Part shown: piece by piece, positions 1-62,416 of the stretch
Layout: every line of letters begins with the position of its first letter
How positions within the stretch are numbered: the stretch's first letter is position 1
Assembly: GCA_023473585.1 (NCBI GenBank)
Contig: JAMCYU010000008.1
Coordinates: 1 to 62,416, forward strand
Direction: 5' to 3'
Length of the DNA: 62,416 nucleotides
DNA from: Patescibacteria group bacterium
Lineage (GTDB): Bacteria; Patescibacteriota; Microgenomatia; JAMCYU01
Made by a program: the position numbers and the translations under genes
The notes under the pieces: generated by a model
The model's input: only the letters and a program-made list of their open reading frames with translations
What the model was told of the DNA's origin: nothing
The model's database searches: none

Positions 1-676
1 AGGTTCCTGCATTCGCCAAACCATTCCATTGTGAACAATCAACAGCACAAGCAGGCGGAGCCGTTGGCACCGGCGTCGGTCCGGGCGTGGCTGTGCAACA
101 AGAAGGTCCGACGCAGTTGACCACCGGACTTGACCCCGCGGGACATTCACCGGAAAACTCACCGCCGGTGCAAGCCACAACCGAACCACCCTGACAACAG
201 GTTTTATAATCGCCGCCAACCTTACAACCGCTCGCGTCGCATAAACCCGCCTCTAAATAGGGCGTATCCAGACAACTGTCAACCGCTCCACACTTGGAGT
301 AAGAATACTGATATTGGTAATCACATTGTCCAGCTTTAGTTTCGTTTGCTTTGACCTGGCAACTGGCCGCGTAACACCAACCCCATTGGGCCAATGTTCC
401 ACAGGCGCTGCTGCAACCTCCGCCGCTTTGTGTACAGCAAACGTTTTGAGGACTGCCCAAAGATGATTGACACTCGCTAACCGGAACATTGGTCCAATTC
501 GTATAGGGACAACTGGGATAACAGCAGTTTAATAAATGACTCTTACAGTAATTAACATCGGTTGAACAAAGACCCGGACCCTCGGGACAACAATCAACAA
601 TCGCCTTAACTTCCGGTGGCTGATATAAAAAAAGAGAAAAAAGAAAGAAAAAAAAGAAAAGAAATTTAATTTTCAT
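1..676 (-). CDS. Secreted cysteine-rich protein, N-terminal 225 codons (3' end runs off the window start)
   Basis: Hand translation from ATG at 676-674 gives MKIKFLFFFFFLFSLFLYQPPEVKAIVDCCPEGPGLCSTDVNYCKSHLLNCCYPSCPY...CCTATPGPTPVPTAPPACAVDCSQWNGLANAGT. The frame is open down to position 2. It has a signal-like hydrophobic N-terminus and 28 Cys, including six CC pairs. The ATG overlaps the TGA of the upstream gene (ATGA at 673-676). It is not in the ORF track because no stop lies in the window. Confidence 0.6.
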   Translation of the reverse strand, partial: MKIKFLFFFFFLFSLFLYQPPEVKAIVDCCPEGPGLCSTDVNYCKSHLLNCCYPSCPYTNWTNVPVSECQSSLGSPQNVCCTQSGGGCSSACGTLAQWGWCYAASCQVKANETKAGQCDYQYQYSYSKCGAVDSCLDTPYLEAGLCDASGCKVGGDYKTCCQGGSVVACTGGEFSGECPAGSSPVVNCVGPSCCTATPGPTPVPTAPPACAVDCSQWNGLANAGT

Positions 677-1230
677 CTGAGCATTTCTTTCGTCAATTTA
701 ACCGGCTTACCGTTTTGGATTAAGGTCACGCCCAAGTTGGCTCCGCCCAGACAGTTGATCCCGCCGCTTAACTCGTCTATTTCGGCGATTTTTTCCGCCT
801 CAAGGACGCTGTCGCCTTCTTTAACTAAAAGTTTGCTCCTGGCCGAGAAAAGATAGCTGGCGTTAAGATTTTTTGCTTGGTTTCTGATAATGATATTCTC
901 AAATTCGGGTGTCTCTCCGGAAAGCTTGCTACCAGCATAAGTAATTTTGCCGGAAATAAGAGCGTAAACAGGGGTCCTTGGGGCGAGGAAAAAAACCAAC
1001 CGATCGGAGTCGCTGGCCGTCGCCGGCAAGGTTCCTAATAATTCTTTTTTGACCGGTAAGGCAAAAGTTTCCTTAAGCTCGACGGCTTGCAAAGCCGGGG
1101 GCGTTGGCGAAGATTGGGCTTTTTGCCAGAGTTTGGCTGATTTGGGGAAGAAAAAATTGAAGCTGATGACAATAACGGTTACAATTAAAACAATCAGGCT
1201 AAATGATAAAATTAATCCGCGTTTATTCAC
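673..1230 (-). CDS. N-terminally membrane-anchored hypothetical protein (185 aa)
   Basis: Track ORF. It has one hydrophobic helix (LILSFSLIVLIVTVIVISF). Its stop overlaps the start of the Cys-rich ORF. No family recognised. Confidence 0.6.
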   Translation of the reverse strand: MNKRGLILSFSLIVLIVTVIVISFNFFFPKSAKLWQKAQSSPTPPALQAVELKETFALPVKKELLGTLPATASDSDRLVFFLAPRTPVYALISGKITYAGSKLSGETPEFENIIIRNQAKNLNASYLFSARSKLLVKEGDSVLEAEKIAEIDELSGGINCLGGANLGVTLIQNGKPVKLTKEMLR

Positions 1231-1322
1231 CGGCAGTAATACCTCTAAATTTTAGACTACTATAATGTTAGAAGACTGTCAATCCCTCGTTGATTAAAAA
1301 TTAAGAGAGGCGAAGAAAAAAG

Positions 1323-2870
1323 TTACTTTATGTAAACGAGGCGACCCTCATTAGTTCTTAAAAAATTCGCAAAAGAAATGTCTGTGGCTTTTTCTCTTAA
1401 CGAAGACGCCATTATTGTTTGACAATCACTGTCTCCAAAAGCAGATGGAAAAGTTGTTTCACTAATATTGACAAGAGGCGTTTCAAGATTAACCACACCA
1501 CCATAAGAAGGACCAAGATACTGATCTTTAGTGGGATAATAGATATTTACGCTAATTAATTTGTCAGGGCTGGATAGCTTAATATAATAAGCATCGATCC
1601 TTCCTTTACCATTTCCCGACGCAACTTTAGATACCATTCCCCCAAAAGAAGCAAAGATAACCGTATTTGTTTTAAGATTACGAAACGCGAGATATTTTTT
1701 TAGACTCGCTCTTTCTAAAACCTGTCCCTCATTCGGCAAAAAGGGAATGGGCAATTTTATTTCTCCCTCTCCCGCCGCCTTAAGAATTGCGCTTTCTGCT
1801 TCTTTAGCCGCCCAACCCGTAAATAAAGCTTGGTGTTTTTTAAAATCAATTTCTTTTATTCCTTCTATCAGTTCTACCCTTCCTTTCCCTTCGTTTCCTT
1901 TTTCATTCCAATAGGCAATTTTTTTACCGTCAGTATCAAGATAGGTCCAGACTTTCTTTTCCGGGTCGTATTTTTGGGTAAAACCTTCAAGTTTTAAACC
2001 TTTAAATTCCGGTATGGGAATAATTTCTTTGGCTTCTCCGGTTTTGGGGTCAACGGTGGCGATCAGTTTTTTGTCTTTGGTCCAATAGCCCATTTGTTCC
2101 ATGCCAAACCAGCCGGCACCTTTGGTCGCGATGGTGCTGTCGCCCAAATAACCTACATTCCCCTTTGAATCTTTAAAAGTCTCCTGTTTGGCCCAAATAA
2201 TCCCCGTCACTTCATTTTTCTCATCAAGAGCAAAATAGCCCCAGTTTCCGGCCAGAACCGAATCTTCCAGCCTTTCGCCGCTTAAAGTTCTTATTGAAAT
2301 CAGCAAATTGCCGTTCGTGTCTCTTTCCGAAACGATAACGCCCGAGAAAGGACGGTTATTTAAAACGTCAATTAAAGGATTTTTAAGATAATAGTCGGCG
2401 GCTTTTTGCGCCAGACTCTCTCTTTGGATATCGGGCGTCGGGGTTGGCCGGGGTTCAGGCCCGCCCACCACCGGCGGCAAATTAATAACCACGGCTGTTG
2501 GCGTCGGCGGAATCCTTGTCGGGGTCGCATCCGGTTTTAAAGTCGCTGTCGGCGAAGGTAAAGGAGTGGGGGTATCGGGTGTCGGTGTTGATTCCGGTTG
2601 GCCTCGATTACAACCTAAACCCGCAAGAGCGGCGAATAACAAACTTCCGCCTAGAAGTTCTCTTCTCCCGAGTTTTTTGTCCGAGTTATTTAAAGCCGAA
2701 ACCAAAACACCACCGGCAATAATCGCTTCGACTAATGGCTTGGGTAATTTGACTTCATCACGTTCATCAGGAAAGCTGACAAGAACATAGGTCCGGTCAG
2801 GACTTATCTTTTCCGCCAAAGGATTACTTTCTCTTTCGAAACTTAGACCCGCTTTTTCAGGTGTCTCCAT
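1323..2870 (-). CDS. Hypothetical exported or anchored protein with a Pro/Thr-rich linker (515 aa)
   Basis: Track ORF. Residues ~68-87 (GRRELLGGSLLFAALAGLGC) resemble a twin-arginine/lipobox-type signal, so the true start may be internal. A PESTPTPDTPTPLPSPTA linker and a large globular part follow. Confidence 0.6.
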   Translation of the reverse strand: METPEKAGLSFERESNPLAEKISPDRTYVLVSFPDERDEVKLPKPLVEAIIAGGVLVSALNNSDKKLGRRELLGGSLLFAALAGLGCNRGQPESTPTPDTPTPLPSPTATLKPDATPTRIPPTPTAVVINLPPVVGGPEPRPTPTPDIQRESLAQKAADYYLKNPLIDVLNNRPFSGVIVSERDTNGNLLISIRTLSGERLEDSVLAGNWGYFALDEKNEVTGIIWAKQETFKDSKGNVGYLGDSTIATKGAGWFGMEQMGYWTKDKKLIATVDPKTGEAKEIIPIPEFKGLKLEGFTQKYDPEKKVWTYLDTDGKKIAYWNEKGNEGKGRVELIEGIKEIDFKKHQALFTGWAAKEAESAILKAAGEGEIKLPIPFLPNEGQVLERASLKKYLAFRNLKTNTVIFASFGGMVSKVASGNGKGRIDAYYIKLSSPDKLISVNIYYPTKDQYLGPSYGGVVNLETPLVNISETTFPSAFGDSDCQTIMASSLREKATDISFANFLRTNEGRLVYIK

Positions 2871-2911
2871 GATTTCGCTCTCTTTATCCTATAACATTTA
2901 CGGCTTGCTTG

Positions 2912-3127
2912 TCAAATCCTGGGTTTTTGATCCGGCGGATATGCTGTATTGCTATTTAAGTAGGCTAACTCAGTTGCTTTTGCTAGATCATCAAGATTAT
3001 GGCTTCGCGACGTAAACACAGGAAGCATTTCAGCGCTCAGGCCAATGGGAGGCATACGCACCATTCCTATGCAATAAAATTTATCATCCAGGAAATATAT
3101 AATGACGCTTTTTTTGGCAAAACTCAT
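2912..3127 (-). CDS. Short immunity-like paralog B4 (71 aa from ATG; track lists a TTG-extended 77 aa)
   Basis: MSFAKKSVIIYFLDDKFYCIGMVRMPPIG matches the N-terminal motif of B1-B3 (YY.D..FYVVG.V..PP). It lacks their C-terminal half. Confidence 0.45.
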   Translation of the reverse strand: MSFAKKSVIIYFLDDKFYCIGMVRMPPIGLSAEMLPVFTSRSHNLDDLAKATELAYLNSNTAYPPDQKPRI

Positions 3128-3131
3128 ATGA

Positions 3132-3251
3132 TTACGGTACCTCAACTATAACCAGTGTAACATCTTTTGTTTGCGCGTAATCCTGCATCTCTAAAAGTTC
3201 TTTACTTGTTGCTTCAGTGGCTTTTCCAGCTGAAATTCCTATTTCTATGTA
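3132..3251 (-). pseudogene. Start-less remnant of the toxin-like gene 3' end (copy 3)
   Basis: Translates to YIEIGISAGKATEATSKELLEMQDYAQTKDVTLVIVEVP*. Two in-frame TGA codons lie directly upstream. The 47 nt at 3139-3185 are identical to 4342-4388. Confidence 0.6.
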
Positions 3252-3260
3252 TCATCAAGA

Positions 3261-3749
3261 TCATATCTTCTTATCTGTGTGATATACTTTACTCAAAATT
3301 TCTTCTGCTATATTCTGAGCAGAAAGCGGTGGAAGTAATATTTTTCTCGCGCCATCTATTCCTCTCCACGCCTTTCCTTCTCCCAAATCTGGCTCATTAG
3401 GATCATAGGACTCCTGAGGCGATATTTCCACACTTCCGTCTTCGTACCAATCAACCTCCCATAACTTTGCGGCCTTAGCCCAAACTTTTCCGTAATCTCC
3501 ATCCCATGGCGTCACATCTGTTCTTATTTGGTGTTGAAAATAACGCTCCTTACTTACATCACTTCCTAACCGCGCAGATTCTATGGCCTGTGCTAATTTT
3601 TTACCATCTGAAAACTGTACCATATATACAGGTTCTACCTGACGACAAAAACCAAAAGGCTGGATGCGAACCGACCCCACAACATAAAACTGATCGTCTA
3701 GGTAGTAGACAGAAACCTCGTGAATATTATCACCCCTTGCTTCAATCAT
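3261..3749 (-). CDS. Immunity-like paralog B3 (162 aa)
   Basis: Track ORF. It shares VYYLDDQFYVVGSVRIQPFGF, PWDGD..KVW, LWEVDWYEDGSVE and YDPNEPDLGEGKAWRGI with B1. Confidence 0.65.
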   Translation of the reverse strand: MIEARGDNIHEVSVYYLDDQFYVVGSVRIQPFGFCRQVEPVYMVQFSDGKKLAQAIESARLGSDVSKERYFQHQIRTDVTPWDGDYGKVWAKAAKLWEVDWYEDGSVEISPQESYDPNEPDLGEGKAWRGIDGARKILLPPLSAQNIAEEILSKVYHTDKKI

Positions 3750-3751
3750 AA

Positions 3752-3892
3752 TTATGGCACCTCACAAATAACCAACGTTACATCTTTACTTTGAGCATAG
3801 TTTTGCAATTCCTCCAACTTTTCAATCTGTTCTGGGCTAGCTTTCCCTGCAGGAATACCAATCTCTACATATCTATCTTGAAAATTTTCTTC
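3752..3892 (-). pseudogene. Start-less remnant of the toxin-like gene 3' end (copy 2)
   Basis: Translates to EENFQDRYVEIGIPAGKASPEQIEKLEELQNYAQSKDVTLVICEVP*. It has no start codon and ends 2 nt before the B3 ATG. Confidence 0.65.
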
Positions 3893-3893
3893 T

Positions 3894-4331
3894 TTACAGC
3901 TGTTTTAATATCTCCCTGGCAATATCTTTTGTAGAAACGGGTGGAGAGAATGTTTTTTCTGAAATTGTTTTCCATTGCATATCTCCCCTATACATTTTAT
4001 CGGGGTTTTCAGTATCCATATCAACGCTTCCATCTTCCTTCCACCATAAAGACCATAACTTTAAGGCGTGGTTCCACACCCTGTTTTTTTCTCCATCCCA
4101 TGGTTTTATTTCTAGATTTGCATGGTCCGGGTCAAAATGAGATTTACTTACTATGTGAGCTGAATCGATTGCTTGAGAGAGTTTTTCAATACTGAAATCT
4201 TGTAATTTTATCACAGGGTTAACATGTGCCCAGACAAAAATAGGTGGAAGCTCTACCGAACCAACCACATAAAGAATTCTATTAAATAAGTAAATGGATA
4301 CATGATGATACGTTTTTTTAATTTCAACCAT
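3894..4331 (-). CDS. Immunity-like paralog B2 (145 aa)
   Basis: Track ORF. It has YLFNRILYVVGSVELPPIFVW, KPWDGEKNRVW and WWKEDGSVDM. Its C-terminus SPPVSTKDIAREILKQL is identical to that of B1. Confidence 0.65.
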   Translation of the reverse strand: MVEIKKTYHHVSIYLFNRILYVVGSVELPPIFVWAHVNPVIKLQDFSIEKLSQAIDSAHIVSKSHFDPDHANLEIKPWDGEKNRVWNHALKLWSLWWKEDGSVDMDTENPDKMYRGDMQWKTISEKTFSPPVSTKDIAREILKQL

Positions 4332-4334
4332 AGA

Positions 4335-4475
4335 TTATGGCACCTCAACTATAACCAGTGTAACATCTTTTGTTTGCGCGTAATCCTGTAGTTCATAAAG
4401 CTTTTCAATCTGTTCTGGGCTAGCTTTCCCTGCAGGAATACCAACTTCTAAATATCTATCTTGAAAATTTTCTTC
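4335..4475 (-). pseudogene. Start-less remnant of the toxin-like gene 3' end (copy 1)
   Basis: Translates to EENFQDRYLEVGIPAGKASPEQIEKLYELQDYAQTKDVTLVIVEVP*. It ends 3 nt before the B2 ATG. Confidence 0.65.
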
Positions 4476-4476
4476 T

Positions 4477-4935
4477 TCACAGCTGTTTTAATATCTCCCT
4501 AGCAATATCTTTTGTAGAAACGGGTGGAGATAAATGTTTCTTGGCACCCTTTATACTCCTCCAAGCCTTACCTTCTCCCAAATCTGGTTCATTAGGATCG
4601 TAGGGTTCATCAAGCGACATGTCCACACTTCCGTCTTCATTCCACCATATTGACCACGATTTTGAAGAATTATTCCAAACTCTTTCATGTTCTCCGTCCC
4701 ACGGTTTTATTTCTGGGTTTGCATGATCAGGATGAAAGCGTGACTTACTTATCAGTCGAGCCACCCCTATAGCATCCGCAAGTTTATCTCTATTGTGGTT
4801 TTTTACTGTAATAATAGGATTTACTTGCCTCCACACAAAAATAGGTGGCATTTCGACCGCCCCCACAACGTAAAACATGTCACTGAAATAATAGACAAGG
4901 ACAAGGTGGGCTGTTTTTTTTATTGGCTCAGTCAT
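4477..4935 (-). CDS. Immunity-like paralog B1 (152 aa from MTEPIKK; track lists 164 aa from 4971)
   Basis: Track ORF. The start at 4935 avoids overlap with the upstream stop at 4949-4951. It has the same motifs as B2 and B3. Confidence 0.65.
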   Translation of the reverse strand: MTEPIKKTAHLVLVYYFSDMFYVVGAVEMPPIFVWRQVNPIITVKNHNRDKLADAIGVARLISKSRFHPDHANPEIKPWDGEHERVWNNSSKSWSIWWNEDGSVDMSLDEPYDPNEPDLGEGKAWRSIKGAKKHLSPPVSTKDIAREILKQL

Positions 4936-4948
4936 ATTTATTATTTTA

Positions 4949-5383
4949 TTATGGCACCTCCACGATGACAAGTGTTACATCTCGACTTTGTGCATAATCT
5001 TGTAATTCATGAAGCTTGGCAGTCTGTTCTGGGTTGGTTCTTCCTGCAGGAATACCTAGCTCTAAATACCTGTCCTGAAAATTACGCCCTCTTTCAAAAA
5101 CCATATCTTTCCATCGTCCATAAGTAAATCCACTAAGTTCATCAATATATTTTCTCACTGTCGAATCAACTTCTCTTATATCTTGATATGATTTTAGTGC
5201 TAAGTCAAGCGTCTTCATGCTTGTTGCTGTCATTGCATCAATAACGATATCATCAACTACGGGACAGTTACTACCCAAATTAGCCCTACGCAACTGTTCG
5301 TAATCATGTCCACGTGCATCTATTCCTTTTTCGCTCCACAAAGTATCTCTATGTAGTTTAGTTTGCAATTCGTCATGACTCAT
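4949..5383 (-). CDS. Small toxin-like protein A, possible PD-(D/E)xK nuclease fold (144 aa)
   Basis: Track ORF. GHDYE...PVVDD...TSMK gives an E/D/SxK arrangement. Its last 47 codons are the parent of the three remnants. It sits directly upstream of the immunity-like array. The family assignment is not verified. Confidence 0.5.
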   Translation of the reverse strand: MSHDELQTKLHRDTLWSEKGIDARGHDYEQLRRANLGSNCPVVDDIVIDAMTATSMKTLDLALKSYQDIREVDSTVRKYIDELSGFTYGRWKDMVFERGRNFQDRYLELGIPAGRTNPEQTAKLHELQDYAQSRDVTLVIVEVP

Positions 5384-5500
5384 ACTAAACCAATGTGGTC
5401 GTTCTTTTGTTTGCTCTTTCTCTGGTCGATTTCCACGCCCACCGTCGCCTGCAGATTTTGATGCAACATCTCATCTTCTAAATAAAAACCAAACGCTTTA

Positions 5501-6335
5501 TCACATCTTGGGGTATGAATATAATGCAGGGACAACTTGAATATCTCCTCTTTCAACACTCTCTTTTAAGGTATTTTGCAGAGCTTTGAAATGAGAATAT
5601 TGAATAATTGTCTTTAAAGCACTTAAATAAATATTGCCTGTATTTGGAACGACTAGATCGACATTTCTATCAATATTCGCAAAAGCTATGCCTTTTCCAT
5701 TAATCGTTATGGCCGGACTTTTAATGTCGGGGTTACTGTTTCCCATAAAAACAAGCAGGCTTTTGTTTTTAGCTACAAATTCCCTAAAATATCTTGTGGT
5801 GTATCCCATGAATGATTCGTAACCTGCTAAATCCCTTGTTAATTCTGATCTTTTTTGAGCTTCTGCCGAAACTACACTAGTAATATCAATATTCGCATCG
5901 GGTCGTTTTTCGGTAATGGTTATCCCTCGATTTAACGCTGATAAATCTAATCTTGCAATTAGATCATCATAAAAGGATTTTCTTGCTTTACCAATCTGCC
6001 TGCGTAAAGTAGGATTATCTCTTAATTCTTGGCTTCGTTTATATTGTTTATCATAAGGAATGGTTAAATTATCCCTAATTATTAAGTAGGCTAAGGCATG
6101 TAGAATAAAAAACTCACTAAAAGGTGCCCACCAAAGATCTCATTGACTCTATAAAATTAGAGACTTTAATGTCATCTGGAGCTAAAAAATCCCCATATGG
6201 AATTTTATCCCAAGATATTAAGAGATTATTGTCTCTATAGACTAACCTTCTTTCTTCTCTACCCTTTTCCCTATAGTTTTGCGCAGGCAAAAGATCTGTT
6301 ATCGCTCTGTTTGGCTGTGTTTCAGTAATACTCAT
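5501..6335 (-). pseudogene. Frameshifted gene: track ORFs 6117-6335 and 5501-5809 plus ~210 start-less open codons between them
   Basis: The frame of the 102-aa ORF stays open upstream to 6139 without any ATG, GTG or TTG. It overlaps the end of the 72-aa ORF. Removing one base from the T4 run (plus-strand A4 at 6119-6122) joins them into ~277 codons (...SLVGTF|SEFFILHALAYLIIRDN...). Confidence 0.5.
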
Positions 6336-6513
6336 ATATAAACCAAAAATAACTTTAGGGGCTATTATAGCCTATTACATCATTCATATCAAATATTATA
6401 GGCTCTAGTTGCAAAAGCTCTCCAGCATTCAAATTAATCATGAATTCGAATCCCACTGGGGCTCTACATTATGAGTTTAACGTTGGGAGGAGATCACGCT
6501 GGCTTCTGCTTTT

Positions 6514-6948
6514 TTATCTGGTCTTTGCGCCAGGCGGCAATTGGGAAATGAAAATATCTGTACTTGGGAGACAATCTTTAAAATTAATTTTTTCTGGCTT
6601 AAACCATTTAAAATCTCGATTCTCTTGATTAGCAATTTTGGGTTGTCCTCTAATAATTTGAGTCAAATAACACAAAAGGATACCGTGATAAATCATTTTA
6701 TCGGTCCTAAAAACATAAGAGGTAAGAAAAGGCGTTTTCGTCAAGATCCTAACTTCCACGCCCAATTCCTCTTTAAGCTCTGTTACCAGCCTTTCTTCGG
6801 GATTATCACCGAATTCTAAATGTCCCCCAGGAATGCCCCATTTTCCATCCCAAATCGGAAATTCTTGTTCATTTCTCTGGGTGAGCAGGACTTCGTTATT
6901 TTTATTTAGCGACCAAAAGTACGCCATATTCAAAAAAACCCGTTTCAA
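6514..6948 (-). CDS. NUDIX hydrolase
   Basis: Nudix box GGHLEFGDNPEERLVTELKEELGVEV. Confidence 0.85.
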   Translation of the reverse strand: MKRVFLNMAYFWSLNKNNEVLLTQRNEQEFPIWDGKWGIPGGHLEFGDNPEERLVTELKEELGVEVRILTKTPFLTSYVFRTDKMIYHGILLCYLTQIIRGQPKIANQENRDFKWFKPEKINFKDCLPSTDIFISQLPPGAKTR

Positions 6949-6994
6949 AACGGGGAAAGACTAGTTTAAAATGACGACTAAAAATCCTTTTTTG

Positions 6995-7423
6995 TTAAGT
7001 TTGTTTTAATTTTTTCTCTATAAAATAAAAAAGCTCTTCCGCATCAAAAAGGGCCTGTTCTGTTTCCTCTTTTGAATAATCAATAATGGCATCAGCCGGA
7101 TACTTCGTTTCAATGAAATATTCGTTAAGTATTTTACATTGTTTTTCGAATTGCAAAAAATCCCGATCTTTATCCACGCACATTGTCAAAAGCAAAGGAA
7201 GAATATGAATTTTAGGAAGAAATTCCAACCCTTTGGCTAAAAGATAGGCTTTAAGAGCCTTCTCGGTTGCTTGATGGCAAAAATAACATGTCGTATCCGT
7301 ATAACCGCCATGACGATTATTCAAAAATCCCGTATCAAGATCACGCCTGGCTTTTAATAGCCAATCTTCATAATATTTAGATTCGCGAAACTTTTTCTTC
7401 ACAGAAAAGCTTTGCTTAACCAT
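6995..7423 (-). CDS. HEPN domain protein (toxin half of a HEPN/MNT pair)
   Basis: 142 aa and helical, with CHQATEKALKAYLL and a KYP motif. It overlaps the upstream nucleotidyltransferase gene by 8 nt. Confidence 0.75.
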   Translation of the reverse strand: MVKQSFSVKKKFRESKYYEDWLLKARRDLDTGFLNNRHGGYTDTTCYFCHQATEKALKAYLLAKGLEFLPKIHILPLLLTMCVDKDRDFLQFEKQCKILNEYFIETKYPADAIIDYSKEETEQALFDAEELFYFIEKKLKQT

Positions 7424-7763
7424 ACAGAACTTTACCTTTTTGGAGAATTTCGCTTATAAAAACATTGCCCCTGTTGATTTCGTACTCTACCTCCGAGGGA
7501 GTATAAATCAAAAAATCTACGGGGATATTTTGGGCAGGAAGACATGACCAAGCTTCTGTAGCTCTTTTTCCCAATCTGCTCACTAAAGTTTTTTTGATCA
7601 AGAAAAGATCTATGTCATTACTTTGGGTTTTAGAATCAATCATACTACCGAAGAGAATGATCTTTTCCGGCTTGTAGCCCTTTTTAAGAGCAGCTACTAT
7701 TTGAGGAAGTTTTTTAAGATAATCTTCCTTTCTACTCGCGGAGAAACTTTGCTTCTTTAGCAT
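7416..7763 (-). CDS. Minimal nucleotidyltransferase (MNT) domain protein
   Basis: Signature ILFGSMIDSKTQSNDIDLFLI (GS..D.D). Paired with the HEPN gene. Confidence 0.8.
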   Translation of the reverse strand: MLKKQSFSASRKEDYLKKLPQIVAALKKGYKPEKIILFGSMIDSKTQSNDIDLFLIKKTLVSRLGKRATEAWSCLPAQNIPVDFLIYTPSEVEYEINRGNVFISEILQKGKVLYG

Positions 7764-7891
7764 ACTTAATTATCTTAACATATCCGTCAACTTATTTTCG
7801 TCAAGTTTCTGCTTTTTTTCTGGTCTTTGTGCCAAGCGGTGATTGAAATTGATATCTTGACTTTAATTCTTTAAACATCTTAAATAAAGAT

Positions 7892-8257
7892 GTGCAAACT
7901 ACTAAAAAACCCAATATCGAATTAAAAAGACTAGAAAAACTGCTAAACAAGCTTCTTGAGCAAACTGAAATTACGAAGATTGAGGCAAGAAAACTTAACG
8001 AAAAAATTGAGGGAACGCGAAACTGGACATGGTTTGAGCTTGAAAAATTTTCAGATAAAATCCTCGACGAGATGGCTTTACTTAGAAACGATGTGGCCAA
8101 CATAAAAGACGAAATTATAACTGAACTTAAAACGTCAAGAGAGGAATTTGTCGCCCATCAAGGCGCTCACTTCCGCAAACAAGAAACACTTGACGATCAC
8201 GAAAAAAGAATTGCCAAACTGGAAAATTCTTCTCTTCCTTCTGTTAACCCCACCTAG
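7892..8257 (+). CDS. Coiled-coil hypothetical protein (121 aa)
   Basis: Track ORF with charged, heptad-like composition. It is preferred over the Ser/Phe-rich antisense ORF at 7801-8103. Confidence 0.5.
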   Translation: MQTTKKPNIELKRLEKLLNKLLEQTEITKIEARKLNEKIEGTRNWTWFELEKFSDKILDEMALLRNDVANIKDEIITELKTSREEFVAHQGAHFRKQETLDDHEKRIAKLENSSLPSVNPT

Positions 8258-8271
8258 ATTTAAATTGATTT

Positions 8272-8886
8272 TTATGGATATAAATGTCCCAGTCTTCGCT
8301 TTTTGGCCTCTAAATCTTTGGCGGTCATTTTGCTATTTACTTTGATGGGTAACGGTTCGACGTCAACGACAAACCCCGCCTCCCGCAATGCCGCAAGTTT
8401 ATCGGGATTATGCGTCATCATTCGCAATGGGGCGGTAACATGCAAATTCCTGTAAATATCAACCCCGGCCTGGTAACAACGGTTTTCTCCCTTCATGCCC
8501 TGATTCTCAAAAGCCGTTACCGTATCCACGCCTTTTTCCACCATTTCCTTAAGCTGTAAAACCTTGCCCGCCAAACCATTTCCCCTGCCCTCTTGATGCA
8601 GCCAAACGATTAACCCTCTGTTGGCATCGGCTATCTTTTTCATCGCTGCTTCTATTTGTTCATGGCAATCGCAGTTGGTAGCGTGAAAAGTTTCTGCCGT
8701 CACACAAGACGAATGCAGACGGGTTAATAATGGTTCTTTTGTGGTTATGTCACCTTTGTATAAAACAACGTGTTCTTCATTATCATCTTTTTGCCGATAA
8801 CTGACTATATGCCATATTCCTGTTTTTGTAGGCAATAATCCCTCGGCAGTTCTTTCAACGATTGATTGGTACTTATTAGGTTCCAT
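8272..8886 (-). CDS. ribA: GTP cyclohydrolase II-like protein
   Basis: LHSSCVTAETFHATNCDCHEQ and HQEGRGNGL motifs. The start is placed at MEPNKYQ (ATG 8886) because AAGGAG (8894-8899) lies 7 nt upstream. The track start at 8943 lacks an SD. Confidence 0.8.
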   Translation of the reverse strand: MEPNKYQSIVERTAEGLLPTKTGIWHIVSYRQKDDNEEHVVLYKGDITTKEPLLTRLHSSCVTAETFHATNCDCHEQIEAAMKKIADANRGLIVWLHQEGRGNGLAGKVLQLKEMVEKGVDTVTAFENQGMKGENRCYQAGVDIYRNLHVTAPLRMMTHNPDKLAALREAGFVVDVEPLPIKVNSKMTAKDLEAKKRRLGHLYP

Positions 8887-8944
8887 AGCTACTCTCCTTT
8901 CAATTGGCCTATATTGCTGGCCGATGATCCACCTGTCTAACATA

Positions 8945-9259
8945 TTATCCTTTAAAAATTAATTTTTTGCTAATTTTAGTTCTATCTACATGGAAAGCTG
9001 TTCTTTTCTCTCCATGAGTGGTACAAATAAATATTGTTCCAAAAACAACCCCGCACCTTGAGCAGAATAAAGTTTTGTCGTCTTGTCTTGCCAACCCTCA
9101 TTCCAGCACCTTATCGGGATAAATTTTCCTAAACATCCTGTGGGATAGACCGTCTTTTTGGTAAATTAATAATTTTCCTTTACAGATTATACACTTAACT
9201 AAATTGACAGTTGAGATATTACCTCTTGTCTCCCGATATTTGTCTCCTATAAGTTTCAT
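8945..9259 (-). pseudogene. Zinc-ribbon-like small ORF interrupted by one in-frame TGA
   Basis: Hand translation gives MKLIGDKYRETRGNISTVNLVKCIICKGKLLIYQKDGLSHRMFRKIYPDKVLE, then TGA at 9098-9100, then GLARQDDKTLFCSRCGVVFGTIFICTTHGEKRTAFHVDRTKISKKLIFKG*. CIIC and CSRC sit on either side of the stop. Both halves are below the track length cutoff. Confidence 0.3.
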
Positions 9260-9289
9260 AATTATGAGATTAAGTCCTGCATTTTCCTT

Positions 9290-11419
9290 TCAGGTTTTAC
9301 TTTTAATTTCATCTCGTCTCCAGGCGGCAAAGGTACAGGTCGGATAATTACGGCAACCGAAAAAGCTTCTGCCTTTTTTCGTTTTTTTGATGACGATGTT
9401 TCCCCCGCACTCGGGGCATTTAAGATCGGTTTTGTTGACAAAATTTTTCGTGAACTTGCACTCCGGAAATTTAGAACAGGCCAAAAACTTGCCAAATTTG
9501 CCCAGCCTTATAACCAAAGGCGCCCCGCACTTCTCGCACTTCTCGTCGGTTTCCTCAACCGGAACGGCCACCCTTTTGGCTTTCTCCAAAACCTCGTCCA
9601 GTTTTTTTTCAAAAGGAGTATAAAACTCGGAAAGCATCGGCTGCCATTCAACTTCACCGTTGGCAATGGCATCCAAATTATCTTCCATTTTCGCGGTAAA
9701 ATCGTAATCAACAATTTCCGCAAAGTTCGCGACCAAAAAATCATTGACGGTTGTCCCTAAAACCGTCGGCGCAAATTTTTTGCCCCGCCCGCCTCCTGAT
9801 GGGTCGGTTTTTTCCACATACTGGCGCTCCTGAATGGTCGAAATAATCGGCGCGTAAGTTGACGGCCGGCCAATCCCCTTTTCCTCCAAAGTTTTAATCA
9901 GGGTCGCTTCGGTGTATCTGGCCGGCGGTTCGGTAAAATGCTGGTTGGGCAAAAGTTGAAGGAGCGTTAAAAGCTCACCGATGGTTAAGGCCGGGATTTC
10001 ATTTCCCGTCCCCTCCTCCTCATCATTATTATTCCCATAAATTTTCTTCCAGCCGTCAAATTTTAAATTACTCCCTGTGGCGCGCAAAAGATAGTTGCCC
10101 GCGCTAATTTCCACTTTAGTTTCCTCAAAAACCGCTTCTTTCATTTGACAGGCAACAAACCTTTTCCAAATTAATTCGTAAAGCTTTTCTTCATCCCGAC
10201 TGATTCCTGATTCCTGATTCCTGATCTCTACTTTCGTCGGTCTGATCGCTTCGTGAGCTTCCTGGGCAACCTTGCTTTTCGTTTTATAAAAACGCGACGC
10301 CTCGGGCAAATAATTTGGGCCGTATTCGTGAACGATGAAATCGCGACAAGCCGAAACCGCCAATTGAGCCAAATTTAAAGAATCGGTCCGGTGATAGGTA
10401 ATTAGGCCCTGCTCGTATAAACTCTGGGCGACCTGCATCGTCCTTTTGCTTGTCCAGCCGAAAAGAACGGCCGCCGCCTGCTGCATCGTCGAGGTCGTAA
10501 ACGGCGGATAAGGATGCCTTAAAGCATCATTAATTTTGATTTCTTTAACCTGATAGGTTAATTTTTGTAAGTCGGCGACAATTTGCTCGGCCTGCTCTTT
10601 ATTTTTAATTTCCAATTTTTTCTCGTCTTGACTGACTAAATTAGCCAAGAAAGAGTTTTTAGTAATGGCGCGGGGAGGCACAAAATTTTTGAGGGTTTCA
10701 TTACGAGCGGCAATAGACTGTTTAACAGTTAGTGCCACATCCGCGAGAGATTTGGAACCCGAAAAAATTTTTGTGCCGACATCAGCGCCAACTTTATCGG
10801 ATATTAATTCCGCCTGAATCGTCCAATATTCTTCCGCTTTAAAAGCCTGAATTTCCCGTTCCCTTTCCACAATCAAACGAACCGCGACCGATTGCACTCT
10901 TCCGGCCGACAAGCCCCGCCTTATCTTTCTCCACAACAAGGGCGACAGTTTATAACCGACCAGCCTGTCTAAAATTCTTCGGGCTTGCTGGGCATCAACC
11001 AAATGAAGATCAATTTCCCGGGGATTTTTTAAAGCTTCTTTAATCGCTGACTCTGTGATTTCGTGAAAAACAATACGTTGGTATTTATTGGGAGTCTTGG
11101 TATTTATTGGGAGTATTTTGGAAACGTGCCAGGCAATCGCCTCTCCTTCCCGATCAGGGTCGGTCGCCAAAATAACCTGGCCGGCTTTTGGGGCATCTTT
11201 GACCAGTTTATCAATCGTTTCTTTTTTCTTGGGAATTAAAGCGTAATCTGGCAAAAAATCATAAGATTGGCCTTCTTTTTTCTTTTTAATTTCGATGCTC
11301 AATTTTTGAGAAGGCAGATCGCGAAGATGACCCATGGTCGCTTCGATTTGATAATCGCTGCCCAAGAAGCGACTTAAGGTCTTGGCTTTTGTCGGTGATT
11401 CAACAATAATTAAATTCAT
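9290..11419 (-). CDS. topA: DNA topoisomerase I
   Basis: 709 aa with a Toprim N-terminus, the active-site region ITYHRTDS, AQEAHEAIRPT, and two C-terminal C4 zinc ribbons. Confidence 0.95.
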   Translation of the reverse strand: MNLIIVESPTKAKTLSRFLGSDYQIEATMGHLRDLPSQKLSIEIKKKKEGQSYDFLPDYALIPKKKETIDKLVKDAPKAGQVILATDPDREGEAIAWHVSKILPINTKTPNKYQRIVFHEITESAIKEALKNPREIDLHLVDAQQARRILDRLVGYKLSPLLWRKIRRGLSAGRVQSVAVRLIVEREREIQAFKAEEYWTIQAELISDKVGADVGTKIFSGSKSLADVALTVKQSIAARNETLKNFVPPRAITKNSFLANLVSQDEKKLEIKNKEQAEQIVADLQKLTYQVKEIKINDALRHPYPPFTTSTMQQAAAVLFGWTSKRTMQVAQSLYEQGLITYHRTDSLNLAQLAVSACRDFIVHEYGPNYLPEASRFYKTKSKVAQEAHEAIRPTKVEIRNQESGISRDEEKLYELIWKRFVACQMKEAVFEETKVEISAGNYLLRATGSNLKFDGWKKIYGNNNDEEEGTGNEIPALTIGELLTLLQLLPNQHFTEPPARYTEATLIKTLEEKGIGRPSTYAPIISTIQERQYVEKTDPSGGGRGKKFAPTVLGTTVNDFLVANFAEIVDYDFTAKMEDNLDAIANGEVEWQPMLSEFYTPFEKKLDEVLEKAKRVAVPVEETDEKCEKCGAPLVIRLGKFGKFLACSKFPECKFTKNFVNKTDLKCPECGGNIVIKKTKKGRSFFGCRNYPTCTFAAWRRDEIKSKT

Positions 11420-11434
11420 TTTATAGTCATTAGA

Positions 11435-12529
11435 TTATTTGTTTATTGTGTACACCATTCCGCCCAGATTTTTGACCTTGCCTTTAATTTCCATTAAGGT
11501 CAAAAGGCTGGCAATCCTTCCTGCTTCCATACCAGATATTCTAACAAGACTGTCAATATGCAGACGTTCGTTTTCCAAAATCTGCAGAATTTTTTCTTCC
11601 TCGGGATTTTCCGGGATAATTTTTTTTGCCTTTTGACTTTTAATTTTTGATTTGATGTCAAGTTCTTCCAGTATATCAGAAACATGATAAACCAATTTCG
11701 CCCCTTCTTTAATCAGAATCGAGGAGGCTGCCGAAAGATAACTGGTAATCGGCCCGGGCACGGCAAAAACCTCACGACCCTGGTTCGCCGCATCCCGGGC
11801 GGTAATTAAGGCTCCGGAGTCCTCGGCGCCTTCAGTAACGACCACGCCTAAGGAAAGACCGGCGATAATCCGGTTGCGGGCAGGAAAAATACCTTTGGCC
11901 ACGTATTGTCCGGGCGCCACTTCGGAAACAACCGCACCATGCAAAATTATTTGTTCATAAAGGGCTTTATTCTCCGGTGGATAGACCAAATCGACTCCGC
12001 AGCCTAAGACGGCAATCGTCCGGCCGGCGGCCTCAAGAGCGATTTTATGAGCTAAAGAATCAACCCCTCTGGCCAAGCCGGAAACGATGGTCAGGCCCGA
12101 GGCGACGAGATCGCGGGTCAAAATTTCGGTCACTTCCCGGCCGTAAGCAGAGATTTTTCTGGTGCCGACAATGGCCACGGCCAGCTCGTCTTCGATTTTG
12201 ATTTGCCCCTTTATATATAGTACCGGCGGACAATCGCTAATCTGCCGCAATGAATCCGGGTAATTTTTGTCTTTTAGGGTTAAAATCGTGATGCCTTTTT
12301 TCTTCACTTCTTCGTAAAAACCTTGGGGGTTAAATTTTTGCCGGAAGATTAAAAATTGAGAAACGAGGTTGGCCCCAAGGCCGGTTTTTAAAAGTGTCTC
12401 TTCGTTAGCTTCATAGGCTTTTTGCGCTTTGCCGAAATATTTTAAAAGAAGTTTGAATCTTTGCGGGCCGATGCCGGAGAAAAAATTAAACGCCAACCAA
12501 AAAGGCAGGTCTTTTTGCATTAATAACAA
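11435..12529 (-). CDS. dprA: DNA processing protein DprA/Smf
   Basis: Motifs GLARGVDSLAHK and VLGCGVDLVYPPEN, with a C-terminal winged-helix-like tail. Confidence 0.9.
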   Translation of the reverse strand: MLLMQKDLPFWLAFNFFSGIGPQRFKLLLKYFGKAQKAYEANEETLLKTGLGANLVSQFLIFRQKFNPQGFYEEVKKKGITILTLKDKNYPDSLRQISDCPPVLYIKGQIKIEDELAVAIVGTRKISAYGREVTEILTRDLVASGLTIVSGLARGVDSLAHKIALEAAGRTIAVLGCGVDLVYPPENKALYEQIILHGAVVSEVAPGQYVAKGIFPARNRIIAGLSLGVVVTEGAEDSGALITARDAANQGREVFAVPGPITSYLSAASSILIKEGAKLVYHVSDILEELDIKSKIKSQKAKKIIPENPEEEKILQILENERLHIDSLVRISGMEAGRIASLLTLMEIKGKVKNLGGMVYTINK

Positions 12530-12549
12530 TTTAACAGGTTATTTTAAAT

Positions 12550-12578
12550 TTGACAAGGCAAATAATGTGCCTTATAAT
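12550..12578 (+). promoter_or_regulatory. Sigma70-type promoter for the small-protein genes P1-P3
   Basis: TTGACA (12550-12555), a 17-nt spacer, then TATAAT (12573-12578), 40 nt upstream of the P1 ATG. Confidence 0.55.
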
Positions 12579-12618
12579 CGGCCAATCCTAATTTCTGTCC
12601 GGAAAGGAGAAATAAAAG

Positions 12619-12840
12619 ATGCCAAGTCCTATCGAAGCAAAATCAGTCGTCTTGGTTCTTTTTGGAGTTGACCCCAGAACAGGCAACCGTACGGTTAGTC
12701 CGAAAACACGCCAGTGTCCTCAAGGCTGTTTGGGAAATAGAGCGTTTGACCCTGATAAACAATGCTATTCGGGCATGACGAAACGTGGTTTTAATTGCGA
12801 CGGTAAAGAAATTGTGCCTAATCCTTCTAAAAATATATAA
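12619..12840 (+). CDS. Small protein P1 (73 aa)
   Basis: Track ORF. It is preceded by CTGTCCGGAAAGGA (12595-12608), which includes an AAGGAG SD. N-terminus MPSPIE. Contains CPQGC. Confidence 0.5.
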   Translation: MPSPIEAKSVVLVLFGVDPRTGNRTVSPKTRQCPQGCLGNRAFDPDKQCYSGMTKRGFNCDGKEIVPNPSKNI

Positions 12841-12872
12841 AGTTTTATAAACTGTCCGGAAAGGAAAAATAA

Positions 12873-13091
12873 ATGTCACCACATTTTGAAACGGTTAAGG
12901 GCGATAATATCATGCTTTTCCATAATCCAATCTCGCAGGATAAAGAAGGAGCGAGAAGAAGACACGCCGACGCTCAAAACTATGCCAATGAACACCAGGT
13001 CGAAGTTGTGGAAGTTGCCGACGGTCGGGGCCAACCTTGTGCTGCGTGCAAGGATATAAGCAATCGTTATCAACCGCAAACTCAAAAATAA
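12873..13091 (+). CDS. Small protein P2 (72 aa)
   Basis: Track ORF. It is preceded by an identical CTGTCCGGAAAGGA (12852-12865). N-terminus MSPHFE. Contains CAAC. Confidence 0.45.
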   Translation: MSPHFETVKGDNIMLFHNPISQDKEGARRRHADAQNYANEHQVEVVEVADGRGQPCAACKDISNRYQPQTQK

Positions 13092-13115
13092 AAGATTTTA
13101 AGAGAAAGGAAATTT

Positions 13116-13346
13116 ATGCCACCAGCTCTTGAATGTCGTCTTTGTCACTATAGAATTAAAACAACTAAAGAACCGGCAACAGTAAAACAAATGGTAAATC
13201 TGCTTACGGCAACCAAAGTCCATGAAGCCGCGGCTGGACATGTAAATAATCAAGAAGAAGAACCCATAAGCCACTGGAATTATTATCCAGAAACACCCAA
13301 AACGCCCGCTTTCAATTCCAAAGACGTCGTTGTTATCAACGGTTAA
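13116..13346 (+). CDS. Small protein P3 (76 aa), paralog of P4
   Basis: Track ORF with SD GAAAGGAAA. MPPALECRLCHYRIKT..ATVKQM..HEAAA aligns with P4 MSPAIECKDCGKRFKT..ATPEEM..HAAV. Confidence 0.5.
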   Translation: MPPALECRLCHYRIKTTKEPATVKQMVNLLTATKVHEAAAGHVNNQEEEPISHWNYYPETPKTPAFNSKDVVVING

Positions 13347-13357
13347 ACCATTCTTCC
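13342..13357. repeat. 16-nt exact copy of the mrdA 3' end (att-like scar, copy 0)
   Basis: GTTAAACCATTCTTCC is identical to 18989-19004. It overlaps the P3 stop codon. Confidence 0.6.
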
Positions 13358-13382
13358 GGCACACTGCAACTTTACTAGCTTT

Positions 13383-14021
13383 TTATAGAAAAAATTCTAC
13401 GTCTTGATTATAAAGATTTGAAGGTTTTTTATTTGGGTGACGTTTTAAATATTGAGCAATTAAGTTGAACCCAACTGTATATCCTGCCCACCGAGGAATT
13501 TTCTCTTTTTTTGATCCAAAAAACCAAGCCTCATGATTGTAAGACAAATCATTATACTGCCCTTTGGCACGTTTGCTTAGATCTCTTAATTGTTTTTTAT
13601 CAAGTGCTACATCCCATTTTTCTGGTCTTTTTTTATTTACTTCGATATCAAAATGGTCCGCTAGCCCTTCGTTTATAAGAGCTCCAAATAGTGTCTGTTT
13701 TTTTCTATATCTATATTTTCTAATGCAATGGTACAATTCATGAGCGATTATCCTCGGAAGATTTTCTTTTAGACTTTCTTCAAGTTTATTGAATTCAGGA
13801 TTTATAGAAATCATTATAAGATTTACTGTTGCGGAATATCCGCCTACCCCCAAATGTTGAATTATTCCCTTTGTACCACCGTCATAAAAAATAATATCGA
13901 CATTATCTATCGGGATAAGTTTAACAATAGAATCTATGGAAGACTTTGAAACCTTTTTTATTGCATGTTCAAAAGGTTTTAATCTGCCACTCGCATGAAG
14001 TATTTGAGGTTTGATGTTCAT
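13383..14021 (-). CDS. DUF2268-like predicted Zn metalloprotease
   Basis: AHELYHCIR (HExxH) followed by NEGLADHF. Confidence 0.7.
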   Translation of the reverse strand: MNIKPQILHASGRLKPFEHAIKKVSKSSIDSIVKLIPIDNVDIIFYDGGTKGIIQHLGVGGYSATVNLIMISINPEFNKLEESLKENLPRIIAHELYHCIRKYRYRKKQTLFGALINEGLADHFDIEVNKKRPEKWDVALDKKQLRDLSKRAKGQYNDLSYNHEAWFFGSKKEKIPRWAGYTVGFNLIAQYLKRHPNKKPSNLYNQDVEFFL

Positions 14022-14123
14022 AATTATATTATTAAAAATAGACTTCAGACTTTTTACCTTGTGACGTTTGAGTTTCTAAAAACTTGACAGGCTTCTGTCA
14101 GATATTTAAAAGGAATTAAACTT

Positions 14124-14648
14124 CTATTGATAACGAATAATTTTCCCTAATACAATTTCACTTTCATATCCATAATTAGTTTTAACAGATTTTACTTTTT
14201 CGCCTTCTACTATATATCCAAGATTTAGAAAAAACCTCAAGGTTTTAGTCGATGTTTTGCGAATTGATACTTCTATTTTTTCTATTTGTATTTGAGGAGC
14301 CATTTTTTCTATCTGAAAAATTAATTTATTTCCAACGTGATTATTTTGATATTCAGGTAATACTCCTATTAATAACAAACCAATGTGTTTTTGAAACTTT
14401 AAAGATCTTCTTGTTAGGGTCACCCAACCGATAATTTTTTGATTAATCAGTGCGAAAATCGTAATATTATGTTTCATATTTTCTTCAAGATAGCCCTCTA
14501 GATTTTCTTCGTTAAATGGATACATATCGGTTAAATAGTTTAACCCATCGTTCATTAAATTATTGAACAATTCAATTGCAGATGGTTCATCTCCGTGTTG
14601 GGCTATTCTAAAAAACAGATTATCCATATTTTTACTTTTTGCATTCAT
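14124..14648 (-). CDS. GNAT family N-acetyltransferase
   Basis: 174 aa with the acetyl-CoA pocket region LLLIGVLPEYQNNHVGNKL. Confidence 0.75.
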   Translation of the reverse strand: MNAKSKNMDNLFFRIAQHGDEPSAIELFNNLMNDGLNYLTDMYPFNEENLEGYLEENMKHNITIFALINQKIIGWVTLTRRSLKFQKHIGLLLIGVLPEYQNNHVGNKLIFQIEKMAPQIQIEKIEVSIRKTSTKTLRFFLNLGYIVEGEKVKSVKTNYGYESEIVLGKIIRYQ

Positions 14649-15258
14649 TATTAAGAATTGAAAATAACAAAGAGTCTCTATACGTCTGATTTCTGGGCAT
14701 CCATATATTGCCCCTTATGTATCCTTCATATTTCATGCCGGTTTTTTGCATCGTCCTTTTTGACGAAATATTACCTGGATCACATGTTGCCCAAATTCTG
14801 TGTAATCCCAGGTCTTCAAATCCAAAATTCAACATCGCCGATTGAACCTCTGTGCCTAGTCCATTGCCCCACTCTTCTTTTTTTAGGAAAATTCCCCACT
14901 CCGCAGATCGATTCGCCATATTCACTTGAAGGCTTGTATATCCTATTAATTCTTTTGACGTTTTTAACATCACTGCTAATCCGTAATTGGTTCTGGGGGT
15001 TCTCTTTTGATTTCCAATAACCCTTAATATAAAAGACTTTGCTTGACCTATCGTAATATATGGTCTCCAAGATACATATTTTGTTACGTCTGGATCAGAA
15101 AATATCTTATACAATGCTTCGGCATCGTCTAGAGCAAATTCACGAATAAATAATCGTGGGGTTATTAATACCAGCTCTTTTCTTGTTGGGAATTCGTTTT
15201 CAATATTTGTCACTATATTTATTACCACACTACGATATTCTCTCCCCCATACTAACAT
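14632..15258 (-). CDS. GNAT N-acetyltransferase, RimJ/RimL-like
   Basis: ITPRLFIREFALDDAEALYKIFSDPDVTKY and WGNGLGTE are typical of the RimJ/RimL subgroup. It overlaps the downstream GNAT gene by 17 nt. Confidence 0.8.
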   Translation of the reverse strand: MLVWGREYRSVVINIVTNIENEFPTRKELVLITPRLFIREFALDDAEALYKIFSDPDVTKYVSWRPYITIGQAKSFILRVIGNQKRTPRTNYGLAVMLKTSKELIGYTSLQVNMANRSAEWGIFLKKEEWGNGLGTEVQSAMLNFGFEDLGLHRIWATCDPGNISSKRTMQKTGMKYEGYIRGNIWMPRNQTYRDSLLFSILNNECKK

Positions 15259-15351
15259 GTTTAAGAGGGAATATATTTGTTCGAATCAATTTTATTTACC
15301 TTGCTCTTCTCACTTTTCCGCTGGTTACGGCTATTTTTTTAGCTCTATTTT

Positions 15352-15474
15352 TCATGTATCCATCGTCACAAGAACATCCTGAGCTGTCTGAATTGCATTC
15401 ACAATCTCTGGCCCCCCAAATTCTTTTGTGTAGCTTACTAATGGCCGAGCATTTTTCATTTCTATATTAATCAT
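15352..15474 (-). CDS. Unlisted 40-aa ORF between the SagB-like and GNAT genes (weak precursor-peptide candidate)
   Basis: Hand translation gives MINIEMKNARPLVSYTKEFGGPEIVNAIQTAQDVLVTMDT*. AGGAGG lies 11 nt upstream, inside the SagB stop region. It has no Cys and few Ser/Thr, so it is doubtful as an azole substrate. Confidence 0.3.
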   Translation of the reverse strand: MINIEMKNARPLVSYTKEFGGPEIVNAIQTAQDVLVTMDT

Positions 15475-15482
15475 TTAATATA

Positions 15483-16244
15483 TCACCTCCTTTCAAAAAT
15501 TTGCCTTTTACCAATTGCTAAGACCATTATGGTGGATTCTTCTATTCCGTCAATATCAAGTAAATTATTGATTTTATCATCCAAAAAACCACCTATTGCA
15601 CAACAGCCTAATTTTAATGACGTAGAAACAAGGTAGGCGTTTTGAGACATGTGCCCAGCATCAATCATGACAAATCGATATCCTCTAAGGCTATATTTCA
15701 TCTCTGACCGCCAAAAAACACTTGTAAATAGTAAAAGCAAGGCTGCGTGTTTTATCCATGGCTGATCAAAGCAGCTAAATATATTAGATTCAAAATTCTT
15801 CCCCGTCCAAAGATATTCTAAAGAATGGCTAATTACATTATAGTGATATATACCTTTATTCAGATTGTTGATATTTAGTATTACTGGATAAACTTCAATC
15901 GGATATCGCGCTCCCGCAGAGGGATAGAATCTATTATTTTTCTCCTTTCTTTGACCGAATGAATAAAAGAGTAAAGAAGAAAAAACGTTTTGGCTCAAAG
16001 ACTCATTGGAAAAATCACGAATACTAGATCTTTTGATTAGACACTTATCTAAAGAGGGTAAATCTTTTATAATGGGGGCTAATTTTATTTTATTAAAACG
16101 AGGGTAGGTTTTATAATGAATTTCCGTCCATTCTCTCGGCCATTCGCCTGGCTTATGTTTATTACCGACAAAATCTCTAGTTTTTGTCTTATCGTGAAAT
16201 TCTTGCGTAGTCGAATATTTAATATGTGGCAAGTTTTTATCCAT
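15483..16244 (-). CDS. SagB-type (nitroreductase-fold) dehydrogenase
   Basis: Hallmark FYPSAGARYPIEVY, within a 253-aa nitroreductase-like layout. Confidence 0.85.
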   Translation of the reverse strand: MDKNLPHIKYSTTQEFHDKTKTRDFVGNKHKPGEWPREWTEIHYKTYPRFNKIKLAPIIKDLPSLDKCLIKRSSIRDFSNESLSQNVFSSLLFYSFGQRKEKNNRFYPSAGARYPIEVYPVILNINNLNKGIYHYNVISHSLEYLWTGKNFESNIFSCFDQPWIKHAALLLLFTSVFWRSEMKYSLRGYRFVMIDAGHMSQNAYLVSTSLKLGCCAIGGFLDDKINNLLDIDGIEESTIMVLAIGKRQIFERR

Positions 16245-16249
16245 GTTTA

Positions 16250-17599
16250 TTATATAAAAGGGTGCGGAATATTATTAATAGGCTTCTCAACCTTATAACC
16301 AAGTAGTTTTGGAACCTCGTATAGTCTTTTAACCCCTAAGTATTTATATGCCTCGTCAACATAAAATGGGTAGAGTTCGGGAATAATAACTTTTATTACA
16401 TAAAATCCTGTAGCTCCTATAGGCTTTGGGGTTAAATTTACAAAATATGTTCTTAAATGATTTTCTTCTAATATTTTTAAGACTTCTTTTAAGATTGGTC
16501 CAGAATCGTAATTTGTAAATTTGGGGTATTTTTTTAATTTTTTCGGTTTTTGTTTTGTCCAGAAATCAAGGTACTTCAATTTAGATTGATCATACCAATA
16601 CATCCCTCTATCTTCTGCACTAGATATTTCTTCTGGATTTATTTTTTGAGTTTTTATATGATGATATTCGTAATATTCTCTCATCCATCCAATGACATGT
16701 AAACTTTCTTCAAAAGAATTGCAAATGGCTTTGTATGGGTCAAGATTAGATTTAAGCCCGATAGTAACAGGGTCACCGATACCAGTTCTATCTATCAACA
16801 GTGTGGCAAATGAAGGAATATTTATATCTGTAGTTATGTCAATAACATGTGCCTCTAGCCTATATCTTTTAGTAATATCAATAATCTTTTGGATTGATTT
16901 TCTATTTATTTTAGATAAATCTACTTTATAACCATGTAATCTCTTCAAATAGTGGATCATGAATGAATCTCTTTCAATTGTTTCATATATTCCTCTTAAA
17001 ATAGCTGCTGCCTTACTTCCTCCGCCGGCTGTTCCAGTGCTTATGTTTAACCTTATATATCTTTCTCCCGCTATCGGTCTATAGTTAAAATAGATCAATT
17101 GCGCCGGTATGAATTTACTGGTTATTGTCTCTGGGCTTATTTCAAAACCCTTCATCCATGAAAAAACAGAATTGTTGTCAAAATTAAATATCTCGAATCC
17201 TTTTTCCAAAAGTTGTTTTTTTGAAAAAGCCGAAAAATCTTTTGGGTCGACCGCTTTGTTTTTTCCTAATTCAGAGAAACTATTCTTTATAAAATTTGAT
17301 TGAAAATATGAACTAGAATAATATCTTTCGAGAGCTTCAGCGACACACTTTAAATATGCTTCCTTTTCAGAAAATAAAGATGTTCCGCCGCTATTGTCTC
17401 GGCTTCTTGGATTTCCGTCACCCGTTTTTTTAGAGACTTCTTTTACCCTACATATAAAATGAAAAAATTTAGGCTCATCATTATACAGGGGAACTCTATA
17501 TATATTTTCGATAAAGCTCAACTGGGGAATAATTTTACAAAAGGAAGTAAGCAACTTGTCAATCGATTTTTCCGAATCGCGGAATAAAAGCTGGTCCAT
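16250..17599 (-). CDS. YcaO-domain cyclodehydratase-like protein
   Basis: The YcaO core starts at SGGTSLFSEKEAYLKCVAEALERYY. The Pro-rich C-terminal tail IPHPFI resembles the PxPxP end of azoline-forming YcaOs. No E1-like or Ocin-ThiF partner was seen. Confidence 0.85.
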   Translation of the reverse strand: MDQLLFRDSEKSIDKLLTSFCKIIPQLSFIENIYRVPLYNDEPKFFHFICRVKEVSKKTGDGNPRSRDNSGGTSLFSEKEAYLKCVAEALERYYSSSYFQSNFIKNSFSELGKNKAVDPKDFSAFSKKQLLEKGFEIFNFDNNSVFSWMKGFEISPETITSKFIPAQLIYFNYRPIAGERYIRLNISTGTAGGGSKAAAILRGIYETIERDSFMIHYLKRLHGYKVDLSKINRKSIQKIIDITKRYRLEAHVIDITTDINIPSFATLLIDRTGIGDPVTIGLKSNLDPYKAICNSFEESLHVIGWMREYYEYHHIKTQKINPEEISSAEDRGMYWYDQSKLKYLDFWTKQKPKKLKKYPKFTNYDSGPILKEVLKILEENHLRTYFVNLTPKPIGATGFYVIKVIIPELYPFYVDEAYKYLGVKRLYEVPKLLGYKVEKPINNIPHPFI

Positions 17600-17612
17600 A
17601 TATAATAATTAG

Positions 17613-17641
17613 ATTATACTACCAATGTAAATTAAATTCAA
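17613..17641 (-). promoter_or_regulatory. Promoter of the YcaO operon (near-leaderless)
   Basis: On the minus strand: TTGAAT (17641-17636), a 17-nt spacer, then TATAAT (17618-17613). The YcaO ATG at 17599 lies only 13 nt after the -10 box. Confidence 0.5.
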
Positions 17642-17700
17642 CAAATTGTATGGGTTGCGGATTTTTTCGCCATTCTTATAAAATAGACTCTCTTTACCTT

Positions 17701-17739
17701 ACCTGTTAAACCACTCTTCCAAAATCTTTTTGGCGATCA
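17701..17739. repeat. 39-nt copy of the mrdA 3' end (att-like scar, copy 1)
   Basis: ACCTGTTAAACCACTCTTCCAAAATCTTTTTGGCGATC has 2 mismatches against 18985-19023. On the minus strand it still encodes ..AKKILEEWFNR*, the same as the true mrdA C-terminus. Confidence 0.8.
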
Positions 17740-18396
17740 CGGTTCGACCGCTGTCCTACCCAATTCCTTGGCTTTTTCACGAAAGAAATTTTTTATTTTA
17801 TCTAGGGTCAAGGGCTTAATCATTTTCGGCAAAGTTTCAAAATCCTCAACCTTCAAAAAATCCGAGGACAGATTATAAGCCTCAATTTCCTGATGAAATT
17901 TTATTCGTACTCCTTCAATCAAATCCCAAAGACCAAATTGCGGTTCAAGATAGTAAAGATCAACAAAATCTTTGATGTCTGTTCTTCTAATAATGGTTGA
18001 AAGTTTATTAATCGCAATGTCCAGAAGGCTATCAACGTAAATTCCGTCCTGCAAAATACTTTTTTCAACTCTTTTATAAGAATAATTATTAAAGTCAATT
18101 TTTAAAAACGGCTCTTTGCCAAAATCAAGAAAAAACATATTAACTGTTTCTATTGTTTCTACTTGATATTTAAAATGGTATTCCTCGCTCAAACTATCCA
18201 TAAAGGAAATAATAATTTGCGGGTCGAATTTCTTTTCTGAAAAGATATCAATATCTTCTGAATAACGATGGTGAAGATAAAATTCCGATAAAGCCGTACC
18301 GCCGGTAAAATAGAAATTTTCGCGGATAAAATCGTTTGTCCTTATCCCATCCAGAATGGTTTTTTGTTCTGGGGTGAGGATTGATATTTGCCCCAT
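17737..18396 (-). CDS. AbiEii/DUF1814-type nucleotidyltransferase toxin
   Basis: FTGGTALSEFYLHHRYSEDIDIFS signature. Confidence 0.8.
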   Translation of the reverse strand: MGQISILTPEQKTILDGIRTNDFIRENFYFTGGTALSEFYLHHRYSEDIDIFSEKKFDPQIIISFMDSLSEEYHFKYQVETIETVNMFFLDFGKEPFLKIDFNNYSYKRVEKSILQDGIYVDSLLDIAINKLSTIIRRTDIKDFVDLYYLEPQFGLWDLIEGVRIKFHQEIEAYNLSSDFLKVEDFETLPKMIKPLTLDKIKNFFREKAKELGRTAVEP

Positions 18397-18608
18397 ATTA
18401 AAAGCTCCATAAGCCGTCTTCTCACGGCAAAAAGATTAGGAACTAATTTGTCCCAGTATTTTTTGACCAAAGACAGTTTTATTTTTTTCTTGCCTGGGCC
18501 GTAATTTAACATTCTCTCCAGAATAAAAATCCGACCCTTTTCGGTTTTTTGCAGTTCCTTCTCATCATAATCCCAAAGATAAGCAGAGCTTTTCTGCGAA
18601 TAAACCAT
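18342..18608 (-). CDS. Small partner protein of the AbiEii-like gene (putative antitoxin)
   Basis: 88 aa with YLWDYDEKEL..ILERMLNYGP. From memory this pattern often sits upstream of AbiEii genes. It overlaps the NTase ORF by 55 nt. Confidence 0.5.
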   Translation of the reverse strand: MVYSQKSSAYLWDYDEKELQKTEKGRIFILERMLNYGPGKKKIKLSLVKKYWDKLVPNLFAVRRRLMELLIWGKYQSSPQNKKPFWMG

Positions 18609-18695
18609 ACGGAGATATTATCTCAAATTTACCTTGACTTGACAAGGAGGAGGAGGAGTAAGATATGGAAAATTCTGTCCGGAAAGGAAAAAATT

Positions 18696-18968
18696 ATGTC
18701 ACCAGCCATTGAATGCAAAGATTGTGGTAAAAGATTTAAAACGCCAGTTACAAACAAAGCCACCCCCGAAGAAATGGCAAGGATGATTAACGAGGCTTGT
18801 TGCCATGCTGCTGTCGAATGTTTAGGCGGTCTTTTTATGAAAGGCCCATCAGGAAAACCACACGCAGAAACAATAGCAGCGACTGGGTATTGGTTTGAAC
18901 CAGTTACCGGCCAAACCCAATATGGATTTGAATTTCATCAGAAAAAACCTATCACTAAGGAAAAGTGA
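18696..18968 (+). CDS. Small protein P4 (90 aa), paralog of P3
   Basis: The start is placed at MSPAIECKDCGK because CTGTCCGGAAAGGA (18675-18688) and TTGACAAGG (18642-18650) precede it exactly as for P1. The track ORF from 18549 would run through this leader. Confidence 0.55.
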   Translation: MSPAIECKDCGKRFKTPVTNKATPEEMARMINEACCHAAVECLGGLFMKGPSGKPHAETIAATGYWFEPVTGQTQYGFEFHQKKPITKEK

Positions 18969-18982
18969 TATGCTTTTTTTAT

Positions 18983-20632
18983 CTACCTGTTAAACCATTC
19001 TTCCAAAATCTTTTTGGCAATCGGCGCGGCGACGTTGGAACCTTCACCGCCTCCTTCCACCAAAACGGTTATTGTTAATTCGGGTTCGTCTGCAGGGGCC
19101 GCCTTCGCTGACTTTTCGGCGGGCAAGGGGGCGAAGACCGTAAACCAGGCGTGGGTTTTATTCTGCGGATCGCCGTATTCCGCCGTCCCTGTCTTGCAGG
19201 CCACCGAAATTTTTCTCTCTCCGAACTCCGAACTCTGAACTTTAAACTCAAAAAACGGCCAACCCGTCCCCCCGGTCGAACACGCCTCTTTCATCCCCTC
19301 CTTAATTAAACCGATGGTTTCTTTTTTAAGGCCCAAATCTTTACAGTCCTGGTTTTTCAGTAAAGTCGGCCGGCAAAGCTTGCCGCCATTGGCAATGACA
19401 TTCGTCCAAAAATTCGCCTGGAGGGGCGTCACCTGCAAATCTCCCTGACCAATGGCTAAATGATAGGTGTCGCCCAAATACCACTCGTCCCCGCGGGTTT
19501 TTTTGCGCCACTCCGGCGTCGGCATGACCCCGGCCGCTTCACCGGGCAAGTCAATACCTAAAATTTTGCCGACGCCCATTTTTCCGGCCCATTGAGCCAA
19601 CTTTTCCACTCCCACCCACTCCCCGACTTTATAGAAATAAATGTCGTTTGATCTTTTTAAAGCCGTGACAATATTTAAAAGACCATCGGTTTTGCCGTAC
19701 TGCAGCCAAAACCAATTAGGATATTTATAAGGACCAATCGTAATCACCCCGGTATCCTCAACCAAAGTTTCCTTATCAATTTTTCCGGTTTCCAAACCGG
19801 CGGTGGCCGTGATAATTTTGAAAATTGAACCGGGCGGATAAAGACCGGAAATCGTCCGATCAAACATCGGTTTTTCCAAATCTTCCAGCGTTTTTTGACT
19901 GATTTCGTTAGGATCAAAAGTCGGTGAGGAATATAAGGCTAAAATTTCGCCGGTTTGCGGTTGGGAAACCAAAACGGCGCCCGTTTTTCCTTCCAAAGCG
20001 TCAGCGGCGACTTTTTGAAGGTTTAAATCAATCGTCAAATCCAGTGCCTCTCCGGCAACCGGCTCAATCTTACCTAAAGTTTTAAGTTTAGAGCCGGCCG
20101 CGTCAACTTCAATCAATTCTTTGCCGTCAACACCGCGCAAGGTTTTTTCATGTTGCTCCTCAACACCGGTCCTGCCTTTTAAATCGCCCAGTTTATAATC
20201 CAAGCTTTTTAAGCTTTCGGCGTCAAGTTCCTTATCGGTAACCTCGCCGATATAGCCCAAAACATGAGCTAAAATTCCTCCCCAGGGATATTCTCTTTTT
20301 AAGTCCGTGATTAAACGCCCCGCCTCCGTTCCTCCTTTGGTTTCCATCGCCAAAGCCTCTTCGCGGCTGATGACTTGGCAATCATTTCTTCTTCCCGCTT
20401 GATTGCCGGCATCACATTTTTTATAAACCGGCGTGTTTCTGACCAAAACCTGGCGGTGACGATCATAAATAATGCCCCGAGGGGCTCTGATAAATTTTTC
20501 CTGAATGCGATTACCCTCGGAAAGATCGCGGAAATAACCACCCCGAACCACGGTTAAATCAATTAAACGGATGATCAGAAACCAAAAAGAAAAAATTAAA
20601 AGAAGATAGAAAGGTAAATAGCGCCATCTCAT
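18983..20632 (-). CDS. mrdA: Penicillin-binding protein 2 (elongation transpeptidase)
   Basis: N-terminal TM anchor, then the SxxK (GSIFK), SxN (RSNDIY) and KTGT motifs. Confidence 0.9.
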   Translation of the reverse strand: MRWRYLPFYLLLIFSFWFLIIRLIDLTVVRGGYFRDLSEGNRIQEKFIRAPRGIIYDRHRQVLVRNTPVYKKCDAGNQAGRRNDCQVISREEALAMETKGGTEAGRLITDLKREYPWGGILAHVLGYIGEVTDKELDAESLKSLDYKLGDLKGRTGVEEQHEKTLRGVDGKELIEVDAAGSKLKTLGKIEPVAGEALDLTIDLNLQKVAADALEGKTGAVLVSQPQTGEILALYSSPTFDPNEISQKTLEDLEKPMFDRTISGLYPPGSIFKIITATAGLETGKIDKETLVEDTGVITIGPYKYPNWFWLQYGKTDGLLNIVTALKRSNDIYFYKVGEWVGVEKLAQWAGKMGVGKILGIDLPGEAAGVMPTPEWRKKTRGDEWYLGDTYHLAIGQGDLQVTPLQANFWTNVIANGGKLCRPTLLKNQDCKDLGLKKETIGLIKEGMKEACSTGGTGWPFFEFKVQSSEFGERKISVACKTGTAEYGDPQNKTHAWFTVFAPLPAEKSAKAAPADEPELTITVLVEGGGEGSNVAAPIAKKILEEWFNR

Positions 20633-21045
20633 CTTTCTTGGTTTATCTTAGGAATTTTTTTAAAAAACGGCAAAAAGAAAATAATCAAGACTGAATTTAC
20701 CAGTATTTGCCAGGGAATTAAAACTTGCTTAAAAAGCCAGTGATCAAGAAAAACCGTGATTAAGGATACCGGCCATAAAAAAGCGACTTTATCGGCCCGA
20801 AAGCGATTTTTATAAACATAAATTAAAAAACTGACGGTTAAGAAAAAAAGACTGGAAGAACCCAAAGGTTGACCTTTAAGAATGTCCAAAATAAGACCGG
20901 CGAAAAAGGCCACGACAAAGCCTTCCTCGGCCACTTTTAAAGCCGACCACAAGACAATAACCAGCAAAACCAGGTTCAAAGAAGTCACCGTTGCCTCTAA
21001 CAACGAAAAGAAAAAAATAAGAGAAAAAAGAAAGATTAAGGACAT
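20629..21045 (-). CDS. mreD: Rod shape-determining protein MreD
   Basis: 138-aa polytopic protein between mreC and mrdA, with 1-4 nt overlaps at both ends. Confidence 0.7.
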   Translation of the reverse strand: MSLIFLFSLIFFFSLLEATVTSLNLVLLVIVLWSALKVAEEGFVVAFFAGLILDILKGQPLGSSSLFFLTVSFLIYVYKNRFRADKVAFLWPVSLITVFLDHWLFKQVLIPWQILVNSVLIIFFLPFFKKIPKINQER

Positions 21046-21818
21046 TATTTTAGTAAAAAAACATTTTCCAGTTTGGCAAAGTCTAAAAGCGATTCGACTC
21101 CCGCTTTTTGGAAAGGGTCAACTTCGTTTTTGCTTATTTTCCCGATTTTACCCAGGAGAAGATCGCGCGCGTAGCCGCCTTCCCCTGTCGTCACGACCAA
21201 ATCACCGGTTTCTAAAATTTCCGACTGTAAAACCTTGGTCAAAACGGCTTTGGTGCCGAATTCACCGACGACTAGCCCTCTGGCGCCGGTTTTGAAAGTT
21301 CTCACCGGAATTTTGGAATCAGGATCAATCGGCAAAAGGACCTGACTGGTTTGCGGCGTTACCGCCGTCACTTTTCCCAGTAAAATATTTTCCGAAATAA
21401 CGGTGGCGCCGACTTGAACCTTATCTTTTTCACCTTTATCAATAACCAGATATCTAACCAAGCCCAACGTCTTCGCCGGAAGAAATTGGTAACTGGCCGG
21501 CAACGGCGCCTCCAATTGTTGACGCAGAGCCTTATTTTCCTCTGCCAAAAGCCCCATTTGTAAGGTTTGGTTTTGTAACGTCTTCACTTCTTTTTCAAGC
21601 TTAACAATCTTTTGCTCATTCGTTCGCCAGGAAATTAAAGCCTGAAAGGTTTGCCTTCCTCCCTGCCAGGTTTGGAAAATGCCGCCTCTTAAGGGCAGGG
21701 TAATTTTTTCGGCTAAAACCCTTAAAGGTTTTAACAATCCGGCGTTCTCCGTCAAAATCACAAACAGAGTGATGAAGATAAAAAATAAAAAAAGCGGTAA
21801 AAGTTGTTTCCTCGGCAT
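21045..21818 (-). CDS. mreC: Rod shape-determining protein MreC
   Basis: TM anchor, a coiled coil (KLEKEVKTLQNQTLQM), then a beta-rich domain with GDLVVTTG. Confidence 0.85.
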   Translation of the reverse strand: MPRKQLLPLFLFFIFITLFVILTENAGLLKPLRVLAEKITLPLRGGIFQTWQGGRQTFQALISWRTNEQKIVKLEKEVKTLQNQTLQMGLLAEENKALRQQLEAPLPASYQFLPAKTLGLVRYLVIDKGEKDKVQVGATVISENILLGKVTAVTPQTSQVLLPIDPDSKIPVRTFKTGARGLVVGEFGTKAVLTKVLQSEILETGDLVVTTGEGGYARDLLLGKIGKISKNEVDPFQKAGVESLLDFAKLENVFLLK

Positions 21819-21870
21819 AGGCTAAATTAGATTTTAAGCTTTTACCTTTCAAGAAGCAAGAATTCTTATC

Positions 21871-22449
21871 TTAGGAACGAAGCAGGAAATACCAACCGAT
21901 CCAAAAAACCAGAAAAGAGAGTAAGAAACCGCCTAAAAGCTGCGCGGGGGTGTGTTTATGGCGGACATAACGCGACCAGGCAATCGGCGGCAAAAAAAGA
22001 TAAAGGAAAAAAAACCCGGGAAAAAGATAGTTAAGAATGTTGATAAAAAGCGTGTCAACAAGCAGATGAATGCTTATTTTCCAAAAAAGGGTGATTAAGG
22101 TCGCCAGGAAAAAAGCCAGGGAAAAAATTAAATAAAGATTCCCGGCCAGGCTGTTGCCGAAAAAATAGACAATCATCGTCCCCAGAAAAAAAAGAAACGA
22201 GAGAATTAAATAAAAATTGATTCTTTCCAACCTTTTTGTCATCTCCCAGTCAGAAATCCAGCCTTTTTTCATAAAAATTGTCCATAAAATCGCCGGCACG
22301 ACAAGGTCAATGAAAAAAATCAAAGGCAGAATTAATTTTTCCTGATCAAAGGTAAGATGGGCTTTCAAAATGACCAAAAGCAAAAGCAAAGGAAAAGTGA
22401 AGGACGGATTAAAAAGAAAACTGATCAAGGCCGCTGTTTTCTTTTTCAC
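21871..22449 (-). CDS. Polytopic membrane protein, weak PAP2-phosphatase-like motifs
   Basis: 192 aa with ~6 TM helices. KISIH and SRYVRHKHTPAQ resemble the PAP2 C2/C3 motifs. It overlaps mreB by 4 nt. Confidence 0.45.
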   Translation of the reverse strand: MKKKTAALISFLFNPSFTFPLLLLLVILKAHLTFDQEKLILPLIFFIDLVVPAILWTIFMKKGWISDWEMTKRLERINFYLILSFLFFLGTMIVYFFGNSLAGNLYLIFSLAFFLATLITLFWKISIHLLVDTLFINILNYLFPGFFFLYLFLPPIAWSRYVRHKHTPAQLLGGFLLSFLVFWIGWYFLLRS

Positions 22450-23516
22450 CGTAAGCCTCCGGTCACTCTGACTTGAGCCAGCAACGCCTCATCTTCCAAG
22501 ACCTTACCGCAACCCTTAACGACACAGGTTTGCGGATCATCGGCTCGCCAGACCGGCATTTTCGTCTCTTGAGCGACCAATTTTTCCATTCCCGCCAAAA
22601 GCGAACCGCCGCCGGCCAAGGCTAAACCTCTTTCCATTAAATCACCAACCAGCTCCGGCGGTGTCTCTTCGATAATTTCCGCAATCCCTTCCGTAATTTC
22701 GTTCAAAACCGGCGCCAAAGCTTCGCGTATCTCGGCGCTGCCGATTTTAATCGATTTGGGCAACCCGGTTTCCAGGTCGCGGCCTCTTATAACCGTGTTT
22801 TTTTCTTCAGCCAAGGGATAAGCCGAACCGATTTGCATTTTAACCTCTTCGGCGGTCGTCTCGCCGATTAAAAGGGAATATTTAAGACGGCAAAAAGCAA
22901 TAATCGCCTCGTCCATTTCATCGCCGGCAGTTCGTAAACACCTGGAAACGACAATTCCGCCCAAAGAAATGACCGCCATCTCCGTCGTTCCCCCGCCGAT
23001 GTCACAGATAAAAGACCCGCCGGCATCTTTAATGGGTAAACCGGCCCCGATCGCAGCCGCCATCGGCTCTTCAATTAAATAGGCCTTGCGGGCGCCGGCC
23101 GCCAAAGCCGCTTCCTGAACCGCCCGTCGCTCCACTTCGGTCACCCCGGAAGGAATCCCGATGACCACTCTTGGCCGAGCCACCGTCGGCATAAAATTTC
23201 TGGGGAATTGGTCAGGATCAGCTCTTTGGTGGACTTTCTTAATATAAGAGGTTAAAATCGCTTCCGTCGCGTCAAAATCAGCAATGACGCCGTCGCGCAA
23301 AGGCCGGAAAGCTTCGATCGTTCCCGGCGTTTTTCCCATCATTTTTTTGGCTTCAAAACCAATGGCTAGGATTCTTTTCGTTTTTTTTTGTCTGGCCACA
23401 CACGAAGGTTCGCGGATGACAATCCCCTTGCCTTTAACCAAAACGAGGATATTGGCCGTCCCCAAATCAATGGCTAAATCATGGGAAAATAAGGCAAAGA
23501 TGGAATCGAACATCAT
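22446..23516 (-). CDS. mreB: Rod shape-determining protein MreB
   Basis: Actin-fold motifs DLGTANILV, IPSGVTEVERRAV and DIGGGTTE. Confidence 0.95.
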   Translation of the reverse strand: MMFDSIFALFSHDLAIDLGTANILVLVKGKGIVIREPSCVARQKKTKRILAIGFEAKKMMGKTPGTIEAFRPLRDGVIADFDATEAILTSYIKKVHQRADPDQFPRNFMPTVARPRVVIGIPSGVTEVERRAVQEAALAAGARKAYLIEEPMAAAIGAGLPIKDAGGSFICDIGGGTTEMAVISLGGIVVSRCLRTAGDEMDEAIIAFCRLKYSLLIGETTAEEVKMQIGSAYPLAEEKNTVIRGRDLETGLPKSIKIGSAEIREALAPVLNEITEGIAEIIEETPPELVGDLMERGLALAGGGSLLAGMEKLVAQETKMPVWRADDPQTCVVKGCGKVLEDEALLAQVRVTGGLR

Positions 23517-23566
23517 GATTAAAAATCATTTTATCACATCCCAATTTTTTGTGATATACTAGGCTC

Positions 23567-25642
23567 ATGAAAGTGAGCCGGCTTTGTGAGCGAGTGATCG
23601 TCTTTGGCTTTTCTTCTCTCTTTTTCTTCATCCCCCTGCTTTTAACGCCTCTTAATTACGAGCTTTTTGAATATAACAAAATGATGGCTGTTTACGCTTT
23701 AACGACGCTTATCGTCGTCGCCTGGCTTGGCAAAATGGTCGGTCAAAAGAAGATAATTTTTCAAAGGACCCCCTTTGATCTGCCAATTCTGCTCTTTTTC
23801 ACAACGCAATTATTAAGTACCTTTGTTTCATTAGATCGGCACGTTTCGCTTTGGGGCTATTATTCGCGCTTTCACGGCGGTTTGATCTCAACTATAAGTT
23901 ACCTTCTTCTTTATTACGCTTTGGTCAGTAATCTCGATCGCGAAAGGGTCATTAAACTTTTCAAAATCTCTTTATTGTCAGGCTTGCTCGTTTCTTTTTA
24001 CGGCTTTTTGGAGCATTTCGGGATTGACAAAGATCTTTGGGTTCAGGACGTCATGAATCGGGTTTTCTCAACTTTGGGTCAGCCGAATTGGCTCGCCGCT
24101 TATCTTGTCATTCTTTTACCCTTAACCTGGGCATTCATTCTCATTTCCGATGGTAAATCATGGGTGATGGATCGAAGGACAATCTTCTATTATCTAGTAT
24201 CTATAATCTATTATTTGACGCTTCTTTTTACCAAATCCCGTTCGGGTCTTATCGCTTTCGGTCTTACTTATTTGCTTTTTTGGAGCGGCTTTTTTGTTGC
24301 CAATAAACAAAATTTAAAAGTTATCTTGCGTCCTTTTCTTTTCCTTACGCTTTCTTATTTTTTCCTTCTTTTAATCGTCGGCACCCCCTGGACACCGAAA
24401 ATCCAGGAGTTTATTGTAAAACCGGCCCAAACTGCCGTTTTAAAACCCTTGGGAACCGCCATGGAAACCGGCGGCACCGAGTCGGGAGAGATCAGAAAAA
24501 TCGTTTGGAAGGGAGCCTGGGATATTGCCCGCCATTACCCGCTTTTCGGCTCCGGGGTGGAAACCTTTGCTTATGCTTATTATCAATATCGTCCCCAAGA
24601 ACACAATTTGGTCTCCGAATGGGACTTTTTATACAATAAAGCGCATAACGAATATCTAAACTACGCAGCGACGACCGGCTTCGTCGGTTTGGGAAGCTAT
24701 TTACTCTTGATCGGGTGGATCATCGTGTGGAACACCAAGAAAATTTTCAATTTTAAATTAGACCAATTAGAAATTAGACCAATTAGAAATTTGTTAATCG
24801 CTCTTTTCTCCGGTTGGCTCTCGATTTTAATCACCAACTTTTTCGGCTTTTCCGTCGTCACCGTCGCCCTTTACTTTTACTTGATTCCGGGGATGAGTTG
24901 GCTTATTTTCACCAAACAAAACACGGAAAAAGCAATCCCGCAAAATCCTTTGTCGCCAAAACAAAAAGTTTTTTTGCTTCTTTTAGTGTTTTCTCTTTTT
25001 TCTTTTCTTTTTTCACTGGGCAGAATGTGGTATGCCGACACGGTTTTTAACAAAGGTTATCTTTTAACCAAGTCCGACTCTTATAAAGACGCTTATTTTG
25101 CTTATCATGAGGCTATAAATCTTAATCAGGGCGAACCCTTTTACCGGGATGAACTTGCCTATACGGCGGCACTTTTAGCTTCGGCGGCCTGGGAACAAAA
25201 AGAAGCCACTGTCTCTTCGCAATTGGCCGACGAAGCGATTGCCCAAAATAAATTAGCCTTAAAGATTTCACCTTTCAACGTCAATTTTTGGAAAACCCAA
25301 ACTAAGGTTTATTATACCTTAGCCACGATTGATCCCAAATATAACGAGGACGCTTTGACGGCCATTATGAAGGCGCAAAAACTGGCGCCGACGGACGCGA
25401 AAATTTCTTACAATCTGGCTCTGCTTTATGGCAGAAACAATAATCCCAAAATGGCGATCAAAACTTTAGAAGATACCGTTTCCCTAAAGCCAAATTATCA
25501 GGACGCGCGGTTCGCTTTGGCCTTGTATTATAAAGAGGCCGGCCGCCAAGATGAGGCCATAATTCAGCTTCGGTATATTTTGGAAAAAATCTCAAGTGAT
25601 GCCGCTTCGGTTAAAGACAAACTCAAAGAATGGGGTCAATGA
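23567..25642 (+). CDS. O-antigen ligase/Wzy_C-like polytopic protein with C-terminal TPR repeats
   Basis: More than 10 TM helices, TKSRSGLIAF and HNEYLNYAATTG, and TPR-like repeats in the last ~200 aa. Confidence 0.8.
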   Translation: MKVSRLCERVIVFGFSSLFFFIPLLLTPLNYELFEYNKMMAVYALTTLIVVAWLGKMVGQKKIIFQRTPFDLPILLFFTTQLLSTFVSLDRHVSLWGYYSRFHGGLISTISYLLLYYALVSNLDRERVIKLFKISLLSGLLVSFYGFLEHFGIDKDLWVQDVMNRVFSTLGQPNWLAAYLVILLPLTWAFILISDGKSWVMDRRTIFYYLVSIIYYLTLLFTKSRSGLIAFGLTYLLFWSGFFVANKQNLKVILRPFLFLTLSYFFLLLIVGTPWTPKIQEFIVKPAQTAVLKPLGTAMETGGTESGEIRKIVWKGAWDIARHYPLFGSGVETFAYAYYQYRPQEHNLVSEWDFLYNKAHNEYLNYAATTGFVGLGSYLLLIGWIIVWNTKKIFNFKLDQLEIRPIRNLLIALFSGWLSILITNFFGFSVVTVALYFYLIPGMSWLIFTKQNTEKAIPQNPLSPKQKVFLLLLVFSLFSFLFSLGRMWYADTVFNKGYLLTKSDSYKDAYFAYHEAINLNQGEPFYRDELAYTAALLASAAWEQKEATVSSQLADEAIAQNKLALKISPFNVNFWKTQTKVYYTLATIDPKYNEDALTAIMKAQKLAPTDAKISYNLALLYGRNNNPKMAIKTLEDTVSLKPNYQDARFALALYYKEAGRQDEAIIQLRYILEKISSDAASVKDKLKEWGQ

Positions 25643-26673
25643 AAGAAGCGATTCTCTACGAAAAACTAAAAGATGCCTCGGTACGCTGTCATGTCTGTCG
25701 GCGTCAGTGTTTAATTGCCAAGGATCAGGTTGGTTACTGTCAAACCAGAAAAAATTTTGCGGGCAAGCTTTATACGACTGTTTACGGCTTAGTCTCTTCC
25801 TGTTATAACGATCCGATCGAAAAAAAACCGGTTTTCCATTTTAAACCGGGCTCCTTATGTTTTTCCCTGGGGACTTTCGGCTGTAACTTTCGCTGTCGCT
25901 TTTGTCAAAACTGGGAAATCGCCTATGCCGACCCTTCAGCCAAAAACTTTAAGGCTGAAACTTCTAAACTGCAAATAACGCCGGGGGCAGCCTGCAAAAT
26001 GGCTCTTATACAGGACGCCAAAGGTATTGCCTTAACCTACAACGAGCCGGTAATCTGGCTTGAATACGGCCTCGATCTGTTCAAATTGGCCAAAGCGGAA
26101 AACCTTTATACGGTTTGGGTCACCAACGGTTATGCAAGTCAGGAAGCAATTGATCAAATTGCTCCCTATCTTGATGTGTATCGGGTCGATTTAAAATCCC
26201 TTGACGATAAATTCTATCAGCAATTAATCAAAATCCCCCGGGCGGCGGACATTTTCAAAATGACCAAATATGTCCATGATCAATATCCCAAGATTCATCT
26301 TGAGACCGTCACTAATATTGTCCCCGGTTGGAATGATGGCCCCAAAATGCTTACCAAAATCGCCCGGTTTATTAAGGAAAATTTGGGCGTTAAAACGCCA
26401 TGGCACGTTACCCGTTTTTACCCTGATGCCGAAATGCAGGACGTCCCGCCGACTCCCGAAGCAACGCTTTTTAGAGCCAGAGAGATCGGCCTGAAAGAGG
26501 GCTTAAAATTCGTTTATATCGGCAATTTAGCGGTTGAGGGAGAAGACGACACTTTTTGCCCCAAATGCGGCCAATTGGCGATTAAAAGAGACGGCTATCA
26601 AGTCGAAATTTTAGGCGTTGACCAAAAAGGCCATTGTCTAAAATGCCAAGATGACTTAAAAATTATAATGTGA
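25639..26673 (+). CDS. AmmeMemoRadiSam-system radical SAM enzyme
   Basis: N-terminal Cys cluster CHVCRRQC..GYC and CNFRCRFCQN. The start at MKEAIL gives an ATGA overlap with the upstream stop. Confidence 0.85.
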   Translation: MKEAILYEKLKDASVRCHVCRRQCLIAKDQVGYCQTRKNFAGKLYTTVYGLVSSCYNDPIEKKPVFHFKPGSLCFSLGTFGCNFRCRFCQNWEIAYADPSAKNFKAETSKLQITPGAACKMALIQDAKGIALTYNEPVIWLEYGLDLFKLAKAENLYTVWVTNGYASQEAIDQIAPYLDVYRVDLKSLDDKFYQQLIKIPRAADIFKMTKYVHDQYPKIHLETVTNIVPGWNDGPKMLTKIARFIKENLGVKTPWHVTRFYPDAEMQDVPPTPEATLFRAREIGLKEGLKFVYIGNLAVEGEDDTFCPKCGQLAIKRDGYQVEILGVDQKGHCLKCQDDLKIIM

Positions 26674-26687
26674 TAGGATAATTTTAT

Positions 26688-27140
26688 ATGAATGAATTCA
26701 GTGAAACGCCAGTAAAAAGCAGCAACCCGGTCAGACAATTTTTGGGAAAAGTTTTTGATGCCATGGATCCGGTCCCTCCGGTGCCAAAAGAAAATATCAC
26801 TCCCCAGATCACGGCCCAAAGACTCCTTGAGAATATGGGAAATCCGATCAGAGAAAAAGTTCTCGGCCAAGACACTTATTGGGACAATCCGTTTTCTCTA
26901 AGAGACGTTTTAGCTGCCTTAGGACATATCCCTCTTTTTACTGCTCAAGATCACTTTGACGTCTTTCCCCAGGAATGTCAAGCAACCGGAAAAGCTCTGC
27001 AAGAATTGGTTAATCGGGGCGCTTTGCAAATTGTTCCCCAAGAAAAAGCCGATCGTTATAATCAAAGAGTTTATTGGCGCGTTATTGATGAAGCAAAATT
27101 AAAAGAAATCGCCCGGGGAAAACCAACAGCTAAACCTTAA
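26688..27140 (+). CDS. Hypothetical protein (150 aa) inside the AmmeMemoRadiSam cluster
   Basis: Track ORF. No motif recognised. Confidence 0.5.
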   Translation: MNEFSETPVKSSNPVRQFLGKVFDAMDPVPPVPKENITPQITAQRLLENMGNPIREKVLGQDTYWDNPFSLRDVLAALGHIPLFTAQDHFDVFPQECQATGKALQELVNRGALQIVPQEKADRYNQRVYWRVIDEAKLKEIARGKPTAKP

Positions 27141-27143
27141 ATT

Positions 27144-27851
27144 ATGTTTGTTTTTGGTTGTCTTTCTCCTCATCCGCCTCTGCTTTTGCCAAATATTGGC
27201 AGCCCCGCTGACCGCCGAAAAGTCAAACACACCATTTCAGCTCTTACATCTTTGGCGCCAAAACTCGAAAAAGCCAAACCGGATATCGTGATTATCTCCA
27301 GTCCCCATCCCGACTGGGGTATCAATGTCCCCCTGTATTTTTTAAATCCTAATTTCCAATTTCTAAATTCTAAACAAATTTTAATGTCCAATGACCAATT
27401 CTTAATTAAAAAATTAGGTCAATTATTTAGGAATTCAGATTTAGAAATTAAAAATTCCGCAATTTTGCCTATCCTAACAACGTTAAACTCACCTCAGAAA
27501 CATTATCGCTATGGCCAAGAAATAATTAAGGCTATTCCTCCAAAATTGCGGCTGGCCTGGATTGCCTCAGGCGATATGAGCCATCGGCTTAAAAAAGACG
27601 GACCTTACGGTTTTCATCCTTCCGGCCCTAAATTTGACCAGAAATTTATTGAACTTTTAAAGAAGAAGAACACCCGGGGAATTTTAAATTTGGATCCGGA
27701 ATTGGCCGAAGAAGCCGGCGAATGCGGCCTGCGAAGTTTTTGCCTCCTTTTAGGTGCCCTGGAACAGGAAAAAATTAATTGGCAACCGGAAATCTTATCA
27801 TATGAGGGGCCGTTTGGCGTCGGTTATCTGGTCGCAAAACTTTATGATTGA
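27144..27851 (+). CDS. LigB-type (class III extradiol dioxygenase fold) / Memo-like protein
   Basis: SPHPPLL and ASGDMSHRL motifs. Contains a ~38-aa low-complexity insert at 27345-27458. Confidence 0.65.
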   Translation: MFVFGCLSPHPPLLLPNIGSPADRRKVKHTISALTSLAPKLEKAKPDIVIISSPHPDWGINVPLYFLNPNFQFLNSKQILMSNDQFLIKKLGQLFRNSDLEIKNSAILPILTTLNSPQKHYRYGQEIIKAIPPKLRLAWIASGDMSHRLKKDGPYGFHPSGPKFDQKFIELLKKKNTRGILNLDPELAEEAGECGLRSFCLLLGALEQEKINWQPEILSYEGPFGVGYLVAKLYD

Positions 27852-28365
27852 TTCTTATCTTTTATTAGCGCAAAAAACCGTTGAGGAGTATGTTAAAACG
27901 GGCCAGGTTATTTCTTTGCCCAGGGACTTGCCGAAAGAAATGCTGACTAAAAAAGCCGGCGTCTTTATTTCAATTCACCAAAAAGACGGTTCTTTAAGAG
28001 GCTGTATCGGAACATTTCTGCCTACGCAGGATAACCTCGCCCACGAGATTGTCCGTAATGCTATCGAATCGGCCACAGCCGATCCCCGCTTTTCGGCAAT
28101 TTTGGCCCAAGAATTGCCTGATTTAGTTTACAGCGTTGATATTCTCTCCGAACCGGAACCGGCCGAGAAAAAAGATCTTAACCCCAAAAAATACGGTCTG
28201 ATTGTCACCACGGCTGACGGCCGCCGCGGCCTGCTTCTGCCCGATTTGGAAGGGGTGGAGACAATCGAGCAACAAATATCTGTCTGCCGGCAAAAAGCCG
28301 GAATTGCCGAAACCGAACCGGTTTCCTTTTTGCGCTTCCGGGTAGAAAGACACGCGGAAAAATGA
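27844..28365 (+). CDS. AMMECR1 domain protein
   Basis: LRGCIGTF motif. The start at MIDSYLL (ATG 27844) overlaps the upstream stop at 27849-27851. Confidence 0.85.
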   Translation: MIDSYLLLAQKTVEEYVKTGQVISLPRDLPKEMLTKKAGVFISIHQKDGSLRGCIGTFLPTQDNLAHEIVRNAIESATADPRFSAILAQELPDLVYSVDILSEPEPAEKKDLNPKKYGLIVTTADGRRGLLLPDLEGVETIEQQISVCRQKAGIAETEPVSFLRFRVERHAEK

Positions 28366-28377
28366 TAAAATCGGCTC

Positions 28378-28941
28378 ATGGAAATTGTTAAAATTCCCCA
28401 TCCGGTTCTTTTTCAAAAGGCAAAGCCGGTTGAAAAAATTGATAAAAAGATCCTGGAACTAGTTGAGGAAATGAAAAAAACGCTCTTGGCAGCGGAAAAT
28501 CCGAAAGGGGTTGGTCTGGCCGCTCCCCAAGTCGGTAAGCCGCTGCGGATTTTTTTAACAAAGCCCTGGCCGAAATCGACAATTGGCGTTTTTATTAATC
28601 CCGAATTAAAAGACCAGTCCGAGGAATTAACCAGTGGTGTCCCCGAAAGGGATAATAAGCAGAGCTTTTCTTCGAATAAACTCGAAGGCTGTCTTTCCAT
28701 CCCTAAAATTTGGGGCGTGGTTAAAAGACACGAAAGGGTTACTCTTAAATACCAAACACCCGACGGCAAAACGCATGTGAAAAAATTCTCCGGCTTTATG
28801 GCCACCATTATTCAGCATGAGATGGACCATTTAGACGGCCGCCTTTTCTCTTCCCGAACCGTCGAGCAAAAGGGTAAGTTTTATCAAATTGAAAAAAATA
28901 AAAAGGGCGAAGAAGAACTGATAGAAATAGAATTAGCCTAA
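28378..28941 (+). CDS. def: Peptide deformylase
   Basis: GVGLAAPQVG, EGCLS and QHEMDHL motifs. Confidence 0.9.
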   Translation: MEIVKIPHPVLFQKAKPVEKIDKKILELVEEMKKTLLAAENPKGVGLAAPQVGKPLRIFLTKPWPKSTIGVFINPELKDQSEELTSGVPERDNKQSFSSNKLEGCLSIPKIWGVVKRHERVTLKYQTPDGKTHVKKFSGFMATIIQHEMDHLDGRLFSSRTVEQKGKFYQIEKNKKGEEELIEIELA

Positions 28942-28942
28942 G

Positions 28943-29833
28943 ATGATTAATACAGTTTTTTTTGGCACACCTGATTTCGTCTTACCGATTTGCGAGGCCC
29001 TACGTGATTTAAAAGAATTCCACCTTGCCGCTGTTATTACCAGTCCTGATAAACCGGTTGGCCGCAAGCAAATTCTCACTCCTTCTCCTGTCAAACAATG
29101 GGCGCTTAGTCATAAAATCCCAGTTTTTACTCCGGAAAAACTATCTACTACTAATTCCCAATTCCCATTATCCAATATCCAAGGTGATCTTGGCGTTCTC
29201 GCCGCTTACGGCAAGATCATTCCCCAGGAAATCATTGATTTTTTTCCCAAGGGCATTTTGGTTATCCATCCTTCGCTTTTACCCAAATACCGCGGCGCCT
29301 CGCCGGTCCCGGCCGCAATTTTAGCAGGCGACAAGGAAACCGGCGTGACCATTTTTAAAATGGATAACCTCATGGATCACGGTCCCATCGTTACCCAGTT
29401 TAGAGAAAAAATAAAAGCCGACGACACCACCGAAAGCCTTTTGACTAGGCTTTTTAGTAAGACAACGGATATCTTATTAACAATCTTAAAGCCATATATT
29501 GAAGACAAAATTATTCCAACAATTCAGGACCATAAAAAAGCGACTTTTTGTCCTCTTCTTAAAAAGGAAGATGGTAAAATTAACTGGCATTGGCCCACTC
29601 CTAAAATTGACCGTTTGGTTCGCGCCATGATTCCCTGGCCGGGAGCCTTTACTTACATAACACTAAACACTAAACGCCAAATACCAATTGTTAAGCGGTT
29701 AAAAATTTTAGAAACCCACTTATCGCTTAATACTAAATACTTGATACTTGATACTGTCCAACTGGAAGGCAAAAATCCTGTTTCGTGGCGACAATTTAAA
29801 CAAGCTTATCCCGAATTCGAGGTTACTTTTTAA
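28943..29833 (+). CDS. fmt: Methionyl-tRNA formyltransferase
   Basis: FFGTPDF, HPSLLPKYRG and PWPGAFT. Follows def by 1 nt. Confidence 0.9.
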   Translation: MINTVFFGTPDFVLPICEALRDLKEFHLAAVITSPDKPVGRKQILTPSPVKQWALSHKIPVFTPEKLSTTNSQFPLSNIQGDLGVLAAYGKIIPQEIIDFFPKGILVIHPSLLPKYRGASPVPAAILAGDKETGVTIFKMDNLMDHGPIVTQFREKIKADDTTESLLTRLFSKTTDILLTILKPYIEDKIIPTIQDHKKATFCPLLKKEDGKINWHWPTPKIDRLVRAMIPWPGAFTYITLNTKRQIPIVKRLKILETHLSLNTKYLILDTVQLEGKNPVSWRQFKQAYPEFEVTF

Positions 29834-29848
29834 TCGTTTTTTTCGTTC

Positions 29849-30112
29849 TCACCGGCTTTTTTGTTTCTTTTTCGGGAGTTCTTTTTTTGCTTCTAATTTA
29901 TAAGTCGCGATCTTGCCTTCTTTTTTGGCTTTAGAATAACATTTCATGCAGATTTTAATCTTTTTAGAGTCAGACGGATTTCCGGCCACCAGGATTTTCG
30001 CCAAACGTAAATTAGGCAAAAAGACTCTTTTGGTCCGGCGTTTTGAATAGGAAACATTATGACCAACCCTTTTTCCTTTACCGCAAATTTCGCATACTTG
30101 AGCCATAGACAC
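29849..30112 (-). CDS. rpmB: 50S ribosomal protein L28
   Basis: VCEICGKGKRVGHNVSYSKRRTKRVFLPNL. Confidence 0.85.
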   Translation of the reverse strand: MSMAQVCEICGKGKRVGHNVSYSKRRTKRVFLPNLRLAKILVAGNPSDSKKIKICMKCYSKAKKEGKIATYKLEAKKELPKKKQKSR

Positions 30113-30189
30113 CCCCTTTTAGAATAGGTTATACTATATCATAGGCAAACCTGATTTAGCAACAAATAGAATATTACCAATACTTACCA

Positions 30190-30588
30190 ATGTCAAATTC
30201 AAATAATCAATCAGAAAATAAAAAATATCAAAAACAAAAAACCATTGATATCCATGACCGAATCTATAAATTTGTAACCCGGGTTATTGAACTTACTAAA
30301 GCTCTCCCAAAAACTTCTCAAAATCTTGTTTTAATTAATCAGGTTATGCGTTCGGCTACTTCGATGGGGGCAAACGACCAAGAAGCTGATGGTAGTATCA
30401 CCAAAAAAGATTTTATTCACTGTCTCACAACCGTAAGAAAAGAAAGCAAAGAAACAAATTATTGGCTAACTCTTATTGCCGATACTAATTTGTCGATTAA
30501 GCCACGAATGAACGCCATACTCCAAGAAAATAAAGAAATCATCAAAATTATCAGCAGTATTATTACCAATACCAAATCCAAGATGTAA
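30190..30588 (+). CDS. Four-helix-bundle protein (23S rRNA-IVS / Avd-like family)
   Basis: 132 aa with IYKFVTRVIELTKALPK..., SATSMGANDQEA and ESKETNYWL, typical of the family. The N-terminus is low complexity. Confidence 0.75.
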   Translation: MSNSNNQSENKKYQKQKTIDIHDRIYKFVTRVIELTKALPKTSQNLVLINQVMRSATSMGANDQEADGSITKKDFIHCLTTVRKESKETNYWLTLIADTNLSIKPRMNAILQENKEIIKIISSIITNTKSKM

Positions 30589-30662
30589 TATTGGCTTATT
30601 TGTAGTATTATATTAGATTATTGGTAGTATTAGTATTTATTGGTAGTATTTTTAATTAAAAT

Positions 30663-31316
30663 ATGTTGGGTGAGCTTTTCAATAACCCGTTTTCCTTTTT
30701 TGTTTGGACATTGTCTTTACTTGTCGCCATTACCATTCATGAATTCTCTCACGCCTGGGCTTCTGACCGCTTAGGCGACCCCACCGCCCGCTTAATGGGC
30801 CGGCTGACCTTAAATCCCCTGGTTCATCTTGATCCTCTGGGAACTTTATTTTTGCTTTTCGCCCGCTTCGGCTGGGGCAAACCCGTTCCCTTTGACCCTT
30901 TTAATCTTAAAAATCCCCGCCGCGATGCCGCCTTAATTTCTTTAGCCGGACCGGGTTCCAATTTAATGACCGCCATCATTTTGTCTTTTATTTTGAAAAT
31001 TATCCCCGGTCTACCTTTTTCTTTAACCGCTTACCTTCTTATTCAGACTCTTCTGGTTCCCCTCATCATTATGTCGGTTTCTTTGGGAATTTTTAACCTT
31101 CTTCCGGTTTCGCCCCTGGACGGCTTTAAGATCGTGGCCGGTTTTCTACCGAAAAATTTGGCTTCTCAATGGGAAGAGTTGGAAAATTACGGCCTGTTGT
31201 TTTTGCTTTTAATGCTTTTTCCCATGGCCGGCGGTTCGCTTTTGACCAATATCATGAATCCTCTTCTTAATTTTGTCCTCACTCTTCTTCTCCCCGGCCT
31301 GGGCACGATTATTTAA
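30663..31316 (+). CDS. Site-2 protease (M50) family membrane metalloprotease
   Basis: HEFSHAW and NLLPVSPLDG. Confidence 0.8.
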   Translation: MLGELFNNPFSFFVWTLSLLVAITIHEFSHAWASDRLGDPTARLMGRLTLNPLVHLDPLGTLFLLFARFGWGKPVPFDPFNLKNPRRDAALISLAGPGSNLMTAIILSFILKIIPGLPFSLTAYLLIQTLLVPLIIMSVSLGIFNLLPVSPLDGFKIVAGFLPKNLASQWEELENYGLLFLLLMLFPMAGGSLLTNIMNPLLNFVLTLLLPGLGTII

Positions 31317-31351
31317 TGTCTTGACACGTTGATCTATTTTGTGCTAGTCTG

Positions 31352-31514
31352 AAATTGCCCTGGTTTTAAGGCGTGGAGTAAGACTATTTTCCTCTACAGT
31401 TTCATTAAACTTAAGGGCGGGGCGAATTGCTGAAGTCTGCGGATTTTAGCTGAGCCCTCCCACCTGGATTATCCGGGGAAACTTCTTACTTACTGCCTAA
31501 AACTGGGGCATTTT
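31352..31514 (+). ncRNA. Candidate structured, rod-like ncRNA (~160 nt), identity unknown
   Basis: Four nested helices found by hand: 31352-31367 pairs with 31499-31514 (15 of 16 pairs), 31369-31373 with 31494-31498, 31376-31383 with 31484-31491, and 31388-31394 with 31475-31481. A possible promoter lies upstream (TTGACA at 31321-31326, then 18 nt, then TAGTCT). The intergenic region is free of ORFs. Confidence 0.4.
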
Positions 31515-31541
31515 CGCTCTCCTTCTTCTTTGTGATATAAT
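31513..31541 (+). promoter_or_regulatory. Extended -10 promoter for the tRNA pair
   Basis: TGATATAAT (31533-31541) lies 14 nt before the first tRNA nucleotide. The -35 box is weak (TTCGCT). Confidence 0.5.
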
Positions 31542-31555
31542 TTTCCTGAAATCAA

Positions 31556-31627
31556 GCTGATGTAGCTCAATGGTAGAGCAGCTGTTTTGTAAACAGCAGG
31601 TTGTCGGTTCGAGCCCGACCGTCAGCT
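31556..31627 (+). tRNA. tRNA-Thr (anticodon TGT)
   Basis: Cloverleaf folded by hand: acceptor GCTGATG/CGTCAGC, D arm GCTC..GAGC, anticodon stem GCTGT/ACAGC with loop TTTGTAA, T arm GTCGG TTCGAGC CCGAC. No CCA is encoded. Confidence 0.9.
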
Positions 31628-31635
31628 CAAAAAAG

Positions 31636-31718
31636 GCCGGGATACTCAAGTGGCCAACGAGGGCAGTCTGTAAAACTGCTGGCGTAAGCCTACGTAGGTT
31701 CGAATCCTGCTCCCGGCA
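31636..31718 (+). tRNA. tRNA-Tyr (anticodon GTA), long variable arm
   Basis: Acceptor GCCGGGA/TCCCGGC, anticodon stem GCAGT/ACTGC with loop CTGTAAA, a class II variable arm, and T loop TTCGAAT. Confidence 0.9.
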
Positions 31719-31788
31719 CTTCCGCAAGCTTTGTCCGCTCAGTAACTGCTCTCTTGAAAAGATCTAAAACTCATGGTATCTTGATCAT

Positions 31789-32013
31789 ATGTTGGATAAA
31801 AACGATCTTTCGCAAATCAAAAAAATCGTTCACGAAGAAACGACTAAAATTATTGACGCTAAACTAAAACCTATCAAACAGGATATTGCCCAAATCAGAA
31901 ACGATCAAAAAACCATTATCGCCTTTTTCGACCGAGAATATTTAGATTTAAGAAAAAGGGTCGAAAGAATCGAAGGGCACCTCAATCTACCTCCTCTTTC
32001 CCAAGCTCAATAA
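31789..32013 (+). CDS. Small coiled-coil hypothetical protein (74 aa)
   Basis: Track ORF. No family recognised. Confidence 0.45.
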   Translation: MLDKNDLSQIKKIVHEETTKIIDAKLKPIKQDIAQIRNDQKTIIAFFDREYLDLRKRVERIEGHLNLPPLSQAQ

Positions 32014-32084
32014 TTACTAGTTTTAAACGTATGGTATGAGCTACGATACATCTTCGACGCTCCCTTGAAATCTTTCGCGCGCGC

Positions 32085-32103
32085 AAAAAACAGATCGTCT
32101 GTT
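32085..32103 (-). terminator. Intrinsic terminator after the metallophosphoesterase gene
   Basis: The minus strand reads AACAGA-cga-TCTGTT followed by TTTTG, 10 nt after the stop. Confidence 0.45.
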
Positions 32104-32112
32104 CCTTTGAAA

Positions 32113-32943
32113 TTATTCTACCCACATCTCTTTTTCCTCAAGATTGACTTCTGGGAGTGAAACATTAACCTCCAAAAACCTGGCCGGCTGGGTCTTTTTT
32201 TCGGTATAAATCGCCCCAACGGTTTGGGTTTTTAACCCATCATATCCGTAGGCACCAAGATAATGAATGTGGCCGGCAAAGAGTTCTCTAACCTTAAGGG
32301 CCTTAAACTCTCTAACTAAATTCGCGGCTTGACTCGCTACCTCCGGACTATCCTCACCCATAATATGGCTTAAATAAGCATGATTTAAGGGCATATGGGT
32401 AAAAACCAGACAATAAATTTTCGGGCATTCCTGTAACTCTTGCCTCAACCACGTCCCTTGATTCTCGCCGTTTAAACCGGTTACACCCTCAACGCCCAAT
32501 TGACCATCGGCATTATTGACCAAAATAAATTTGATTTTTTGGTTTTGAAACGACCGGAAGTCCGGCCCAAAAACCTCACGGAAATAATTAATCCCCGAAG
32601 CCCATAAATCGTGATTGCCGGGTAAAACAAAATACGGCAATTCATTTTTCTCCAAAACGGCCTTAACTTTTTTAAGCTCCACTAGCTCTCCCGAAGTCGT
32701 CAGGTCACCGGCAATCACCAGGAATTCACTTTTATCAGCCTTAACCCTGTCAATCGCCTTTTGCAGGCTTTCGGTATCGCTATGGATATCCGATAAAACG
32801 GCAAAACGGAAAGACGTTGCCGAAACTTTAGGTAAAGGAGAAATCGTTTCCTTAGGAGAGATTTCTTTGCCTTTAAGGAAAAGAAAAGGGACTAAAACCA
32901 AAAGCAGAAAAAAGAAAAATAAAATCCGGCGCAAGATTTTCAT
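32113..32943 (-). CDS. Exported metallophosphoesterase
   Basis: Signal-like N-terminus, with LSDIHSD, GDLT, GNHD and GHIH motifs. Confidence 0.85.
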   Translation of the reverse strand: MKILRRILFFFFLLLVLVPFLFLKGKEISPKETISPLPKVSATSFRFAVLSDIHSDTESLQKAIDRVKADKSEFLVIAGDLTTSGELVELKKVKAVLEKNELPYFVLPGNHDLWASGINYFREVFGPDFRSFQNQKIKFILVNNADGQLGVEGVTGLNGENQGTWLRQELQECPKIYCLVFTHMPLNHAYLSHIMGEDSPEVASQAANLVREFKALKVRELFAGHIHYLGAYGYDGLKTQTVGAIYTEKKTQPARFLEVNVSLPEVNLEEKEMWVE

Positions 32944-32964
32944 AAACCACGTTTTAAGTATAGC

Positions 32965-33975
32965 TTATTCCTTCAAATTTTTCTTAAAAAATTCCAAATC
33001 CCGCGCCGTAACCTGATCCCAATTGATGCTTAAATTATGATTATCGCCCTGATAAGTAAAATAAGTCACCGGTTTCCCCAAATTTTTCAGTCTTTGGACA
33101 AAATCTTCGGTCCAACCCACTTCAATATATTCGTCCCCTGTCCCCTGGTGAACCTGTATTGGCGCTTTAATATCGGCCAAATAAGTAGTCGTAGAAAATT
33201 TTTGCGGATTATAATCTTTAACAAAAAAGTCTAATCTTTGTTTGACTTTTAAACCCAAATCGTCAAGTTGATCCATGTAGGTCGTCACGGACTCGGGAAA
33301 ACCCTTAGTTACCGGTGCCCAAAGAACCGTCGGGATCATTTTTTGACTTATTTCCAAAACCGAGATGGCAATTTGACCGCCGTTGGAATGTCCCCAGAGG
33401 AAAATTTTATCGGCTTTGGCCTGATTAAGCGTCTTAACTGAAGCGAAAAGATCCAAAACAGCAACCGGCCGGTAAAACCGGTCTTCCAAAATATCGGGGT
33501 AAGTCGTATCCGAATAACCGAAACCTAAAAAATCGGGCGCCAAAGTTATAAATCCGTTTTCGGCAAAAAAAGCCGCCGGTTTTTTCGTCCCCATGCCGGT
33601 TGTGTAAATTTTATCGTCAACATACCCGCGCAACATAAGAACAACCGGAAATTTACCCTCGCCTTTGGGCAAATTTAACTGACCACTGATCTTTTTGCCG
33701 TCGGATTGGTAAAAAAAGACATAACTTGTATATTTTTCCTTTTTCTCCAAAACCCGGCCGATCTCGATTTGACTACCGATAAAAAGTCTTTTTTGCAAAT
33801 TTTCAAAGGCGTATTTTTCCAAAAGGCCAGGTTCTTTGGGTTTGTCGGATAAAGGAGAAACCACCGGCAGATTCTTTTTAGCCGAGGTCGTTTGCGAATA
33901 AACAAAACCGGCAGTGACGAAAAGAAAAAGGATCGGTAAAAAGATTAATTTTTTCATTTTACGCTTCAGAATCAT
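32965..33975 (-). CDS. Exported alpha/beta hydrolase (S9 / dienelactone-hydrolase-like)
   Basis: Signal-like N-terminus and the nucleophile elbow GHSNGG. Confidence 0.8.
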   Translation of the reverse strand: MILKRKMKKLIFLPILFLFVTAGFVYSQTTSAKKNLPVVSPLSDKPKEPGLLEKYAFENLQKRLFIGSQIEIGRVLEKKEKYTSYVFFYQSDGKKISGQLNLPKGEGKFPVVLMLRGYVDDKIYTTGMGTKKPAAFFAENGFITLAPDFLGFGYSDTTYPDILEDRFYRPVAVLDLFASVKTLNQAKADKIFLWGHSNGGQIAISVLEISQKMIPTVLWAPVTKGFPESVTTYMDQLDDLGLKVKQRLDFFVKDYNPQKFSTTTYLADIKAPIQVHQGTGDEYIEVGWTEDFVQRLKNLGKPVTYFTYQGDNHNLSINWDQVTARDLEFFKKNLKE

Positions 33976-34008
33976 TTTAACACAACGTCGGTTTTGACCG
34001 GCGATGGC

Positions 34009-34037
34009 TTGACAAATTATTAGGTATTATTTAAGAT
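34009..34037 (+). promoter_or_regulatory. Sigma70-type promoter, near-leaderless
   Basis: TTGACA (34009-34014), a 17-nt spacer, then TAAGAT (34032-34037). The ATG at 34046 lies 8 nt downstream. Confidence 0.5.
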
Positions 34038-34045
34038 GCCATCAC

Positions 34046-34252
34046 ATGAACGACAAAGAACGAGCCAGAAAATGCCTGCCGGGAAAGAATAGCCGCGCCG
34101 CCAGCCAAGCCATGATTTTAAACCTGGCTCTCGATTGTTTAACCCATGAGAGAACAAATTCACTGGCGCAACTCTTAACGGAAAACATGGAAGAAGTCAA
34201 TCATATCGTCCCAAAAGCAAGAATAAGATTTCAGCAAAAGCTGTTTGAATAA
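34046..34252 (+). CDS. Small hypothetical protein (68 aa)
   Basis: Track ORF with a good promoter directly upstream. Confidence 0.4.
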   Translation: MNDKERARKCLPGKNSRAASQAMILNLALDCLTHERTNSLAQLLTENMEEVNHIVPKARIRFQQKLFE

Positions 34253-34289
34253 ACTTCTGACGCCAATTCGTCTTGAATTAGAAAATAAG

Positions 34290-34955
34290 TTACTGAATCT
34301 TTGTAATCGCCACTTCTACTTTTTGGCTATCGGCTTTAAAGGTAAATTTAACCGGAAAGTTAAAAGCATTCTCAATGTATAAATTTTGATTTTGACTTTT
34401 CCAGCCGCTTTGGGGCAGCCAAAAAATCGCCGTCCCGAATTCCCTGGGCACTCCAGGAACCGGCAAAAAATCATGATTAGAAGGAGCTATAACTTTTAAA
34501 CGGGCTTCTTGAGCCACCCAGTTAATTAAGGTTGCCAAATGACAAACGCCGTCGCCAACCAGAAAGCCGTCGCTTTTAAAACCGTCTTCCCAGTTAAAAT
34601 GAGCGCCGGTCGTTTTGACAATTTTGCCCTTAAATTCCGGCAAAATATCCTCATGAAAGGCAAAAGCCTCGTTCGGTTTCAAAACAAAAGAGGTCTCAAA
34701 AGGTTGTCTGACTTTTTCCCAGTCAGGCTTATTTTGGGCATCGCCCTTAAGATAATGCAAATTAAGTAAAATATTGTCGGCAAAAACCTCGTTAACGCTT
34801 TTTTCCGGATAGCGATTTGTTAAATCCAAGGTCTTTTTCGCCAGGGGCTCACTATAAATCTCTTCAACCGCGTTGAAAAAACCCGCTGATGTAGCCTCAA
34901 GCGGTGTTGCAAGCGTTAAGCCTAAAAGTGATAAAGAAACCAAGATTTGTCCCAT
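34290..34955 (-). CDS. VanW-like domain protein, exported
   Basis: GDGVCHLATLINW resembles the VanW GGGVCQ.S.TLY motif. Signal-like N-terminus. Confidence 0.55.
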   Translation of the reverse strand: MGQILVSLSLLGLTLATPLEATSAGFFNAVEEIYSEPLAKKTLDLTNRYPEKSVNEVFADNILLNLHYLKGDAQNKPDWEKVRQPFETSFVLKPNEAFAFHEDILPEFKGKIVKTTGAHFNWEDGFKSDGFLVGDGVCHLATLINWVAQEARLKVIAPSNHDFLPVPGVPREFGTAIFWLPQSGWKSQNQNLYIENAFNFPVKFTFKADSQKVEVAITKIQ

Positions 34956-34978
34956 AAATTAATCCTCCATAGGCGAAT

Positions 34979-35004
34979 AAAAAAAGAGTACCGCCAGGTA
35001 CTCT
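34979..35004 (-). terminator. Intrinsic terminator-like hairpin
   Basis: The minus strand reads AGAGTACC-tggc-GGTACTCT followed by T7. Confidence 0.5.
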
Positions 35005-35114
35005 CATTTAGGGGCGCATTATACCAAAAAACTATAGGATAGTCAAGTTAGGCCAAGGCTTTTACGTATAATTATTTCCCCTTTCCCTTTTTTATGCTAA
35101 AATAAATCTATCTT

Positions 35115-35444
35115 ATGAATAACTCTTTTTCCCTTTTGCGTTTCATTCTGCAAACCATTATTTGCTTATCCATTTTGGCCGGCGGCGTGATTATTCTCAT
35201 TTTAAGAATCAGCGTCTGGAGCCTCGTTTTGGGTTTACCCATGGTCCAAATTGGCGTGTTCTTTTTGATTTTAAGTTTTGACGAGCTTGCCCGAAAAAAA
35301 TTTGGCAAAGAATCTATACAAGTCGTTCTTTGTTCTGTCTGCGGCCAACCAACCTACTCTCCTTCGTGGCAAAACGAACAAATCTGTCCGGCTTGCGAAA
35401 AAAAATTAAAAAACAAACTTCTAGAAGAAAAGAAGATTAAATAA
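35115..35444 (+). CDS. Two-TM protein with a C-terminal zinc ribbon (109 aa)
   Basis: CSVCGQ...CPACEKK. Preferred over the K/R-rich antisense ORF. Confidence 0.5.
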   Translation: MNNSFSLLRFILQTIICLSILAGGVIILILRISVWSLVLGLPMVQIGVFFLILSFDELARKKFGKESIQVVLCSVCGQPTYSPSWQNEQICPACEKKLKNKLLEEKKIK

Positions 35445-35445
35445 A

Positions 35446-36510
35446 TTATTTCGTTTTTCTTTCGCGTTTTTTTAATTCCTCTACGCCATCACAATATCCA
35501 TTAATGTATCCCTGTCTTTCCCTGATTCTCGCCGCCAAAACATGAAAAAGAACGACCACGATTAAACCGATAAGTAAAAGCGCTAGTCCCTGATCTTGAA
35601 TTTCCGAAAAAGGATTCAGTTGATCTTTAACTTCTTTATACGGAACCGAAATCAGCAAAAACCATAATTGTTGATCGATTTTTACCGGCGCATAACCGAT
35701 AAGTGCTTTATATGATTGATCGTCAGGATAATTTAATTCCGTTATCACGCTTCCTTCTTCTTCTTTTGTCAAATTAGTCGCCAAATTTGGATTGCTATTT
35801 AGTAGATTAATACCCGGATTTCCCGCTATTGACGAAGCCACGATTTCTCCTCCCTTATTTAAAAGCGTTTGCACCGAATACGGAGATATGGTTAAGGGCT
35901 TAACGTATTTTTCTACTAAATCTTTCGTGGTCACAACGGCGTAAAGAACTCCGTTAAATTGGTTCTTGTAAAAAAGCGGGGTTGTAATCAGGATGATCCA
36001 AGTCCCCTTTGCCGGGCCCGTCCTGGCGATAACCGGTACTGAAACATACACTTTTCCTCCTTGGGTCTGACTTTTCGCCCAAAGGAAATACTCACGGTCC
36101 GAAAGATCAGTTCCTTCACCTACTTTTTGTTTCTGGGGATTTTCCGACCAAACAATTTTACCGTTTTTATCAATAACACCAAGGCTGGTTATGGGCCGGT
36201 CAATCATTTCCTGCACAAATGTTTGGGTAATTGCCCTGCCTTTTACCGGATCCAAGGATTTTATTTCTTCAATATTGGCCAAAAGTAATAATTTTGTTTT
36301 TCGGGACTCGAAAAAATCACTGATAGCCAAAGCTCCGGCGCGCGCCAAAATCAATTCGCGCGTTTTGGCTCTTTCCGAAAGGATTTGTTCGGCTTTTTTG
36401 GTCGAATTCCAGAAAAGAAAAACCCCAATTGTCGTCATTATTACCAGAATCACCCCTAAAAACACCTGAAGAGAGGAGGTTTTTAAAAAACAACCAACTT
36501 TCTTTACCAT
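35446..36510 (-). CDS. Cache-like extracytoplasmic sensor domain membrane protein without an output domain
   Basis: TM, ~260-aa Cache-like region (REYFLWAK, PLFYKNQFNGVLYAVVTTKDL), TM, then a short tail. The ATG at 36510 is preferred over the TTG at 36546. Confidence 0.65.
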   Translation of the reverse strand: MVKKVGCFLKTSSLQVFLGVILVIMTTIGVFLFWNSTKKAEQILSERAKTRELILARAGALAISDFFESRKTKLLLLANIEEIKSLDPVKGRAITQTFVQEMIDRPITSLGVIDKNGKIVWSENPQKQKVGEGTDLSDREYFLWAKSQTQGGKVYVSVPVIARTGPAKGTWIILITTPLFYKNQFNGVLYAVVTTKDLVEKYVKPLTISPYSVQTLLNKGGEIVASSIAGNPGINLLNSNPNLATNLTKEEEGSVITELNYPDDQSYKALIGYAPVKIDQQLWFLLISVPYKEVKDQLNPFSEIQDQGLALLLIGLIVVVLFHVLAARIRERQGYINGYCDGVEELKKRERKTK

Positions 36511-36542
36511 GTTTCTATCGTAACATTTTGAAAAATTAAAAG

Positions 36543-37946
36543 TCAAACTTTGAGGCTTGGCAGAAAATATCTTTTGCCGGCATTATAGAGAAGTTTAAGG
36601 TTTAACCAGTTATCAAGGCGTTTTACTTCTTGAAAAATTCGGCTCGGTCTTAAATAAAACTTCCGGTAGGCTTCGCGCCATTTTTGGGAAACCAACTCCG
36701 GATTTACCTCTCCCAAAACAAACATCCCCTTTCCTTCCAAAATGCCAAAGTCATCCCAATCCGTATTTAAAAGTTGACCGTTTTTTAAAATTTCTTCGTA
36801 CAACGGGGCTCCGGGAAAGGGAGTCGCAATGCTAAAATGGGCTATATTTGGATTAAGTTTAAGCGCAAATTTAATCGTTTGTTCCATGGTTTTTGCGTTT
36901 TCGTCTAAATTCCCGAACATAAAAAAACCCATGGTCTCAAGTCCTGCAATCTTGGCCAACTTAAAAGCCTTTTCAATTTGAAAAAGAGTCAGTTGTTTTT
37001 GAATCTTATCCAAAATCTTTTGCAACCCGCTCTCTACCCCAAAAGCCACTCTTTTGCAACCCGCTTGTTTCATTTTTTTGAGAAGTACCAGATCAACTTT
37101 ATCCGCCCTAATCCCGTTATTGGTAATCCACGGCACTTTATTTAAACCTTTTTTAGTTAACAAATCACAGATTCTAAGAGCTCTTTTGCGATCCAGATTA
37201 AAAACATCGTCCTGAACGCCGATTTCCGTTGCCCCCATATCTTTAATTAAATATTCCCACTCCTCCGCGACTTTTTCCGCGCTTTTTGGTCTCCACGTAC
37301 GGCCGCAAATTCCCTTAAAACAATAAACGCATCCGTAAGGACAACCCCGCGAGGTCATGATGTAAAAAGCTCTATCTTTATCGGTTTGCCGGTCGCGCAA
37401 TGGCTGAGTAACGCTGTATTTTTCAATTTGGAAAAGGTTGTATGCGGGAAAAGGCAAATCATCGAGATTTTTCTTAAGCGGCCGAGTAGGATTATGAACA
37501 ATTTTCCCTTTATTTTTAAAAGACAAACCAAAAATATTTTCTTTTTTTCTTTGACCGTTAAGCATGGATATGATTTCCAAAATGGCTTCTTCCCCTTCAC
37601 CTCTTACCACCATATCAATTCCCTTTTGTTTTAGGGATTCATCGGGCATTGCGCTGGGGTGCGGTCCGCCCAAAACAATGAGTGCCCGAGAATATTTCTT
37701 AATTTGTAAGGATAACTCCCAGGCGTTTTTAACCAAAGGCGTTGTTGCCGAAAGACCAACGAGGTCAAATTTATTTTTTTTGAGAAGGGATTTTAAAGAT
37801 TGTGGCGGTTCAATCGCCGTATCGCAAACCGTAACTTCATGTCCCGCTCTTAATAAAACCGCGCCAATGGAGGCTAGTCCCAGAGGAATTTGTTTAGGCA
37901 TATTCCAGATTTTGGCTTGAGGATAGACTAAAAGAATTTTCATCTT
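36543..37946 (-). CDS. B12-binding (class B) radical SAM enzyme
   Basis: MKILLVYPQ..PLGLASIGAVL forms the B12-binding domain. SRGCPYGCVYC. Confidence 0.85.
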   Translation of the reverse strand, partial: KMKILLVYPQAKIWNMPKQIPLGLASIGAVLLRAGHEVTVCDTAIEPPQSLKSLLKKNKFDLVGLSATTPLVKNAWELSLQIKKYSRALIVLGGPHPSAMPDESLKQKGIDMVVRGEGEEAILEIISMLNGQRKKENIFGLSFKNKGKIVHNPTRPLKKNLDDLPFPAYNLFQIEKYSVTQPLRDRQTDKDRAFYIMTSRGCPYGCVYCFKGICGRTWRPKSAEKVAEEWEYLIKDMGATEIGVQDDVFNLDRKRALRICDLLTKKGLNKVPWITNNGIRADKVDLVLLKKMKQAGCKRVAFGVESGLQKILDKIQKQLTLFQIEKAFKLAKIAGLETMGFFMFGNLDENAKTMEQTIKFALKLNPNIAHFSIATPFPGAPLYEEILKNGQLLNTDWDDFGILEGKGMFVLGEVNPELVSQKWREAYRKFYLRPSRIFQEVKRLDNWLNLKLLYNAGKRYFLPSLKV

Positions 37947-39280
37947 GTTTTTTCCATAAGTAGATAATGGTGGTGAGCCAAAAAGAACTTTAACCATTTT
38001 GGCCAGTTTTCAAACCGGCTTTCCTTAATTTTTTCAATTTTACTTTTTAAAAAAGGCAAATTTCGGAAATATTTCCCGGTTTCGTAAACATCCAAGATAA
38101 ACCACGGGATATCAAACACCCCAAGTTCCCTAATCTCCCAAACTCCAGCCTTCCTAAAAGTCTGCTTTGCCGACCAACCCGACATTTTGCTCAATTGTCC
38201 ATGATCCCACTTTTTTCCTGATAAAAAATGAAACAACCAATGGATCAAAACTCCCGGGTTCAAATAATTTTGAGTAATTATTAAGACGTACTTATTAGTT
38301 AAATCAGCCATACTTTTAATAAATTCATGGGTATCAGTTGTCTGCTCGAAGGCGCAAAAGTTCCAAACCAAATCAGGTTTTGTTTGCCTCTTGGGTATTT
38401 TAAAAACCTTTCTTTCTCCTAGAAGCTGATTTTGAGGATATTCCAAGACCGATTTAATCTTATATTTATTAATCATTTTGACCGCAATTTTTTCTAAAAT
38501 ATATTTTTCGTATTCTGTCCCGAATCCTAAATCGGCTGGCTTTTTTTGACCCGTTATAAAGACAATCGAACCAAAGTTATTAACAAACGGCAGTTTTTCG
38601 AAAAAATCATTTAACTTTTTTGAAAATTGCTTCTCCAAAAAACCTACGGGCGGCATTCTCAAGGGTAAATGTTTTTGTTTTTCGATATTCCAGCTATCAG
38701 CAAAAACTTCATCGCAAAGTTTAAGATCAACAAAGGTTTCTTCCGGCGAGCCGCATCCGGATATTTTTTGATATTTTTTTTCGCCCATTAAAAGAATCGC
38801 AAAACGGCGGGTTAAATAATAAGGTAAGTTCAAACTCCATTTGGTCGGTTCGCTGATGAAAACTTGTCCTCCGGTTTTTAAAACGCGGGCAATCTCCTCA
38901 AGGGCCTTCTTTTGATTCTCTAGATGATGAAGCACCCCTACCATGTAAACAAAATCAAAGCTTTGGTCCGGAAATAGCAGGTTTTCCGCATCCCCAACCA
39001 CCAGTTTTACCTTACCTTTATTTTCCTTAAGAAGAACCGGACTGATATCTAAAGCCGTAACTTCATTATCTTTATCAAAAAGACTTAAAAACTCGCTTCT
39101 TCCCGCCCCGATTTCCAAAATTTTTTTCTTTTTAAAATGATATTTTTCTAATTCTTGAGTAATTTTTTGTTTTAAATAAACAAAGTACGGCCGAGACATC
39201 AGTTCTTCGTATGCGGTTAGGTCTGAAAAGGTTTTAATTTCTTTTTTCTTCCTTGGACTTAACTTATAAATATTTTTCAT
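37940..39280 (-). CDS. Class I SAM-dependent methyltransferase with an extra C-terminal domain (446 aa)
   Basis: ILEIGAGRSEF..LDISP..GDAENL. Confidence 0.75.
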   Translation of the reverse strand: MKNIYKLSPRKKKEIKTFSDLTAYEELMSRPYFVYLKQKITQELEKYHFKKKKILEIGAGRSEFLSLFDKDNEVTALDISPVLLKENKGKVKLVVGDAENLLFPDQSFDFVYMVGVLHHLENQKKALEEIARVLKTGGQVFISEPTKWSLNLPYYLTRRFAILLMGEKKYQKISGCGSPEETFVDLKLCDEVFADSWNIEKQKHLPLRMPPVGFLEKQFSKKLNDFFEKLPFVNNFGSIVFITGQKKPADLGFGTEYEKYILEKIAVKMINKYKIKSVLEYPQNQLLGERKVFKIPKRQTKPDLVWNFCAFEQTTDTHEFIKSMADLTNKYVLIITQNYLNPGVLIHWLFHFLSGKKWDHGQLSKMSGWSAKQTFRKAGVWEIRELGVFDIPWFILDVYETGKYFRNLPFLKSKIEKIKESRFENWPKWLKFFLAHHHYLLMEKTR

Positions 39281-39827
39281 TCTTTAACTCAACAGTTAAC
39301 TGTGGCGTCTTTTTAAACAAAATCCCTTTCATGCCTAAATTTATTGCGGCTTCAAGTTTTATTTTATCGTCATCAATATAAAGACACTCTCTTGGTATTA
39401 CCCCAAGCTTTTGACAAATAAGAAGATAAATTTCCGGGTCTGGTTTCATAAGTCCTGTCTCTCCCGAACAAATCATCATATCAAAGTACTTATCAAGGGA
39501 AAATCGGTTAACCGCATCTTCGAGAAAAGCTTTCGGACAATTCCCTAAAAGTCCCAACTTGTATTTCGGCCTTAATTTTTTAACCAAAGACAATATTCCT
39601 TCTACCGGAATGCTTTGTAAGTAATATTCTTGCCGTGTTTTTTCCTCCCACTTTATATCCTTTCCTAATTCCTGTGCCCATTTTTGCCAAAATTGTTTTT
39701 CCGAAGTTTCTCCCCGCCAAAAAGGCTGCCATATTTCCAACGATAAAATCTTTTCCCTTTTAACAATTGGGTTTAGACCGTTTTTAATGATGGTGTCGTG
39801 GAAATCAAAAATTATCGCTTTAATCAT
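39264..39827 (-). CDS. HAD-superfamily hydrolase
   Basis: IIFDFHDTI (DxD) and YIDDD. Confidence 0.8.
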   Translation of the reverse strand: MIKAIIFDFHDTIIKNGLNPIVKREKILSLEIWQPFWRGETSEKQFWQKWAQELGKDIKWEEKTRQEYYLQSIPVEGILSLVKKLRPKYKLGLLGNCPKAFLEDAVNRFSLDKYFDMMICSGETGLMKPDPEIYLLICQKLGVIPRECLYIDDDKIKLEAAINLGMKGILFKKTPQLTVELKNEKYL

Positions 39828-40870
39828 GCTTTTAAAAAATTTGCCCCAACGGTTATTAAGGTTTTTGGGCTTAAAAGAATATTAGTATAGCTAACATTAG
39901 CTAAAGGACAATAACATTTTTTATTCCTAATTGATTTTCGAACTAAATCACTTTTAGGCGAAAACCAGATTTTCTTAAAATCAAAATTGTTCTCTTTCAG
40001 GTTCCCTAAAATATCCGCCCGGACACAGCAAGGCCAGATATCGCCGTTTGAAGCAATTTGCGCTGAAGCTAAACCGGCGTAGCAAGGAATAACCTGTCTT
40101 TGTTCTTTTAAGAACTTCATAACCAAATCGTAATAAACAAGCCGGAAGGCCCGCTGTATTCTGGGTAAAATCGCCAATTTTTCCTTCTTCATTCTGGTTT
40201 TTAAATAGTTAATAGCTGTTTTATAATCCCGCAACGAAGGTTGTATTTTATTACTCAAATTATCGAGTTCGACCCGATTCTCCGCGATTTCCGTAATGTA
40301 TGAATCAGGCTTTAACGTGTCTAAAACATAGTCGGTAATCCTTGGAAATTCCTTAACATTATTTTTAGAAATAACGGTATGAATACCGATCGTCAGATTT
40401 CTCTTTTTCAGTTTTTTTAGTAAAGATAACGTTTTGACTGTTTTATCGAAATTACCCTTAATCCCCCTGGCCTGGTCGTGCTTTTCCCTTATTCCATCAA
40501 GCGATAAATTAATCACAAAATTTGTTTTGGGATTGGCCTTGGTAATTTTTCCAACATCATTAACAATCTTTTCTGTTAATAAGCCATTAGAGGGAATGTT
40601 TATAATTTTTGGGTTGCCTATCCGGCATAAATCACTAACAATTTCCATAAGATCAGCCCGCAAGAAGGGTTCTCCGCCAGATAATGTCACCCAATAAGGA
40701 GAATGTCCCAGTGATTGAAAAATCCGTTTCCACTCTTCTTTTGTTAGTTCAACCGTAGCTTTTTTTTGCCAAATATTGCAGGTTAAACAGCGGGAATTAC
40801 ACTTATTAGTTAAGCTGAAGGTATAACTTAAGGGCAGAATTTTAAAAAAAGAAAAAATTTTAAACAACAT
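39824..40870 (-). CDS. Radical SAM protein with a SPASM/twitch-type C-terminal Cys cluster
   Basis: CNSRCLTCNIW, CYAGLASAQIASNGDIWPCC and CYCP. The start at M23 (40870) is preferred. Confidence 0.8.
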   Translation of the reverse strand: MLFKIFSFFKILPLSYTFSLTNKCNSRCLTCNIWQKKATVELTKEEWKRIFQSLGHSPYWVTLSGGEPFLRADLMEIVSDLCRIGNPKIINIPSNGLLTEKIVNDVGKITKANPKTNFVINLSLDGIREKHDQARGIKGNFDKTVKTLSLLKKLKKRNLTIGIHTVISKNNVKEFPRITDYVLDTLKPDSYITEIAENRVELDNLSNKIQPSLRDYKTAINYLKTRMKKEKLAILPRIQRAFRLVYYDLVMKFLKEQRQVIPCYAGLASAQIASNGDIWPCCVRADILGNLKENNFDFKKIWFSPKSDLVRKSIRNKKCYCPLANVSYTNILLSPKTLITVGANFLKA

Positions 40871-41747
40871 TGAGGTTTTTTGTTGATTCCACCCTGTCCC
40901 AAATAGTGTGCTTATTTTTTTGAAAATGATAATCATAAGTCCCGAGGATTCTGGCCATCATTTCCAATAAAGCCACGGCTGGCGACCAGATTAAATATTT
41001 AAAATCAGGCTTTAAAACTTTTACCCAAGCAAGAAGAGTTTTTCTTAAACCTAAAGTAGAAACTTGATAACCTTGAATTTTTTTTAAAGCTAAATGGCCG
41101 CTATAGATTCTTCTTCTTTGCTTCATAAATTCGAATAAATTCTCTGTCCCTTTATTTAAAACAATCGCGTCGGGAACGTATTTAAGAGTGTACCCTTGAC
41201 CAACAATTAAAGGTTCAACCGTGGCTTCGTCAACGGCCGAAGCGTAAGGAATTCTTTCAAAGATTTTCCGGTAAGCCACCATCTCCCCCATTTTTGGGGA
41301 CATTAAAGCCACTTGGTGATGAAGCTCCCATAAAAGGTGGGCGGCAAAACCAAAGAAATGATCTTGAGGGTCTGAAGGAATCGGCCGGGCTCCGGTCATC
41401 CCGATTCTTGGATTGGAAAATGGCCTTGCCAATTTTTCAATTACATCCTCCTGTGGAATCGTGTCCGCCCCGGCGCAAACCACAATTTTCCCTTTGGCAT
41501 GTTTTAGAAATAAATTAACGGCCGAAGATTTCCCCAAACGTTCTTTTTGAATCAAGAGTTTGATTCTTTTGTCGGTTTTGGCCAGGCGTTTAACAATGGG
41601 AATTGTCTTGTCAGTGCAACCAGAAGCCACGACAAATATTTCCTTAATCTGGGCTTTATTAAGTTCTTGTGACAGTATGGCCTCAAGGCAACGGGCAATG
41701 TTTTGTTCCTCGTTGTAAGCCATCACGCCGATACTTGCTTCAATCAT
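40860..41747 (-). CDS. Family 2 glycosyltransferase (soluble, ~295 aa)
   Basis: IGVMAYNEEQNI and CAGADTIP. The start MIEASIG makes an ATGA overlap with the upstream stop. Confidence 0.85.
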   Translation of the reverse strand: MIEASIGVMAYNEEQNIARCLEAILSQELNKAQIKEIFVVASGCTDKTIPIVKRLAKTDKRIKLLIQKERLGKSSAVNLFLKHAKGKIVVCAGADTIPQEDVIEKLARPFSNPRIGMTGARPIPSDPQDHFFGFAAHLLWELHHQVALMSPKMGEMVAYRKIFERIPYASAVDEATVEPLIVGQGYTLKYVPDAIVLNKGTENLFEFMKQRRRIYSGHLALKKIQGYQVSTLGLRKTLLAWVKVLKPDFKYLIWSPAVALLEMMARILGTYDYHFQKNKHTIWDRVESTKNLNVV

Positions 41748-44494
41748 TCGTCTTCCTTTCCTAACCAAGCGATTTTATCACTTTTAAGATTTTTCATCTG
41801 CCGTCTTTTAATGATTTTCTCCTCAAGGAAAAAATAAATAATTGTCCAAAGGATCGTTAAAAAGCTAAGGATAAATAACACCCACCCTATTTTGTTCCCA
41901 TTATAAGTAATATTGACTTTTAAATCCCCAGTTGTTCCTTCTGGTACTCTTACGTACATAAAATAAGGTCCGGCCCGATAGACGCTTAAATCCGCCTTCT
42001 TTGGCAATAAAAGTTTACTTCCCCAACCTTCCCAATAATTTTCTTTAAAAAGGACGCCTCTAAATCCTTTTCCGGAAACCTGGACGTGCTCGTTATCAGA
42101 TCTTTGAACGTTGACCCCATTCAAATCTTCTTCTTTTTGTAAAGGAACCATTTCCGAAAGAAGATTTTTAAAAAATTTGGCTTCTTCCGTATTCAGATAA
42201 TAAATAAAATGGTACGGCAGATTAAGACCGCTCCAAATTACCTGCCCATTACCCAACTTGCCTTGAGCTAAAATTATTTTGTCACCCTGTGATAAAACGG
42301 GCTTCGCCCAAGAACGAAGATCGCCGGAAGCGTAAGATAATTTCCAAGGGGCTTCTTCGTAAGCCAGTTTCGAAAATTGCGAAAAATCAATCCCTTTAAT
42401 CATTGGACTGTCGCCAAAACTTAAGGCCCAATTTCCACCCAAGTTTTCTCTTTTGGTTTTTTCTATCGGGAAAACCGCAGGCAATTGGTCTAGTTTTTTA
42501 AAAGACAATAAACTTGAATCCGACTCAATAACCTCGCCTCCGGTCTCAATAAAGAGTTTTCCGCCTTTCTTAACCCAATCTTCAATTTTTTTCCAAGAGG
42601 CCCGCGGCCGGACGTTAAAATCTTTTTCGTTTTTATATTGATAGCTGTATAAAATAATCGCGTCGAAATCGTCCAAATTCATTTTGGCTAAATCTTCAAT
42701 ATATTCCGGACCATGAATTGGCACCAGATAACGTGAATTTAAATTTTCCGTGGCCAGTAGTTTCAAGAAAGTATCATAGGCGACGGTACTGCCCACCAGC
42801 AGTACGGAAGGAACGTTTGTAGCTTTGATAATCGGCGAAGTAAGGTTATCAAAAAATTTCATCGGGTAAAGCGGTTCCGAGTTTTCCTTATTAAGAACGG
42901 CTTCAAACTCAACCACGCCTGGATCATTTTTCAAATAATCCGCCAAGGGCAAACCGTAGATATCCAAATAGCGGATGGCGTACCAGTCAATTAAAAATAA
43001 GGCATGCTGTTTGGCAATCACCTCCGAGATATTAAAATGCCAAACGTATTCGCCTAAAATTGTCTGGTCAACCCAATAAATCCAATCATTAACCTTAGAG
43101 GTCATAATCCCGTAATAACCCTTAATCAGGGGTAAAGAAAAGACCGAATTCCACCAAGTCTGTATTCCGGGAGTAATCTCGTAATACCGATAATCTTTCG
43201 TTTCCGTATCCAGCCACGGCGGAACCATTACTTTTTTCACCTCTTCCTTATCCCCTCGAATAGCCGCCGGCATGGCGTTTGAGGGATATCCGTTTTGGCT
43301 AAGATGATCTTCAAAATTCTTTTTGAAACTCGGGAGTGTAAGCGAAAGAAAAATCGGCATAAAAATAATTAAAGTCAAAAAGACCCCTTTGCTTTTACTA
43401 AACCAGGATTGACCCTCAATTTTGGGAAAAATAATTCTCCAAAAAACCGCAATCAGCCCAGCGATGGCCAAGCTGCTAATCCACCAAAACCGGCCGGGAC
43501 CAAGCGCTTGCGATAAAGGATGACGGCCGATAAAAAGAAGAAAACAAGAAAAGGAAATATAGATTAAAATTGTCAAAAAGGGCAGAGCCTTAAACGCTTC
43601 TTTTAACTTTCTTTTGAAAACGAGCAGGACGCCAAAAAGGAAAAACAAACCCCACAAATAGGGGTTAGCGCTGGAAAAAAGACCAATAATGGCGTCGCTT
43701 TGAATTTTTGTCTCAAAACCAACTTGAGCCCACGCCACGCCGTTTTTTTTGTAATCCAGCATCAAATAAACAATGGGGTAAAGAGTTACTAGTCCGATAA
43801 AAAAACTGGTGGCGACAAAAATAACCATCTCTTTTCTTCTGGAAAAAGAAATTAATTTGGTTTCATCAATTCTCGTTATTAAAAACAAAGCCGCCGGCGC
43901 CAGACTTAAAATCAGAAACGAACCGGCGTGTCCAAGCGCGGATAATCCCACCATAAGTCCGGCCAAGAGAAGAAATTTTTTTTTCTTACTATTAAAATAT
44001 TTTAACAGTAACCACAGGGTTAAAGGCAAAAACATTCTGGTGGCCGTAAAGGTCGCCGTGCCGCCGTCAAAAAGACCGATGTAAAAATCGACTGAGGAAA
44101 TCAAGCCAAAAGTTAAAGCCGCCGAAACGAGAATGCTTCCGGAAATTTCAAAAAATAACAAATAGGAAAAAAGGGCTTGCGCCACCATGGTTAAAGTCAG
44201 ATAAATTCGGCTGGCATCAATAACTGATAAAAAATTGGTCAAGGGCAAGGTTAAATAAAAATGCAGCCAGGCATTGTCAAAAACAGAAGGAGAACCGCCG
44301 TACCAAATATATTTCCAAGATAAGGGCGGAATTTTAAGATCATTTTTTAATTGAGCCACAAAAGTGGGAAATTGCAAAAAATCAGCCCCCATGGGCGGAG
44401 AAATAAGATTGTAGGATTTTAAAATAGGAAGCCATAAGGCCAAAATTAAACCAAAAACGGCTAAATGCAAAAAGGGAGAGATAATTTTTTTCAT
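41744..44494 (-). CDS. GT-C/YfhO-like polytopic membrane protein with a large ectodomain and a C-terminal TM anchor (916 aa)
   Basis: ~13 N-terminal TM helices, with GAD in the first loop. Then a ~450-aa ectodomain, a last TM, KRRQ and the acidic tail WLGKEDE. The fold call is an inference. Confidence 0.55.
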   Translation of the reverse strand: MKKIISPFLHLAVFGLILALWLPILKSYNLISPPMGADFLQFPTFVAQLKNDLKIPPLSWKYIWYGGSPSVFDNAWLHFYLTLPLTNFLSVIDASRIYLTLTMVAQALFSYLLFFEISGSILVSAALTFGLISSVDFYIGLFDGGTATFTATRMFLPLTLWLLLKYFNSKKKKFLLLAGLMVGLSALGHAGSFLILSLAPAALFLITRIDETKLISFSRRKEMVIFVATSFFIGLVTLYPIVYLMLDYKKNGVAWAQVGFETKIQSDAIIGLFSSANPYLWGLFFLFGVLLVFKRKLKEAFKALPFLTILIYISFSCFLLFIGRHPLSQALGPGRFWWISSLAIAGLIAVFWRIIFPKIEGQSWFSKSKGVFLTLIIFMPIFLSLTLPSFKKNFEDHLSQNGYPSNAMPAAIRGDKEEVKKVMVPPWLDTETKDYRYYEITPGIQTWWNSVFSLPLIKGYYGIMTSKVNDWIYWVDQTILGEYVWHFNISEVIAKQHALFLIDWYAIRYLDIYGLPLADYLKNDPGVVEFEAVLNKENSEPLYPMKFFDNLTSPIIKATNVPSVLLVGSTVAYDTFLKLLATENLNSRYLVPIHGPEYIEDLAKMNLDDFDAIILYSYQYKNEKDFNVRPRASWKKIEDWVKKGGKLFIETGGEVIESDSSLLSFKKLDQLPAVFPIEKTKRENLGGNWALSFGDSPMIKGIDFSQFSKLAYEEAPWKLSYASGDLRSWAKPVLSQGDKIILAQGKLGNGQVIWSGLNLPYHFIYYLNTEEAKFFKNLLSEMVPLQKEEDLNGVNVQRSDNEHVQVSGKGFRGVLFKENYWEGWGSKLLLPKKADLSVYRAGPYFMYVRVPEGTTGDLKVNITYNGNKIGWVLFILSFLTILWTIIYFFLEEKIIKRRQMKNLKSDKIAWLGKEDE

Positions 44495-44502
44495 TTTAGT
44501 TT

Positions 44503-47247
44503 TTAAGAATCCTCATCATTTAACCAGGTTTTCGTTTTAACAGAAAGCGGTTTTTGCATCCTGCCGAGAGCGATTTTCATTTTTTCCGCAGGAAATAAAT
44601 TAAAAAGAGAAAAAATCAAAAATAAAATTGACAAAAGGGTTAAAGCTAGCCCCGCTTGTACGGCTAAGCCTTGAGTGTATTCAAGCGTCACCTTAAGAGG
44701 ATATTGGCTTGTTTTGGGTAAAGAAGCGTACATCATTCCCGGCCCGGCCAACTCTAAATGTAAATTGGTTTTTTTATTTTTACCATCTAATGCGTAAGCT
44801 TTCCAGCTCGGATAATAGCTTTCTTTAAACAAAACTCCCGCGGCCCTTTCCGAAATCAAAATTTCTCTTTTTTCGGGATTTATAAAAGCCGCTTGAGCCG
44901 AATTTGGTAAACTCGCCGCCGCAAAATCCGTAAAAAATTGCCTTAAAAGTTTGGCTTCTTCAAAATTTTTATAGGCATTGGTGTGGTAAAGAAAATTAAA
45001 ACTTGTCCAGACAATTTTACCCTTACCGTATTTTCCGGACACGACGAGCGGTCCTTGTTTTGAATCTAAAACCACTTTTGCCCAAGGTTTTAAATTGCTT
45101 CCCTTGGCCATTTTCCACGGCGCTCCGTTATAAAGCGGCGGCGAAAAAAGGGTTAAATCAACATCGTTAAAAAAAGGACTTTCCTGTTTTTGAAAATCCC
45201 AAGTTCCCTGAATTTGGTTTCTGTTAAGAAGAGAAAAAGGCGAAGGTTCGGGAAGATCTTTCGCTGTTCCCTTTTCGTTTAAAAGTTCCGGCGAATCCCA
45301 GGCTTCCCATAAAATATTTCCTCCTTCATTTAAATAATCGGTTAGAATTTTATAAGCCCTTTTTTGATCGCGGTAACGATATCCGAACAAAACCAAGCTC
45401 GTGTAAGCTTTAAAATCTTTAGCGGTGTAGTCATCTAAGTAAAGTTTGCCGCGGACCGGAATTAATTTTGAACTATTGTAATTAGTAAAAGTCAGGTTAG
45501 TAAAAAGAAGGTTGTAGCTTTTGGGATCGCCGATATAAAGCACTGTCGGCGCGCTGGTGGCAGAAAGAATCGGGCCGGGGTTTTCAACCTCAAATTGTTC
45601 CTGAACTCCGTCATAATGCACTCGGCCGTAAGAAACGAGGTTAAAACCAGATTCACGAAGATAACGATTTTGGCTTGCGGCCACAAAATCGGCCGCTGAC
45701 TTTCCCCCGCCGGCGCCATTATAAGCTTCATAATCGGAAATATCTTTACTTCTTTCGTAAGTTGAAAACCAGCGTACCGCAAACCAATCTAAGGCCGACC
45801 TTGCTTCGTCAAGCGAAAACTTTTGGTTATCCCAAAGAGCCTGTTCAAACCAATAGCGCCAATCAGGATACAAAATTCCTTGTCCGTAATAATCTCTTAC
45901 TTGAGGAATCTTGTAAAGGGTATTAAACCAAACGGCCTCGTCGGCGTCAAAAGCGGCGAAACGGTGGTTAAAATCTCCTGCTTGGGGAAATTTCAGAATC
46001 CGCTGCAGTTTATAAACGGCATTTTGGGGAATATCGGCACTCGTATCGTTAATATTGATTTGGCGATCGTCCTTTTTAATTAGGGGAACACCGACAGCCA
46101 ACGTTGACCCCCAAACAACCGCTATTAAAAGAAAACCAATTAGGGGCAAAACTCGTTTGGCTGTTGGTTGCAGCCGCGCCAGCAAAAGACCAATAAGAAT
46201 ACTCCCGTAAAGAGTCATAAAAAGAGTCGCGGAAAGAGGAATAAACCCGTTAATATAATAATACTTTCCCGAAAGACCCGTGTACCCAATCAAGGCATAA
46301 GCGGAAAAAAGAAGAAACATAACAAGCGGAGCAAAAATAAGTCTTAAAAGACCAATTTCGCCTTCAGGTTTTAACCGTTTTAAAAAACCCAAAATCAAAA
46401 CCACCGCTAATAAAGGTAAAACAAACGGCCCCATACCGGCAAAATCAATTAAATAATAAAGCGGAGCCGGCACCACTGGAGAGATAACACCGATAAAGGT
46501 CGAGGCGCCTCCGGGGCTTAAAAATAAAGGCAGAAAGAAAAATCCAGCCACGGAAAAAGAAGACAAATAAATTAAAAAACCATATTTTATTTTTTTCTTT
46601 AAAGGAAAGACTGAAACAAGAATGAGGAAAAAAATGGCTATCCAAATAAAAAGCCCCATCAGGGCGTGGGTGGTTAAGGCCGCTCCCAGAGCTAAAGCTG
46701 CCGCCGCAAATTCCTTCCTCGGAAAAGCTTCTTTACTTTCCGCCGCTTTTAGAAACCTAGCTGTGAACCAAAAAGCAATCAGGGAAAAACCCACCCCCAA
46801 AATTCGAGGGTAAATACCGCCGGATAACATCCATGACCAAAGACTAAAAGAAGAAAGCGCTAAAATCGCGGCAAACAACCCCCAAAAAGGTTTTCGGGTT
46901 TGCGTCAAGACAAAACCAAAAACTCCAATCCCGATGGCCGCGTAAGCCAAAAAACCAAGAATAATCAGGCTGAAAAAAGGACTGCCCGAAAAGATTTTGG
47001 CAATAATGGCGCCCAAGAAATAAAACAAAGGCGCTTCGGTTTTAAAAGTCGGCATTCCGTCGGCCCAGTGATATTGCCAAAAGACATGAGGAAAAAAATC
47101 TAAAAGATAAACTATCCGTGTAATTCGGGCGTAAGCATCCGCCCCCTTAGGGAAACCCGTAAAAGTTTCCAGTTGATATCCGTAAAGAGCAACCACGAAA
47201 AGAATCAAAATAAAACAGAAAATAAGAACAAATTTTTGTCTATTCAT
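44503..47247 (-). CDS. GT-C/YfhO-like paralog (914 aa)
   Basis: Same architecture as the 916-aa protein: GADAYAR loop, IPQVRDYYG, and the tail WLNDEDS. Confidence 0.55.
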   Translation of the reverse strand: MNRQKFVLIFCFILILFVVALYGYQLETFTGFPKGADAYARITRIVYLLDFFPHVFWQYHWADGMPTFKTEAPLFYFLGAIIAKIFSGSPFFSLIILGFLAYAAIGIGVFGFVLTQTRKPFWGLFAAILALSSFSLWSWMLSGGIYPRILGVGFSLIAFWFTARFLKAAESKEAFPRKEFAAAALALGAALTTHALMGLFIWIAIFFLILVSVFPLKKKIKYGFLIYLSSFSVAGFFFLPLFLSPGGASTFIGVISPVVPAPLYYLIDFAGMGPFVLPLLAVVLILGFLKRLKPEGEIGLLRLIFAPLVMFLLFSAYALIGYTGLSGKYYYINGFIPLSATLFMTLYGSILIGLLLARLQPTAKRVLPLIGFLLIAVVWGSTLAVGVPLIKKDDRQININDTSADIPQNAVYKLQRILKFPQAGDFNHRFAAFDADEAVWFNTLYKIPQVRDYYGQGILYPDWRYWFEQALWDNQKFSLDEARSALDWFAVRWFSTYERSKDISDYEAYNGAGGGKSAADFVAASQNRYLRESGFNLVSYGRVHYDGVQEQFEVENPGPILSATSAPTVLYIGDPKSYNLLFTNLTFTNYNSSKLIPVRGKLYLDDYTAKDFKAYTSLVLFGYRYRDQKRAYKILTDYLNEGGNILWEAWDSPELLNEKGTAKDLPEPSPFSLLNRNQIQGTWDFQKQESPFFNDVDLTLFSPPLYNGAPWKMAKGSNLKPWAKVVLDSKQGPLVVSGKYGKGKIVWTSFNFLYHTNAYKNFEEAKLLRQFFTDFAAASLPNSAQAAFINPEKREILISERAAGVLFKESYYPSWKAYALDGKNKKTNLHLELAGPGMMYASLPKTSQYPLKVTLEYTQGLAVQAGLALTLLSILFLIFSLFNLFPAEKMKIALGRMQKPLSVKTKTWLNDEDS

Positions 47248-49321
47248 CTTCGTCTTTATCCTCCTCCCATTTAGCTTTGGCTTGTTTAAAAAGCCCGTTT
47301 AAACGCTTCGTTAAAAAGGGGTAAGCGATAAAACCAATAACCGTCATGATCGTTAACAAATATCCCAACCAAATATCCCCAGTTTTATGCCAAGTCAGGG
47401 TAATTTCCATGTTTCCCGTTGCCTTTGGTTCCAGTAACATAAAACCTAACGGGTCTTTTTTGATCGCAATCTTTTCCTGACCGGAAAAAGCCTGCCAGCC
47501 GCTACTGTAAGGAATCTGCAAAGCAACCCCTTCTTCTTTATCTAAGTTGGCCGTAATTTTGGCTTGACCATTTTTAAACCAAGTAAAATTAGCCTCCGGC
47601 AATTTGTTGTTATCGATATAAATTAAATAATCTTGTAAGGCTGAATAATCAACGGCGTTTTTTAATGGTTTTAGGTTAACAAAATTCGTTTTGCTGACAA
47701 CTTGAGCGAGTGACGGCTGAACCAAGGGTACTTTATAAATCACATCCCCTTTCAAGTCAATTATTTTCGTTAAATCAGGGTTTTCGGTGAACCTTTCGAT
47801 TTTTTTAAAATCATGGAAAACCTCCGAAGACTGAGGAGTATTCACCACCAAATAGGAAACATTCAAAATTCTCAGCCAAGAGAGGGCGATTTCCGCTTCT
47901 TTTCCTAAAGGCGCGTTTTCTCCGGTGTTAATTTGATAAATCGCGTGGAGAACCCAAGGATTGGCCAAACCGTCATTGCCACCTCTGACCTGAGGGACGT
48001 CGAAAAAAGTATTCAGCCAAAAAGCGGTCGAACCGGAAGCATAAACCCTTTCTCCGTCAGTGTTATTTTTAAGCCAAGAGGCAATTTTATACTCCGAGGT
48101 TTGCTCAATTGCCTGGTGAGGTTGCGTTAAATTCCAAACTTGGTTAATATATCTTAATGGCAAATAGAGTATCAAAATAGTAATTAGTGTATATAAAATT
48201 CCTTTTGCCCAGACCAATTTCGGGATGATTTTTTCAATTAAAAGAAAAATTCCCCAAGAAAGAAAAAGAGCCATCCCCATGTCCATTTCCGGAAGATAGC
48301 GATTTGGTTGAGGTAAAAGCATGACTTCCTTGGTGAACCAAAAATAAGCGGAGGAGAAAAACAAAACAACCCAAGTCACGGTTATCAACGGTAGTTTCCA
48401 ATTTTCTTTTTTAGCCGCAAGGGCGAAAAGAAAAACTAAAGGAATCAATAAAAAAATAAACGGTAAAAAACGAAAATACACCTCGCCTAAACTGCCACCC
48501 GCTCCCCCGGTCCCAATCGAGAGGCTGGCTTTCATAAAAGAAAGGTTATACCAAAAACTGACTAAACCAAAACTGTAAAAAACAAGAAGGAAAGATCTTC
48601 CCGCTTTTTTCTGCCAATCCTGACCAATATCTTCAATGATAAAAACGGTCATCAGCATCATCGTCAGTCCCATTAAAGAGATCATGTTCGTTAGAGCGAC
48701 AAAAGCGATAAAAATACTGGCCATTAAATAATTTCGCAAATTACCCTGCCGAAGGGTTTTAAAAGTAAAAAGAATCGCCAAGGGCAGAAAGAATAAACCA
48801 ATAATGTGCCCGCCTTCCCCATATAGAATCATGGTTAAAAAACGCCATGGGGCAAAATTGTGAGCTTCAGCCGTTCCGGAAAGTCCCGGCATTAAATATC
48901 CGACGGTGGGCGCGAAGGCAAAAATCATGGCCGATAAAAAACCGGCGGCCGTATTCTTGAGAAGATAGCGAACCAGAAAATACACGCTAATCGGCGTCGC
49001 CGCGTAAAAAAAGCCGATCAAAATCCGATACCATGATTCAAGAGGAATTGAACTAAAACAGGCGTGGAGCAAAACCATTAAGTATGGCAAAAAGGGCGTA
49101 TAAAATAAATGAAACGGGAAACCCGTATACCAATAAGGATTCCAGGACAAATTGGGAAAATTTTCCGCGATAAAGCGGGCGTCGGCAATAAAAACACTTT
49201 CAATTGACCCCATTTGGCTGGTATAACCGCCGCTAAAAAGCGGCCAAATCAGCATCGCGTTAACCGTAAAGAGAAAGAGCGGAATAACCATCAAGGAAAA
49301 TAATAATTTGATTATTCTCAT
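47240..49321 (-). CDS. GT-C/YfhO-like paralog (693 aa)
   Basis: Same architecture: VPQVRGGNDG and the tail KWEEDKDEDE. Confidence 0.55.
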   Translation of the reverse strand: MRIIKLLFSLMVIPLFLFTVNAMLIWPLFSGGYTSQMGSIESVFIADARFIAENFPNLSWNPYWYTGFPFHLFYTPFLPYLMVLLHACFSSIPLESWYRILIGFFYAATPISVYFLVRYLLKNTAAGFLSAMIFAFAPTVGYLMPGLSGTAEAHNFAPWRFLTMILYGEGGHIIGLFFLPLAILFTFKTLRQGNLRNYLMASIFIAFVALTNMISLMGLTMMLMTVFIIEDIGQDWQKKAGRSFLLVFYSFGLVSFWYNLSFMKASLSIGTGGAGGSLGEVYFRFLPFIFLLIPLVFLFALAAKKENWKLPLITVTWVVLFFSSAYFWFTKEVMLLPQPNRYLPEMDMGMALFLSWGIFLLIEKIIPKLVWAKGILYTLITILILYLPLRYINQVWNLTQPHQAIEQTSEYKIASWLKNNTDGERVYASGSTAFWLNTFFDVPQVRGGNDGLANPWVLHAIYQINTGENAPLGKEAEIALSWLRILNVSYLVVNTPQSSEVFHDFKKIERFTENPDLTKIIDLKGDVIYKVPLVQPSLAQVVSKTNFVNLKPLKNAVDYSALQDYLIYIDNNKLPEANFTWFKNGQAKITANLDKEEGVALQIPYSSGWQAFSGQEKIAIKKDPLGFMLLEPKATGNMEITLTWHKTGDIWLGYLLTIMTVIGFIAYPFLTKRLNGLFKQAKAKWEEDKDEDE

Positions 49322-50724
49322 ATTGATTGAATGGTTAAAAAGGCTTTAATTTTCCGATTTAAATCGGATAGACCTCTTATTTGTCCCAGTTGCCTCAAAA
49401 GAAATTTTGGCTGGCGATAAAATTCCCGATACGCTTTTTTTTCGTACGCTTGAACTGTTTGCGCGTTCAAACCTTCAGGTACATAATAAAGATGGTTAGG
49501 CAGATTTACTAGAAGTCTATCATAAGCAACGTTTTTTAAAAAACTGCGTTTCTTGGCCTCCTGCCAAAGTTTTGTTCCCGGGTAAGGCGTCGCGATCGTA
49601 AAATTAGCCACGGATAAGGGCAGGCTTTTAGCAAAATCAATTGTCTCCTGCATGGTCTTTTCCGTTTCCCCGGGCAAACCTAAAATAAAAAATCCCAAAG
49701 CCTGAATTCCAACCCTGGTTGTTTCCCCAACCGCCTCCTCTACCATTTTTTTGGTGATGCCTTTATTTAAACTTTTCAAGATTTCCTCATTTCCCGATTC
49801 AATGCCGTAGGAAATCTGCCAGCAGCCGGCTTTTTTCATCAAACGAAACATTTCCCCATCCGCTTTATTCACCCGTCCCAAACAAGTCCAAGTAAATTTC
49901 AACTTTTTTTTAAAAATTAAACGACAGATTTCTTTAACCCGATCCGTATCCGCGTTAAAGGTATCGTCCCAAAGACGAATTTCCTTGGCGCCATATTTGT
50001 TAATCAGAATTTCCATTTCCGAAACGACACTTTCAGGGCTTCGGAAGCGCCATTTATTACCAAAAACGCCTCGGAAACAAAAATTGCATTGGTATGGACA
50101 ACCGCGGCTGGTAATCATTGTCCCCACCGGAAAATTTTGATAGGTTGCCGGAGTCGGATGATAGGCTGATAAAGAAGGCATTAAGTGCCTGGCCGGAAAA
50201 GCAATTTGGTCAAGATTCTCAATGTATGCTCTTGGGACGGTTTTGATAACTTTTTTTCCTTTTCGGAAAACAATTCCGGCGACCTTGCTAAGATTGCCCT
50301 TATTAGTTAAAACCTGAATAAGCTCGACAATCGTCTGTTCACCTTCACCAATGACCCCAACATCAAAACAAGAAAATTTGGCGACCTCCTTTGGCATTGC
50401 GGTCACATGAGGCCCGCCGATAATAACGAACGCTTTCTGAGATTTTTTTAATGCCCTTGCTAGTCTGACAGCCTTATTAAAATCAACCGTTGAAGCAGAA
50501 AGACCGATAAAGTCCGGCAACAACCTTTGCGCCTCGGCAACAACCTCTTTAATCCCCCAACCCAGCGGTGGAGCGTCAATAATTTTAATCTCAAAGCCCG
50601 CTTTCTCCAAAACCGCGCCAAGATAACCAATACCAAGTGGCGGCTGCATGTTTCCCACCTCTGCCAGAGAACTGAATTCTTCTTTTAAACTGTAGGGAGG
50701 GAAAATGAGTAAAACTTTAGTCAT
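49318..50724 (-). CDS. B12-binding (class B) radical SAM enzyme, second copy
   Basis: VLLIFPPY..PPLGIGYLGAVL and SRGCPYQCNFC. Confidence 0.85.
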   Translation of the reverse strand: MTKVLLIFPPYSLKEEFSSLAEVGNMQPPLGIGYLGAVLEKAGFEIKIIDAPPLGWGIKEVVAEAQRLLPDFIGLSASTVDFNKAVRLARALKKSQKAFVIIGGPHVTAMPKEVAKFSCFDVGVIGEGEQTIVELIQVLTNKGNLSKVAGIVFRKGKKVIKTVPRAYIENLDQIAFPARHLMPSLSAYHPTPATYQNFPVGTMITSRGCPYQCNFCFRGVFGNKWRFRSPESVVSEMEILINKYGAKEIRLWDDTFNADTDRVKEICRLIFKKKLKFTWTCLGRVNKADGEMFRLMKKAGCWQISYGIESGNEEILKSLNKGITKKMVEEAVGETTRVGIQALGFFILGLPGETEKTMQETIDFAKSLPLSVANFTIATPYPGTKLWQEAKKRSFLKNVAYDRLLVNLPNHLYYVPEGLNAQTVQAYEKKAYREFYRQPKFLLRQLGQIRGLSDLNRKIKAFLTIQSI

Positions 50725-51403
50725 TTTCGACGACGAAAAAGAAATTCATCCCAAAACAACCTCTTTTAAGTCTTAAAATCTTACCTTGGTTGTTAAAAAG
50801 AGCTTGAACCTCCCTTTTTTTAAAAATTCGATGATAAGGCTCTCCCGGGTGGGTTGATGATAAAAACCGAAGATGCCAAATTGGATTTTGAGCTGGAACC
50901 GAGCCGATTAAAATCCCCTTTGGGGTTAAGACACGAAGGATTTCTGATAAAGCTTTTTGAGGATGAATAAGATGTTCTAGAACATCAGTGCAAATTACCG
51001 CCTTAAAAGCTTGGCCGGAAAAAGGCATTTTTTCGATATCTCCAAGGACTAACTTCGCCTGGGGAGCATGAGTTTTAGCCCGGCGAAGATTTCGAGGGTT
51101 AATGTCAAGACCAATTGAATCAGGAGGCAAATGGCGCAGAATTAAACCTGTACCACAACCAACATCAAGAAACTTACCTTCCTTTCCAAATTCTTTTACC
51201 AATTTTAAAGTCTCCCTTTCTCTTAGACAATGAAGAATCGTCTCCAGACCCCGAAATCGGTTAGCCACCTCAACCCAATCATAGTCTTCTAATTCTTGAT
51301 AATATCGCTTATTTTCTTTAACAAACTTTTCTGTCGAAATATCGACAGTAAGCCCGTTTTTTGCACAAAATTTCCAATTAACAAATCTCGCTTTTCTCTT
51401 CAT
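50717..51403 (-). CDS. Class I SAM-dependent methyltransferase (228 aa)
   Basis: LDVGCGTGL..GLDINP..GDIEKMPF. Confidence 0.8.
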   Translation of the reverse strand: MKRKARFVNWKFCAKNGLTVDISTEKFVKENKRYYQELEDYDWVEVANRFRGLETILHCLRERETLKLVKEFGKEGKFLDVGCGTGLILRHLPPDSIGLDINPRNLRRAKTHAPQAKLVLGDIEKMPFSGQAFKAVICTDVLEHLIHPQKALSEILRVLTPKGILIGSVPAQNPIWHLRFLSSTHPGEPYHRIFKKREVQALFNNQGKILRLKRGCFGMNFFFVVEND

Positions 51404-51457
51404 CTTAAAAACCTTAAAATTTTGAAGAATTTTTCTGACGGCTTCAAAACGTTTAAA

Positions 51458-52723
51458 TCATCCATTTTCGCCTTTGGCGAATTTTTGGCTTAATTTTAAG
51501 GTGCTTAAAATTAAAACGGTTGCTGACGAAATAACTATCCCGATGATTTGAGAAAATCCCCCACCGTCTCGGACTAATTGTGCCCCCAAAACTTGGTTAG
51601 AACTCTCAAGACGGTTGGTAAATTGCGGCCGCACGAAAAATACCGAAATAACCAAAAAAGATAAAAGAAAACTGATCCAGCCGTAAAAAATAGGACTCAC
51701 TCTCTCCTTTTTTTCTTTTGGGAATTTTGGAATAAACGGAAGAAGGCGTAAAAAGACACCGGGATTAGTTTTTAAAACCTCGGCAATAATGACCAAAACA
51801 ACGGCGAGAAAAAAAGAAAAGCTGAAATAAAACTCCGGCAGGAAACGATTCGGAACCGGTAAATAAGTCGTACTAATACTGGGCGCCACATAAATAAGCG
51901 TAAAAAACACTAAAAAATGACTCAAGCTTAAAAAAATGGCTTGTAAACTGGGCTTTCGGTCAAAAATCAAAAAAGAAAGGGCACCCAAAACCGGGACCAA
52001 AAAGAACGACGGCGGGATGAGATTCAATAGAAGTTTAACGAGTGCTTCTCCGTGCTCGGCTTGAAAAATTTTGTAAACAAAGCTCGGGTGATACCAAAAA
52101 CTGGAAAGGCCGGCCGCGGCGATCAGAATCATTAAGGTCGACAGCATTTTAAACCGGCCCAAACCTAAAAGCATCTCCGAGTAGGTCAGTAAGCCCAAAA
52201 AGATTAATAAGGTAAAAAGACCGAAAGGACTGGTTAAGGCGACCAAAGCGACTCCAACCGCCGAAACCAAAAGCAAACCAATGGTGGGATTGCGTAAAAA
52301 ACGCAGATTGAAAATTAAAACGATGGGCAAAATCGTTAAGGAAACCAGATGCGCACTGTCGCCAACGGCAACCGTATCATAAAATCTGGAGGCTGACAAA
52401 GTGTAAATTAAGCCTGCTAAAAGACTGATTAAGCGTCTATTGGTAATTTCCCAAACATAAAAATATAAAGAAACCGGTCCAAAAATATAGGCGCCGAAAA
52501 TTAAAAACTTTAAAATTTCTTCTCTGCCTCCGGCAAGAAAAGGCAAAAGAGGCGCCGTGAATTTGCTAAAGGGCAAGGTCTTGTCCATGAGTGGCCAAAT
52601 CAAAAAAAGATTGAGGATTAAAACAAGAAGGGGCAAAACCAAGGTATGCAAATTTAAACTGATGCGGGGAGCGGCTGGGGTTGACAATTTTGCATGATTA
52701 CTTAAGCGTCTAAAAAACCGCAT
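51458..52723 (-). CDS. Polytopic membrane protein resembling the TM half of the GT-C-like paralogs (421 aa)
   Basis: More than 10 TM helices and no ectodomain. Confidence 0.6.
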   Translation of the reverse strand: MRFFRRLSNHAKLSTPAAPRISLNLHTLVLPLLVLILNLFLIWPLMDKTLPFSKFTAPLLPFLAGGREEILKFLIFGAYIFGPVSLYFYVWEITNRRLISLLAGLIYTLSASRFYDTVAVGDSAHLVSLTILPIVLIFNLRFLRNPTIGLLLVSAVGVALVALTSPFGLFTLLIFLGLLTYSEMLLGLGRFKMLSTLMILIAAAGLSSFWYHPSFVYKIFQAEHGEALVKLLLNLIPPSFFLVPVLGALSFLIFDRKPSLQAIFLSLSHFLVFFTLIYVAPSISTTYLPVPNRFLPEFYFSFSFFLAVVLVIIAEVLKTNPGVFLRLLPFIPKFPKEKKERVSPIFYGWISFLLSFLVISVFFVRPQFTNRLESSNQVLGAQLVRDGGGFSQIIGIVISSATVLILSTLKLSQKFAKGENG

Positions 52724-52876
52724 GGTTTTATTTTAGTAAAAATGCCATGGGTTATCAAGAATGAAGAAGGTATAAACTCCTTTAATTATTCTTAGCAGAT
52801 ATCAAGTTACTACTTGAATTTTAGCGTTTAATGTTTTATTAATATATCTATAGTAAAGAGAAGGGGGGTGATAAAA

Positions 52877-53008
52877 ATGAAAAAAATATTATTCATCTTG
52901 GCCATATGTTTCCTTTTAGGCTTTACCTTAGCCAACGGTCATAAAGGTGATGGATGCGGATGGCCGACAACTCCATTTTCTAGTTTAAAACTTTGTCCCT
53001 ATTTATAA
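52877..53008 (+). CDS. Unlisted 43-aa secreted peptide with two Cys in the mature part
   Basis: Hand translation gives MKKILFILAICFLLGFTLANGHKGDGCGWPTTPFSSLKLCPYL*. The SD GGGGGGTGA lies 6 nt upstream. An AT hairpin follows (AAAATAAAAA/TTTTTATTTT). Confidence 0.45.
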   Translation: MKKILFILAICFLLGFTLANGHKGDGCGWPTTPFSSLKLCPYL

Positions 53009-53064
53009 ATTAAAATAAAAACAGATCTTATTTTTATTTTATTTGCTTTCAGTAATTCTGTTTT

Positions 53065-53685
53065 TTAACCTATTTCTTTCTTTGACAAGAAGGTTTTTCT
53101 CTTCCCCATTGATATTTTACCTCCCTCATCATTTTTCTCTTCCAACACATAAGAGTAACTAAACCACCAAAAGAAAAACAACCACAAGATTAAAATAATA
53201 ACCGAGGAATAATCATGGATGACCGTCGCCGGAACCCCTCTTACATAAACGATCAAAATCGCTACTAAACTGATTCTTAAAATATTAACAAGGATTGTTC
53301 CTAAAATTCCTATCATGGCACATTCGATTTTTGAAACCTTCGTATAGGCTCCCTGTAAACCAGTTGCTAGGGTTAGCAATAAAACTAACATTGATTGCCA
53401 ACCTAAACAATTCCAGGAAATGATGATTTTTTCCCAGACGCCGTTTTTTAAAATACTGATACTGGTCGCCGAAGCGCTTGCCTGCTGTCCCATCGCCCCA
53501 AGAAAAACGACAATCATCCGTGTTTCCAGGGGTAAAATAAAACTTTCAATCAGCCGATACCAACCCATCTTTAAGAAAATCGAGGTTAAAAGTTCGTTAA
53601 AAGTTGTTAGGAAAGGTAAAAGCAATAAGAAAATCGCCAAGAGACTAAAAATCGTTAGAAATGTTGCCTTAGGATTCCCCTTCAC
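53065..53685 (-). CDS. Exosortase/archaeosortase-family protein (short form, 206 aa)
   Basis: Polytopic. The candidate catalytic Cys/Arg/His contexts are WNCLGWQS, VNILRISL and VIHDYS, in the order expected for the family. Confidence 0.6.
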   Translation of the reverse strand: MKGNPKATFLTIFSLLAIFLLLLPFLTTFNELLTSIFLKMGWYRLIESFILPLETRMIVVFLGAMGQQASASATSISILKNGVWEKIIISWNCLGWQSMLVLLLTLATGLQGAYTKVSKIECAMIGILGTILVNILRISLVAILIVYVRGVPATVIHDYSSVIILILWLFFFWWFSYSYVLEEKNDEGGKISMGKRKTFLSKKEIG

Positions 53686-56208
53686 CTAATTACCTCCGAT
53701 TTGTTGATTTAACCATTGATTGGTCTTATCAATTTGGTATGCCAAACGGTATTCCTCAAGCGCCCTTAACGTCTCACCCCTGGTAAAATACATCTTCCCC
53801 AGGGTTACATGTTGACGGAAAAGAAAATATTTATTATCCGTCTTTGGTCTTAAGTCTTTCATGGCTTCGATATTTTTGCTCGTGGTCGCCTGATAAAGAC
53901 TTTTTGGGGCGGAAAACTCTAAAAAAGGGTGGTTGTCGGTATTTTCTTTGGCTCCCTGAATAAACTTAACTATGCCTTCTTGACCCAACGCTAAATAGCT
54001 TAAAAACTGTTCGGCACTTTCAATGAAAATCCGCCCAAATTCATTTTTGATAAGTTTCTGCTCTAATTTCTGGCTGATTAAATCAGCATCTAAATTTATC
54101 GGTTCCTGACTGCCCAAGAGCAGCAAATCGTAAGAAGAAAGATTGTCCCAAACAGTAGTATAGGGAAAAACCGATTGAAAAGTCTTAATCTCCGTTTTTA
54201 AATCGTCTGTTTTAAGACTGTAAAGTTGAATCCAGTGGGCAAAAATGCCACCCTTATTAAGACGTTTTTTCGCCAACTCAAAATACTCTTTGGTGAAAAG
54301 TTTAGAATTTCCCGACAGCCAAATATTCGAAGGTTCGGAAGTAATCACATCGTATTTTTCCGTTCCTTTCAAAAGATAATTTCTACCGTCCCCTGTCACC
54401 ACTTTTAGTCTTTGGTCTTCTATGGCCCGATGGTTTACCTCACTGAAATATTTATTGGCTTCAATAATGGCTGGTTCAATTTCCACCGCCTCGATATTTT
54501 TGGCCGGAAATTGTTCAACAGAACCTAGGGTTATCCCTGATCCTAACCCAACCACCAAGACATCTTCTGGATTAGGATGTAAGATCATCGGTAATGCTCC
54601 TGAGAGAACCTGTGTGTCAATATCCAAACCGGTTGAAGCATCGGTTTTCCCGTCAATGCGCAAAAAAACCTGCGCCCCGAGTTTTTTAACGGCCACTGTT
54701 ACCTCAATCCCTTCCCGATAATAAAGAAAGTCGGAGCCCTGCATTCTTTTTTCGGCTTGCTCTTGGCTGTCTTGGATGAAAAAACGCCAATTGGCATATG
54801 GCCCGGAAACTAAAAAATGTTTGTTCCATAATGGCCATAAATAACCAATCAAAAGAATGACTAAGATAACAAAAGAGATCAAAATTCTCGGAAAACTTCG
54901 CTTGTCTTTGACAATAAGCCAAACTGCCAAAAAAAGATAAATCGCTGCCATCAGCCAAATTCCCTTCTGGACGCCGATTCGAGGAATCAGGAAAAAACCG
55001 GCTAATAAGGAACCAAAGACGCCTCCTAGGGTATTAGCCGCGTAAAGACTGCCGACTGACCAACCGACTAATTTTTCTTCTTCCTGATAGAATTTAATAC
55101 CCAAGGGCAAAAGCAAACCCATAACCAAAGTCGCCAGAAACATAAGAAAAAAGGAAAGGATAAATTGCCAAAAAAGAATCGACCCAAAAGAAGTGTAGCT
55201 GGTTTTGATTATTTCCAAAAGGAAAAAGGGTATCTTTTCAAAAAGAGGGATGCTAAAGATTATCCATGTGCCTAAAATCGCTAAAAAAACGGCCAGCCAA
55301 ATTTGGCTAAATTTCTTTCCCCATTGGCGAAAAATAAGACTCCCGATGGCAATCCCTAATAAGAAACTGACTAAAACCGTCGCAAAAGCATATATCGAAG
55401 CACCGAAAAATAAAATTAAAGTTCTCGTCCAAAAAACCTCCATGGCCAAACCTGCCAAACCAGTCAGGAAAAAAACTCCCAAAAGAAAATAATTTGTGTG
55501 AAGACTATCAGGGACTATGTTCGGCCGCTTGCCAGCGATTTTTCTGTCTTCACTTGATACTTGATACTTACTACATAATACTAATATCGTGATACCGATA
55601 ATTAAATTTATACCCGCGGCCAGCCAGATGGTTTCACGAACGCCCAAAAAAGCAATCAGAAAAAACCCGGCTAAAAAAGCCCCCATGACGGCGCCCAAAG
55701 TATTGATAAAATATAAAAAACTTACCCCCTCCCCTATTTCCTGATCTTTAAGAAGAAATTTCGCGATCACCGGCAAAGTTCCACCCATCAGGATTGTTGG
55801 TAAAATCAAAGCCAAAAAACTTAAAAGAAATGTCAAAAATTGAAAACCATAAAAAGATGAACCGATATTTTGGCCAACAAGAACCTGCAATCTTTCGACG
55901 AATTTAAAAATTAAAGGAGTTAAAAAAGCATATAAACCTATTCCTAATTCTAGAAATGCGTAAAGTTTTAGGGAATTCTCTTTTTGATCGATAATTCGGC
56001 CAAAAAAAAAGCTGCCCAAGGCTAAACCGCAAAAAAAGATAGCCAAAACAGAAGCGGTTGCGTAAGCAGTTGTCCCGAAAACCAAAGCCAGCTGCCTTTG
56101 CCAAACAACCTGATAGGTTAGGGCGCAAAAACCGGAAAGGAAAAAGAAGAGAACCAAAAGTCTTCGTAAGTTAATCATCGTAATTATAAACTTATAACAA
56201 CTTGCCAT
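53686..56208 (-). CDS. Fused polytopic membrane / spermidine-synthase-like / TPR protein (840 aa)
   Basis: ~14 TM helices, then VLVVGLGSGITLG and DVITSEPSN (aminopropyltransferase/MTase fold), then TPR-like repeats. An alternative start at M11 (56178) would remove the overlap. Confidence 0.75.
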   Translation of the reverse strand: MASCYKFIITMINLRRLLVLFFFLSGFCALTYQVVWQRQLALVFGTTAYATASVLAIFFCGLALGSFFFGRIIDQKENSLKLYAFLELGIGLYAFLTPLIFKFVERLQVLVGQNIGSSFYGFQFLTFLLSFLALILPTILMGGTLPVIAKFLLKDQEIGEGVSFLYFINTLGAVMGAFLAGFFLIAFLGVRETIWLAAGINLIIGITILVLCSKYQVSSEDRKIAGKRPNIVPDSLHTNYFLLGVFFLTGLAGLAMEVFWTRTLILFFGASIYAFATVLVSFLLGIAIGSLIFRQWGKKFSQIWLAVFLAILGTWIIFSIPLFEKIPFFLLEIIKTSYTSFGSILFWQFILSFFLMFLATLVMGLLLPLGIKFYQEEEKLVGWSVGSLYAANTLGGVFGSLLAGFFLIPRIGVQKGIWLMAAIYLFLAVWLIVKDKRSFPRILISFVILVILLIGYLWPLWNKHFLVSGPYANWRFFIQDSQEQAEKRMQGSDFLYYREGIEVTVAVKKLGAQVFLRIDGKTDASTGLDIDTQVLSGALPMILHPNPEDVLVVGLGSGITLGSVEQFPAKNIEAVEIEPAIIEANKYFSEVNHRAIEDQRLKVVTGDGRNYLLKGTEKYDVITSEPSNIWLSGNSKLFTKEYFELAKKRLNKGGIFAHWIQLYSLKTDDLKTEIKTFQSVFPYTTVWDNLSSYDLLLLGSQEPINLDADLISQKLEQKLIKNEFGRIFIESAEQFLSYLALGQEGIVKFIQGAKENTDNHPFLEFSAPKSLYQATTSKNIEAMKDLRPKTDNKYFLFRQHVTLGKMYFTRGETLRALEEYRLAYQIDKTNQWLNQQIGGN

Positions 56209-59200
56209 TTATTTTAATGACTGCCAAATGAATTTGCAATCGCCTTTTTTGCCACCACTCGATCACCTTAGGCAAGAAGATCGCCATCGGTATAAAAAGC
56301 AGGGCTTTTTCCGGCGCTGCCGGAGCAGTAACTTCGTAAGTTATAAAAGCAGTAAGTCCGCCAAGTTTATCCACATTAACCGGGAGATCAATATTCATGT
56401 AATATGCCCTTATATTTCCACTAAGACCTGTTCCTGACGAAGCTGCTAGATTTGATGCATCCTGAAAAGTGGAAACGCTAAGGTTCTCTCCCGTTGTCTG
56501 ATTTAGAGGACCATACCCAACAGTATCGGCCACTTGTACAAAAGCATACGTCGCACTCGTATAGAAAATTTCGAAATTTCCTTCAGCTCCTGATGAACGC
56601 TTTGTCGTCGAAGATTCGGGAATATAAGTATTAAATGTAAAACTTGGATCAGAAGTGCTTTTTGCCGTTTCTTGCCCAACAAACCAATTCACCGTTTTTA
56701 TACCCGTATATGTACCGCTTGTAGGAATTACGAAGTTATAAGAAACAATTAGTTCCGCTCCTACCGCATAAGTCTCATTAATTTTATCTCCTAAAGCTTC
56801 AACCGTCACCGTGTCCCCGGTTTGCCAATTAGTACTAAAGTTACTGGAAATATCAATAAAAATCACATTTCTCCCTGCTTGTTGGGTGACTACTGTTGCG
56901 TAATAAGTACTCGCCGAAGGATATTCGACTGCTGTGCCACCGGTTATTGTTACTCGGTAACGCGTGTTAGCCGCAGCTGTGTTTGTCCCCACAATTTTTA
57001 AATAAGCATTGTAATTGGAGAGTGAGCTTTCGGGTAAATAAACCGCTGGTGCGCCGATTTGAGTATAAGTTATAGGTAAAGCTCCGCTTAGCTGACCAAC
57101 ATGATATTTAGCCGTATTGCGATGAGTTGTACTTGTTTGGTTGTAATAACTATAAGTATAGGTAATAAGCAGTTCTCCCCCCTTAAGGTTCATTACCTGC
57201 GCGTTATTATAAGAAATGATGGTGTTAGAGGCTTTGTAGTTTAATTGACCAAGAGCAGCTCCATCGGCCACAACTCCTACCGGTTCGTACATGGCGACAA
57301 AATCCATTGTTGTTTTGTTGGCTCCGTCTATAAAAGTAAAAACTGCCGAAGCGCCTCCAACCGGCAATATTTTTGGATTTGTAATTGGCTGATTGTTATT
57401 TATTTCTCCTCTAATTTGAGCGTCTGTTGTACCAGCGGAAACTTGACCAACATACTCCACCCAGGCCTTTTGGATAGTGATATTGGCCTCTTGCAGATTG
57501 GGATTAAGTGTACTTGTCAAAGTATCAGTCGAACCCGAACTAGATTGACTATTCTTGGTTTGTAAGGCGTATCTGACGGTTTTTACTTGCGTTGTTACCG
57601 TATCATCATATTCGTAAGTCACGATTAATTTAGCAGAATCAGTATTGTGAGTTTGGTTAACATAGGCGTTAAAATTATAAGTATTATTTCCTTGAGCGAC
57701 CTCGCTGGTTACATCCATACGAATAATAAAAGGTTGACTTTCACCAGAGTTTGTATTTATAGTGGTAAGTGATTGAGTTATGAAACTGTTAGTTCCCCGA
57801 CGGAACTTCATCTCACCGGCCGTTACATTATTAGCCGAAAGAATAAACCGCCATTCAACATAAGCATGACAGGGATTCGTCCCGGTAGTTCCGGTTAAGC
57901 AATCAACCATTGTTTCTGGAATATCTAAAGAAAATTGCGGCCCATTGGAAGAACTATAAGTTCCGGCATCAATCCCTTGAGTAGCCGTAATATCCGTTGC
58001 GCTGGCATATTGATAAATTGGCATTTCAATGGTCTTAATTTGGGTCCCCGGGGAAGCAAGGGCAAGAGGAACTTTGAAAGATAGCCAAGAAAGGTTCATG
58101 GATAAAATCAAAAGTACAGCTAGGGTAGTTTTTGCCAGCCACCTGATTTTCCTGCGCCTGATGGTAAAATGACCAAACCGGTTATTGGCTGTTTTTAAGG
58201 CCAAATAGGGATTGGAGCTGGAAATTAGATATGGTAATTGGGAATTAGTTTTTAATTCTTGAGTGCTTAATGCTTCATGCTCCATGCTTAATGAAGGTTT
58301 AAATCCCGGCAATATCCCTGAAATCCATCGGTAGAATCTCCCTCGTTGTAGGACATCGGTAATCATGCCTGTCTTGGGGGTTCTAAACCAAGGCCCTTCT
58401 TCTTTTTCGATAAAGCCCTTAACCGAGGCGTAGGCCTGAAAAGGAACGAGAAGATAAGAAAGTACCACAAATGAGAGTATCCCTAAATAGTCTTTCTCCT
58501 CACTCTCCTCCAGGAAAAGACCCACGGTATTGACTAGGGGTAAGGAGAACATGTTGGTTAAAACCAGAGACCAACCCCAAAGAGCCGTCCAGAAAGGGAG
58601 CCTGGCTTTAAAGATGGCTTCAGAGACAAACCAGCAAAAGGTCCCCAAAAGAAAAAAGGTGGCCTGGAGATAATAGGGAGACATAAAGAGAAACTCAAGT
58701 TTCTCCATGTAGGTAAGGTTGGAAGAACCTAAGAGTTTACCAAACATTTTCCTAACGTTAAAGGAATGACCCTCGGCCCAACGCATCCGCTGGCGGACTA
58801 ACCTCTTGATCGTCGAGACACATTCGGCCGGACCTTGAATGTAAGGAGTGTAGATGACCTTGTAACCCTGTTCGTAAAGACGCAGGGTTAGTTGGAAGTC
58901 TTCGGTAATTGAGGTTAACCAGCCGAGCTTTTTTAAGACATCCATCCTGATCATATAGACAGAGCCGGCGATCTGCTTTAAACCCCCGTAGACCTCGGCC
59001 CCTGACCTCTCAACGACATAAGATCCCGCGTACTCGCTTCTTACCCCCCTCGTAATCCAGTTCTCTGATTTGTTAAGAACGTGCCACTGGTAACCCTGGA
59101 TGGCCGCAACGGGTGAGTTTTGGTTCCTCCCTTGGTGACTAAATTCCTGATTCCTAATATCAAAGTTAAGTGTTCCGCAGACCGCTTGGAAGTACTTTAA

Positions 59201-60583
59201 GAATTGGGTGATGGTGTCAGGATAAGGCACAAAGTCGGAGTCAAAAACCAAGACAAACTCGGTTCTTGGGTCGGTAATCTTCATCGCCTCTTTAAGGGCC
59301 CCTCCCTTGTAGCCTTCCCTTGATTCCCGGTGAATAAGTTTGACTTTGGGATGATTCTTCCAGTCCGCAAGAATACTGGTGGTTTCATCATTGGAATCAT
59401 CAATAACGATAACCTCGTAGTTTTGGTAATCCATACTGGTGCAGGCCGAGAGAAGTCTGTTAACGACCTTCTTCTCGTTATACATGGGTAAATGAATGGA
59501 AACAAAGGGAGATCTTTGGAGAATCACTCCTTCTAGGTTGGGTTGTAATCCACCAACATATCCTTTCCGCAGACCAGAAGCACTATCTAAACCAACAAAC
59601 CTAAAAAGAAATCTCATCAACCACGACCGCTTCCTCGTTCCTGATTCCTGATTCTCTCCTTCTTGTCCGATATGACGAGAGAACCCTAAGACTATCGCCA
59701 AGGTTAAATAGTATTTAAGCGAGTAAAGGAAGAAAACCGAACCGGAAAATAAAGCGATTGAAGCAAAGATTAAGCCCAACTTATTCTCTTGAGGAACCTG
59801 ACTATAGATCCTCAACCAAGCTAAAAGAAGATAACTTATAGGGGCGGAAAAACCGAAGCCAAAGAAGAAGGACTTAAATATATTTTTAAAATTTGGCGGT
59901 GGTGCTGGTGCCAAAGAAGGCATAAAGGCTTCAAAAACCGTTCTGATTCTATTAATATTGGCGGTCGCAAGTTGAACAAGGGAGTTTGAGGTATGGGTTT
60001 TAGCGTAAGCAAGGCGCTGACAATAATAAGACAGGTTAAATCTTCTCAAGATGTTTTGCACGCCATGATTGCCCAAAATTGGCTTACCATTTATTTGAGG
60101 TAAACAAGCAACGATTTTATGCGTTGAAAGCTCTGGATATTTAATGACTAGTGTCAAAATTGTCTTTTCAACTAGCCGGGGAGTTTGATGATAATATTTT
60201 TCTCTTTTGGGAATTTTATCCCAGAGAGCTCCCGTTTTTTCTCCAAGCGGAGCCTGCTCATAACGATTTTTCCAACGATAAAAGATCGTACGGGAGATAC
60301 CGTATTCTTGACAAATTTCGGCCACGGGTTTACCAGTAAGTTTTTTTTCGATCGTCGCTAGCCGCTCTTTTGGAGAAAGCAGTTTTCTGGGGATTTTCGC
60401 ATTGTGAAAAAGCGGTTTAAGTGAACTAATTTTAAGGTTATTTTCTTTATATCTTTTTAACCATCGGTAAAAAAGAACGCGGGAGATTCCGGCTTCCCGA
60501 GCAAGCCTAGTAGCTTCTTCATTTTTATTTAAGAAGCGCTTAATAAGACTTAATCTTTGTTTTACAGTCAGTTTAGCTCTCAT
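56192..60583 (-). CDS. Fusion protein: two transposase-type HTH domains, a processive GT2 (QxxRW), a ~640-aa Thr/Ser/Asn-rich ectodomain and a C-terminal TM anchor (1463 aa)
   Basis: One continuous ORF. HTH motifs: GISRVLFYRWLKRY and GISRTIFYRWKNRY. GT2 motifs: LPMYNEKKV, VIDDSND, FDSDFVP and RQRMRWAEG. The C-terminus is APAAPEKALLFIPMAIFLPKVIEWWQKRR. Confidence 0.8.
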   Translation of the reverse strand: MRAKLTVKQRLSLIKRFLNKNEEATRLAREAGISRVLFYRWLKRYKENNLKISSLKPLFHNAKIPRKLLSPKERLATIEKKLTGKPVAEICQEYGISRTIFYRWKNRYEQAPLGEKTGALWDKIPKREKYYHQTPRLVEKTILTLVIKYPELSTHKIVACLPQINGKPILGNHGVQNILRRFNLSYYCQRLAYAKTHTSNSLVQLATANINRIRTVFEAFMPSLAPAPPPNFKNIFKSFFFGFGFSAPISYLLLAWLRIYSQVPQENKLGLIFASIALFSGSVFFLYSLKYYLTLAIVLGFSRHIGQEGENQESGTRKRSWLMRFLFRFVGLDSASGLRKGYVGGLQPNLEGVILQRSPFVSIHLPMYNEKKVVNRLLSACTSMDYQNYEVIVIDDSNDETTSILADWKNHPKVKLIHRESREGYKGGALKEAMKITDPRTEFVLVFDSDFVPYPDTITQFLKYFQAVCGTLNFDIRNQEFSHQGRNQNSPVAAIQGYQWHVLNKSENWITRGVRSEYAGSYVVERSGAEVYGGLKQIAGSVYMIRMDVLKKLGWLTSITEDFQLTLRLYEQGYKVIYTPYIQGPAECVSTIKRLVRQRMRWAEGHSFNVRKMFGKLLGSSNLTYMEKLEFLFMSPYYLQATFFLLGTFCWFVSEAIFKARLPFWTALWGWSLVLTNMFSLPLVNTVGLFLEESEEKDYLGILSFVVLSYLLVPFQAYASVKGFIEKEEGPWFRTPKTGMITDVLQRGRFYRWISGILPGFKPSLSMEHEALSTQELKTNSQLPYLISSSNPYLALKTANNRFGHFTIRRRKIRWLAKTTLAVLLILSMNLSWLSFKVPLALASPGTQIKTIEMPIYQYASATDITATQGIDAGTYSSSNGPQFSLDIPETMVDCLTGTTGTNPCHAYVEWRFILSANNVTAGEMKFRRGTNSFITQSLTTINTNSGESQPFIIRMDVTSEVAQGNNTYNFNAYVNQTHNTDSAKLIVTYEYDDTVTTQVKTVRYALQTKNSQSSSGSTDTLTSTLNPNLQEANITIQKAWVEYVGQVSAGTTDAQIRGEINNNQPITNPKILPVGGASAVFTFIDGANKTTMDFVAMYEPVGVVADGAALGQLNYKASNTIISYNNAQVMNLKGGELLITYTYSYYNQTSTTHRNTAKYHVGQLSGALPITYTQIGAPAVYLPESSLSNYNAYLKIVGTNTAAANTRYRVTITGGTAVEYPSASTYYATVVTQQAGRNVIFIDISSNFSTNWQTGDTVTVEALGDKINETYAVGAELIVSYNFVIPTSGTYTGIKTVNWFVGQETAKSTSDPSFTFNTYIPESSTTKRSSGAEGNFEIFYTSATYAFVQVADTVGYGPLNQTTGENLSVSTFQDASNLAASSGTGLSGNIRAYYMNIDLPVNVDKLGGLTAFITYEVTAPAAPEKALLFIPMAIFLPKVIEWWQKRRLQIHLAVIKINGKLL

Positions 60584-61002
60584 CTTTTCGTGTTAACACC
60601 ATTATTAATAATTAGCCTCATATTTATGTTAACATTAAGTGGGTACTGTTTGTCAAGCCCTATGGGTTATGAAGTAACAAGCAAAACCAAGATATCCAAG
60701 GCTAACTTCTTCCCCAAATAATCCACATTTTTACCCACAGATAGCCTTAATTTTTGTCCTTTTATTTTATAGGCTATTATTAATATCTAACTATAGGACT
60801 TAATTGTGGAAACTATAAGCTATTCTGATTCTCAAACTATAGGAGATTAACCTGCAAGGCTCTTCGGCTACTAAAAACTTGGGATTTTCTTTTTGGAAAC
60901 CTTCTTAAGATGAGAATTAATAAGACCAGATTAAATCATTTGCTTTTTATTCGGCGCTTCAAGAATACCCCGCCTCTGGTGGGGATGAATTGAAGCAAAG
61001 AA

Positions 61003-61028
61003 AATATTCTCCCTTAAGGGAGAATATT
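61003..61028. other. Perfect 11-bp hairpin in the long AT-rich intergenic region
   Basis: AATATTCTCCC-ttaa-GGGAGAATATT. Confidence 0.4.
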
Positions 61029-61396
61029 ATAGGATATATCTTTCCGTTAAATATAATTCAGAACGCTCCGATAATAAGAATTATTTTTTGCGCTTTCAAA
61101 AAAATATTTATACCCAGAGATGAAAATGATGAAGTTTATATTTAATTAAAAAAGATTATTTAATAATTTCGCTAATAAGGCTAGTTAGAACTTCGTTACC
61201 TAACAATTTTTTGTATTAAAAGTAATTAAATGCTTGGTCTTTTCTTTATTAATGAACAAAAAAGTTCATCAATAATTATTGGCGATAAAAATAATAACAA
61301 AAATATGTCTTTCTTGTTTAACTTAAAAAACTATTAAGCAGGAAATTTTTATTTTACGAAGGATAGAGCAACTTTAAAAGAGGCAGATTAAAAATA

Positions 61397-62386
61397 TTAC
61401 TCTAGGACTCTATAAATCCGATCACCGGCAACGTCATAAATTTTTTCTAAAGAGGAAATTTTGTCAAAAATTTCCGGATGGACAAAATCATGATAATACT
61501 CCCGCGAGTTTTCGGTATGAACGACTAAATAGTTGATCTTTAATTTTCGCAGCCATTGTGAGATCTTTGATGGGTTCTGACCCTGGCGAATCTTCCAGGC
61601 CGCTTTTCGCCAGTTTTGGTCTACGACCACCTGATCCTGTCCCCCTCTTACCTGGTTAATATCAAAAAACGCATTTAGCCAAAAAACCGTTGTCCCCGAA
61701 AGAAAGGCTCTTTCGTTTGGCCCAACGATCCTGGTCAGTTCCTCCCCTATTTGGTATTCCACGGTTTTTTTAATATCTTTCTGCATGGTCTTTAAAACAA
61801 AAGTGTTAAAAATAAAAAGGAAAATGAAAAAATAAATAGCCAAAAAAGCGACGGAAAAGGTATTTTTGAAGAAACGCCGAAGCAGAAGACTAAGACCAAG
61901 ACTTATTCCCAACTGTAACTCCATTGTGTAGGCTGTCCAGTCCAACCAAAAATCAATATCAGACAAGAATCTAGTCAAAGTTAAAAAACCAAAAACGAAA
62001 AGCCAGTAAAAAAGAAAGTCCCGGGGTAAGTTTTTTTCTTTGAAAACCTTCACCGAAAAAATGGCCAAAATAAAGGCCAGAGTTGTCGGAAGGATCTGCA
62101 AAATCCAAAAGATAAGACCACTCAAACCTTTGCCAGCCCAAGAAGGCGTACCCAAAATAGCCAACCAGTAAATCGGTGTATACCACAGAGTGGCGATCAT
62201 GATTGAAAGGAAAAGCAGAAGAGAGGTTTTTTTAATTTTTTCCTTGATTCCCTGCCAGCCGGTTTTGGCCAAGAAAAGACAAACCATGCCGAAAATTAAA
62301 GAGGGTAAAATAAGAGTATCTATAAGTAAGACAAAAGATATCAAAATAATCAAAAAAACTCGAATTCTTTTCGTTTCTCTTTGCAA
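61397..62386 (-). CDS. Shorter paralog of the GT-C/YfhO-like family (329 aa listed; may extend past the window end)
   Basis: FWLNAFFDINQVRGGQDQ..INYLVVHTENSREYYHDF aligns with FWLNTFFDVPQVRGGNDG..VSYLVVNTPQSSEVFHDF in the 693-aa protein. Confidence 0.6.
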   Translation of the reverse strand: MQRETKRIRVFLIILISFVLLIDTLILPSLIFGMVCLFLAKTGWQGIKEKIKKTSLLLFLSIMIATLWYTPIYWLAILGTPSWAGKGLSGLIFWILQILPTTLAFILAIFSVKVFKEKNLPRDFLFYWLFVFGFLTLTRFLSDIDFWLDWTAYTMELQLGISLGLSLLLRRFFKNTFSVAFLAIYFFIFLFIFNTFVLKTMQKDIKKTVEYQIGEELTRIVGPNERAFLSGTTVFWLNAFFDINQVRGGQDQVVVDQNWRKAAWKIRQGQNPSKISQWLRKLKINYLVVHTENSREYYHDFVHPEIFDKISSLEKIYDVAGDRIYRVLE

Positions 62387-62416
62387 GAATTTTAAGTATA
62401 AAAGAAATATCCAAGG

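Follow-up and report, generated by a model that had tools for sequence, protein, structure and literature searches.

Organization of the array and its toxin tails

The window, that is, the whole stretch of 62,416 nucleotides that was analyzed, derives from a Patescibacteria group bacterium of the Microgenomatia (assembly GCA_023473585.1, contig JAMCYU010000008.1) and contains on its minus strand the genes and gene fragments A, B1, a', B2, a'', B3, a''' and a truncated B4, in exactly the order and at the coordinates that an earlier note on this DNA had given. Gene A (4949..5383, minus strand) encodes 144 aa from an internal ATG and was assigned, from Pfam and from the fold of a homolog, as an orphan EC869/TA271-type CdiA-CT Zn-DNase domain; it is preceded by a start-less linker remnant in its own frame (5384..5470, minus strand; translation and tblastn). 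B1 (4477..4935, minus strand; 152 aa) is an immunity protein with a CdiI-EC869-like fold by AF2 and Foldseek, and starts at an ATG, with a TTG at 4971 as an upstream alternative in the list of open reading frames. It is followed by a' (4335..4475, minus strand), a toxin tail fragment (NFQDRYLEVGIPAGKASPEQIEKLYELQDYAQTKDVTLVIVEVP*) without a start codon, and by the immunity paralog B2 (3894..4331, minus strand; 145 aa), which has the loop type PDKMYRGDMQW. A second tail fragment without a start codon, a'' (3752..3892, minus strand), precedes B3 (3261..3749, minus strand; 162 aa), the most divergent B, and a shorter fragment with a degraded 5' part, a''' (3132..3251, minus strand), precedes B4 (2912..3127, minus strand; 71 aa), which represents only the 5' part of a fourth immunity paralog. 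B4 matches residues 12-71 of B1 at window positions 3106-2927 (tblastn, E=6e-12), where homology stops, and the array ends with it, an unrelated 515-aa gene beginning at 2870. A HEPN/MNT pair lies 1.6 kb upstream. A repeat search returned four copies at a spacing of 583-620 nt. Since the same array is present in GCA_023380895.1 and in one Logan contig, and analogous arrays occur at four further independent loci, an assembly artefact is ruled out.

When A was searched against the window with tblastn, the three tails were recovered at E = 1e-19 (a'), 5e-19 and 1e-10, and all three translate in frame to ..(NFQDRY)..DVTLVI.EVP*, which bears out their description as near copies of the A C-terminus. 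Each corresponds to the last ~40-45 codons of the toxin gene, beginning immediately behind the specificity hairpin; what it encodes is the strand-helix-strand that closes the nuclease core, which is conserved and includes no catalytic residue, so that the retained homology is indeed the extreme 3' end of the toxin gene. The tail stops lie 2-4 nt before the next ATG, and the gap from A to B1 is 13 nt. The repeat relationships reported previously were reproduced as well: positions 3139-3185 and 4342-4388 are identical (47/47, with no extension on either side), and the repeat continues into the 3' ends of the B genes (4477-4535 versus 3894-3952, 54/59 identical). A stretch made up of the last 59 nt of B2 and the first 75 nt of a'' matches the B1|a' junction block at ~95% identity, and the 3' part of a'' has diverged; the last 51 nt of a''' are nearly identical to a', including the 47-nt exact run.

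The tails had been described as decayed, which applies to the 5' part of a''', with its two in-frame stops, but not to the remainder. Apart from that 5' end, the retained part is free of frameshifts and stops in all seven orphan tails. Differences at the three codon positions number 123:106:329 among orphan tails and 99:66:242 among intact toxins, with 59% of tail substitutions at third positions and dN/dS of 0.03-0.34, as in intact toxins. The tails are thus not decaying neutrally, and their divergence is of the coding type, although the stubs could also be under selection for another reason that would produce the same pattern. At the nucleotide level, the tail ranks with one other stretch as the best conserved in the toxin gene (conservation of 0.66-0.74, versus 0.57-0.61 for the hairpin region).

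Toxin and immunity families

A is a nuclease domain of the EC869/TA271 CdiA-CT type, with a PD-(D/E)xK core. It matched Pfam PF21111 over profile positions 24-122 of 123 (E=3.5e-11, 43.9 bits, against a curated cut-off of 27 bits), a family also matched by 27 of 50 relatives, and a profile of 50 relatives retrieved 4G6U_A (E=2.2e-9) and 4ZQU_A (E=3.5e-5) from the PDB, with the domain covered to its last residue. Structurally, the comparison was made on P0016, a full-length homolog 65% identical to A, rather than on A itself; its model (pLDDT 88.5) matched 4g6u_A (E=1.5e-8) and 4zqu_A (E=3.6e-6; TMt 0.72, rmsd 2.8 Å) in Foldseek searches. The hairpin of this model occupies residues 464-474, adjoining the tail start, and the corresponding beta-hairpin GRWKDMVFER is intact in A. 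In the profile alignment to 4G6U_A, the GHDYE, PVVDD and TSMK motifs of A align with the EC869 catalytic residues: E29 (GHDYE), D44 (VVDD), S55 and K57 (TSMK) correspond to Glu177, Asp198, Ser209 and Lys211, the catalytic residues of TA271 (PMC9086364), and all four are kept. The family match, the profile match and the aligned active site together substantiate the PD-(D/E)xK nuclease that had been proposed from these motifs, and both profile and Foldseek searches lead to EC869-type CdiA-CT chains. From these relationships, domains of the A family would be expected to be toxic and to act as Zn-dependent DNases.

For the B proteins, the AF2 model of B1 (pLDDT 87.5, the low-confidence part being a variable loop at residues ~110-125) returned 4g6u_B and 4zqw_B as its top two Foldseek matches (prob 0.99 and 1.00; TM 0.51 and 0.64; E-values 0.025-0.036). 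All other matches had a TM of ~0.2, leaving the CdiI-EC869 chains as the sole credible PDB matches and lending weight to the immunity function previously suggested for B. The modeled likeness of B1 to the cognate immunity protein CdiI-EC869 is at the level of fold only: CdiI was not matched by the B profile among PDB sequences, even at E<=10, and no family for B was found in Pfam, NCBIfam or PADLOC. Given a fold match with no sequence match, we class B as having a "CdiI-like fold" and not as a member of the CdiI family.

A-type and B-type genes occur together in at least eight independent loci, with the toxin and B genes adjacent in at least eight; the adjacency of A and B1 recurs in loci L006, L003, L012, L015, L019 and L021. 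Among nine adjacent pairs, the toxin hairpin class and the B loop class co-vary in eight, the exception being L019. B1 (loop type DEPYDPNEPDLGEGKAW) is the probable cognate of A, and the loop type of B2 is found elsewhere behind long-hairpin toxins. Evolutionarily, the B paralogs do not cluster by genome and resemble B genes found in other genomes more closely than they resemble their neighbors: B1 shares 69% identity with L012_Bb, and B2 shares 75-78% with two L003 B genes (78% with L003_Bd), versus 59% with B1 and 38% with B3, with identities within the window spanning 38-59%. B3 is at most 51% identical to any B found. Because B1 and B2 are nearer to other loci than to each other, the array does not appear to stem from in situ duplication, and the in situ duplicates implied by the earlier description fit neither this pattern nor the coding-like divergence of the tails.

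Truncation of A and the carrier domain of its relatives

Upstream of the ATG of A, homology continues for 14 codons (5384-5425, ..EKEQTKERPHWFS) with no start codon among them, and an in-frame TGA is located at 5471-5473. The relatives of A in Microgenomates MAGs have a different architecture, in which the nuclease domain ends proteins of 500-594 aa, after a ~330-aa N-terminal domain (X) and a PSPEAAA linker; in other relatives, X and the toxin are encoded by adjacent overlapping genes, and the stand-alone toxin genes (163-201 aa) always lie directly behind an X gene, overlap it and carry the linker. The view that the toxin stands alone with no delivery domain is therefore not supported. When the 520-aa toxin of locus L006 was used as a tblastn query, residues 365-520 aligned to window positions 5425-4952 only, and the X domain had no match anywhere in the 62 kb window. 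With no X in the window, A itself is a start-less orphan fragment with a chance in-frame ATG, an N-terminally truncated remnant that has lost X, the linker and its native start. A full-length toxin may be encoded elsewhere, as the window represents only 62 kb of the genome.

In the carrier proteins, the linker motif is PSPEAAA..LK, not VENN, and X plus linker bears unrelated C-termini in addition to the EC869-like domain, namely a second domain with the motif ..ECKNF.., His-rich HNH-like ends and a Cys/His peptidase-like end. These features correspond to polymorphic toxin systems (Zhang et al. 2012), in that a constant N-terminus (X + linker) is combined with alternative C-terminal toxins, an immunity gene lies directly downstream and orphan toxin-tip/immunity cassettes are present; the marks of a CdiA-type carrier (a large CdiA, FHA repeats, a VENN-like pre-toxin motif and a nearby cdiB) were not found. 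Searches for X yielded no relative in Pfam, NCBIfam or the PDB, apart from a weak TraB_PrgY_gumN match (E=0.18) in 1 of 50 members, and the 500-594 aa carrier proteins contained no Pfam domain besides PF21111. Since no secretion signal, secretion apparatus or conserved neighbor gene was found with X, delivery between cells is assumed by analogy, and export of the full-length toxin is presumed. With its interchangeable toxin tips, X is a candidate new trafficking or releasing module.

Recombination and the origin of the array

Arrays of the form B-tail-B were also found in L012, in L013 and in L003, where three samples yielded one and the same array, and the B-stop|NFQDRY junction is at an identical position in the window, L003 and L013. 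The tails are mosaic, with two significant max-chi2 breakpoints, one in a'' (6/133 versus 19/63 differences, p~5e-4) and one in a''' (27/66 versus 2/51 differences, p~5e-4), in agreement with the earlier suggestion that the units exchange sequence. The tails of the window resemble one another only a little more than tails from different loci do, so homogenization is patchy. Across 14 cassettes, the last 60 nt of the tail co-vary modestly with the downstream B (Mantel r=0.36, p=0.011), versus r=-0.12 for the 5' part. Together, the near-constant stub, the shared junction position and the breakpoints inside the stub suggest that the stub itself is the homology block.

Several other origins were weighed against this evidence. 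In situ tandem amplification of a ~600-nt unit with its left boundary inside the toxin gene, followed by independent divergence of the B genes and neutral decay of the stubs, is essentially the picture drawn in the earlier note, and would account for the regular unit spacing (583-620 nt), the in-frame stops in the 5' part of a''' and the ~95% identity of the B1|a' and B2|a'' junction blocks over 133 nt, an identity indicating that the junction was at least copied and not made twice. We nevertheless consider this origin quite improbable, since B1 and B2 reach 69% and 78% identity to other loci versus 38-59% within the window, the tail substitutions (59% third-position, dN/dS 0.03-0.34) resemble those of functional toxins, and the abrupt changes of identity within tails require later exchange; an ancestral duplication may explain the first junction, but not the present state alone. 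The tails could instead be kept only because they supply signals for expressing the immunity genes, namely a Shine-Dalgarno motif and perhaps a promoter or mRNA-stabilizing element, with recombination being incidental. A GAGGTG or GAGGT does lie 8-10 nt 5' of the B2, B3 and B4 start codons, within the last tail codons (in a', GAGGTG is 9 nt upstream of the B2 ATG), and the tail ending is conserved in every locus, but such a motif accounts for ~10-15 nt and not for 120-140 nt, is absent from most genes of this genome and leaves the codon-position bias unexplained, and promoter-like sites in the region do not exceed the number in shuffles (10, versus 12.0 +/- 3.2), with none conserved from tail to tail. 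As a sole cause this appears unlikely, although such signals would be compatible with an immunity bank built by recombination.

Functionally, the region might alternatively be an intracellular toxin-antitoxin or anti-phage abortive-infection module, in which translation from the internal ATG of A would give a DNase active in the cytoplasm and restrained by B1, with B2-B4 as spare or decoy antitoxins and no cell-to-cell delivery. The ATG and complete catalytic set of A, the small stand-alone toxin genes (163-201 aa) of relatives, the upstream HEPN/MNT pair and the failure to find a signal peptide, secretion system or known trafficking domain in the family would fit such a module. We regard it as highly improbable: PADLOC returned no defence-system match, homology continues 5' of the ATG of A without a start codon, and the stand-alone relatives are always behind and overlapping an X gene, with a linker that A lacks. 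Moreover, swappable toxin tips on X plus linker and strings of divergent immunity genes with stubs are hallmarks of polymorphic toxins and not of toxin-antitoxin systems (PMC9086364, PMC5361080).

We thus posit that the region is probably what survives, as an orphan, of a polymorphic-toxin locus in a bacterium of the Microgenomates (candidate phyla radiation, CPR), and there is good reason to think that recombination, with the conserved toxin tail and the 3' end of B serving as homology blocks, has made it a bank of orphan immunity genes. The toxin/immunity cassette array of the earlier note is upheld to this extent, with A placed in the EC869 CdiA-CT family and B showing a CdiI fold. As in relatives, the full system would comprise a ~520-aa protein, made up of X, the PSPEAAA..LK linker and a C-terminal EC869/TA271-type Zn-dependent DNase, followed by a CdiI-like B that, by analogy, most likely neutralizes the DNase by clamping its protruding beta-hairpin (beta-augmentation). 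What is left in the window would be the nuclease domain A, its probable cognate B1, the complete alleles B2 and B3 and the truncated B4, with the GAGGTG in the last tail codons presumably serving as a ribosome-binding motif for expression of the immunity gene. Through paired homology blocks, the tail upstream and the conserved B 3' end plus the next tail downstream, toxin-tip/immunity segments of other strains could be recombined in, exchanged, duplicated or lost, and each event could leave an older immunity gene with a catalytically dead toxin stub; the array would then be a bank of immunity alleles against the toxin variants of neighbors.

A more speculative extension, which we offer only tentatively, is that the X proteins constitute an undescribed Microgenomates (CPR) polymorphic-toxin system with its own export or release route, in which the last ~45 toxin codons are a dedicated homology-based capture site, functionally like an integron attachment site. 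Toxin-immunity DNA from a neighbor would be taken in by recombination at the tail on one side and at the conserved immunity 3' end or the following tail on the other, and the cell would gain the neighbor's immunity allele but never the catalytic part of the toxin, so that orphan banks would grow even in toxin-less genomes. If the stub is such a recombination handle, it would offer a simple route for collecting immunity without toxin, and stop-NFQDRY..VEVP-stop-ATG would be a signature for finding these banks in metagenomes. Toxin/immunity warfare is well mapped in Proteobacteria and Firmicutes and almost unstudied in the ultra-small, mostly episymbiotic CPR bacteria; here, the well-studied pairing of an EC869 DNase with a CdiI-like clamp has been recruited in Microgenomates onto a wholly different carrier domain, and between the immunity cassettes lie toxin stubs that are catalytically dead and bear signs of recombination still under way.

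Among known systems, CdiA-CT/CdiI of E. coli EC869 o11 (= TA271) and Yersinia pseudotuberculosis YPIII (4G6U, 4ZQU, 4ZQW) has the same toxin domain by profile and fold, with the E/D/SxK active site and a hairpin that interrupts the PD-(D/E)xK core, and shares the immunity fold (modeled for B1) and the position of the immunity gene directly 3' of the toxin gene. It differs in that no CdiA filament precedes the toxin here, CdiB, the VENN motif and FHA repeats are absent, the carrier is the unrelated ~330-aa X plus PSPEAAA linker, the hosts are Microgenomates/CPR and not Proteobacteria, and the sequence of B shows no detectable similarity to that of CdiI. Orphan cdiA-CT/cdiI and rhs-CT/rhsI modules likewise consist of start-less toxin fragments, each with an intact immunity gene, behind or without a main toxin gene; such modules are regarded as ancestral pairs that were displaced and now provide additional immunity (PMC9086364; see also PMC3967940), and those of CDI loci begin at the VENN pre-toxin motif (PMC9086364). 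Such orphans keep the whole toxin domain and part of the constant region that precedes it (VENN or PxxxxDPxGL), which makes recombination back into the main gene possible, whereas in our array only A is of that kind and the three downstream stubs keep just the post-hairpin part. In the T6SS immunity arrays of Vibrio cholerae, sequential displacement removes the old effector and keeps its immunity gene, in at least one case with the effector 3' end (Kirchberger et al. 2017, PMC5361080), and array members are, as here, closest to genes of other strains and not to each other; there, however, homology on the upstream side of the effector-immunity module provides the anchor, joining on the downstream side is illegitimate and effector stubs are occasional, whereas here a near-constant stub precedes every orphan and the junction is shared between genomes. 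Tandem esaG and tipC T7SS immunity genes recombine via conserved homology blocks, which expands or contracts the array (Garrett et al. 2022, PMC9484751), and they resemble our array as strings of non-identical immunity genes sharing short blocks of high similarity; their blocks lie inside the immunity genes, whereas here one block is a toxin-gene remnant between them.

Layout of the array and identity of the toxin domain

The minus-strand order proposed in the earlier note, A, B1, a', B2, a'', B3, a''', B4 over 2912-5383, is as claimed. The toxin-domain ORF A (4949-5383, 144 aa) is accompanied by the immunity-like paralogs B1 (4477-4935), B2 (3894-4331), B3 (3261-3749) and B4 (2912-3127), with the start-less toxin-gene 3' ends, or tails, a' (4335-4475), a'' (3752-3892) and a''' (3132-3251) upstream of B2, B3 and B4. 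A repeat search of the window found the tail in four copies, spaced by 583-620 nt, and a common 200-nt block (3751-3950 versus 4334-4533, 88%). By tblastn, A matched the three start-less pieces (E = 1e-19, 5e-19 and 1e-10), and B1 matched B2, B3 and a 60-residue fragment of B4, which is broken off after 71 codons. The 47-nt identity between 3139-3185 and 4342-4388 is exact, and 4477-4535 and 3894-3952 are near-identical, with 54 of 59 positions equal. The distance of 2-13 nt given previously between each piece and the following B gene needs dividing: the tails end 2-4 nt before the next ATG, and the 13 nt belong to the gap between A and B1. Since the array is also present in one independent NCBI assembly and one Logan contig, an assembly artefact is ruled out; overall, the feature is real and had for the most part been rightly read.

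Functionally, the toxin domain of A is a member of Pfam PF21111 (CDI_toxin_EC869_like; E=3.5e-11, over the curated cut-off). Searched as a single sequence against PDB sequences, A had no relevant match, which was reachable only with a profile of its relatives; this profile matched the EC869/TA271 CdiA-CT (4G6U_A, E=2.2e-9) and also the YPIII toxin (4ZQU_A), with the CdiA-CT match extending fully to the C-terminal residue. The guess that GHDYE / PVVDD / TSMK form a nuclease arrangement was correct, as E29, D44, S55 and K57 of A align in the profile alignment with Glu177, Asp198, Ser209 and Lys211, the active site of the EC869/TA271 Zn-dependent DNase (PMC9086364). The AlphaFold model (pLDDT 88.5) of P0016, a full-length relative 65% identical to A across the domain, recovers the same two CdiA-CT chains (E=1.5e-8; TM 0.72, rmsd 2.8 Å).

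Carrier domain and truncation of the toxin gene

The idea of a stand-alone toxin does not hold among relatives. Only six close homologs of A measure 163-201 aa, all with a ~50-residue N-terminal extension (..TTVEADPEGAAAYLRALK..), and their genes overlap and directly trail a ~310-335-aa gene, X; at other loci, X, a linker and the nuclease form a single protein of 500-594 aa. Together, X and the linker (consensus ..V(S/T)PSPEAAA.F.K..) also head unrelated C-termini, which is the defining polymorphic-toxin architecture. At least four other C-terminal domains are borne by X and the PSPEAAA linker (proteins P0049-P0076), and the alternative C-termini include a second domain with ..RIDIATxxNVAIECKNF.., His-rich ends (..PHYHPNGHGKAHVFY / ..PHIHIGPIDHIPV) and a Cys...His peptidase-like end. 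X was also found behind ankyrin repeats, or behind UQ_con and a membrane segment.

X has no relative in Pfam, NCBIfam or PDB and no PADLOC family. Its invariant His, Glu, Arg-Asn and His residues suggest an enzyme, possibly a releasing peptidase. By the motif pattern EPH...E...RN...GxGH, X may belong to the TIKI/TraB/erythromycin-esterase superfamily, a tentative lead for which a Pfam search gave one weak match among 50 members (E=0.18) and a fold search of PDB gave none. The named records come from MAGs of Woesebacteria, Gottesmanbacteria and Chisholmbacteria, all Microgenomates within the CPR. Among the genes next to X, none for secretion or an accessory function is conserved, and the full-length toxin has no signal peptide-bearing domain and no known trafficking domain.

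The window matches the full-length toxin over 5425-4952 only, the 14 codons upstream of the A ATG are homologous to the toxin and contain no start codon, an in-frame TGA lies further upstream at 5471-5473, and X is absent from the entire 62 kb; A is therefore an orphan 3' fragment that retains the entire nuclease domain. A Shine-Dalgarno motif is found in only 14 of 36 window genes and, as most lack one, its presence is uninformative on the expression of A. Where the X domain should sit there is a 102-aa ORF (5501-5809, minus strand) that belongs to no Pfam, NCBIfam or PADLOC family and is unmatched in all loci compared; it is a possible trace of the event in which the toxin gene was truncated.

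Immunity-like proteins and their pairing with toxins

No family was found for B in Pfam, NCBIfam or PADLOC, a B profile gave spurious weak matches and no relative among PDB sequences, and a scan of GTDB genomes held no relative; the family is small, with 47 representatives at E<=1e-3 among 1.84 billion. The B model (pLDDT 87.5, pTM 0.84) has two credible PDB matches, both CdiI of EC869, the immunity protein that goes with this toxin family (prob 0.99 and 1.00, TM 0.51 and 0.64), with all remaining matches at TM ~0.2, and as modelled B is CdiI-like at the fold level only.

In the known complex, a beta-hairpin of the toxin nuclease core inserts between two CdiI hairpins (PMC9086364). Among adjacent toxin/B pairs, the toxin hairpin class tracks the B loop class in eight of nine: the short hairpin GRWKDMVFER goes with the B loop ..PYDPNEPDLGEGKAW, the long hairpin GRWSWTDKETDRHYDFER with ..PDKMYRGDMQW, and a third class with ..PYVKHRNGVEW. 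The sole exception is locus L019 (1492-2359), with the hairpin GVWKDMIFER, nearly that of window A; the adjacent B, a chimeric immunity gene, is B1-like except in its loop, which is of the other type (KPGRMYKKAVEW). The loop is the low-confidence part of the B model, in line with what would be expected of a segment that orders on binding. In the window, A and B1 represent the first class and B3 is a divergent member of it; B2 is of the second class, for which the window has no toxin.

A further domain, I211 (~200 aa; no family in Pfam, NCBIfam or PADLOC), regularly lies 3' of B in relatives, either as a separate gene (L003 4680-5315; L019 2377-2955; L021 3590-4162) or fused to the B C-terminus (L001 4592-5668; L013 635-1717), and could be a second immunity protein, perhaps against X, or an accessory protein. 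Neither I211, the usual 3' neighbour of B, nor the gene for a 113-aa alternative immunity protein (no Pfam, NCBIfam or PADLOC family) was found in the window.

Origin and role of the tail-plus-B cassettes

The B-tail-B arrangement recurs in L003, L012 and L013; three samples share the same L003 array, which runs toxin-B-[second immunity::dead toxin fragment]-B-tail-B-tail-B-I211. A 241-aa ORF (L003 2331-3056) is an in-frame fusion of a second-type immunity protein and an EC869-like toxin fragment whose catalytic SxK has become RxE; the immunity part is homologous to the 113-aa gene found behind the toxin at L002 and L016. The ORF represents an orphan toxin tip that has been inactivated and fused to the immunity gene before it. 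The toxin-homologous part is without stop or frameshift in six of the seven orphan tails, the exception being the 5' edge of a'''. At two junctions of the window and in L003 and L013, a few nucleotides at most separate the upstream B stop from the start of the tail, which falls at the same codons, NFQDRY; in the P0016 model these directly follow hairpin strands 464-467 and 470-474, and the tail encodes the final core strand 480-488, helix 494-509 and strand 513-519. Beginning only after the specificity hairpin, the stubs contain neither it nor any of the four catalytic residues.

Three results speak against a simple duplication in situ with later decay of the stubs. The B paralogs do not group by genome, and their closest relatives lie in other loci: B1 is 69%, 66% and 62% identical to B genes of L012, L003 and L006, and B2 is 78% and 75% identical to two of L003, versus 59, 50 and 38% inside the window, an argument from non-clustering also made for Vibrio cholerae arrays by Kirchberger et al. 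(PMC5361080). The orphan tails, previously taken for decayed copies, differ in a coding-type manner (123:106:329 at codon positions 1:2:3; dN/dS 0.03-0.34), indistinguishable from the tails of intact toxins (99:66:242), so most of their divergence arose under coding constraint, inside working toxin genes or by continuing conversion from them. Lastly, similarity between units is mosaic. Across the B1/a' and B2/a'' junctions, the 3' 59 nt of B, the junction and the 5' 75 nt of the tail are 95% identical (6/133 differences), past which identity falls to 70% (19/63; Max-chi2 permutation p~5e-4), and a' and a''' are 59% identical over the 5' 66 nt and 96% over the 3' 51 nt (p~5e-4). The downstream B co-varies, across 14 cassettes, with the 3'-most 60 nt of the tail (Mantel r=0.36, p=0.011) and not with its 5' part (r=-0.12).

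From these sequence patterns, we infer that the array originated by recombination between homology blocks. With a first B/tail junction in place, each B body would be bordered by a pair of such blocks, a tail at one end and, at the other, the conserved B 3' end together with the tail that follows. Through them, ordinary homologous recombination involving incoming DNA or other loci could add, exchange, multiply or remove cassettes; a resident toxin could be displaced in this way while its tail and immunity gene stay behind.

Nucleotide conservation within the toxin domain peaks in the tail (mean pairwise identity 0.66-0.74, versus 0.57-0.61 around the hairpin) and in the active-site region. A GAGGTG in the last tail codons, 8-10 nt upstream of B2-B4, accounts for keeping the last ~15 nt of the tail, but not 130. 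In a promoter/terminator scan of 2600-6400, counts were not above shuffles and no site was conserved between tails. Frameshifting or readthrough out of the upstream B was rejected as a general way of translating the tails, as the frame relation varies among loci (the tail is +1 in L013 and the window; in L003 it follows a stop in frame and has a GTG).

The array is best read as a putative allele bank that gives immunity to the toxin variants of neighbours and that would outlast decapitation of the resident toxin gene. The main functional rival is an intracellular toxin-antitoxin or defence role, which has nothing specific in its favour. The system is not CDI, with no CdiA, CdiB or VENN here, and works similarly to CDI/Rhs orphan cassettes, the V. 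cholerae T6SS arrays that arose by sequential displacement (PMC5361080) and the esaG/tipC strings that recombine in T7SS loci (PMC9484751). It differs from these in four respects: the carrier domain is another, uncharacterised one; the host clade is another; all cassettes are separated by a toxin stub that is catalytically dead and nearly constant in extent; and this stub has recombination breakpoints within it. A full-text literature search of incomplete coverage returned no description of an X-toxin/B system in CPR bacteria.

The window flanks share no synteny with the other loci, bar one unrelated NUDIX similarity. Over positions 1-600, GC is 0.52 versus 0.35-0.45 over the next 10 kb, with short ORFs only and no Rfam match at E<=0.01. 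A HEPN gene (6995-7423) and an overlapping nucleotidyltransferase gene (7416-7763), both on the minus strand, lie 1.6 kb upstream of the array and resemble a toxin-antitoxin module of the HEPN-MNT kind; a NUDIX hydrolase gene (6514-6948, minus strand) adjoins the pair, and the stretch 6514-7763 may be a small accessory island. Further along the contig, a 1463-aa ORF (56192-60583, minus strand) carries N-terminal transposase-type helix-turn-helix domains and a family-2 glycosyltransferase domain, and is either an unusual domain combination or two genes read as one.

Follow-up and report, generated by a model that had tools for sequence, protein, structure and literature searches.

In a candidate-phyla-radiation bacterium of the Microgenomates (Gottesmanbacteria-like), the junction between mrdA, the cell-wall gene for PBP2, and dprA holds three in-frame copies of the mrdA 3' end and, between them, two unrelated sets of cargo genes, a putative peptide-antibiotic cluster and a putative toxin-antitoxin pair. 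On balance, we favor the view that this junction is a hotspot to which repeated 3'-end displacement has been adding DNA from the mrdA side. A first-pass annotation of this DNA had proposed serial acquisition at the mrdA terminus; sequence comparison supports this, because two relatives (L075 and L084) show their own mrdA-end duplicates with differing cargo. The locus appears to be a clear but fairly ordinary case of genome hotspot growth behind a housekeeping gene.

Organization of the mrdA-dprA interval

The whole stretch of DNA analyzed here, 62 kb long, is referred to as the window. In most related Microgenomates loci, mrdA is followed by dprA-topA, and where both genes lie on the contig, the gap between mrdA and dprA is mostly -19 to +105 nt; judging from these loci, their direct neighborhood is probably the ancestral state. 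A second copy of the own mrdA end was found in none of the roughly 35 related loci with mrdA directly before dprA. The window has the following features in this region:

11435-12529, minus strand: dprA, the far border of the hotspot, directly 3' of mrdA in most relatives
12530-13346, plus strand: array of small antisense genes, P1 (12619-12840), P2 (12873-13091) and P3 (13116-13346)
13336-13357, minus strand: copy 1, 22 nt, apparently left by an earlier mrdA end (EEWFNR*), overlapping the P3 stop codon
13358-17698, minus strand: segment 1, presumably the older cargo, a thiazole/oxazole-peptide (TOMM-like) cluster (Pfam, NCBIfam)
13383-14021, minus strand: DUF2268 protease (segment 1; Pfam)
14124-14648, minus strand: first GNAT (segment 1; Pfam)
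14632-15258, minus strand: second GNAT (segment 1; Pfam)
15296-15474, minus strand: candidate precursor (segment 1)
15483-16244, minus strand: SagB dehydrogenase (segment 1)
16250-17599, minus strand: SagD-type YcaO (segment 1)
17613-17641, minus strand: promoter-like site (segment 1; promoter scan)
17700-17738, minus strand: copy 2, apparent 39-nt scar of a former mrdA end, with stop codon TAA at 17699-17701, beginning at the AbiEii stop codon
17739-18982, both strands: segment 2, presumably the younger cargo, with AbiEii, its 88-aa partner and P4
17737-18396, minus strand: AbiEii toxin (Pfam PF08843, E = 2.5e-16; 21 PADLOC AbiEii models)
18342-18608, minus strand: 88-aa AbiEii partner (79-82 aa in relatives)
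18617-18645, minus strand: predicted AbiE promoter, TTGTCA-17-GATAAT (promoter scan)
about 18635-18695: P4 leader/promoter (segment 2)
18696-18968, plus strand: P4 (segment 2)
18984-19022, minus strand: copy 3, the live mrdA 3' end, with stop codon at 18983-18985
18983-19316, minus strand: mosaic tract of mrdA, its last roughly 250-330 nt, with an ancestry unlike that of the rest of the gene
18983-20632, minus strand: mrdA (PBP2), with PBP_dimer and Transpeptidase domains, closing the mreB-mreC-mreD-mrdA block (synteny)

An independent assembly (Logan, L001) contains 12001-21000 unchanged, so the three copies are not confined to a single assembly.

Three copies of the mrdA end

Copies 2 and 3 match over 39 nt with 2 mismatches, and no such match arose in 100 shuffles; the first-pass annotation had described this repeat correctly, with coordinates one base too far right. 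It had also placed an exact 16-nt core at 13342-13357. This core, GTTAAACCATTCTTCC, is indeed present there, in a copy 1 that proved longer than noted, and it occurs at just three sites in the 62 kb (13342, exact; 17705, 1 mismatch; 18989, exact; expected count 0.13 at ≤2 mismatches) and is no dispersed repeat within the window. Copy 3 encodes ...PIAKKILEEWFNR*, copy 2 reads IAKKILEEWFNR and copy 1 reads GAA GAA TGG TTT AAC CGT TGA on the minus strand, so that EEWFNR-stop is still readable in all three, each in frame.

The copies differ in their final Arg and stop codons, which are CGT TGA in copy 1 and AGG TAG / AGG TAA in the other two, and each resembles an allele of another lineage. The ending of copy 1 agrees with the live mrdA end of L081 (AGC CGT TGA), positions 17708-17738 of copy 2 are identical to the live end of the nearest relative, L075 (31/31), and at both of its differences from copy 2 (ATT, GAA), copy 3 has the L084 allele. 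Being in frame, ending in a stop codon and corresponding to the live ends of other lineages, the scars appear to be genuine earlier ends of mrdA.

As annotated previously, the small genes P3 and P4 sit beside copies of the mrdA end: the P3 stop codon lies inside copy 1, and that of P4 is 15 nt from the mrdA stop. The two have their N-terminal 25-30 residues in common (MxPAxEC..C...K) and are otherwise barely alignable. A consensus promoter predicted at 12550-12578 would drive the P1-P3 array; the leader CTGTCCGGAAAGGA is found on P1, P2 and P4, while P3 is without it. P2 and P3 have orthologs in L075 (c70 and b77, respectively).

The two cargo segments

All genes previously ascribed to segment 1, namely those for the DUF2268 protease, two GNATs, a SagB-type dehydrogenase and YcaO, were recovered. 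The profiles TIGR03604 (236.5 bits, cut-off 219.25) and TIGR03605 (154.7 bits, cut-off 78.4) both match, and the segment thus combines a SagD-type YcaO cyclodehydratase with a SagB-type dehydrogenase, as expected of a TOMM, or linear azol(in)e peptide, cluster. No SagC/E1-like YcaO partner was found in segment 1, where the neighbors are the GNATs and the protease, and the best relative of this YcaO is only 50% identical. The candidate precursor comprises a leader and a core rich in Cys and Ser (DCECNSDSSGCSCDDGY), but a G6 run (15412-15417) separates them into different frames; in L082, SagB is followed by an intact 65-aa homolog. The AT-richness reported earlier also holds, with a GC content of 0.326 in segment 1 and 0.345 in the AbiE pair vs 0.407 +/- 0.040 in the other genes of the window. 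The largest tetranucleotide distances in the window are those of the 4-kb windows starting at 13001 and 14001. Together with the low GC, they show the foreign composition of the cargo.

Segment 2 likewise has the gene content described before. Its toxin is an AbiEii nucleotidyltransferase by both PF08843 and PADLOC, as in AbiE, a type IV toxin-antitoxin or abortive infection system. The 88-aa partner overlaps it by 55 nt, an overlap kept in L084, and gave no AbiEi hit; AbiEi-type antitoxins are larger and have a winged-helix domain. The segment does not hold together cleanly as one unit, because in L084 the AbiE pair lies behind mrdA without P4, and the P4 promoter/leader is homologous to that of a88, an unrelated gene that occupies the same place in L075.

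Relatives and the mosaic end of mrdA

Comparison with relatives revealed the repeat-bounded presence/absence polymorphism that serial insertion would predict. In L075, the closest relative with 87% mrdA identity, the order is mrdA, five small antisense genes and dprA, and both the YcaO cluster and the AbiE pair are absent from the interval; instead, a 24-nt duplicate of its own mrdA end (GGAAGAGTGGTTTGGAAGATAA plus two preceding T) flanks a 0.46-kb one-gene cassette. In L084, with 62% mrdA identity, mrdA is immediately followed by the same AbiE pair (85% at the amino acid level), and a decayed copy of an mrdA end comes next. The AbiE part with copy 2 (18583-17707) is 82% identical in DNA to L084 2417-3290, while the mrdA genes of the two are only 67-72% identical. 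A further AbiEii relative (62%) has an unrelated genomic context. The L084 scar ends in ..WFSR*, which is the ending of P0013, the protein most like L084 PBP2 in both parts of the alignment. Scars before older DNA are thus found in L075 and L084 as well as in the window.

The scar boundaries recur. Copy 1 and the L075 copy B, apparently independent scars, have the same first base (GGAAGA...), the scar behind AbiE starts right after the AbiEii stop in both the window and L084, and the boundaries flank the palindrome CCAAAAAGATTTTGG.

The end of mrdA itself is mosaic. Over the last 243 nt, its identity to the L075 gene drops to 0.770, from 0.889 upstream (maximum chi-square 32; 0/300 permutations); triplet breakpoints fall at 19237-19316, and the significant breakpoint is near 19240-19316. 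The C-terminal 85 residues are 85% identical to L084 and 73% to L075, whereas the N-terminal part is 65% identical to L084 and 91% to L075. The C-terminal indel alleles (QSSEFGERKI.VA) are common to L084 and P0002, those of L075 to P0004, P0011 and P0013. The end of the gene is therefore closest to L084, the carrier of the same AbiE cassette, and not to the nearest relative. This tract cannot be assigned to a particular event: it may be older than the insertions, or it may have arisen when an island that was already complete passed between strains by later recombination.

A displacement model and its alternatives

In the model that we favor, DNA taken up from another lineage, probably by natural transformation, would have contained the 3' part of mrdA and whatever lay behind it. 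The left crossover would be ordinary homologous recombination inside mrdA. The right join would lie within the final 22-39 nt of the resident mrdA, which are strongly conserved, and would form either through a short stretch homologous to a scar that the incoming cargo already had behind it or through microhomology (homology-facilitated illegitimate recombination). mrdA would remain intact with an imported end, and the resident's old end would be displaced downstream, as a scar before older DNA. Thus, mrdA would at first have converged on P3, its old end becoming copy 1; the low-GC TOMM cluster would then have come with a new mrdA end, now copy 2, and the AbiE pair, probably along with P4, would have brought copy 3, the end now in use. 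This order, and the independence of the events, are read from few data, because there is only one relative with more than 70% mrdA identity. The shared scar boundaries count against displacement, because a site-specific recombinase would give a fixed boundary; illegitimate joining would need either a local hot spot, such as the palindrome, or common descent to produce them. It also counts against displacement that, in published cases of homology-facilitated illegitimate recombination, recipient DNA is usually deleted rather than duplicated; the right-hand join is inferred, not observed.

The main rival, tandem accretion of site-specific integrative elements, is possible but in our estimate rather unlikely. 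Here, the conserved mrdA end would be attB, each segment would have entered as a circle via a tyrosine recombinase, with attP bringing a replacement mrdA end, and the three copies would represent attL, a hybrid att and attR; the integrase genes would have been lost (cis-mobilizable, CIME-like elements) or would always have been encoded elsewhere. The direct repeats of the gene end around each segment, with a gene-proximal copy that restores the frame, fit this reading, as do the recurrent boundaries (GGAAGA twice, the AbiEii stop twice) and the use of one site by unrelated cargoes (TOMM cluster, AbiE, a88) in three lineages with 62-87% mrdA identity. There are also precedents: the tandem ssrA islands of Dehalococcoides carry 20-bp repeats, and 15 of these islands lack an integration module (PMC3146451), and ICESt1-type accretion with CIMEs is known (PMC5704250). 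However, no integrase, transposase or recombinase family was detected among the window ORFs covered by scans or by precomputed Pfam hits, in agreement with the first-pass annotation, and no integrase, transposase or resolvase among the genes tabulated for the L075 locus (21.6 kb) or on L084; the window being part of the genome, an unlinked integrase may still lie elsewhere. The viral contigs searched contain neither the mrdA-end motif nor the AbiE cassette, the L075 'element' is merely 0.46 kb with one small gene, and the repeats measure 22, 24 and 39 nt with two different left boundaries. Furthermore, replacement in mrdA reaches 250-330 nt beyond the repeat in the upstream direction, farther than exchange at an att core alone would reach. 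The att-like site suggested in the first-pass annotation is weakened accordingly.

A one-step import of a composite island (13358-18982), from a donor in which the structure was already stacked, would imply one acquisition rather than two in the window lineage and seems improbable. Both segments are low in GC and absent from L075, and transfer of whole composites after accretion is documented in other systems (PMC5704250), but copy 2 has the L075 allele, which is more readily explained as a resident end than as a scar internal to donor DNA, L084 has the AbiE cassette without the TOMM cluster, and the stacking would still require two events somewhere. Local tandem duplication of the P-gene/mrdA-end junction, with diverged halves and cargo inserted between them, had been offered as an alternative to successive acquisitions and is now largely refuted; we give it very little credence. 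The common N-termini of P3 and P4, each beside an mrdA-end copy, speak for it, but it predicts similar DNA after each copy, and the sequences after copy 3 (P4, AbiE) and copy 2 (the YcaO cluster) have nothing in common. P3 and P4 have diverged far more than the 39-mer, whose copies are 95% identical, no P gene adjoins copy 2, the Arg and stop codons differ among the three ends and match live alleles of other lineages, and L084 has AbiE plus scar without any P gene. An integron cassette array was rejected, since no integrase was found in the sequence searched and the repeats, being direct copies of a coding end, do not resemble attC hairpins.

Comparison with known systems

Integrase-free chromosomal hotspots exist between conserved core genes, and the mrdA-dprA interval resembles them in that many Microgenomates carry unrelated insertions there (toxin-antitoxin pairs, giant secreted proteins, membrane proteins) with no mobility genes nearby. 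Ordinary turnover at such hotspots proceeds by double crossover in both flanks, which replaces the cargo and leaves no duplicated gene ends; unlike this, old gene ends and old cargo are retained here.

Tandem accretion of ICESt1/CIME elements was reportedly described at the 3' end of fda by Pavlovic in 2004. As in these elements and the Dehalococcoides ssrA islands, the segments at our locus are arranged in tandem with direct repeats of the 3' end of the target gene on their borders, the gene is intact, some segments lack an integrase, and low-GC cargo breaks a conserved synteny. It differs from them in having no cognate integrase in the sequence searched, variable repeat lengths and boundaries, a target gene that is mosaic hundreds of bases upstream and, in L075, an 'element' of less than half a kilobase.

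The displacement that we favor has its closest counterpart in rhs, CDI and T6SS arrays, for which anchor-driven sequential displacement has been proposed (PMC5361080). In Kirchberger 2017 (PMC5361080; citing Jackson 2009 and Poole 2011), C-terminal displacement at polymorphic toxin loci is described for rhs, cdiA-CT/cdiI orphans and Vibrio T6SS effector-immunity arrays. As in these arrays, DNA would enter by homology at the conserved end of a resident anchor gene, older material would move downstream with a remnant of that end, growth would proceed from the gene-proximal side, and modules are shared horizontally among lineages. The arrangement at mrdA corresponds to this, with remnants before older DNA, the newest cargo next to the live gene, copies 2 and 1 as alleles of other lineages, and a C-terminal part of PBP2 closest to that of L084, which carries the same AbiE cassette, as horizontal exchange along with the downstream module would give. 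By contrast, the anchor is a housekeeping PBP2 and not a toxin, no toxin-domain 3' part with cognate immunity genes is found at mrdA, the remnants are 22-39-nt scars rather than orphan toxin tips, and the cargo sets (TOMM, AbiE, small ORFans) have no relation to the anchor, each having a promoter of its own. Toxin domains and cognate immunity genes are found in a toxin/orphan-immunity array at 2912-5383 of the same window, where 124-nt remnants of the toxin gene's 3' end precede each orphan; this array speaks for displacement, as the same process elsewhere in this genome.

Repeated copies of the mrdA 3' end

The end of mrdA, the gene for PBP2 (18983-20632, minus strand), occurs three times on the way to dprA (11435-12529, minus strand), and in all three copies EEWFNR-stop closes a reading frame on the minus strand. 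The first-pass annotation had reported this repeat, which is real, although its coordinates lie one base to the left of those first given:

18984-19022, minus strand: live mrdA end, codons AAC AGG TAG
17700-17738, minus strand: middle copy, codons AAC AGG TAA
13336-13357, minus strand: left copy, codons AAC CGT TGA

The first two share the 39-mer TACCTGTTAAACCA[T/C]TCTTCCAAAATCTTTTTGGC[A/G]ATC with two mismatches between them, and no shuffle of the window yielded a second match. The 16-mer GTTAAACCATTCTTCC has three sites in 62 kb, at 13342, 17705 (one mismatch) and 18989, compared with 0.13 expected at up to two mismatches. For the left copy, the proposed 16-nt core was confirmed but its length was not: it measures 22 nt, since the AAC CGT TGA ending extends it. 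This copy contains the stop codon of P3 (13116-13346), a small gene antisense to mrdA, while the middle copy overlaps, at its first bases, with the stop codon of an AbiEii gene. Of 54 window genes, mrdA and one paralogue pair are alone in having a long second copy of their own 3' end. Given 0 and 0.13 expected matches and no further copies in 62 kb, chance and a dispersed repeat are ruled out, and the earlier worry that the 39-mer might be dispersed and unrelated to mrdA does not hold within the window.

Other trivial or known origins were considered as well. An assembly artefact is ruled out, because the Logan assembly of run SRR10267473 contains window positions 12001-21000 as an identical 9-kb sequence and a single read is longer than the repeats. 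Target-site duplication by a transposon is likewise ruled out, as the repeats, including one in a relative described below, measure 22, 24 and 39 nt and come without a transposase or terminal inverted repeats. Xer/dif-type insertion is unlikely: the cumulative GC skew falls steadily over 9-23 kb without a turning point, and the repeat core lacks a dif-like layout. Neither the repeats nor the leader of the small antisense genes matched Rfam, and tRNA genes occur in the window only at 31.5 kb.

Cargo between the copies

The copies delimit two segments, whose gene content is as first described:

13358-17698, all genes on the minus strand: segment 1, with a DUF2268 zinc protease, two GNAT acetyltransferases, SagB and YcaO
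15296-15474, minus strand: TOMM precursor-like gene, between the SagB gene and the GNAT genes
17739-18982, both strands: segment 2, with an AbiEii nucleotidyltransferase toxin, its overlapping 88-aa partner and, on the opposite strand, P4

In segment 1, the SagB-family dehydrogenase (TIGR03605) and the SagD-type YcaO (TIGR03604) both score above cut-off. The leader MKNARPLVSYTKEFGG and the Cys/Ser-rich core ARDCECNSDSSGCSCDDGY... of the TOMM precursor lie in different frames, broken at a run of six G (15412-15417); an unrelated genome (locus L082) carries an intact 65-aa homologue after its SagB gene. A pseudogene, phase variation at this tract or a homopolymer sequencing error could each account for the split. 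The AbiE pair has a promoter of its own in a promoter scan (TTGTCA-17-GATAAT). As had been noticed by eye, segment 1 is AT-rich (GC 0.326, against a mean of 0.407 and SD of 0.040 for other window genes), and the AbiE pair is at 0.345; the two 4-kb windows starting at 13001 and 14001 lie furthest from the window's tetranucleotide profile. The absence of a recombinase was also borne out, with no integrase, resolvase or transposase family among the window ORFs scanned or with precomputed Pfam hits. A phage or plasmid source was considered and rejected, as neither the mrdA-end motif nor AbiEii was found in viral contigs.

The small genes P1 (12619-12840), P2 (12873-13091), P3 and P4 (18696-18968) and their counterparts in relatives are fast-evolving and run antisense to the mreB-mrdA-dprA direction (12530-13346 and 18635-18968 in the window; 11732-13149 in locus L075, the nearest relative). 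Most of their proteins start with M-[S/A/P]-[P/S/T]-x-[hydrophobic]-E, position 5 being one of [IVFLA], while the rest of the protein is unrelated or fast-evolving. P1, P2 and P4 share the leader CTGTCCGGAAAGGA, and across the subgroup the dprA-proximal gene retains a perfect TTGACA-17-TATAAT promoter. No P protein matched Pfam, NCBIfam, PADLOC, PHROGs or PDB, and a search of 1.84 billion representative proteins gave only four relatives of P2. No credible older scar, as we call a displaced copy of the mrdA end, was seen between P1, P2 and P3; a 16/20 match at 13090-13109, inverted and A/G-rich, was judged to be chance.

The mrdA-dprA junction in relatives

With PBP2 as the query, 26 loci were retrieved from GTDB species genomes and 46 from JGI metagenomes; they all belong to Microgenomates and are, at 38-58% identity, distant relatives that serve for synteny and as controls rather than as empty sites. 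Most loci with mrdA and dprA on the contig show the order mreB-(PAP2-like)-mreC-mreD-mrdA-dprA-topA, in which mrdA and dprA overlap or are up to 105 nt apart. A minority (L002/L031/L058, L023, L028, L029, L040, L073) carry unrelated inserts at the junction, namely two giant secreted proteins, an antitoxin/PIN-like pair, membrane proteins or a 705-aa protein, and insertion has thus recurred at this point. A duplicated mrdA end was seen in none of these insert loci, nor was a second copy of the locus's own mrdA end found downstream in any of about 35 loci checked.

Closer relatives came from a protein search, in which one PBP2 was 87% identical and a group of others 60-68%. At 64-66% identity (L077/L078, L080, L081), one or two small antisense genes converge on mrdA and there is no duplicate, and therefore this convergence is the simple state of the subgroup and the large cargo of the window a gain.

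L075, on a 787-kb contig of GCA_040960625.1, has neither the YcaO cluster nor the AbiE pair. Here, mrdA is followed by the antisense genes a88, b77, c70, d71 and e73 and then by dprA and topA; b77 is the orthologue of P3 and c70 that of P2, whereas a88 is unrelated to P4 in its coding sequence but shares its promoter and leader (74 nt at 84%). L075 duplicates its own mrdA end, TTGGAAGAGTGGTTTGGAAGATAA: the live copy is at 11621-11644, the second, at 12102-12125, immediately precedes the b77 stop, and between them lies a 0.46-kb cassette with a88. The same assembly holds two different mreB-mrdA-dprA loci, L075 and L081, whose PBP2s (P0001 and P0007) are 87% and 64% identical to that of the window, so this bin holds more than one organism.

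The nearest relative of the window's AbiEii (85% at the amino acid level) lies on L084, in the order mreD, mrdA, 58 nt, short partner, AbiEii, decayed mrdA-end copy and a HicB/HicA-like pair; another, at 62% identity, has an unrelated neighbourhood. The decayed copy, GTTTAAAAAATTTGAAAAAGTGGTTTAGCCGCTAG, starts directly after the AbiEii stop. The DNA match to the window spans the partner gene and AbiEii and continues into the scar (82% over 877 nt), while the mrdA genes themselves are only 67-72% identical in DNA and 62% in protein. The scar ends in ..WFSR-stop and the live end of L084 in ..WFRR-stop; ..WFSR-stop is also the ending of P0013, the protein most like the L084 PBP2 in both parts of the alignment and one that shares a large distinctive insertion with it. 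The AbiE cassette has therefore moved horizontally and landed behind mrdA in two lineages, each time with a scar of the same kind. The HicB-like/HicA-like pair (L084 3354-3880) has its own promoter and lies behind the cassette and scar; toxin-antitoxin modules therefore stack behind mrdA there too.

Comparison of the copies with live ends elsewhere suggests their order. Over bases 17708-17738, the middle copy matches the live mrdA end of L075 at 31 of 31 positions, including both of those at which it differs from the present end; at these two, the present end is as in L084. The CGT TGA ending of the left copy also occurs in the live end of L081 (AGC CGT TGA). The three copies thus look like successive generations of the mrdA end, the oldest furthest from the gene.

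A mosaic mrdA

Window and L075 are 88.9% identical from mreB through most of mrdA but only 77.0% in its last 243 nt, even though this is the part most conserved among distant lineages. The maximum chi-square of this comparison is 32, a value reached in 0 of 300 permutations, and by triplet tests (p between 6e-4 and 2e-9) the breakpoint falls at 19237-19316. In the protein, L075 is the closest match over the first roughly 460 residues, with 91% identity against at most 70% for anything else, whereas over the last 85 residues it reaches 73%, less than the L084 protein (85%) and P0002 (84%). Indels agree: QSSEFGERKI.VACKTG is common to the window, L084 and P0002, and K--DKQIETACKTG to L075, P0004 and P0005; the L075 insertion PVPASDSGNQHIKVDQ is also found in P0011 and P0013, and that of the window resembles the one in P0010. 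The mrdA 3' end is therefore exchanged between lineages, and that of the window is closest to the PBP2 of L084, the lineage that also has the AbiE cassette.

Origin of the repeats

Serial addition of DNA at the mrdA terminus, by whatever enzyme, is highly probable, and the successive acquisitions first proposed are supported by relatives that lack the cargo or have AbiE with a scar of its own. Repeated displacement of the 3' end fits these facts best, and we consider it somewhat probable. Incoming DNA would bring the cargo that lies downstream of mrdA in the donor, together with the 3' part of the gene; a first crossover would occur within mrdA by homology and the other join within the last 22-39 nt of the resident gene, whose old end would survive as a scar ahead of older DNA. 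The scar behind a cassette could then provide the right-hand homology arm when the cassette reaches another recipient, which would explain spread between lineages that share no long identical stretch in this region other than the conserved gene end. P3 beside the oldest scar and P4 beside the live end would be convergent mrdA neighbours of two ancestries rather than in-genome duplicates. A local duplication of the P-gene/mrdA junction, the alternative of the first-pass annotation, is essentially excluded. Import of a single, already stacked island is a slim possibility, in which two events would still be needed somewhere.

The main alternative, possible but rather unlikely, is that the mrdA end holds an att site at which integrative elements accreted in tandem. 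The segments would be cis-mobilizable elements without an integrase, as described at fda in Streptococcus thermophilus (PMC5704250) and ssrA in Dehalococcoides (PMC3146451). Unrelated cargo at the same site in three lineages speaks for it, as do the common GGAAGA start of the left copy and the L075 copy and the start of both AbiE scars at the AbiEii stop. On the other hand, the scanned or Pfam-annotated ORFs of the window include no recombinase, the repeats are of unequal length, the L075 cassette is tiny, and the mosaic tract reaches far upstream of the repeat. The att-like reading first proposed stays conjectural and is contradicted in part. Displacement and accretion are compatible with each other: the first insertion could be the work of an integrase and its spread that of homologous recombination. 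The perfect palindrome CCAAAAAGATTTTGG (18993-19007), within the conserved coding end of mrdA, lies between the observed boundaries, as the 39-nt scar starts just 5' of it and the 22-nt scar and the 24-nt scar of L075 just 3'; a protein may bind there, or it may simply be a hot spot of illegitimate joining.

Other loci of the window

The window contains a classic orphan-immunity displacement array (2912-5383), in which a toxin gene is followed by four paralogous immunity-like genes:

4949-5383, minus strand: CDI_toxin_EC869-like gene
4477-4971, minus strand: immunity-like gene, 164 aa
3894-4331, minus strand: immunity-like gene, 145 aa
3261-3749, minus strand: immunity-like gene, 162 aa
2912-3145, minus strand: immunity-like gene, 77 aa

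The four are spaced at 583-620 nt, each preceded by a 124-nt remnant resembling the 3' end of the toxin gene (3130, 3750, 4333, 4947), and the last 43 nt are almost identical in the 145- and 164-aa genes. Elsewhere, a HEPN-domain protein is encoded at 6995-7423, and two B12-binding radical-SAM sets with methyltransferases, one with a SPASM-domain enzyme, lie at 36543-40936 and 49318-51403. Both adjoin very large proteins of no assigned function and may be further peptide- or glycan-modification clusters.

Discussion

CPR/Patescibacteria genomes are tiny, and to our knowledge little is known about how these bacteria acquire foreign genes. The mrdA locus offers a direct record of stepwise acquisition, with three generations of one gene's end and the cargo of each. 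One and the same toxin-antitoxin cassette, moreover, occurs in lineages with only about 62% identity between their core genes. Should the join depend on homology, incoming DNA can use the conserved end of an essential gene as a landing pad, which would bear on the spread of defence systems and peptide-antibiotic clusters among uncultivated bacteria. If the agent is instead an unlinked integrase, the segments count as cis-mobilizable elements and mrdA as a new target of integration.

A bolder proposal, which we regard as unlikely, is that the conserved, partly palindromic mrdA end (…GCCAAAAAGATTTTGGAAGARTGGTTT…) is, in this group of Microgenomates, a dedicated gene-capture site at which promoter-equipped cassettes are added one by one. 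They would be placed next to the essential gene by an unlinked, still unrecognised recombinase, or, integrase-free, through the scar behind each cassette as a portable homology arm in natural transformation. Such a site could account for the defence and antibiotic genes gathered by genome-reduced CPR bacteria, and would resemble the integron as an acquisition platform, but without intI or attC. Displacement has a published precedent in T6SS effector-immunity arrays, rhs and CDI orphans, which were proposed to arise in this way, homology-facilitated illegitimate recombination being put forward as a candidate (PMC5361080), and the array at 2912-5383 is a textbook case of this type in the same genome. 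Whether homology or an integrase made the join, the process is already known from other bacteria; what is new is the clean example, the CPR host group and the gene.

What the first reader, a model, noticed from the sequence alone, without database searches (positions are those of the whole stretch)
14124..17641. YcaO plus SagB-type dehydrogenase operon with two GNATs, no E1-like partner and no obvious precursor peptide
Seen:
- The operon has its own promoter (TTGAAT, 17 nt, TATAAT) with an almost leaderless YcaO start.
- The gene order is YcaO (AEALERYY core, IPHPFI tail), SagB-type dehydrogenase (FYPSAGARYPIEVY), a 40-aa ORF with an AGGAGG SD, a RimJ/L-like GNAT and a second GNAT.
- A hairpin plus T-run follows at ~14060-14100 (TGACAG-gctt-CTGTCA).

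Established knowledge: a YcaO plus an FMN dehydrogenase make azol(in)e heterocycles in thiazole/oxazole-modified microcin (TOMM) peptides. They usually need an E1-like/RRE partner and a Cys/Ser/Thr-rich precursor. RimL-like GNATs such as MccE can confer self-immunity.

Neither a partner nor a convincing precursor is present. The 40-aa ORF has no Cys. The four Cys-containing P proteins flank the cassette but appear to belong to the recipient locus.

Inference: this is either a minimal RiPP system with an atypical substrate, or a YcaO pair acting on a protein target.
Basis: partly seen in the sequence, partly recalled or inferred. Interest (0 to 1): 0.7.

Follow-up and report, generated by a model that had tools for sequence, protein, structure and literature searches.

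The report
Azole-peptide cluster with frameshifted precursor gene
This is an azole-peptide (antibiotic-like) gene cluster of a type already reported in ultra-small Patescibacteria; its "missing" precursor peptide is present but knocked out of frame by one base, and the usual helper protein is truly absent, as in most of its relatives.

Summary
The operon exists as described, on the minus strand: YcaO, SagB, a 40-aa ORF, GNAT, GNAT, a weak terminator, then a DUF2268 Zn-peptidase.

The YcaO is the azoline-forming SagD type (TIGR03604, above its cutoff). It is not E. coli-type.

The claim of "no precursor" does not hold.
- In 9 of 9 relatives of the window's sub-clade, a Cys-rich precursor with an (A/G)RP(L/I/F/Y/M) leader motif sits directly after SagB.
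- The 40-aa ORF occupies that position and carries NARPL.
- After a G6 run (15417..15412), the -1 frame reads ARDCECNSDSSGCSCDDGYMKNRAKKIAVTSGKVRRAR*.
- One extra G would give a 59-aa precursor with the same leader, Cys-core and basic-tail layout as the closest relative.
- G6 is identical in three assemblies, and no intact allele was found. As sequenced, the precursor gene is frameshifted.

The claim of "no E1-like partner" holds.
- A partner HMM finds C proteins beside or fused to nearly all distant TOMM YcaOs.
- It finds none in the 62-kb window, and only 10 among 107 close loci.
- The YcaO model is a bare YcaO domain.

Such LAP clusters in CPR bacteria were reported in 2020, so this is a new member of a known kind. 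The open question is how the leader is recognised without a partner.

The parts
17613..17641 (-). Sigma-70-like promoter match TTGAAT-17-TATAAT, 13 nt upstream of the YcaO ATG
   Evidence: (10 of 12 positions match; the count of such sites in the region is not above shuffles) and the sequence.
16250..17599 (-). YcaO cyclodehydratase, SagD/TOMM type; a bare YcaO domain of 449 aa
   Evidence: -: PF02624, and TIGR03604 at 236.5 bits against a cutoff of 219.25.
- E88, E91, R92, E206, E209, R210, E298, P445 and P447 are invariant.
- AF2 model with pLDDT 92.
- matches only the YcaO domains of LynD, MusD and TruD.
15483..16244 (-). SagB-type FMN-dependent azoline dehydrogenase (253 aa)
   Evidence: -: PF00881, and TIGR03605 at 154.7 bits.
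- PDB 3eo7 covers residues 5-244; CyaGox, McbC and BmdC also hit.
- The sequence contains a Lys-Tyr pair in SEMKYSLRGYRF.
15352..15474 (-). 5' part of the precursor gene as it reads now: the 40-aa ORF MINIEMKNARPLVSYTKEFGG|PEIV..., with an AGGAGG SD and the leader motif NARPL
   Evidence: -.
- the motif is shared with all sub-clade precursors.
- the motif occurs only once in the 62-kb window.
15412..15417 (-). G6 homopolymer at the leader/core junction, the site of the 1-nt frame break; G7 would restore the frame
   Evidence: One search shows G6 is identical in three assemblies.
15296..15412 (-). -1-frame continuation of the precursor: core and basic tail ARDCECNSDSSGCSCDDGYMKNRAKKIAVTSGKVRRAR, stop at 15298..15296
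   Evidence: -.
- no in-frame start codon upstream of the core.
- alignment with family precursors.
- one of only 6 Cys-dense windows in six frames of 62 kb.
14632..15258 (-). GNAT1 (Acetyltransf_3, RimJ/RimL-like); candidate peptide N-acetyltransferase for tailoring or self-protection
   Evidence: -.
- 59% identical to a GNAT that lies directly beside the precursor of related locus L093.
14124..14648 (-). GNAT2 (Acetyltransf_1); its start overlaps the end of GNAT1
   Evidence: -.
- 31% identical to a GNAT flanking the related cluster L107.
14085..14100 (-). Weak intrinsic-terminator-like hairpin followed by a T-run
13383..14021 (-).
   Evidence: -: PF10026 at 1e-29.
- a 34%-identical homologue lies next to related cluster L157.
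- relatives carry an M16 peptidase in the equivalent role.
17700..17738 (.). 39-nt copy (95%) of the 3' end of the PBP2 gene (true copy at 18984-19022); upstream boundary of the low-GC YcaO module
   Evidence: repeat family D2; GC 0.31-0.34 inside against 0.42-0.49 in the flanks.
13342..13357 (.). 16-nt third copy of the same PBP2 3'-end sequence; downstream boundary of the module
   Evidence: repeat family D3.

Best explanation
This is a linear azol(in)e-peptide (LAP/TOMM) biosynthetic cassette of the type found in Patescibacteria (CPR) and DPANN archaea. It sits in a low-GC island inserted behind the PBP2 gene of a Patescibacteria MAG.

Intended pathway (inferred from the families):
1. A 59-aa precursor is made. 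It has a leader with the recognition motif NARPL, the core DCECNSDSSGCSCDDGY and a basic tail.
2. The YcaO cyclodehydrates its Cys residues (possibly also Ser) to azolines, using ATP.
3. The SagB flavoprotein oxidises the azolines to azoles.
4. The DUF2268 Zn-peptidase removes the leader.
5. One or both GNATs acetylate the product (goadsporin-like tailoring) or detoxify it (MccE-like immunity).

Shown:
- The precursor gene is interrupted by a 1-nt frame break in a G6 run at the leader/core junction.
- The annotated 40-aa Cys-free ORF is therefore only leader plus out-of-frame read-through.
- As sequenced, the cassette cannot make its Cys-rich substrate unless the tract gains a G or the ribosome slips.
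- No E1-like/RRE partner is present, here or in the whole sub-clade.

Inferred: the bare YcaO, alone or together with SagB, binds the short conserved leader motif directly.
For: - **Enzyme identity.** TIGR03604 and TIGR03605 are above their cutoffs. The nearest structures are LynD, TruD and MusD for the YcaO and 3eo7, CyaGox and McbC for SagB.
- **Precursor position.** Nine of nine detected precursors in the window's sub-clade lie directly downstream of SagB on the same strand. These are L001, L003, L008, L089, L090, L093, L094 and L095. All carry (A/G)RP(L/I/F/Y/M) near the N-terminus followed by a Cys-rich core.
- **Window ORF.** The 40-aa ORF has the same position, a strong SD and NARPL.
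- **-1 frame.** After G6 it reads ARDCECNSDSSGCSCDDGYMKNRAKKIAVTSGKVRRAR*. The repaired peptide is 59 aa. That equals the length and layout of the precursor beside the closest YcaO (L089, 50% identity): MTRAEKLSARPLVRNMEKLSASSCGCDGCCSGSSGGCACDSCSALSKRVMRRVKEQIKK.
- **Not chance.** The leader motif occurs once in the 62-kb window. The Cys-dense segment directly behind it is one of 6 in all six frames. The core frame has no start codon of its own.
- **G6 is reproducible.** It is identical in three assemblies: the window, Logan SRR10267473 and GCA_023380895.1.
- **Partner absence.**
  - The C-protein HMM hits nearly all distant TOMM loci, including Streptococcus SagC as a positive control.
  - It gives no hit in the window and hits only 10 of 107 close loci.
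  - None of the hits is in the window's sub-clade.
- **No hidden RRE in the YcaO.** The AF2 model (pLDDT 92) aligns end to end with YcaO domains only. LynD residues 351-775 match query 13-441.
- **Accessory genes recur.**
  - A GNAT1 orthologue (59% identity) lies beside the L093 precursor.
  - A GNAT2-like gene lies by L107.
  - A DUF2268 gene lies by L157.
  - A 258-aa GNAT is found in 8 loci and an M16 peptidase in 41.
- **Prior report.** LAP clusters made of YcaO, nitroreductase, peptidase and precursor have been reported in CPR genomes (PMC7298704).
Against: - The repaired precursor has no statistically significant pairwise similarity to relatives (BLASTP E = 0.91 against L089). The case rests on position, leader motif, composition and layout.
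- The core has only 4 Cys, is acidic, and departs from the sub-clade consensus GCDGCCSG..GGC.CDS.
- The gene is out of frame in every available assembly, and no intact allele was found. The cassette may therefore be non-productive.
- No known azole-forming YcaO/SagB pair has been shown to work without an E1-like or ThiF-like partner, and a partner elsewhere in the genome cannot be excluded. The first point is from my own knowledge and from the reviews read.
- Cryptic partners that escape sequence searches exist, for example AmiB of streptamidine. Against that, every cassette ORF here has an assigned family.
- The roles of the GNATs and of DUF2268 are inferred from neighbourhood only.
Confidence: 0.8

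Rival explanations
1. The frame break is a sequencing or assembly error, or a minority allele. In the living population the tract is G7 and the precursor gene is intact and expressed normally.
For: - Homopolymers are error-prone.
- All the enzyme genes are intact.
- The three assemblies may derive from related samples of one study.
Against: - G6 is identical in three assemblies built by different pipelines.
- A 6-nt run is short for a systematic error.
- No 59-aa allele exists among 5.8 billion protein clusters; only the 40-aa ORF was found.
- No variant allele was found in JGI metagenome contigs.
- Comparable lesions at the leader/core junction occur in other loci. L101 has a 1-nt deletion relative to the near-identical L104, and L134 has an in-frame TAG.
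Confidence: 0.1
2. The G tract is a functional switch. Either tract length varies (phase variation, G6 = OFF and G7 = ON), or a low level of -1 ribosomal or transcriptional slippage yields small amounts of full precursor, keeping a potentially toxic product tightly limited.
For: - The break lies exactly at the leader/core junction, in a homopolymer.
- At least three other relatives have intact enzymes but precursors broken at or near the same junction: L095, L101 and L134.
- G-rich runs are common in these Gly/Cys-rich genes, for example G9 in L090.
Against: - There is no canonical in-phase X XXY YYZ heptamer; the 0-frame codons are UUU GGG GGG CCA.
- There is no stimulatory RNA structure downstream (z = -0.74).
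- The G run is not conserved in relatives (L089 DNA).
- G6 is short for efficient slippage (my own knowledge).
- The lesions in the other loci are of different kinds, which looks more like decay.
Confidence: 0.1
3. An E1-like/RRE partner is still required but is encoded elsewhere in the genome (in trans), so the system is a canonical three-component synthetase with a dispersed gene.
For: - About 10% of close relatives (10 of 107) do have a C protein directly upstream of the YcaO. L097 among them has the same EAKEF-type leader motif as the C-less loci.
- All characterised azole synthetases with a SagB-type dehydrogenase use a partner (reviews read).
Against: - There is none within 62 kb here, nor within +/-8 kb in L003-L005.
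- The entire 13-locus sub-clade lacks it.
- The cassette looks horizontally mobile, with low GC and flanking repeats, so a trans-encoded partner would not travel with it.
- Patescibacterial genomes are small (my own knowledge).
Confidence: 0.25
4. The Cys-free 40-aa peptide as annotated is the real substrate. It would be modified at Ser/Thr to (methyl)oxazol(in)es or by another YcaO chemistry.
For: - It has a strong SD and the leader motif.
- It contains S14, T16, T30, T37 and T40.
Against: - The 0-frame tail PEIVNAIQTAQDVLVTMDT resembles no family core. All detected relatives are Cys-rich.
- The -1 frame reproduces the family core and basic tail too well for chance.
Confidence: 0.04
5. The YcaO/SagB pair acts on a protein target, such as the flanking Cys-containing P proteins or a housekeeping protein, rather than on a RiPP precursor.
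For: - No partner is present.
- YcaOs that modify proteins exist, such as the one that thioamidates McrA (text; PDB 6pe3 hit).
Against: - The YcaO is SagD-type; it is below cutoff for methan_mark_1 and TIGR00702.
- A dehydrogenase partner implies azole formation.
- A dedicated precursor gene is present in the cassette and in relatives.
- The P genes lie outside the repeat-bounded module, on the other strand, with their own shared 5' UTR, and lack the leader motif.
Confidence: 0.03

Closest known systems
LAP clusters of Candidate Phyla Radiation genomes (Sharrar et al. 2020, mBio, PMC7298704; example Microgenomates_ANG_785)
   Same: - YcaO with an adjacent nitroreductase/SagB gene.
- A small Cys/Ser-rich precursor next to them and a peptidase nearby.
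- A CPR host.
- No E1-like gene listed among the three modification enzymes.
- That paper counted 110 such clusters, 89 of them with the nitroreductase adjacent.
   Different: - The peptidase here is DUF2268 rather than M16.
- Two GNATs replace the APH kinase and His-phosphatase pair typical of the window's own sub-clade.
- The precursor lies downstream of SagB and is frameshifted.
- The product and activity are unknown in both cases.
Canonical TOMM synthetases: microcin B17 McbBCD and streptolysin S SagBCD
   Same: A SagD-type YcaO, a SagB/McbC-type FMN dehydrogenase, and a Cys/Ser/Gly-rich core behind a leader.
   Different: There is no McbB/SagC (E1-like, RRE-bearing) scaffold. The HMM positive control finds it in L069 (Streptococcus) and nearly all distant loci, but not here. 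McbD is only a weak sequence match (4.7e-10).
Cyanobactin heterocyclases LynD, TruD and MusD
   Same: These are the best sequence and fold matches of the YcaO domain (E 1e-44 to 1e-47; Foldseek TMq 0.75).
   Different: Those enzymes carry about 310-350 N-terminal residues, the E1-like and RRE domains. The window protein starts where LynD residue ~351 aligns and has no such domains.
Bottromycin 'standalone' YcaOs
   Same: They act without an E1-like, ThiF-like or TfuA partner (review text).
   Different: - The bottromycin precursor has a follower rather than a leader.
- One of its YcaOs makes a single thiazoline and the other a macroamidine.
- No SagB-type oxidase is paired in the same way.
- Sequence relatedness to the window YcaO was not tested here.
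Acetyltransferases of peptide antibiotics: GodH (goadsporin N-acetylation), MccE (microcin C immunity), PA3944 (polymyxin acetylation)
   Same: - GNAT enzymes sit inside or beside a RiPP or peptide-antibiotic context.
- GNAT1 is RimJ/RimL-like and hits PA3944 at 4.7e-07.
- N-terminal acetylation is a known LAP tailoring step (text).
   Different: No orthology to GodH or MccE was tested. The function here is inferred from neighbourhood recurrence only.

Membership tests
TOMM / LAP azol(in)e RiPP cluster | YcaO cyclodehydratase of the SagD (azoline-forming) type | tested here: met
   TIGR03604 scores 236.5 bits against a cutoff of 219.25. The C-terminal PHPF(I/L) and the Glu/Arg clusters are invariant in the clade.
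TOMM / LAP azol(in)e RiPP cluster | SagB/McbC-type FMN dehydrogenase adjacent to the YcaO | tested here: met
   TIGR03605 scores 154.7 bits against a cutoff of 78.4. The gene starts 6 nt after the YcaO stop. PDB matches are 3eo7, CyaGox and McbC.
TOMM / LAP azol(in)e RiPP cluster | E1-like (C) or Ocin-ThiF-like (F) partner carrying the leader-binding RRE, adjacent or fused | tested here: not met
   - The C-protein HMM gives no hit at E<=1 in six frames of the 62-kb window.
- The YcaO is a bare domain.
- SagB residues 5-244 are covered by 3eo7, leaving no extra domain.
- The partner is described as present 'in most cases' rather than universally.
TOMM / LAP azol(in)e RiPP cluster | Adjacent gene for a precursor with a leader and a Cys/Ser/Thr-rich core | tested here: inconclusive
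   It is present as a gene remnant. Leader and core are encoded contiguously but in different frames, separated by a G6 run. An intact reading requires +1 G.
TOMM / LAP azol(in)e RiPP cluster | Product contains thiazol(in)e or oxazol(in)e rings | not testable with these tools
   This needs mass spectrometry of an expressed product.
CPR-type LAP cluster (Sharrar et al. 2020) | YcaO plus adjacent nitroreductase, a precursor and a peptidase in a CPR genome | tested here: met
   - The host is a Patescibacteria group bacterium MAG.
- The YcaO clusters with Microgenomates, Woesebacteria and Roizmanbacteria homologues.
- The peptidase is DUF2268.
- The precursor is frameshifted.
Non-RiPP or thioamide YcaOs (E. 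coli YcaO; McrA-Gly thioamidation with or without TfuA) | Match to the TIGR00702 or TIGR03266 models; TfuA neighbour or C-terminal TPR-like domain | tested here: not met
   TIGR00702 scores 46.9 against 75.65, and TIGR03266 scores 61.3 against 365. No TfuA appears in the operon or in the annotation of L086. E. coli YcaO is only a distant fold match (TMq about 0.5).
Cyanobactin heterocyclase (LynD/TruD type) | Fused N-terminal E1-like and RRE domains preceding the YcaO domain | tested here: not met
   The protein is 449 aa, and the alignment covers only LynD residues 351-775. The model shows one helix and two strands before the core.
AbiE-type toxin-antitoxin (flanking module, not part of the RiPP system) | AbiEii nucleotidyltransferase with an overlapping upstream small partner gene | tested here: met
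   PF08843 scores 2.5e-16 for 18396..17737. The 88-aa upstream ORF overlaps it and is weakly DUF6922-like (E 0.009, below cutoff).

The most novel reading that the evidence does not exclude
A whole clade of CPR/DPANN azole synthetases consists of only a bare YcaO domain and a SagB dehydrogenase. These would read a five-residue leader motif, (D/E/N)(A/G)(R/K)(P/E)(L/I/F), with no RRE or E1-like scaffold. That would make them the smallest natural azole-installing machinery. Their precursor genes may also be recurrently silenced at the leader/core junction, as in the window, L095, L101 and L134, which would be a population-level on/off control of a self-toxic peptide.
Probability: 0.35. Interest if true: 0.6.

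Novelty: new member of a known kind. Interest (0 to 1): 0.42.

Why it matters
**For annotation.** The case shows how a one-base frame break in a homopolymer hides a RiPP precursor. The cluster then looks "precursor-less" or "protein-targeting".

**For enzymology.** The partner-less YcaO/SagB clade holds about 90% of 107 close loci, with a short conserved leader motif. It is a compact two-enzyme candidate for testing RRE-independent leader recognition, and possibly a minimal azole-installing toolkit.

**For ecology.** It adds one more azole-peptide cassette, with acetyltransferases in place of the usual kinase/phosphatase pair, to the small secondary-metabolite repertoire of episymbiotic Patescibacteria. 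The cassette lies in a mobile-looking island next to a toxin-antitoxin pair.

Tried and rejected
- **Variant G-tract alleles in DNA.** A pattern search allowing any tract length of 4-10 found nothing in JGI metagenome contigs.
- **Intact 59-aa precursor as protein.** A search of 5.8 billion protein clusters returned only the 40-aa ORF.
- **Programmed frameshift.** There is no in-phase slippery heptamer, and the RNA downstream folds no better than shuffles (z = -0.74). Rejected as the main reading.
- **Hidden RRE in the YcaO N-terminus or in SagB.** The AF2 model, Foldseek and PDB profile alignments show only the core folds.
- **Cryptic partner among cassette ORFs.** Every ORF of 88 aa or more between the flanking repeats has a family assignment.
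- **P proteins as substrates.** They have no Pfam or NCBIfam hit and no leader motif, and they lie outside the repeat-bounded module.
- **Rfam scan of the window.** It found only two tRNAs at 31.5 kb and nothing for the shared P-gene 5' UTR.
- **Clade signature YxDEPKF in the YcaO N-terminus.**
  - It is present in 50 of 63 C-less loci against 5 of 58 loci with a C protein.
  - It tracks phylogeny.
  - It was itself one of the two search patterns used to collect the loci.
  - It is therefore not evidence for a leader-binding site.
- **Technical failures.** The first locus search with the 35-sequence alignment failed for lack of a conserved stretch. The Burkhart 2017 YcaO review is not held in the library.

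Full report
**1. What is in the sequence**

On the minus strand, 17599..14124 encodes five ORFs.

| Gene | Coordinates | Length | Assignment |
|---|---|---|---|
| YcaO | 17599..16250 | 449 aa | PF02624, 1.4e-47; TIGR03604 "TOMM_cyclo_SagD", 236.5 bits (cutoff 219.25) |
| SagB | 16244..15483 | 253 aa | TIGR03605, 154.7 bits (cutoff 78.4) |
| small ORF | 15474..15352 | 40 aa | none |
| GNAT1 | 15258..14632 | 208 aa | Acetyltransf_3, 2e-31 (RimJ/RimL-like) |
| GNAT2 | 14648..14124 | 174 aa | Acetyltransf_1, 6e-11 |

- The promoter-like TTGAAT-17-TATAAT (17641..17613) and the hairpin plus T-run (14100..14085) are found by the pattern scan. Promoter-like matches are not enriched over shuffles in this AT-rich DNA.
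- Upstream lies an AbiEii toxin gene with an overlapping 88-aa partner.
- The host is a Patescibacteria group MAG, GCA_023380895.1.
- The cassette has GC 0.31-0.34 against 0.42-0.49 in the flanks.

**2. The precursor is there, but out of frame**

Neighbourhoods of YcaO homologues were fetched, giving 107 close loci at 32-50% identity. Most carry a 40-110-aa Cys-rich ORF beside YcaO/SagB.

In the neighbour-joining sub-clade containing the window, every detected precursor lies directly downstream of SagB on the same strand. The sub-clade is L095, L089, WIN, L091, L008, L003, L001, L094, L092, L090, L093, L157 and L147. Every one of these precursors carries an (A/G)RP(L/I/F/Y/M) motif near its N-terminus: EARPL, EARPI, SARPL, EGRPF (twice), EGRPY, DARPI and EARPM.

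The window's 40-aa ORF is in exactly that place and reads MINIEMK-NARPL-VSYTKEFGG....
- After the G6 run at 15417..15412, the -1 frame reads ARDCECNSDSSGCSCDDGYMKNRAKKIAVTSGKVRRAR*.
- With one more G the gene would encode a 59-aa peptide.
- The precursor beside the closest YcaO (L089, 50% identity) is also 59 aa and has the same layout: MTRAEKLSARPLVRNMEKLSASSCGCDGCCSGSSGGCACDSCSALSKRVMRRVKEQIKK.
- In the whole 62-kb window the leader motif occurs once. The Cys-dense segment right behind it is one of six in all six frames.
- That frame has no start codon of its own.

Pairwise BLAST of such short, low-complexity peptides is not significant (E = 0.91). The argument therefore rests on position, motif, composition and layout.

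**3. Is the frame break real?**

- The G6 tract and its surroundings are base-for-base identical in three assemblies: the window, a Logan assembly of SRR10267473, and the NCBI MAG.
- No alternative tract length was found in JGI metagenome contigs.
- No intact 59-aa protein exists in the 5.8-billion-cluster protein collection; only the 40-aa ORF is there.
- There is no canonical in-phase slippery heptamer, and the downstream RNA folds no better than shuffles (z = -0.74).
- The G run is not conserved in relatives.

My reading is that the precursor gene carries a genuine inactivating frameshift in the sequenced population. Smaller probabilities go to an assembly artefact and to a phase-variable or slippage switch.

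Other relatives also have intact enzymes with broken precursors:
- L101 has a 1-nt deletion relative to the near-identical L104, at the leader/core junction.
- L134 has an in-frame TAG between leader and core.
- L095 has no in-frame start.

**4. The missing partner is real and clade-wide**

- L009, a Bathyarchaeota relative, has a ThiF-family gene just upstream of its YcaO.
- An HMM built from it and its homologues finds a C protein adjacent to or fused with the YcaO in nearly all distant TOMM loci (L024-L085). These include the SagC of Streptococcus pseudopneumoniae, which serves as a positive control.
- The same HMM finds nothing in any frame of the 62-kb window.
- Only 10 of the 107 close loci have a hit, and none is in the window's sub-clade.
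- The YcaO AlphaFold model is confident (pLDDT 92, pTM 0.94). Before the catalytic core it has only one helix and two strands.
- Foldseek and a profile search against the PDB match only YcaO domains. Query residues 13-441 align with LynD residues 351-775, after the E1-like and RRE domains of LynD.
- SagB residues 5-244 are covered by PDB 3eo7.
- All other cassette ORFs have family assignments, so a cryptic AmiB-like partner is not hiding in the cassette.

A partner encoded in trans elsewhere in the genome cannot be excluded.

**5. Accessory genes**

- The window's sub-clade usually carries an APH-family kinase and a His_Phos_1 phosphatase.
- A larger sister group carries an M16 peptidase (41 loci), sometimes with a 258-aa GNAT (8 loci).
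- The window instead has two GNATs and DUF2268.
- These are not random neighbours:
  - A 59%-identical GNAT1 orthologue lies 28 bp from the L093 precursor.
  - A GNAT2-like gene flanks L107.
  - A DUF2268 homologue flanks L157.
- GNAT1's nearest solved relatives are RimL/RimJ-like enzymes and the polymyxin acetyltransferase PA3944.

I infer that DUF2268 is the leader peptidase and that the GNATs acetylate the peptide, either as tailoring (as in goadsporin) or as self-protection (as with MccE). The apparent swap of kinase/phosphatase for acetyltransferases suggests a group-transfer step on the product. This is inference only.

**6. How it most likely works**

- Shown: the enzyme families, the gene order, the frameshifted precursor, the absence of a partner, and the recurrence of the accessory genes.
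- Inferred from the families:
  1. The YcaO cyclodehydrates the four Cys (possibly also Ser) of the core, using ATP.
  2. SagB oxidises the azolines to azoles with FMN.
  3. The leader is removed.
  4. The product is acetylated.
- Inferred from the conserved leader motif together with partner absence: the leader is recognised directly by the YcaO or by a YcaO-SagB complex.
- As sequenced, the cassette cannot supply the Cys core and is probably silent.

**7. Comparison with what is known**

- Sharrar et al. 2020 described LAP clusters (YcaO, nitroreductase, peptidase, adjacent precursor) in CPR genomes. They counted 110 clusters in 93 genomes (PMC7298704). The window's cassette belongs to that group.
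- It differs from McbBCD and SagBCD in lacking the scaffold. It differs from LynD and TruD in lacking the fused E1/RRE domains. It differs from E. coli-type and McrA-type YcaOs by model scores.
- Partner-free YcaOs are documented for bottromycin. I found no paper characterising a partner-free YcaO/SagB azole synthetase.

**8. Verdict**

- The interpretation of "no precursor, atypical or protein substrate" is wrong.
- The "no partner" observation is right and generalises to the clade.
- Novelty: a new member of a known kind.
- Interest is moderate. The value lies in the frameshift explanation and in pointing to a compact, testable partner-less azole synthetase clade.

Noticed in passing
window 18984-19022, 17700-17738, 13342-13357: The last ~39 nt of the PBP2 gene (..IAKKILEEWFNR*) are repeated at 95% identity between the AbiE module and the YcaO operon. 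A 16-nt third copy follows the DUF2268 gene. The repeats bound two low-GC modules, as if cassettes had been inserted serially at the PBP2 3' end. No integrase is visible.
   Followed up: partly
window 17737-18608; L019 4020-4661; L107 5035-5924: An AbiEii-type toxin gene with a small overlapping upstream partner sits next to the LAP cassette in the window. It also sits next to two unrelated related cassettes (L019, L107), which suggests that TA modules travel with these islands.
   Followed up: partly
window 12595-12633, 12852-12890, 18675-18713 (genes starting at 12619, 12873, 13116, 18696, + strand): There are four small (72-90 aa) plus-strand genes starting M(S/P)P. Three share the 5' UTR CTGTCCGGAAAGGA. 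None has a Pfam, NCBIfam or Rfam match. One copy lies inside the inserted region and three lie beyond it. Their function is unknown.
   Followed up: partly
L101 2201-2332 against L104 2417-2593; L134 ~1790-1950; L095 6560-7240: Other related clusters have intact YcaO genes but broken precursors. L101 has a 1-nt deletion at the leader/core junction relative to the near-identical L104. L134 has an in-frame TAG between the leader (..DAKEFNLRQ) and the core. L095 has no in-frame start and also a SagB frameshift at a G5 run.
   Followed up: partly
L093 291-1832; L001 4983-6553; L094 2651-4221; L007 8143-9779: In the window's YcaO sub-clade the usual accessory pair is an APH-family kinase plus a His_Phos_1 phosphatase. 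In L093 they sit in the same operon orientation upstream of the YcaO. This points to a phosphorylation/dephosphorylation step on the peptide, which the window's cassette replaces with two acetyltransferases.
   Followed up: no
L097 1404-2048; L166 4475-5008; L167 992-1525: Some close relatives have unusually short (177-214 aa) C-protein-like ORFs just upstream of the YcaO. These may be truncated or RRE-only remnants, and could be intermediates in partner loss.
   Followed up: no
window ~6995-7763 and ~25630-28365: According to the annotation of overlapping contigs, the window carries two further systems. One is a Polbeta (MNT)/HEPN pair. The other is an AmmeMemoRadiSam-like set of genes: radical SAM, a 150-aa unknown, LigB/Memo-like and AMMECR1.
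   Followed up: no
window 41744-60583, minus strand: There is a run of very large ORFs (916, 914, 693, 468, 840 and 1463 aa) of unexamined function.
   Followed up: no
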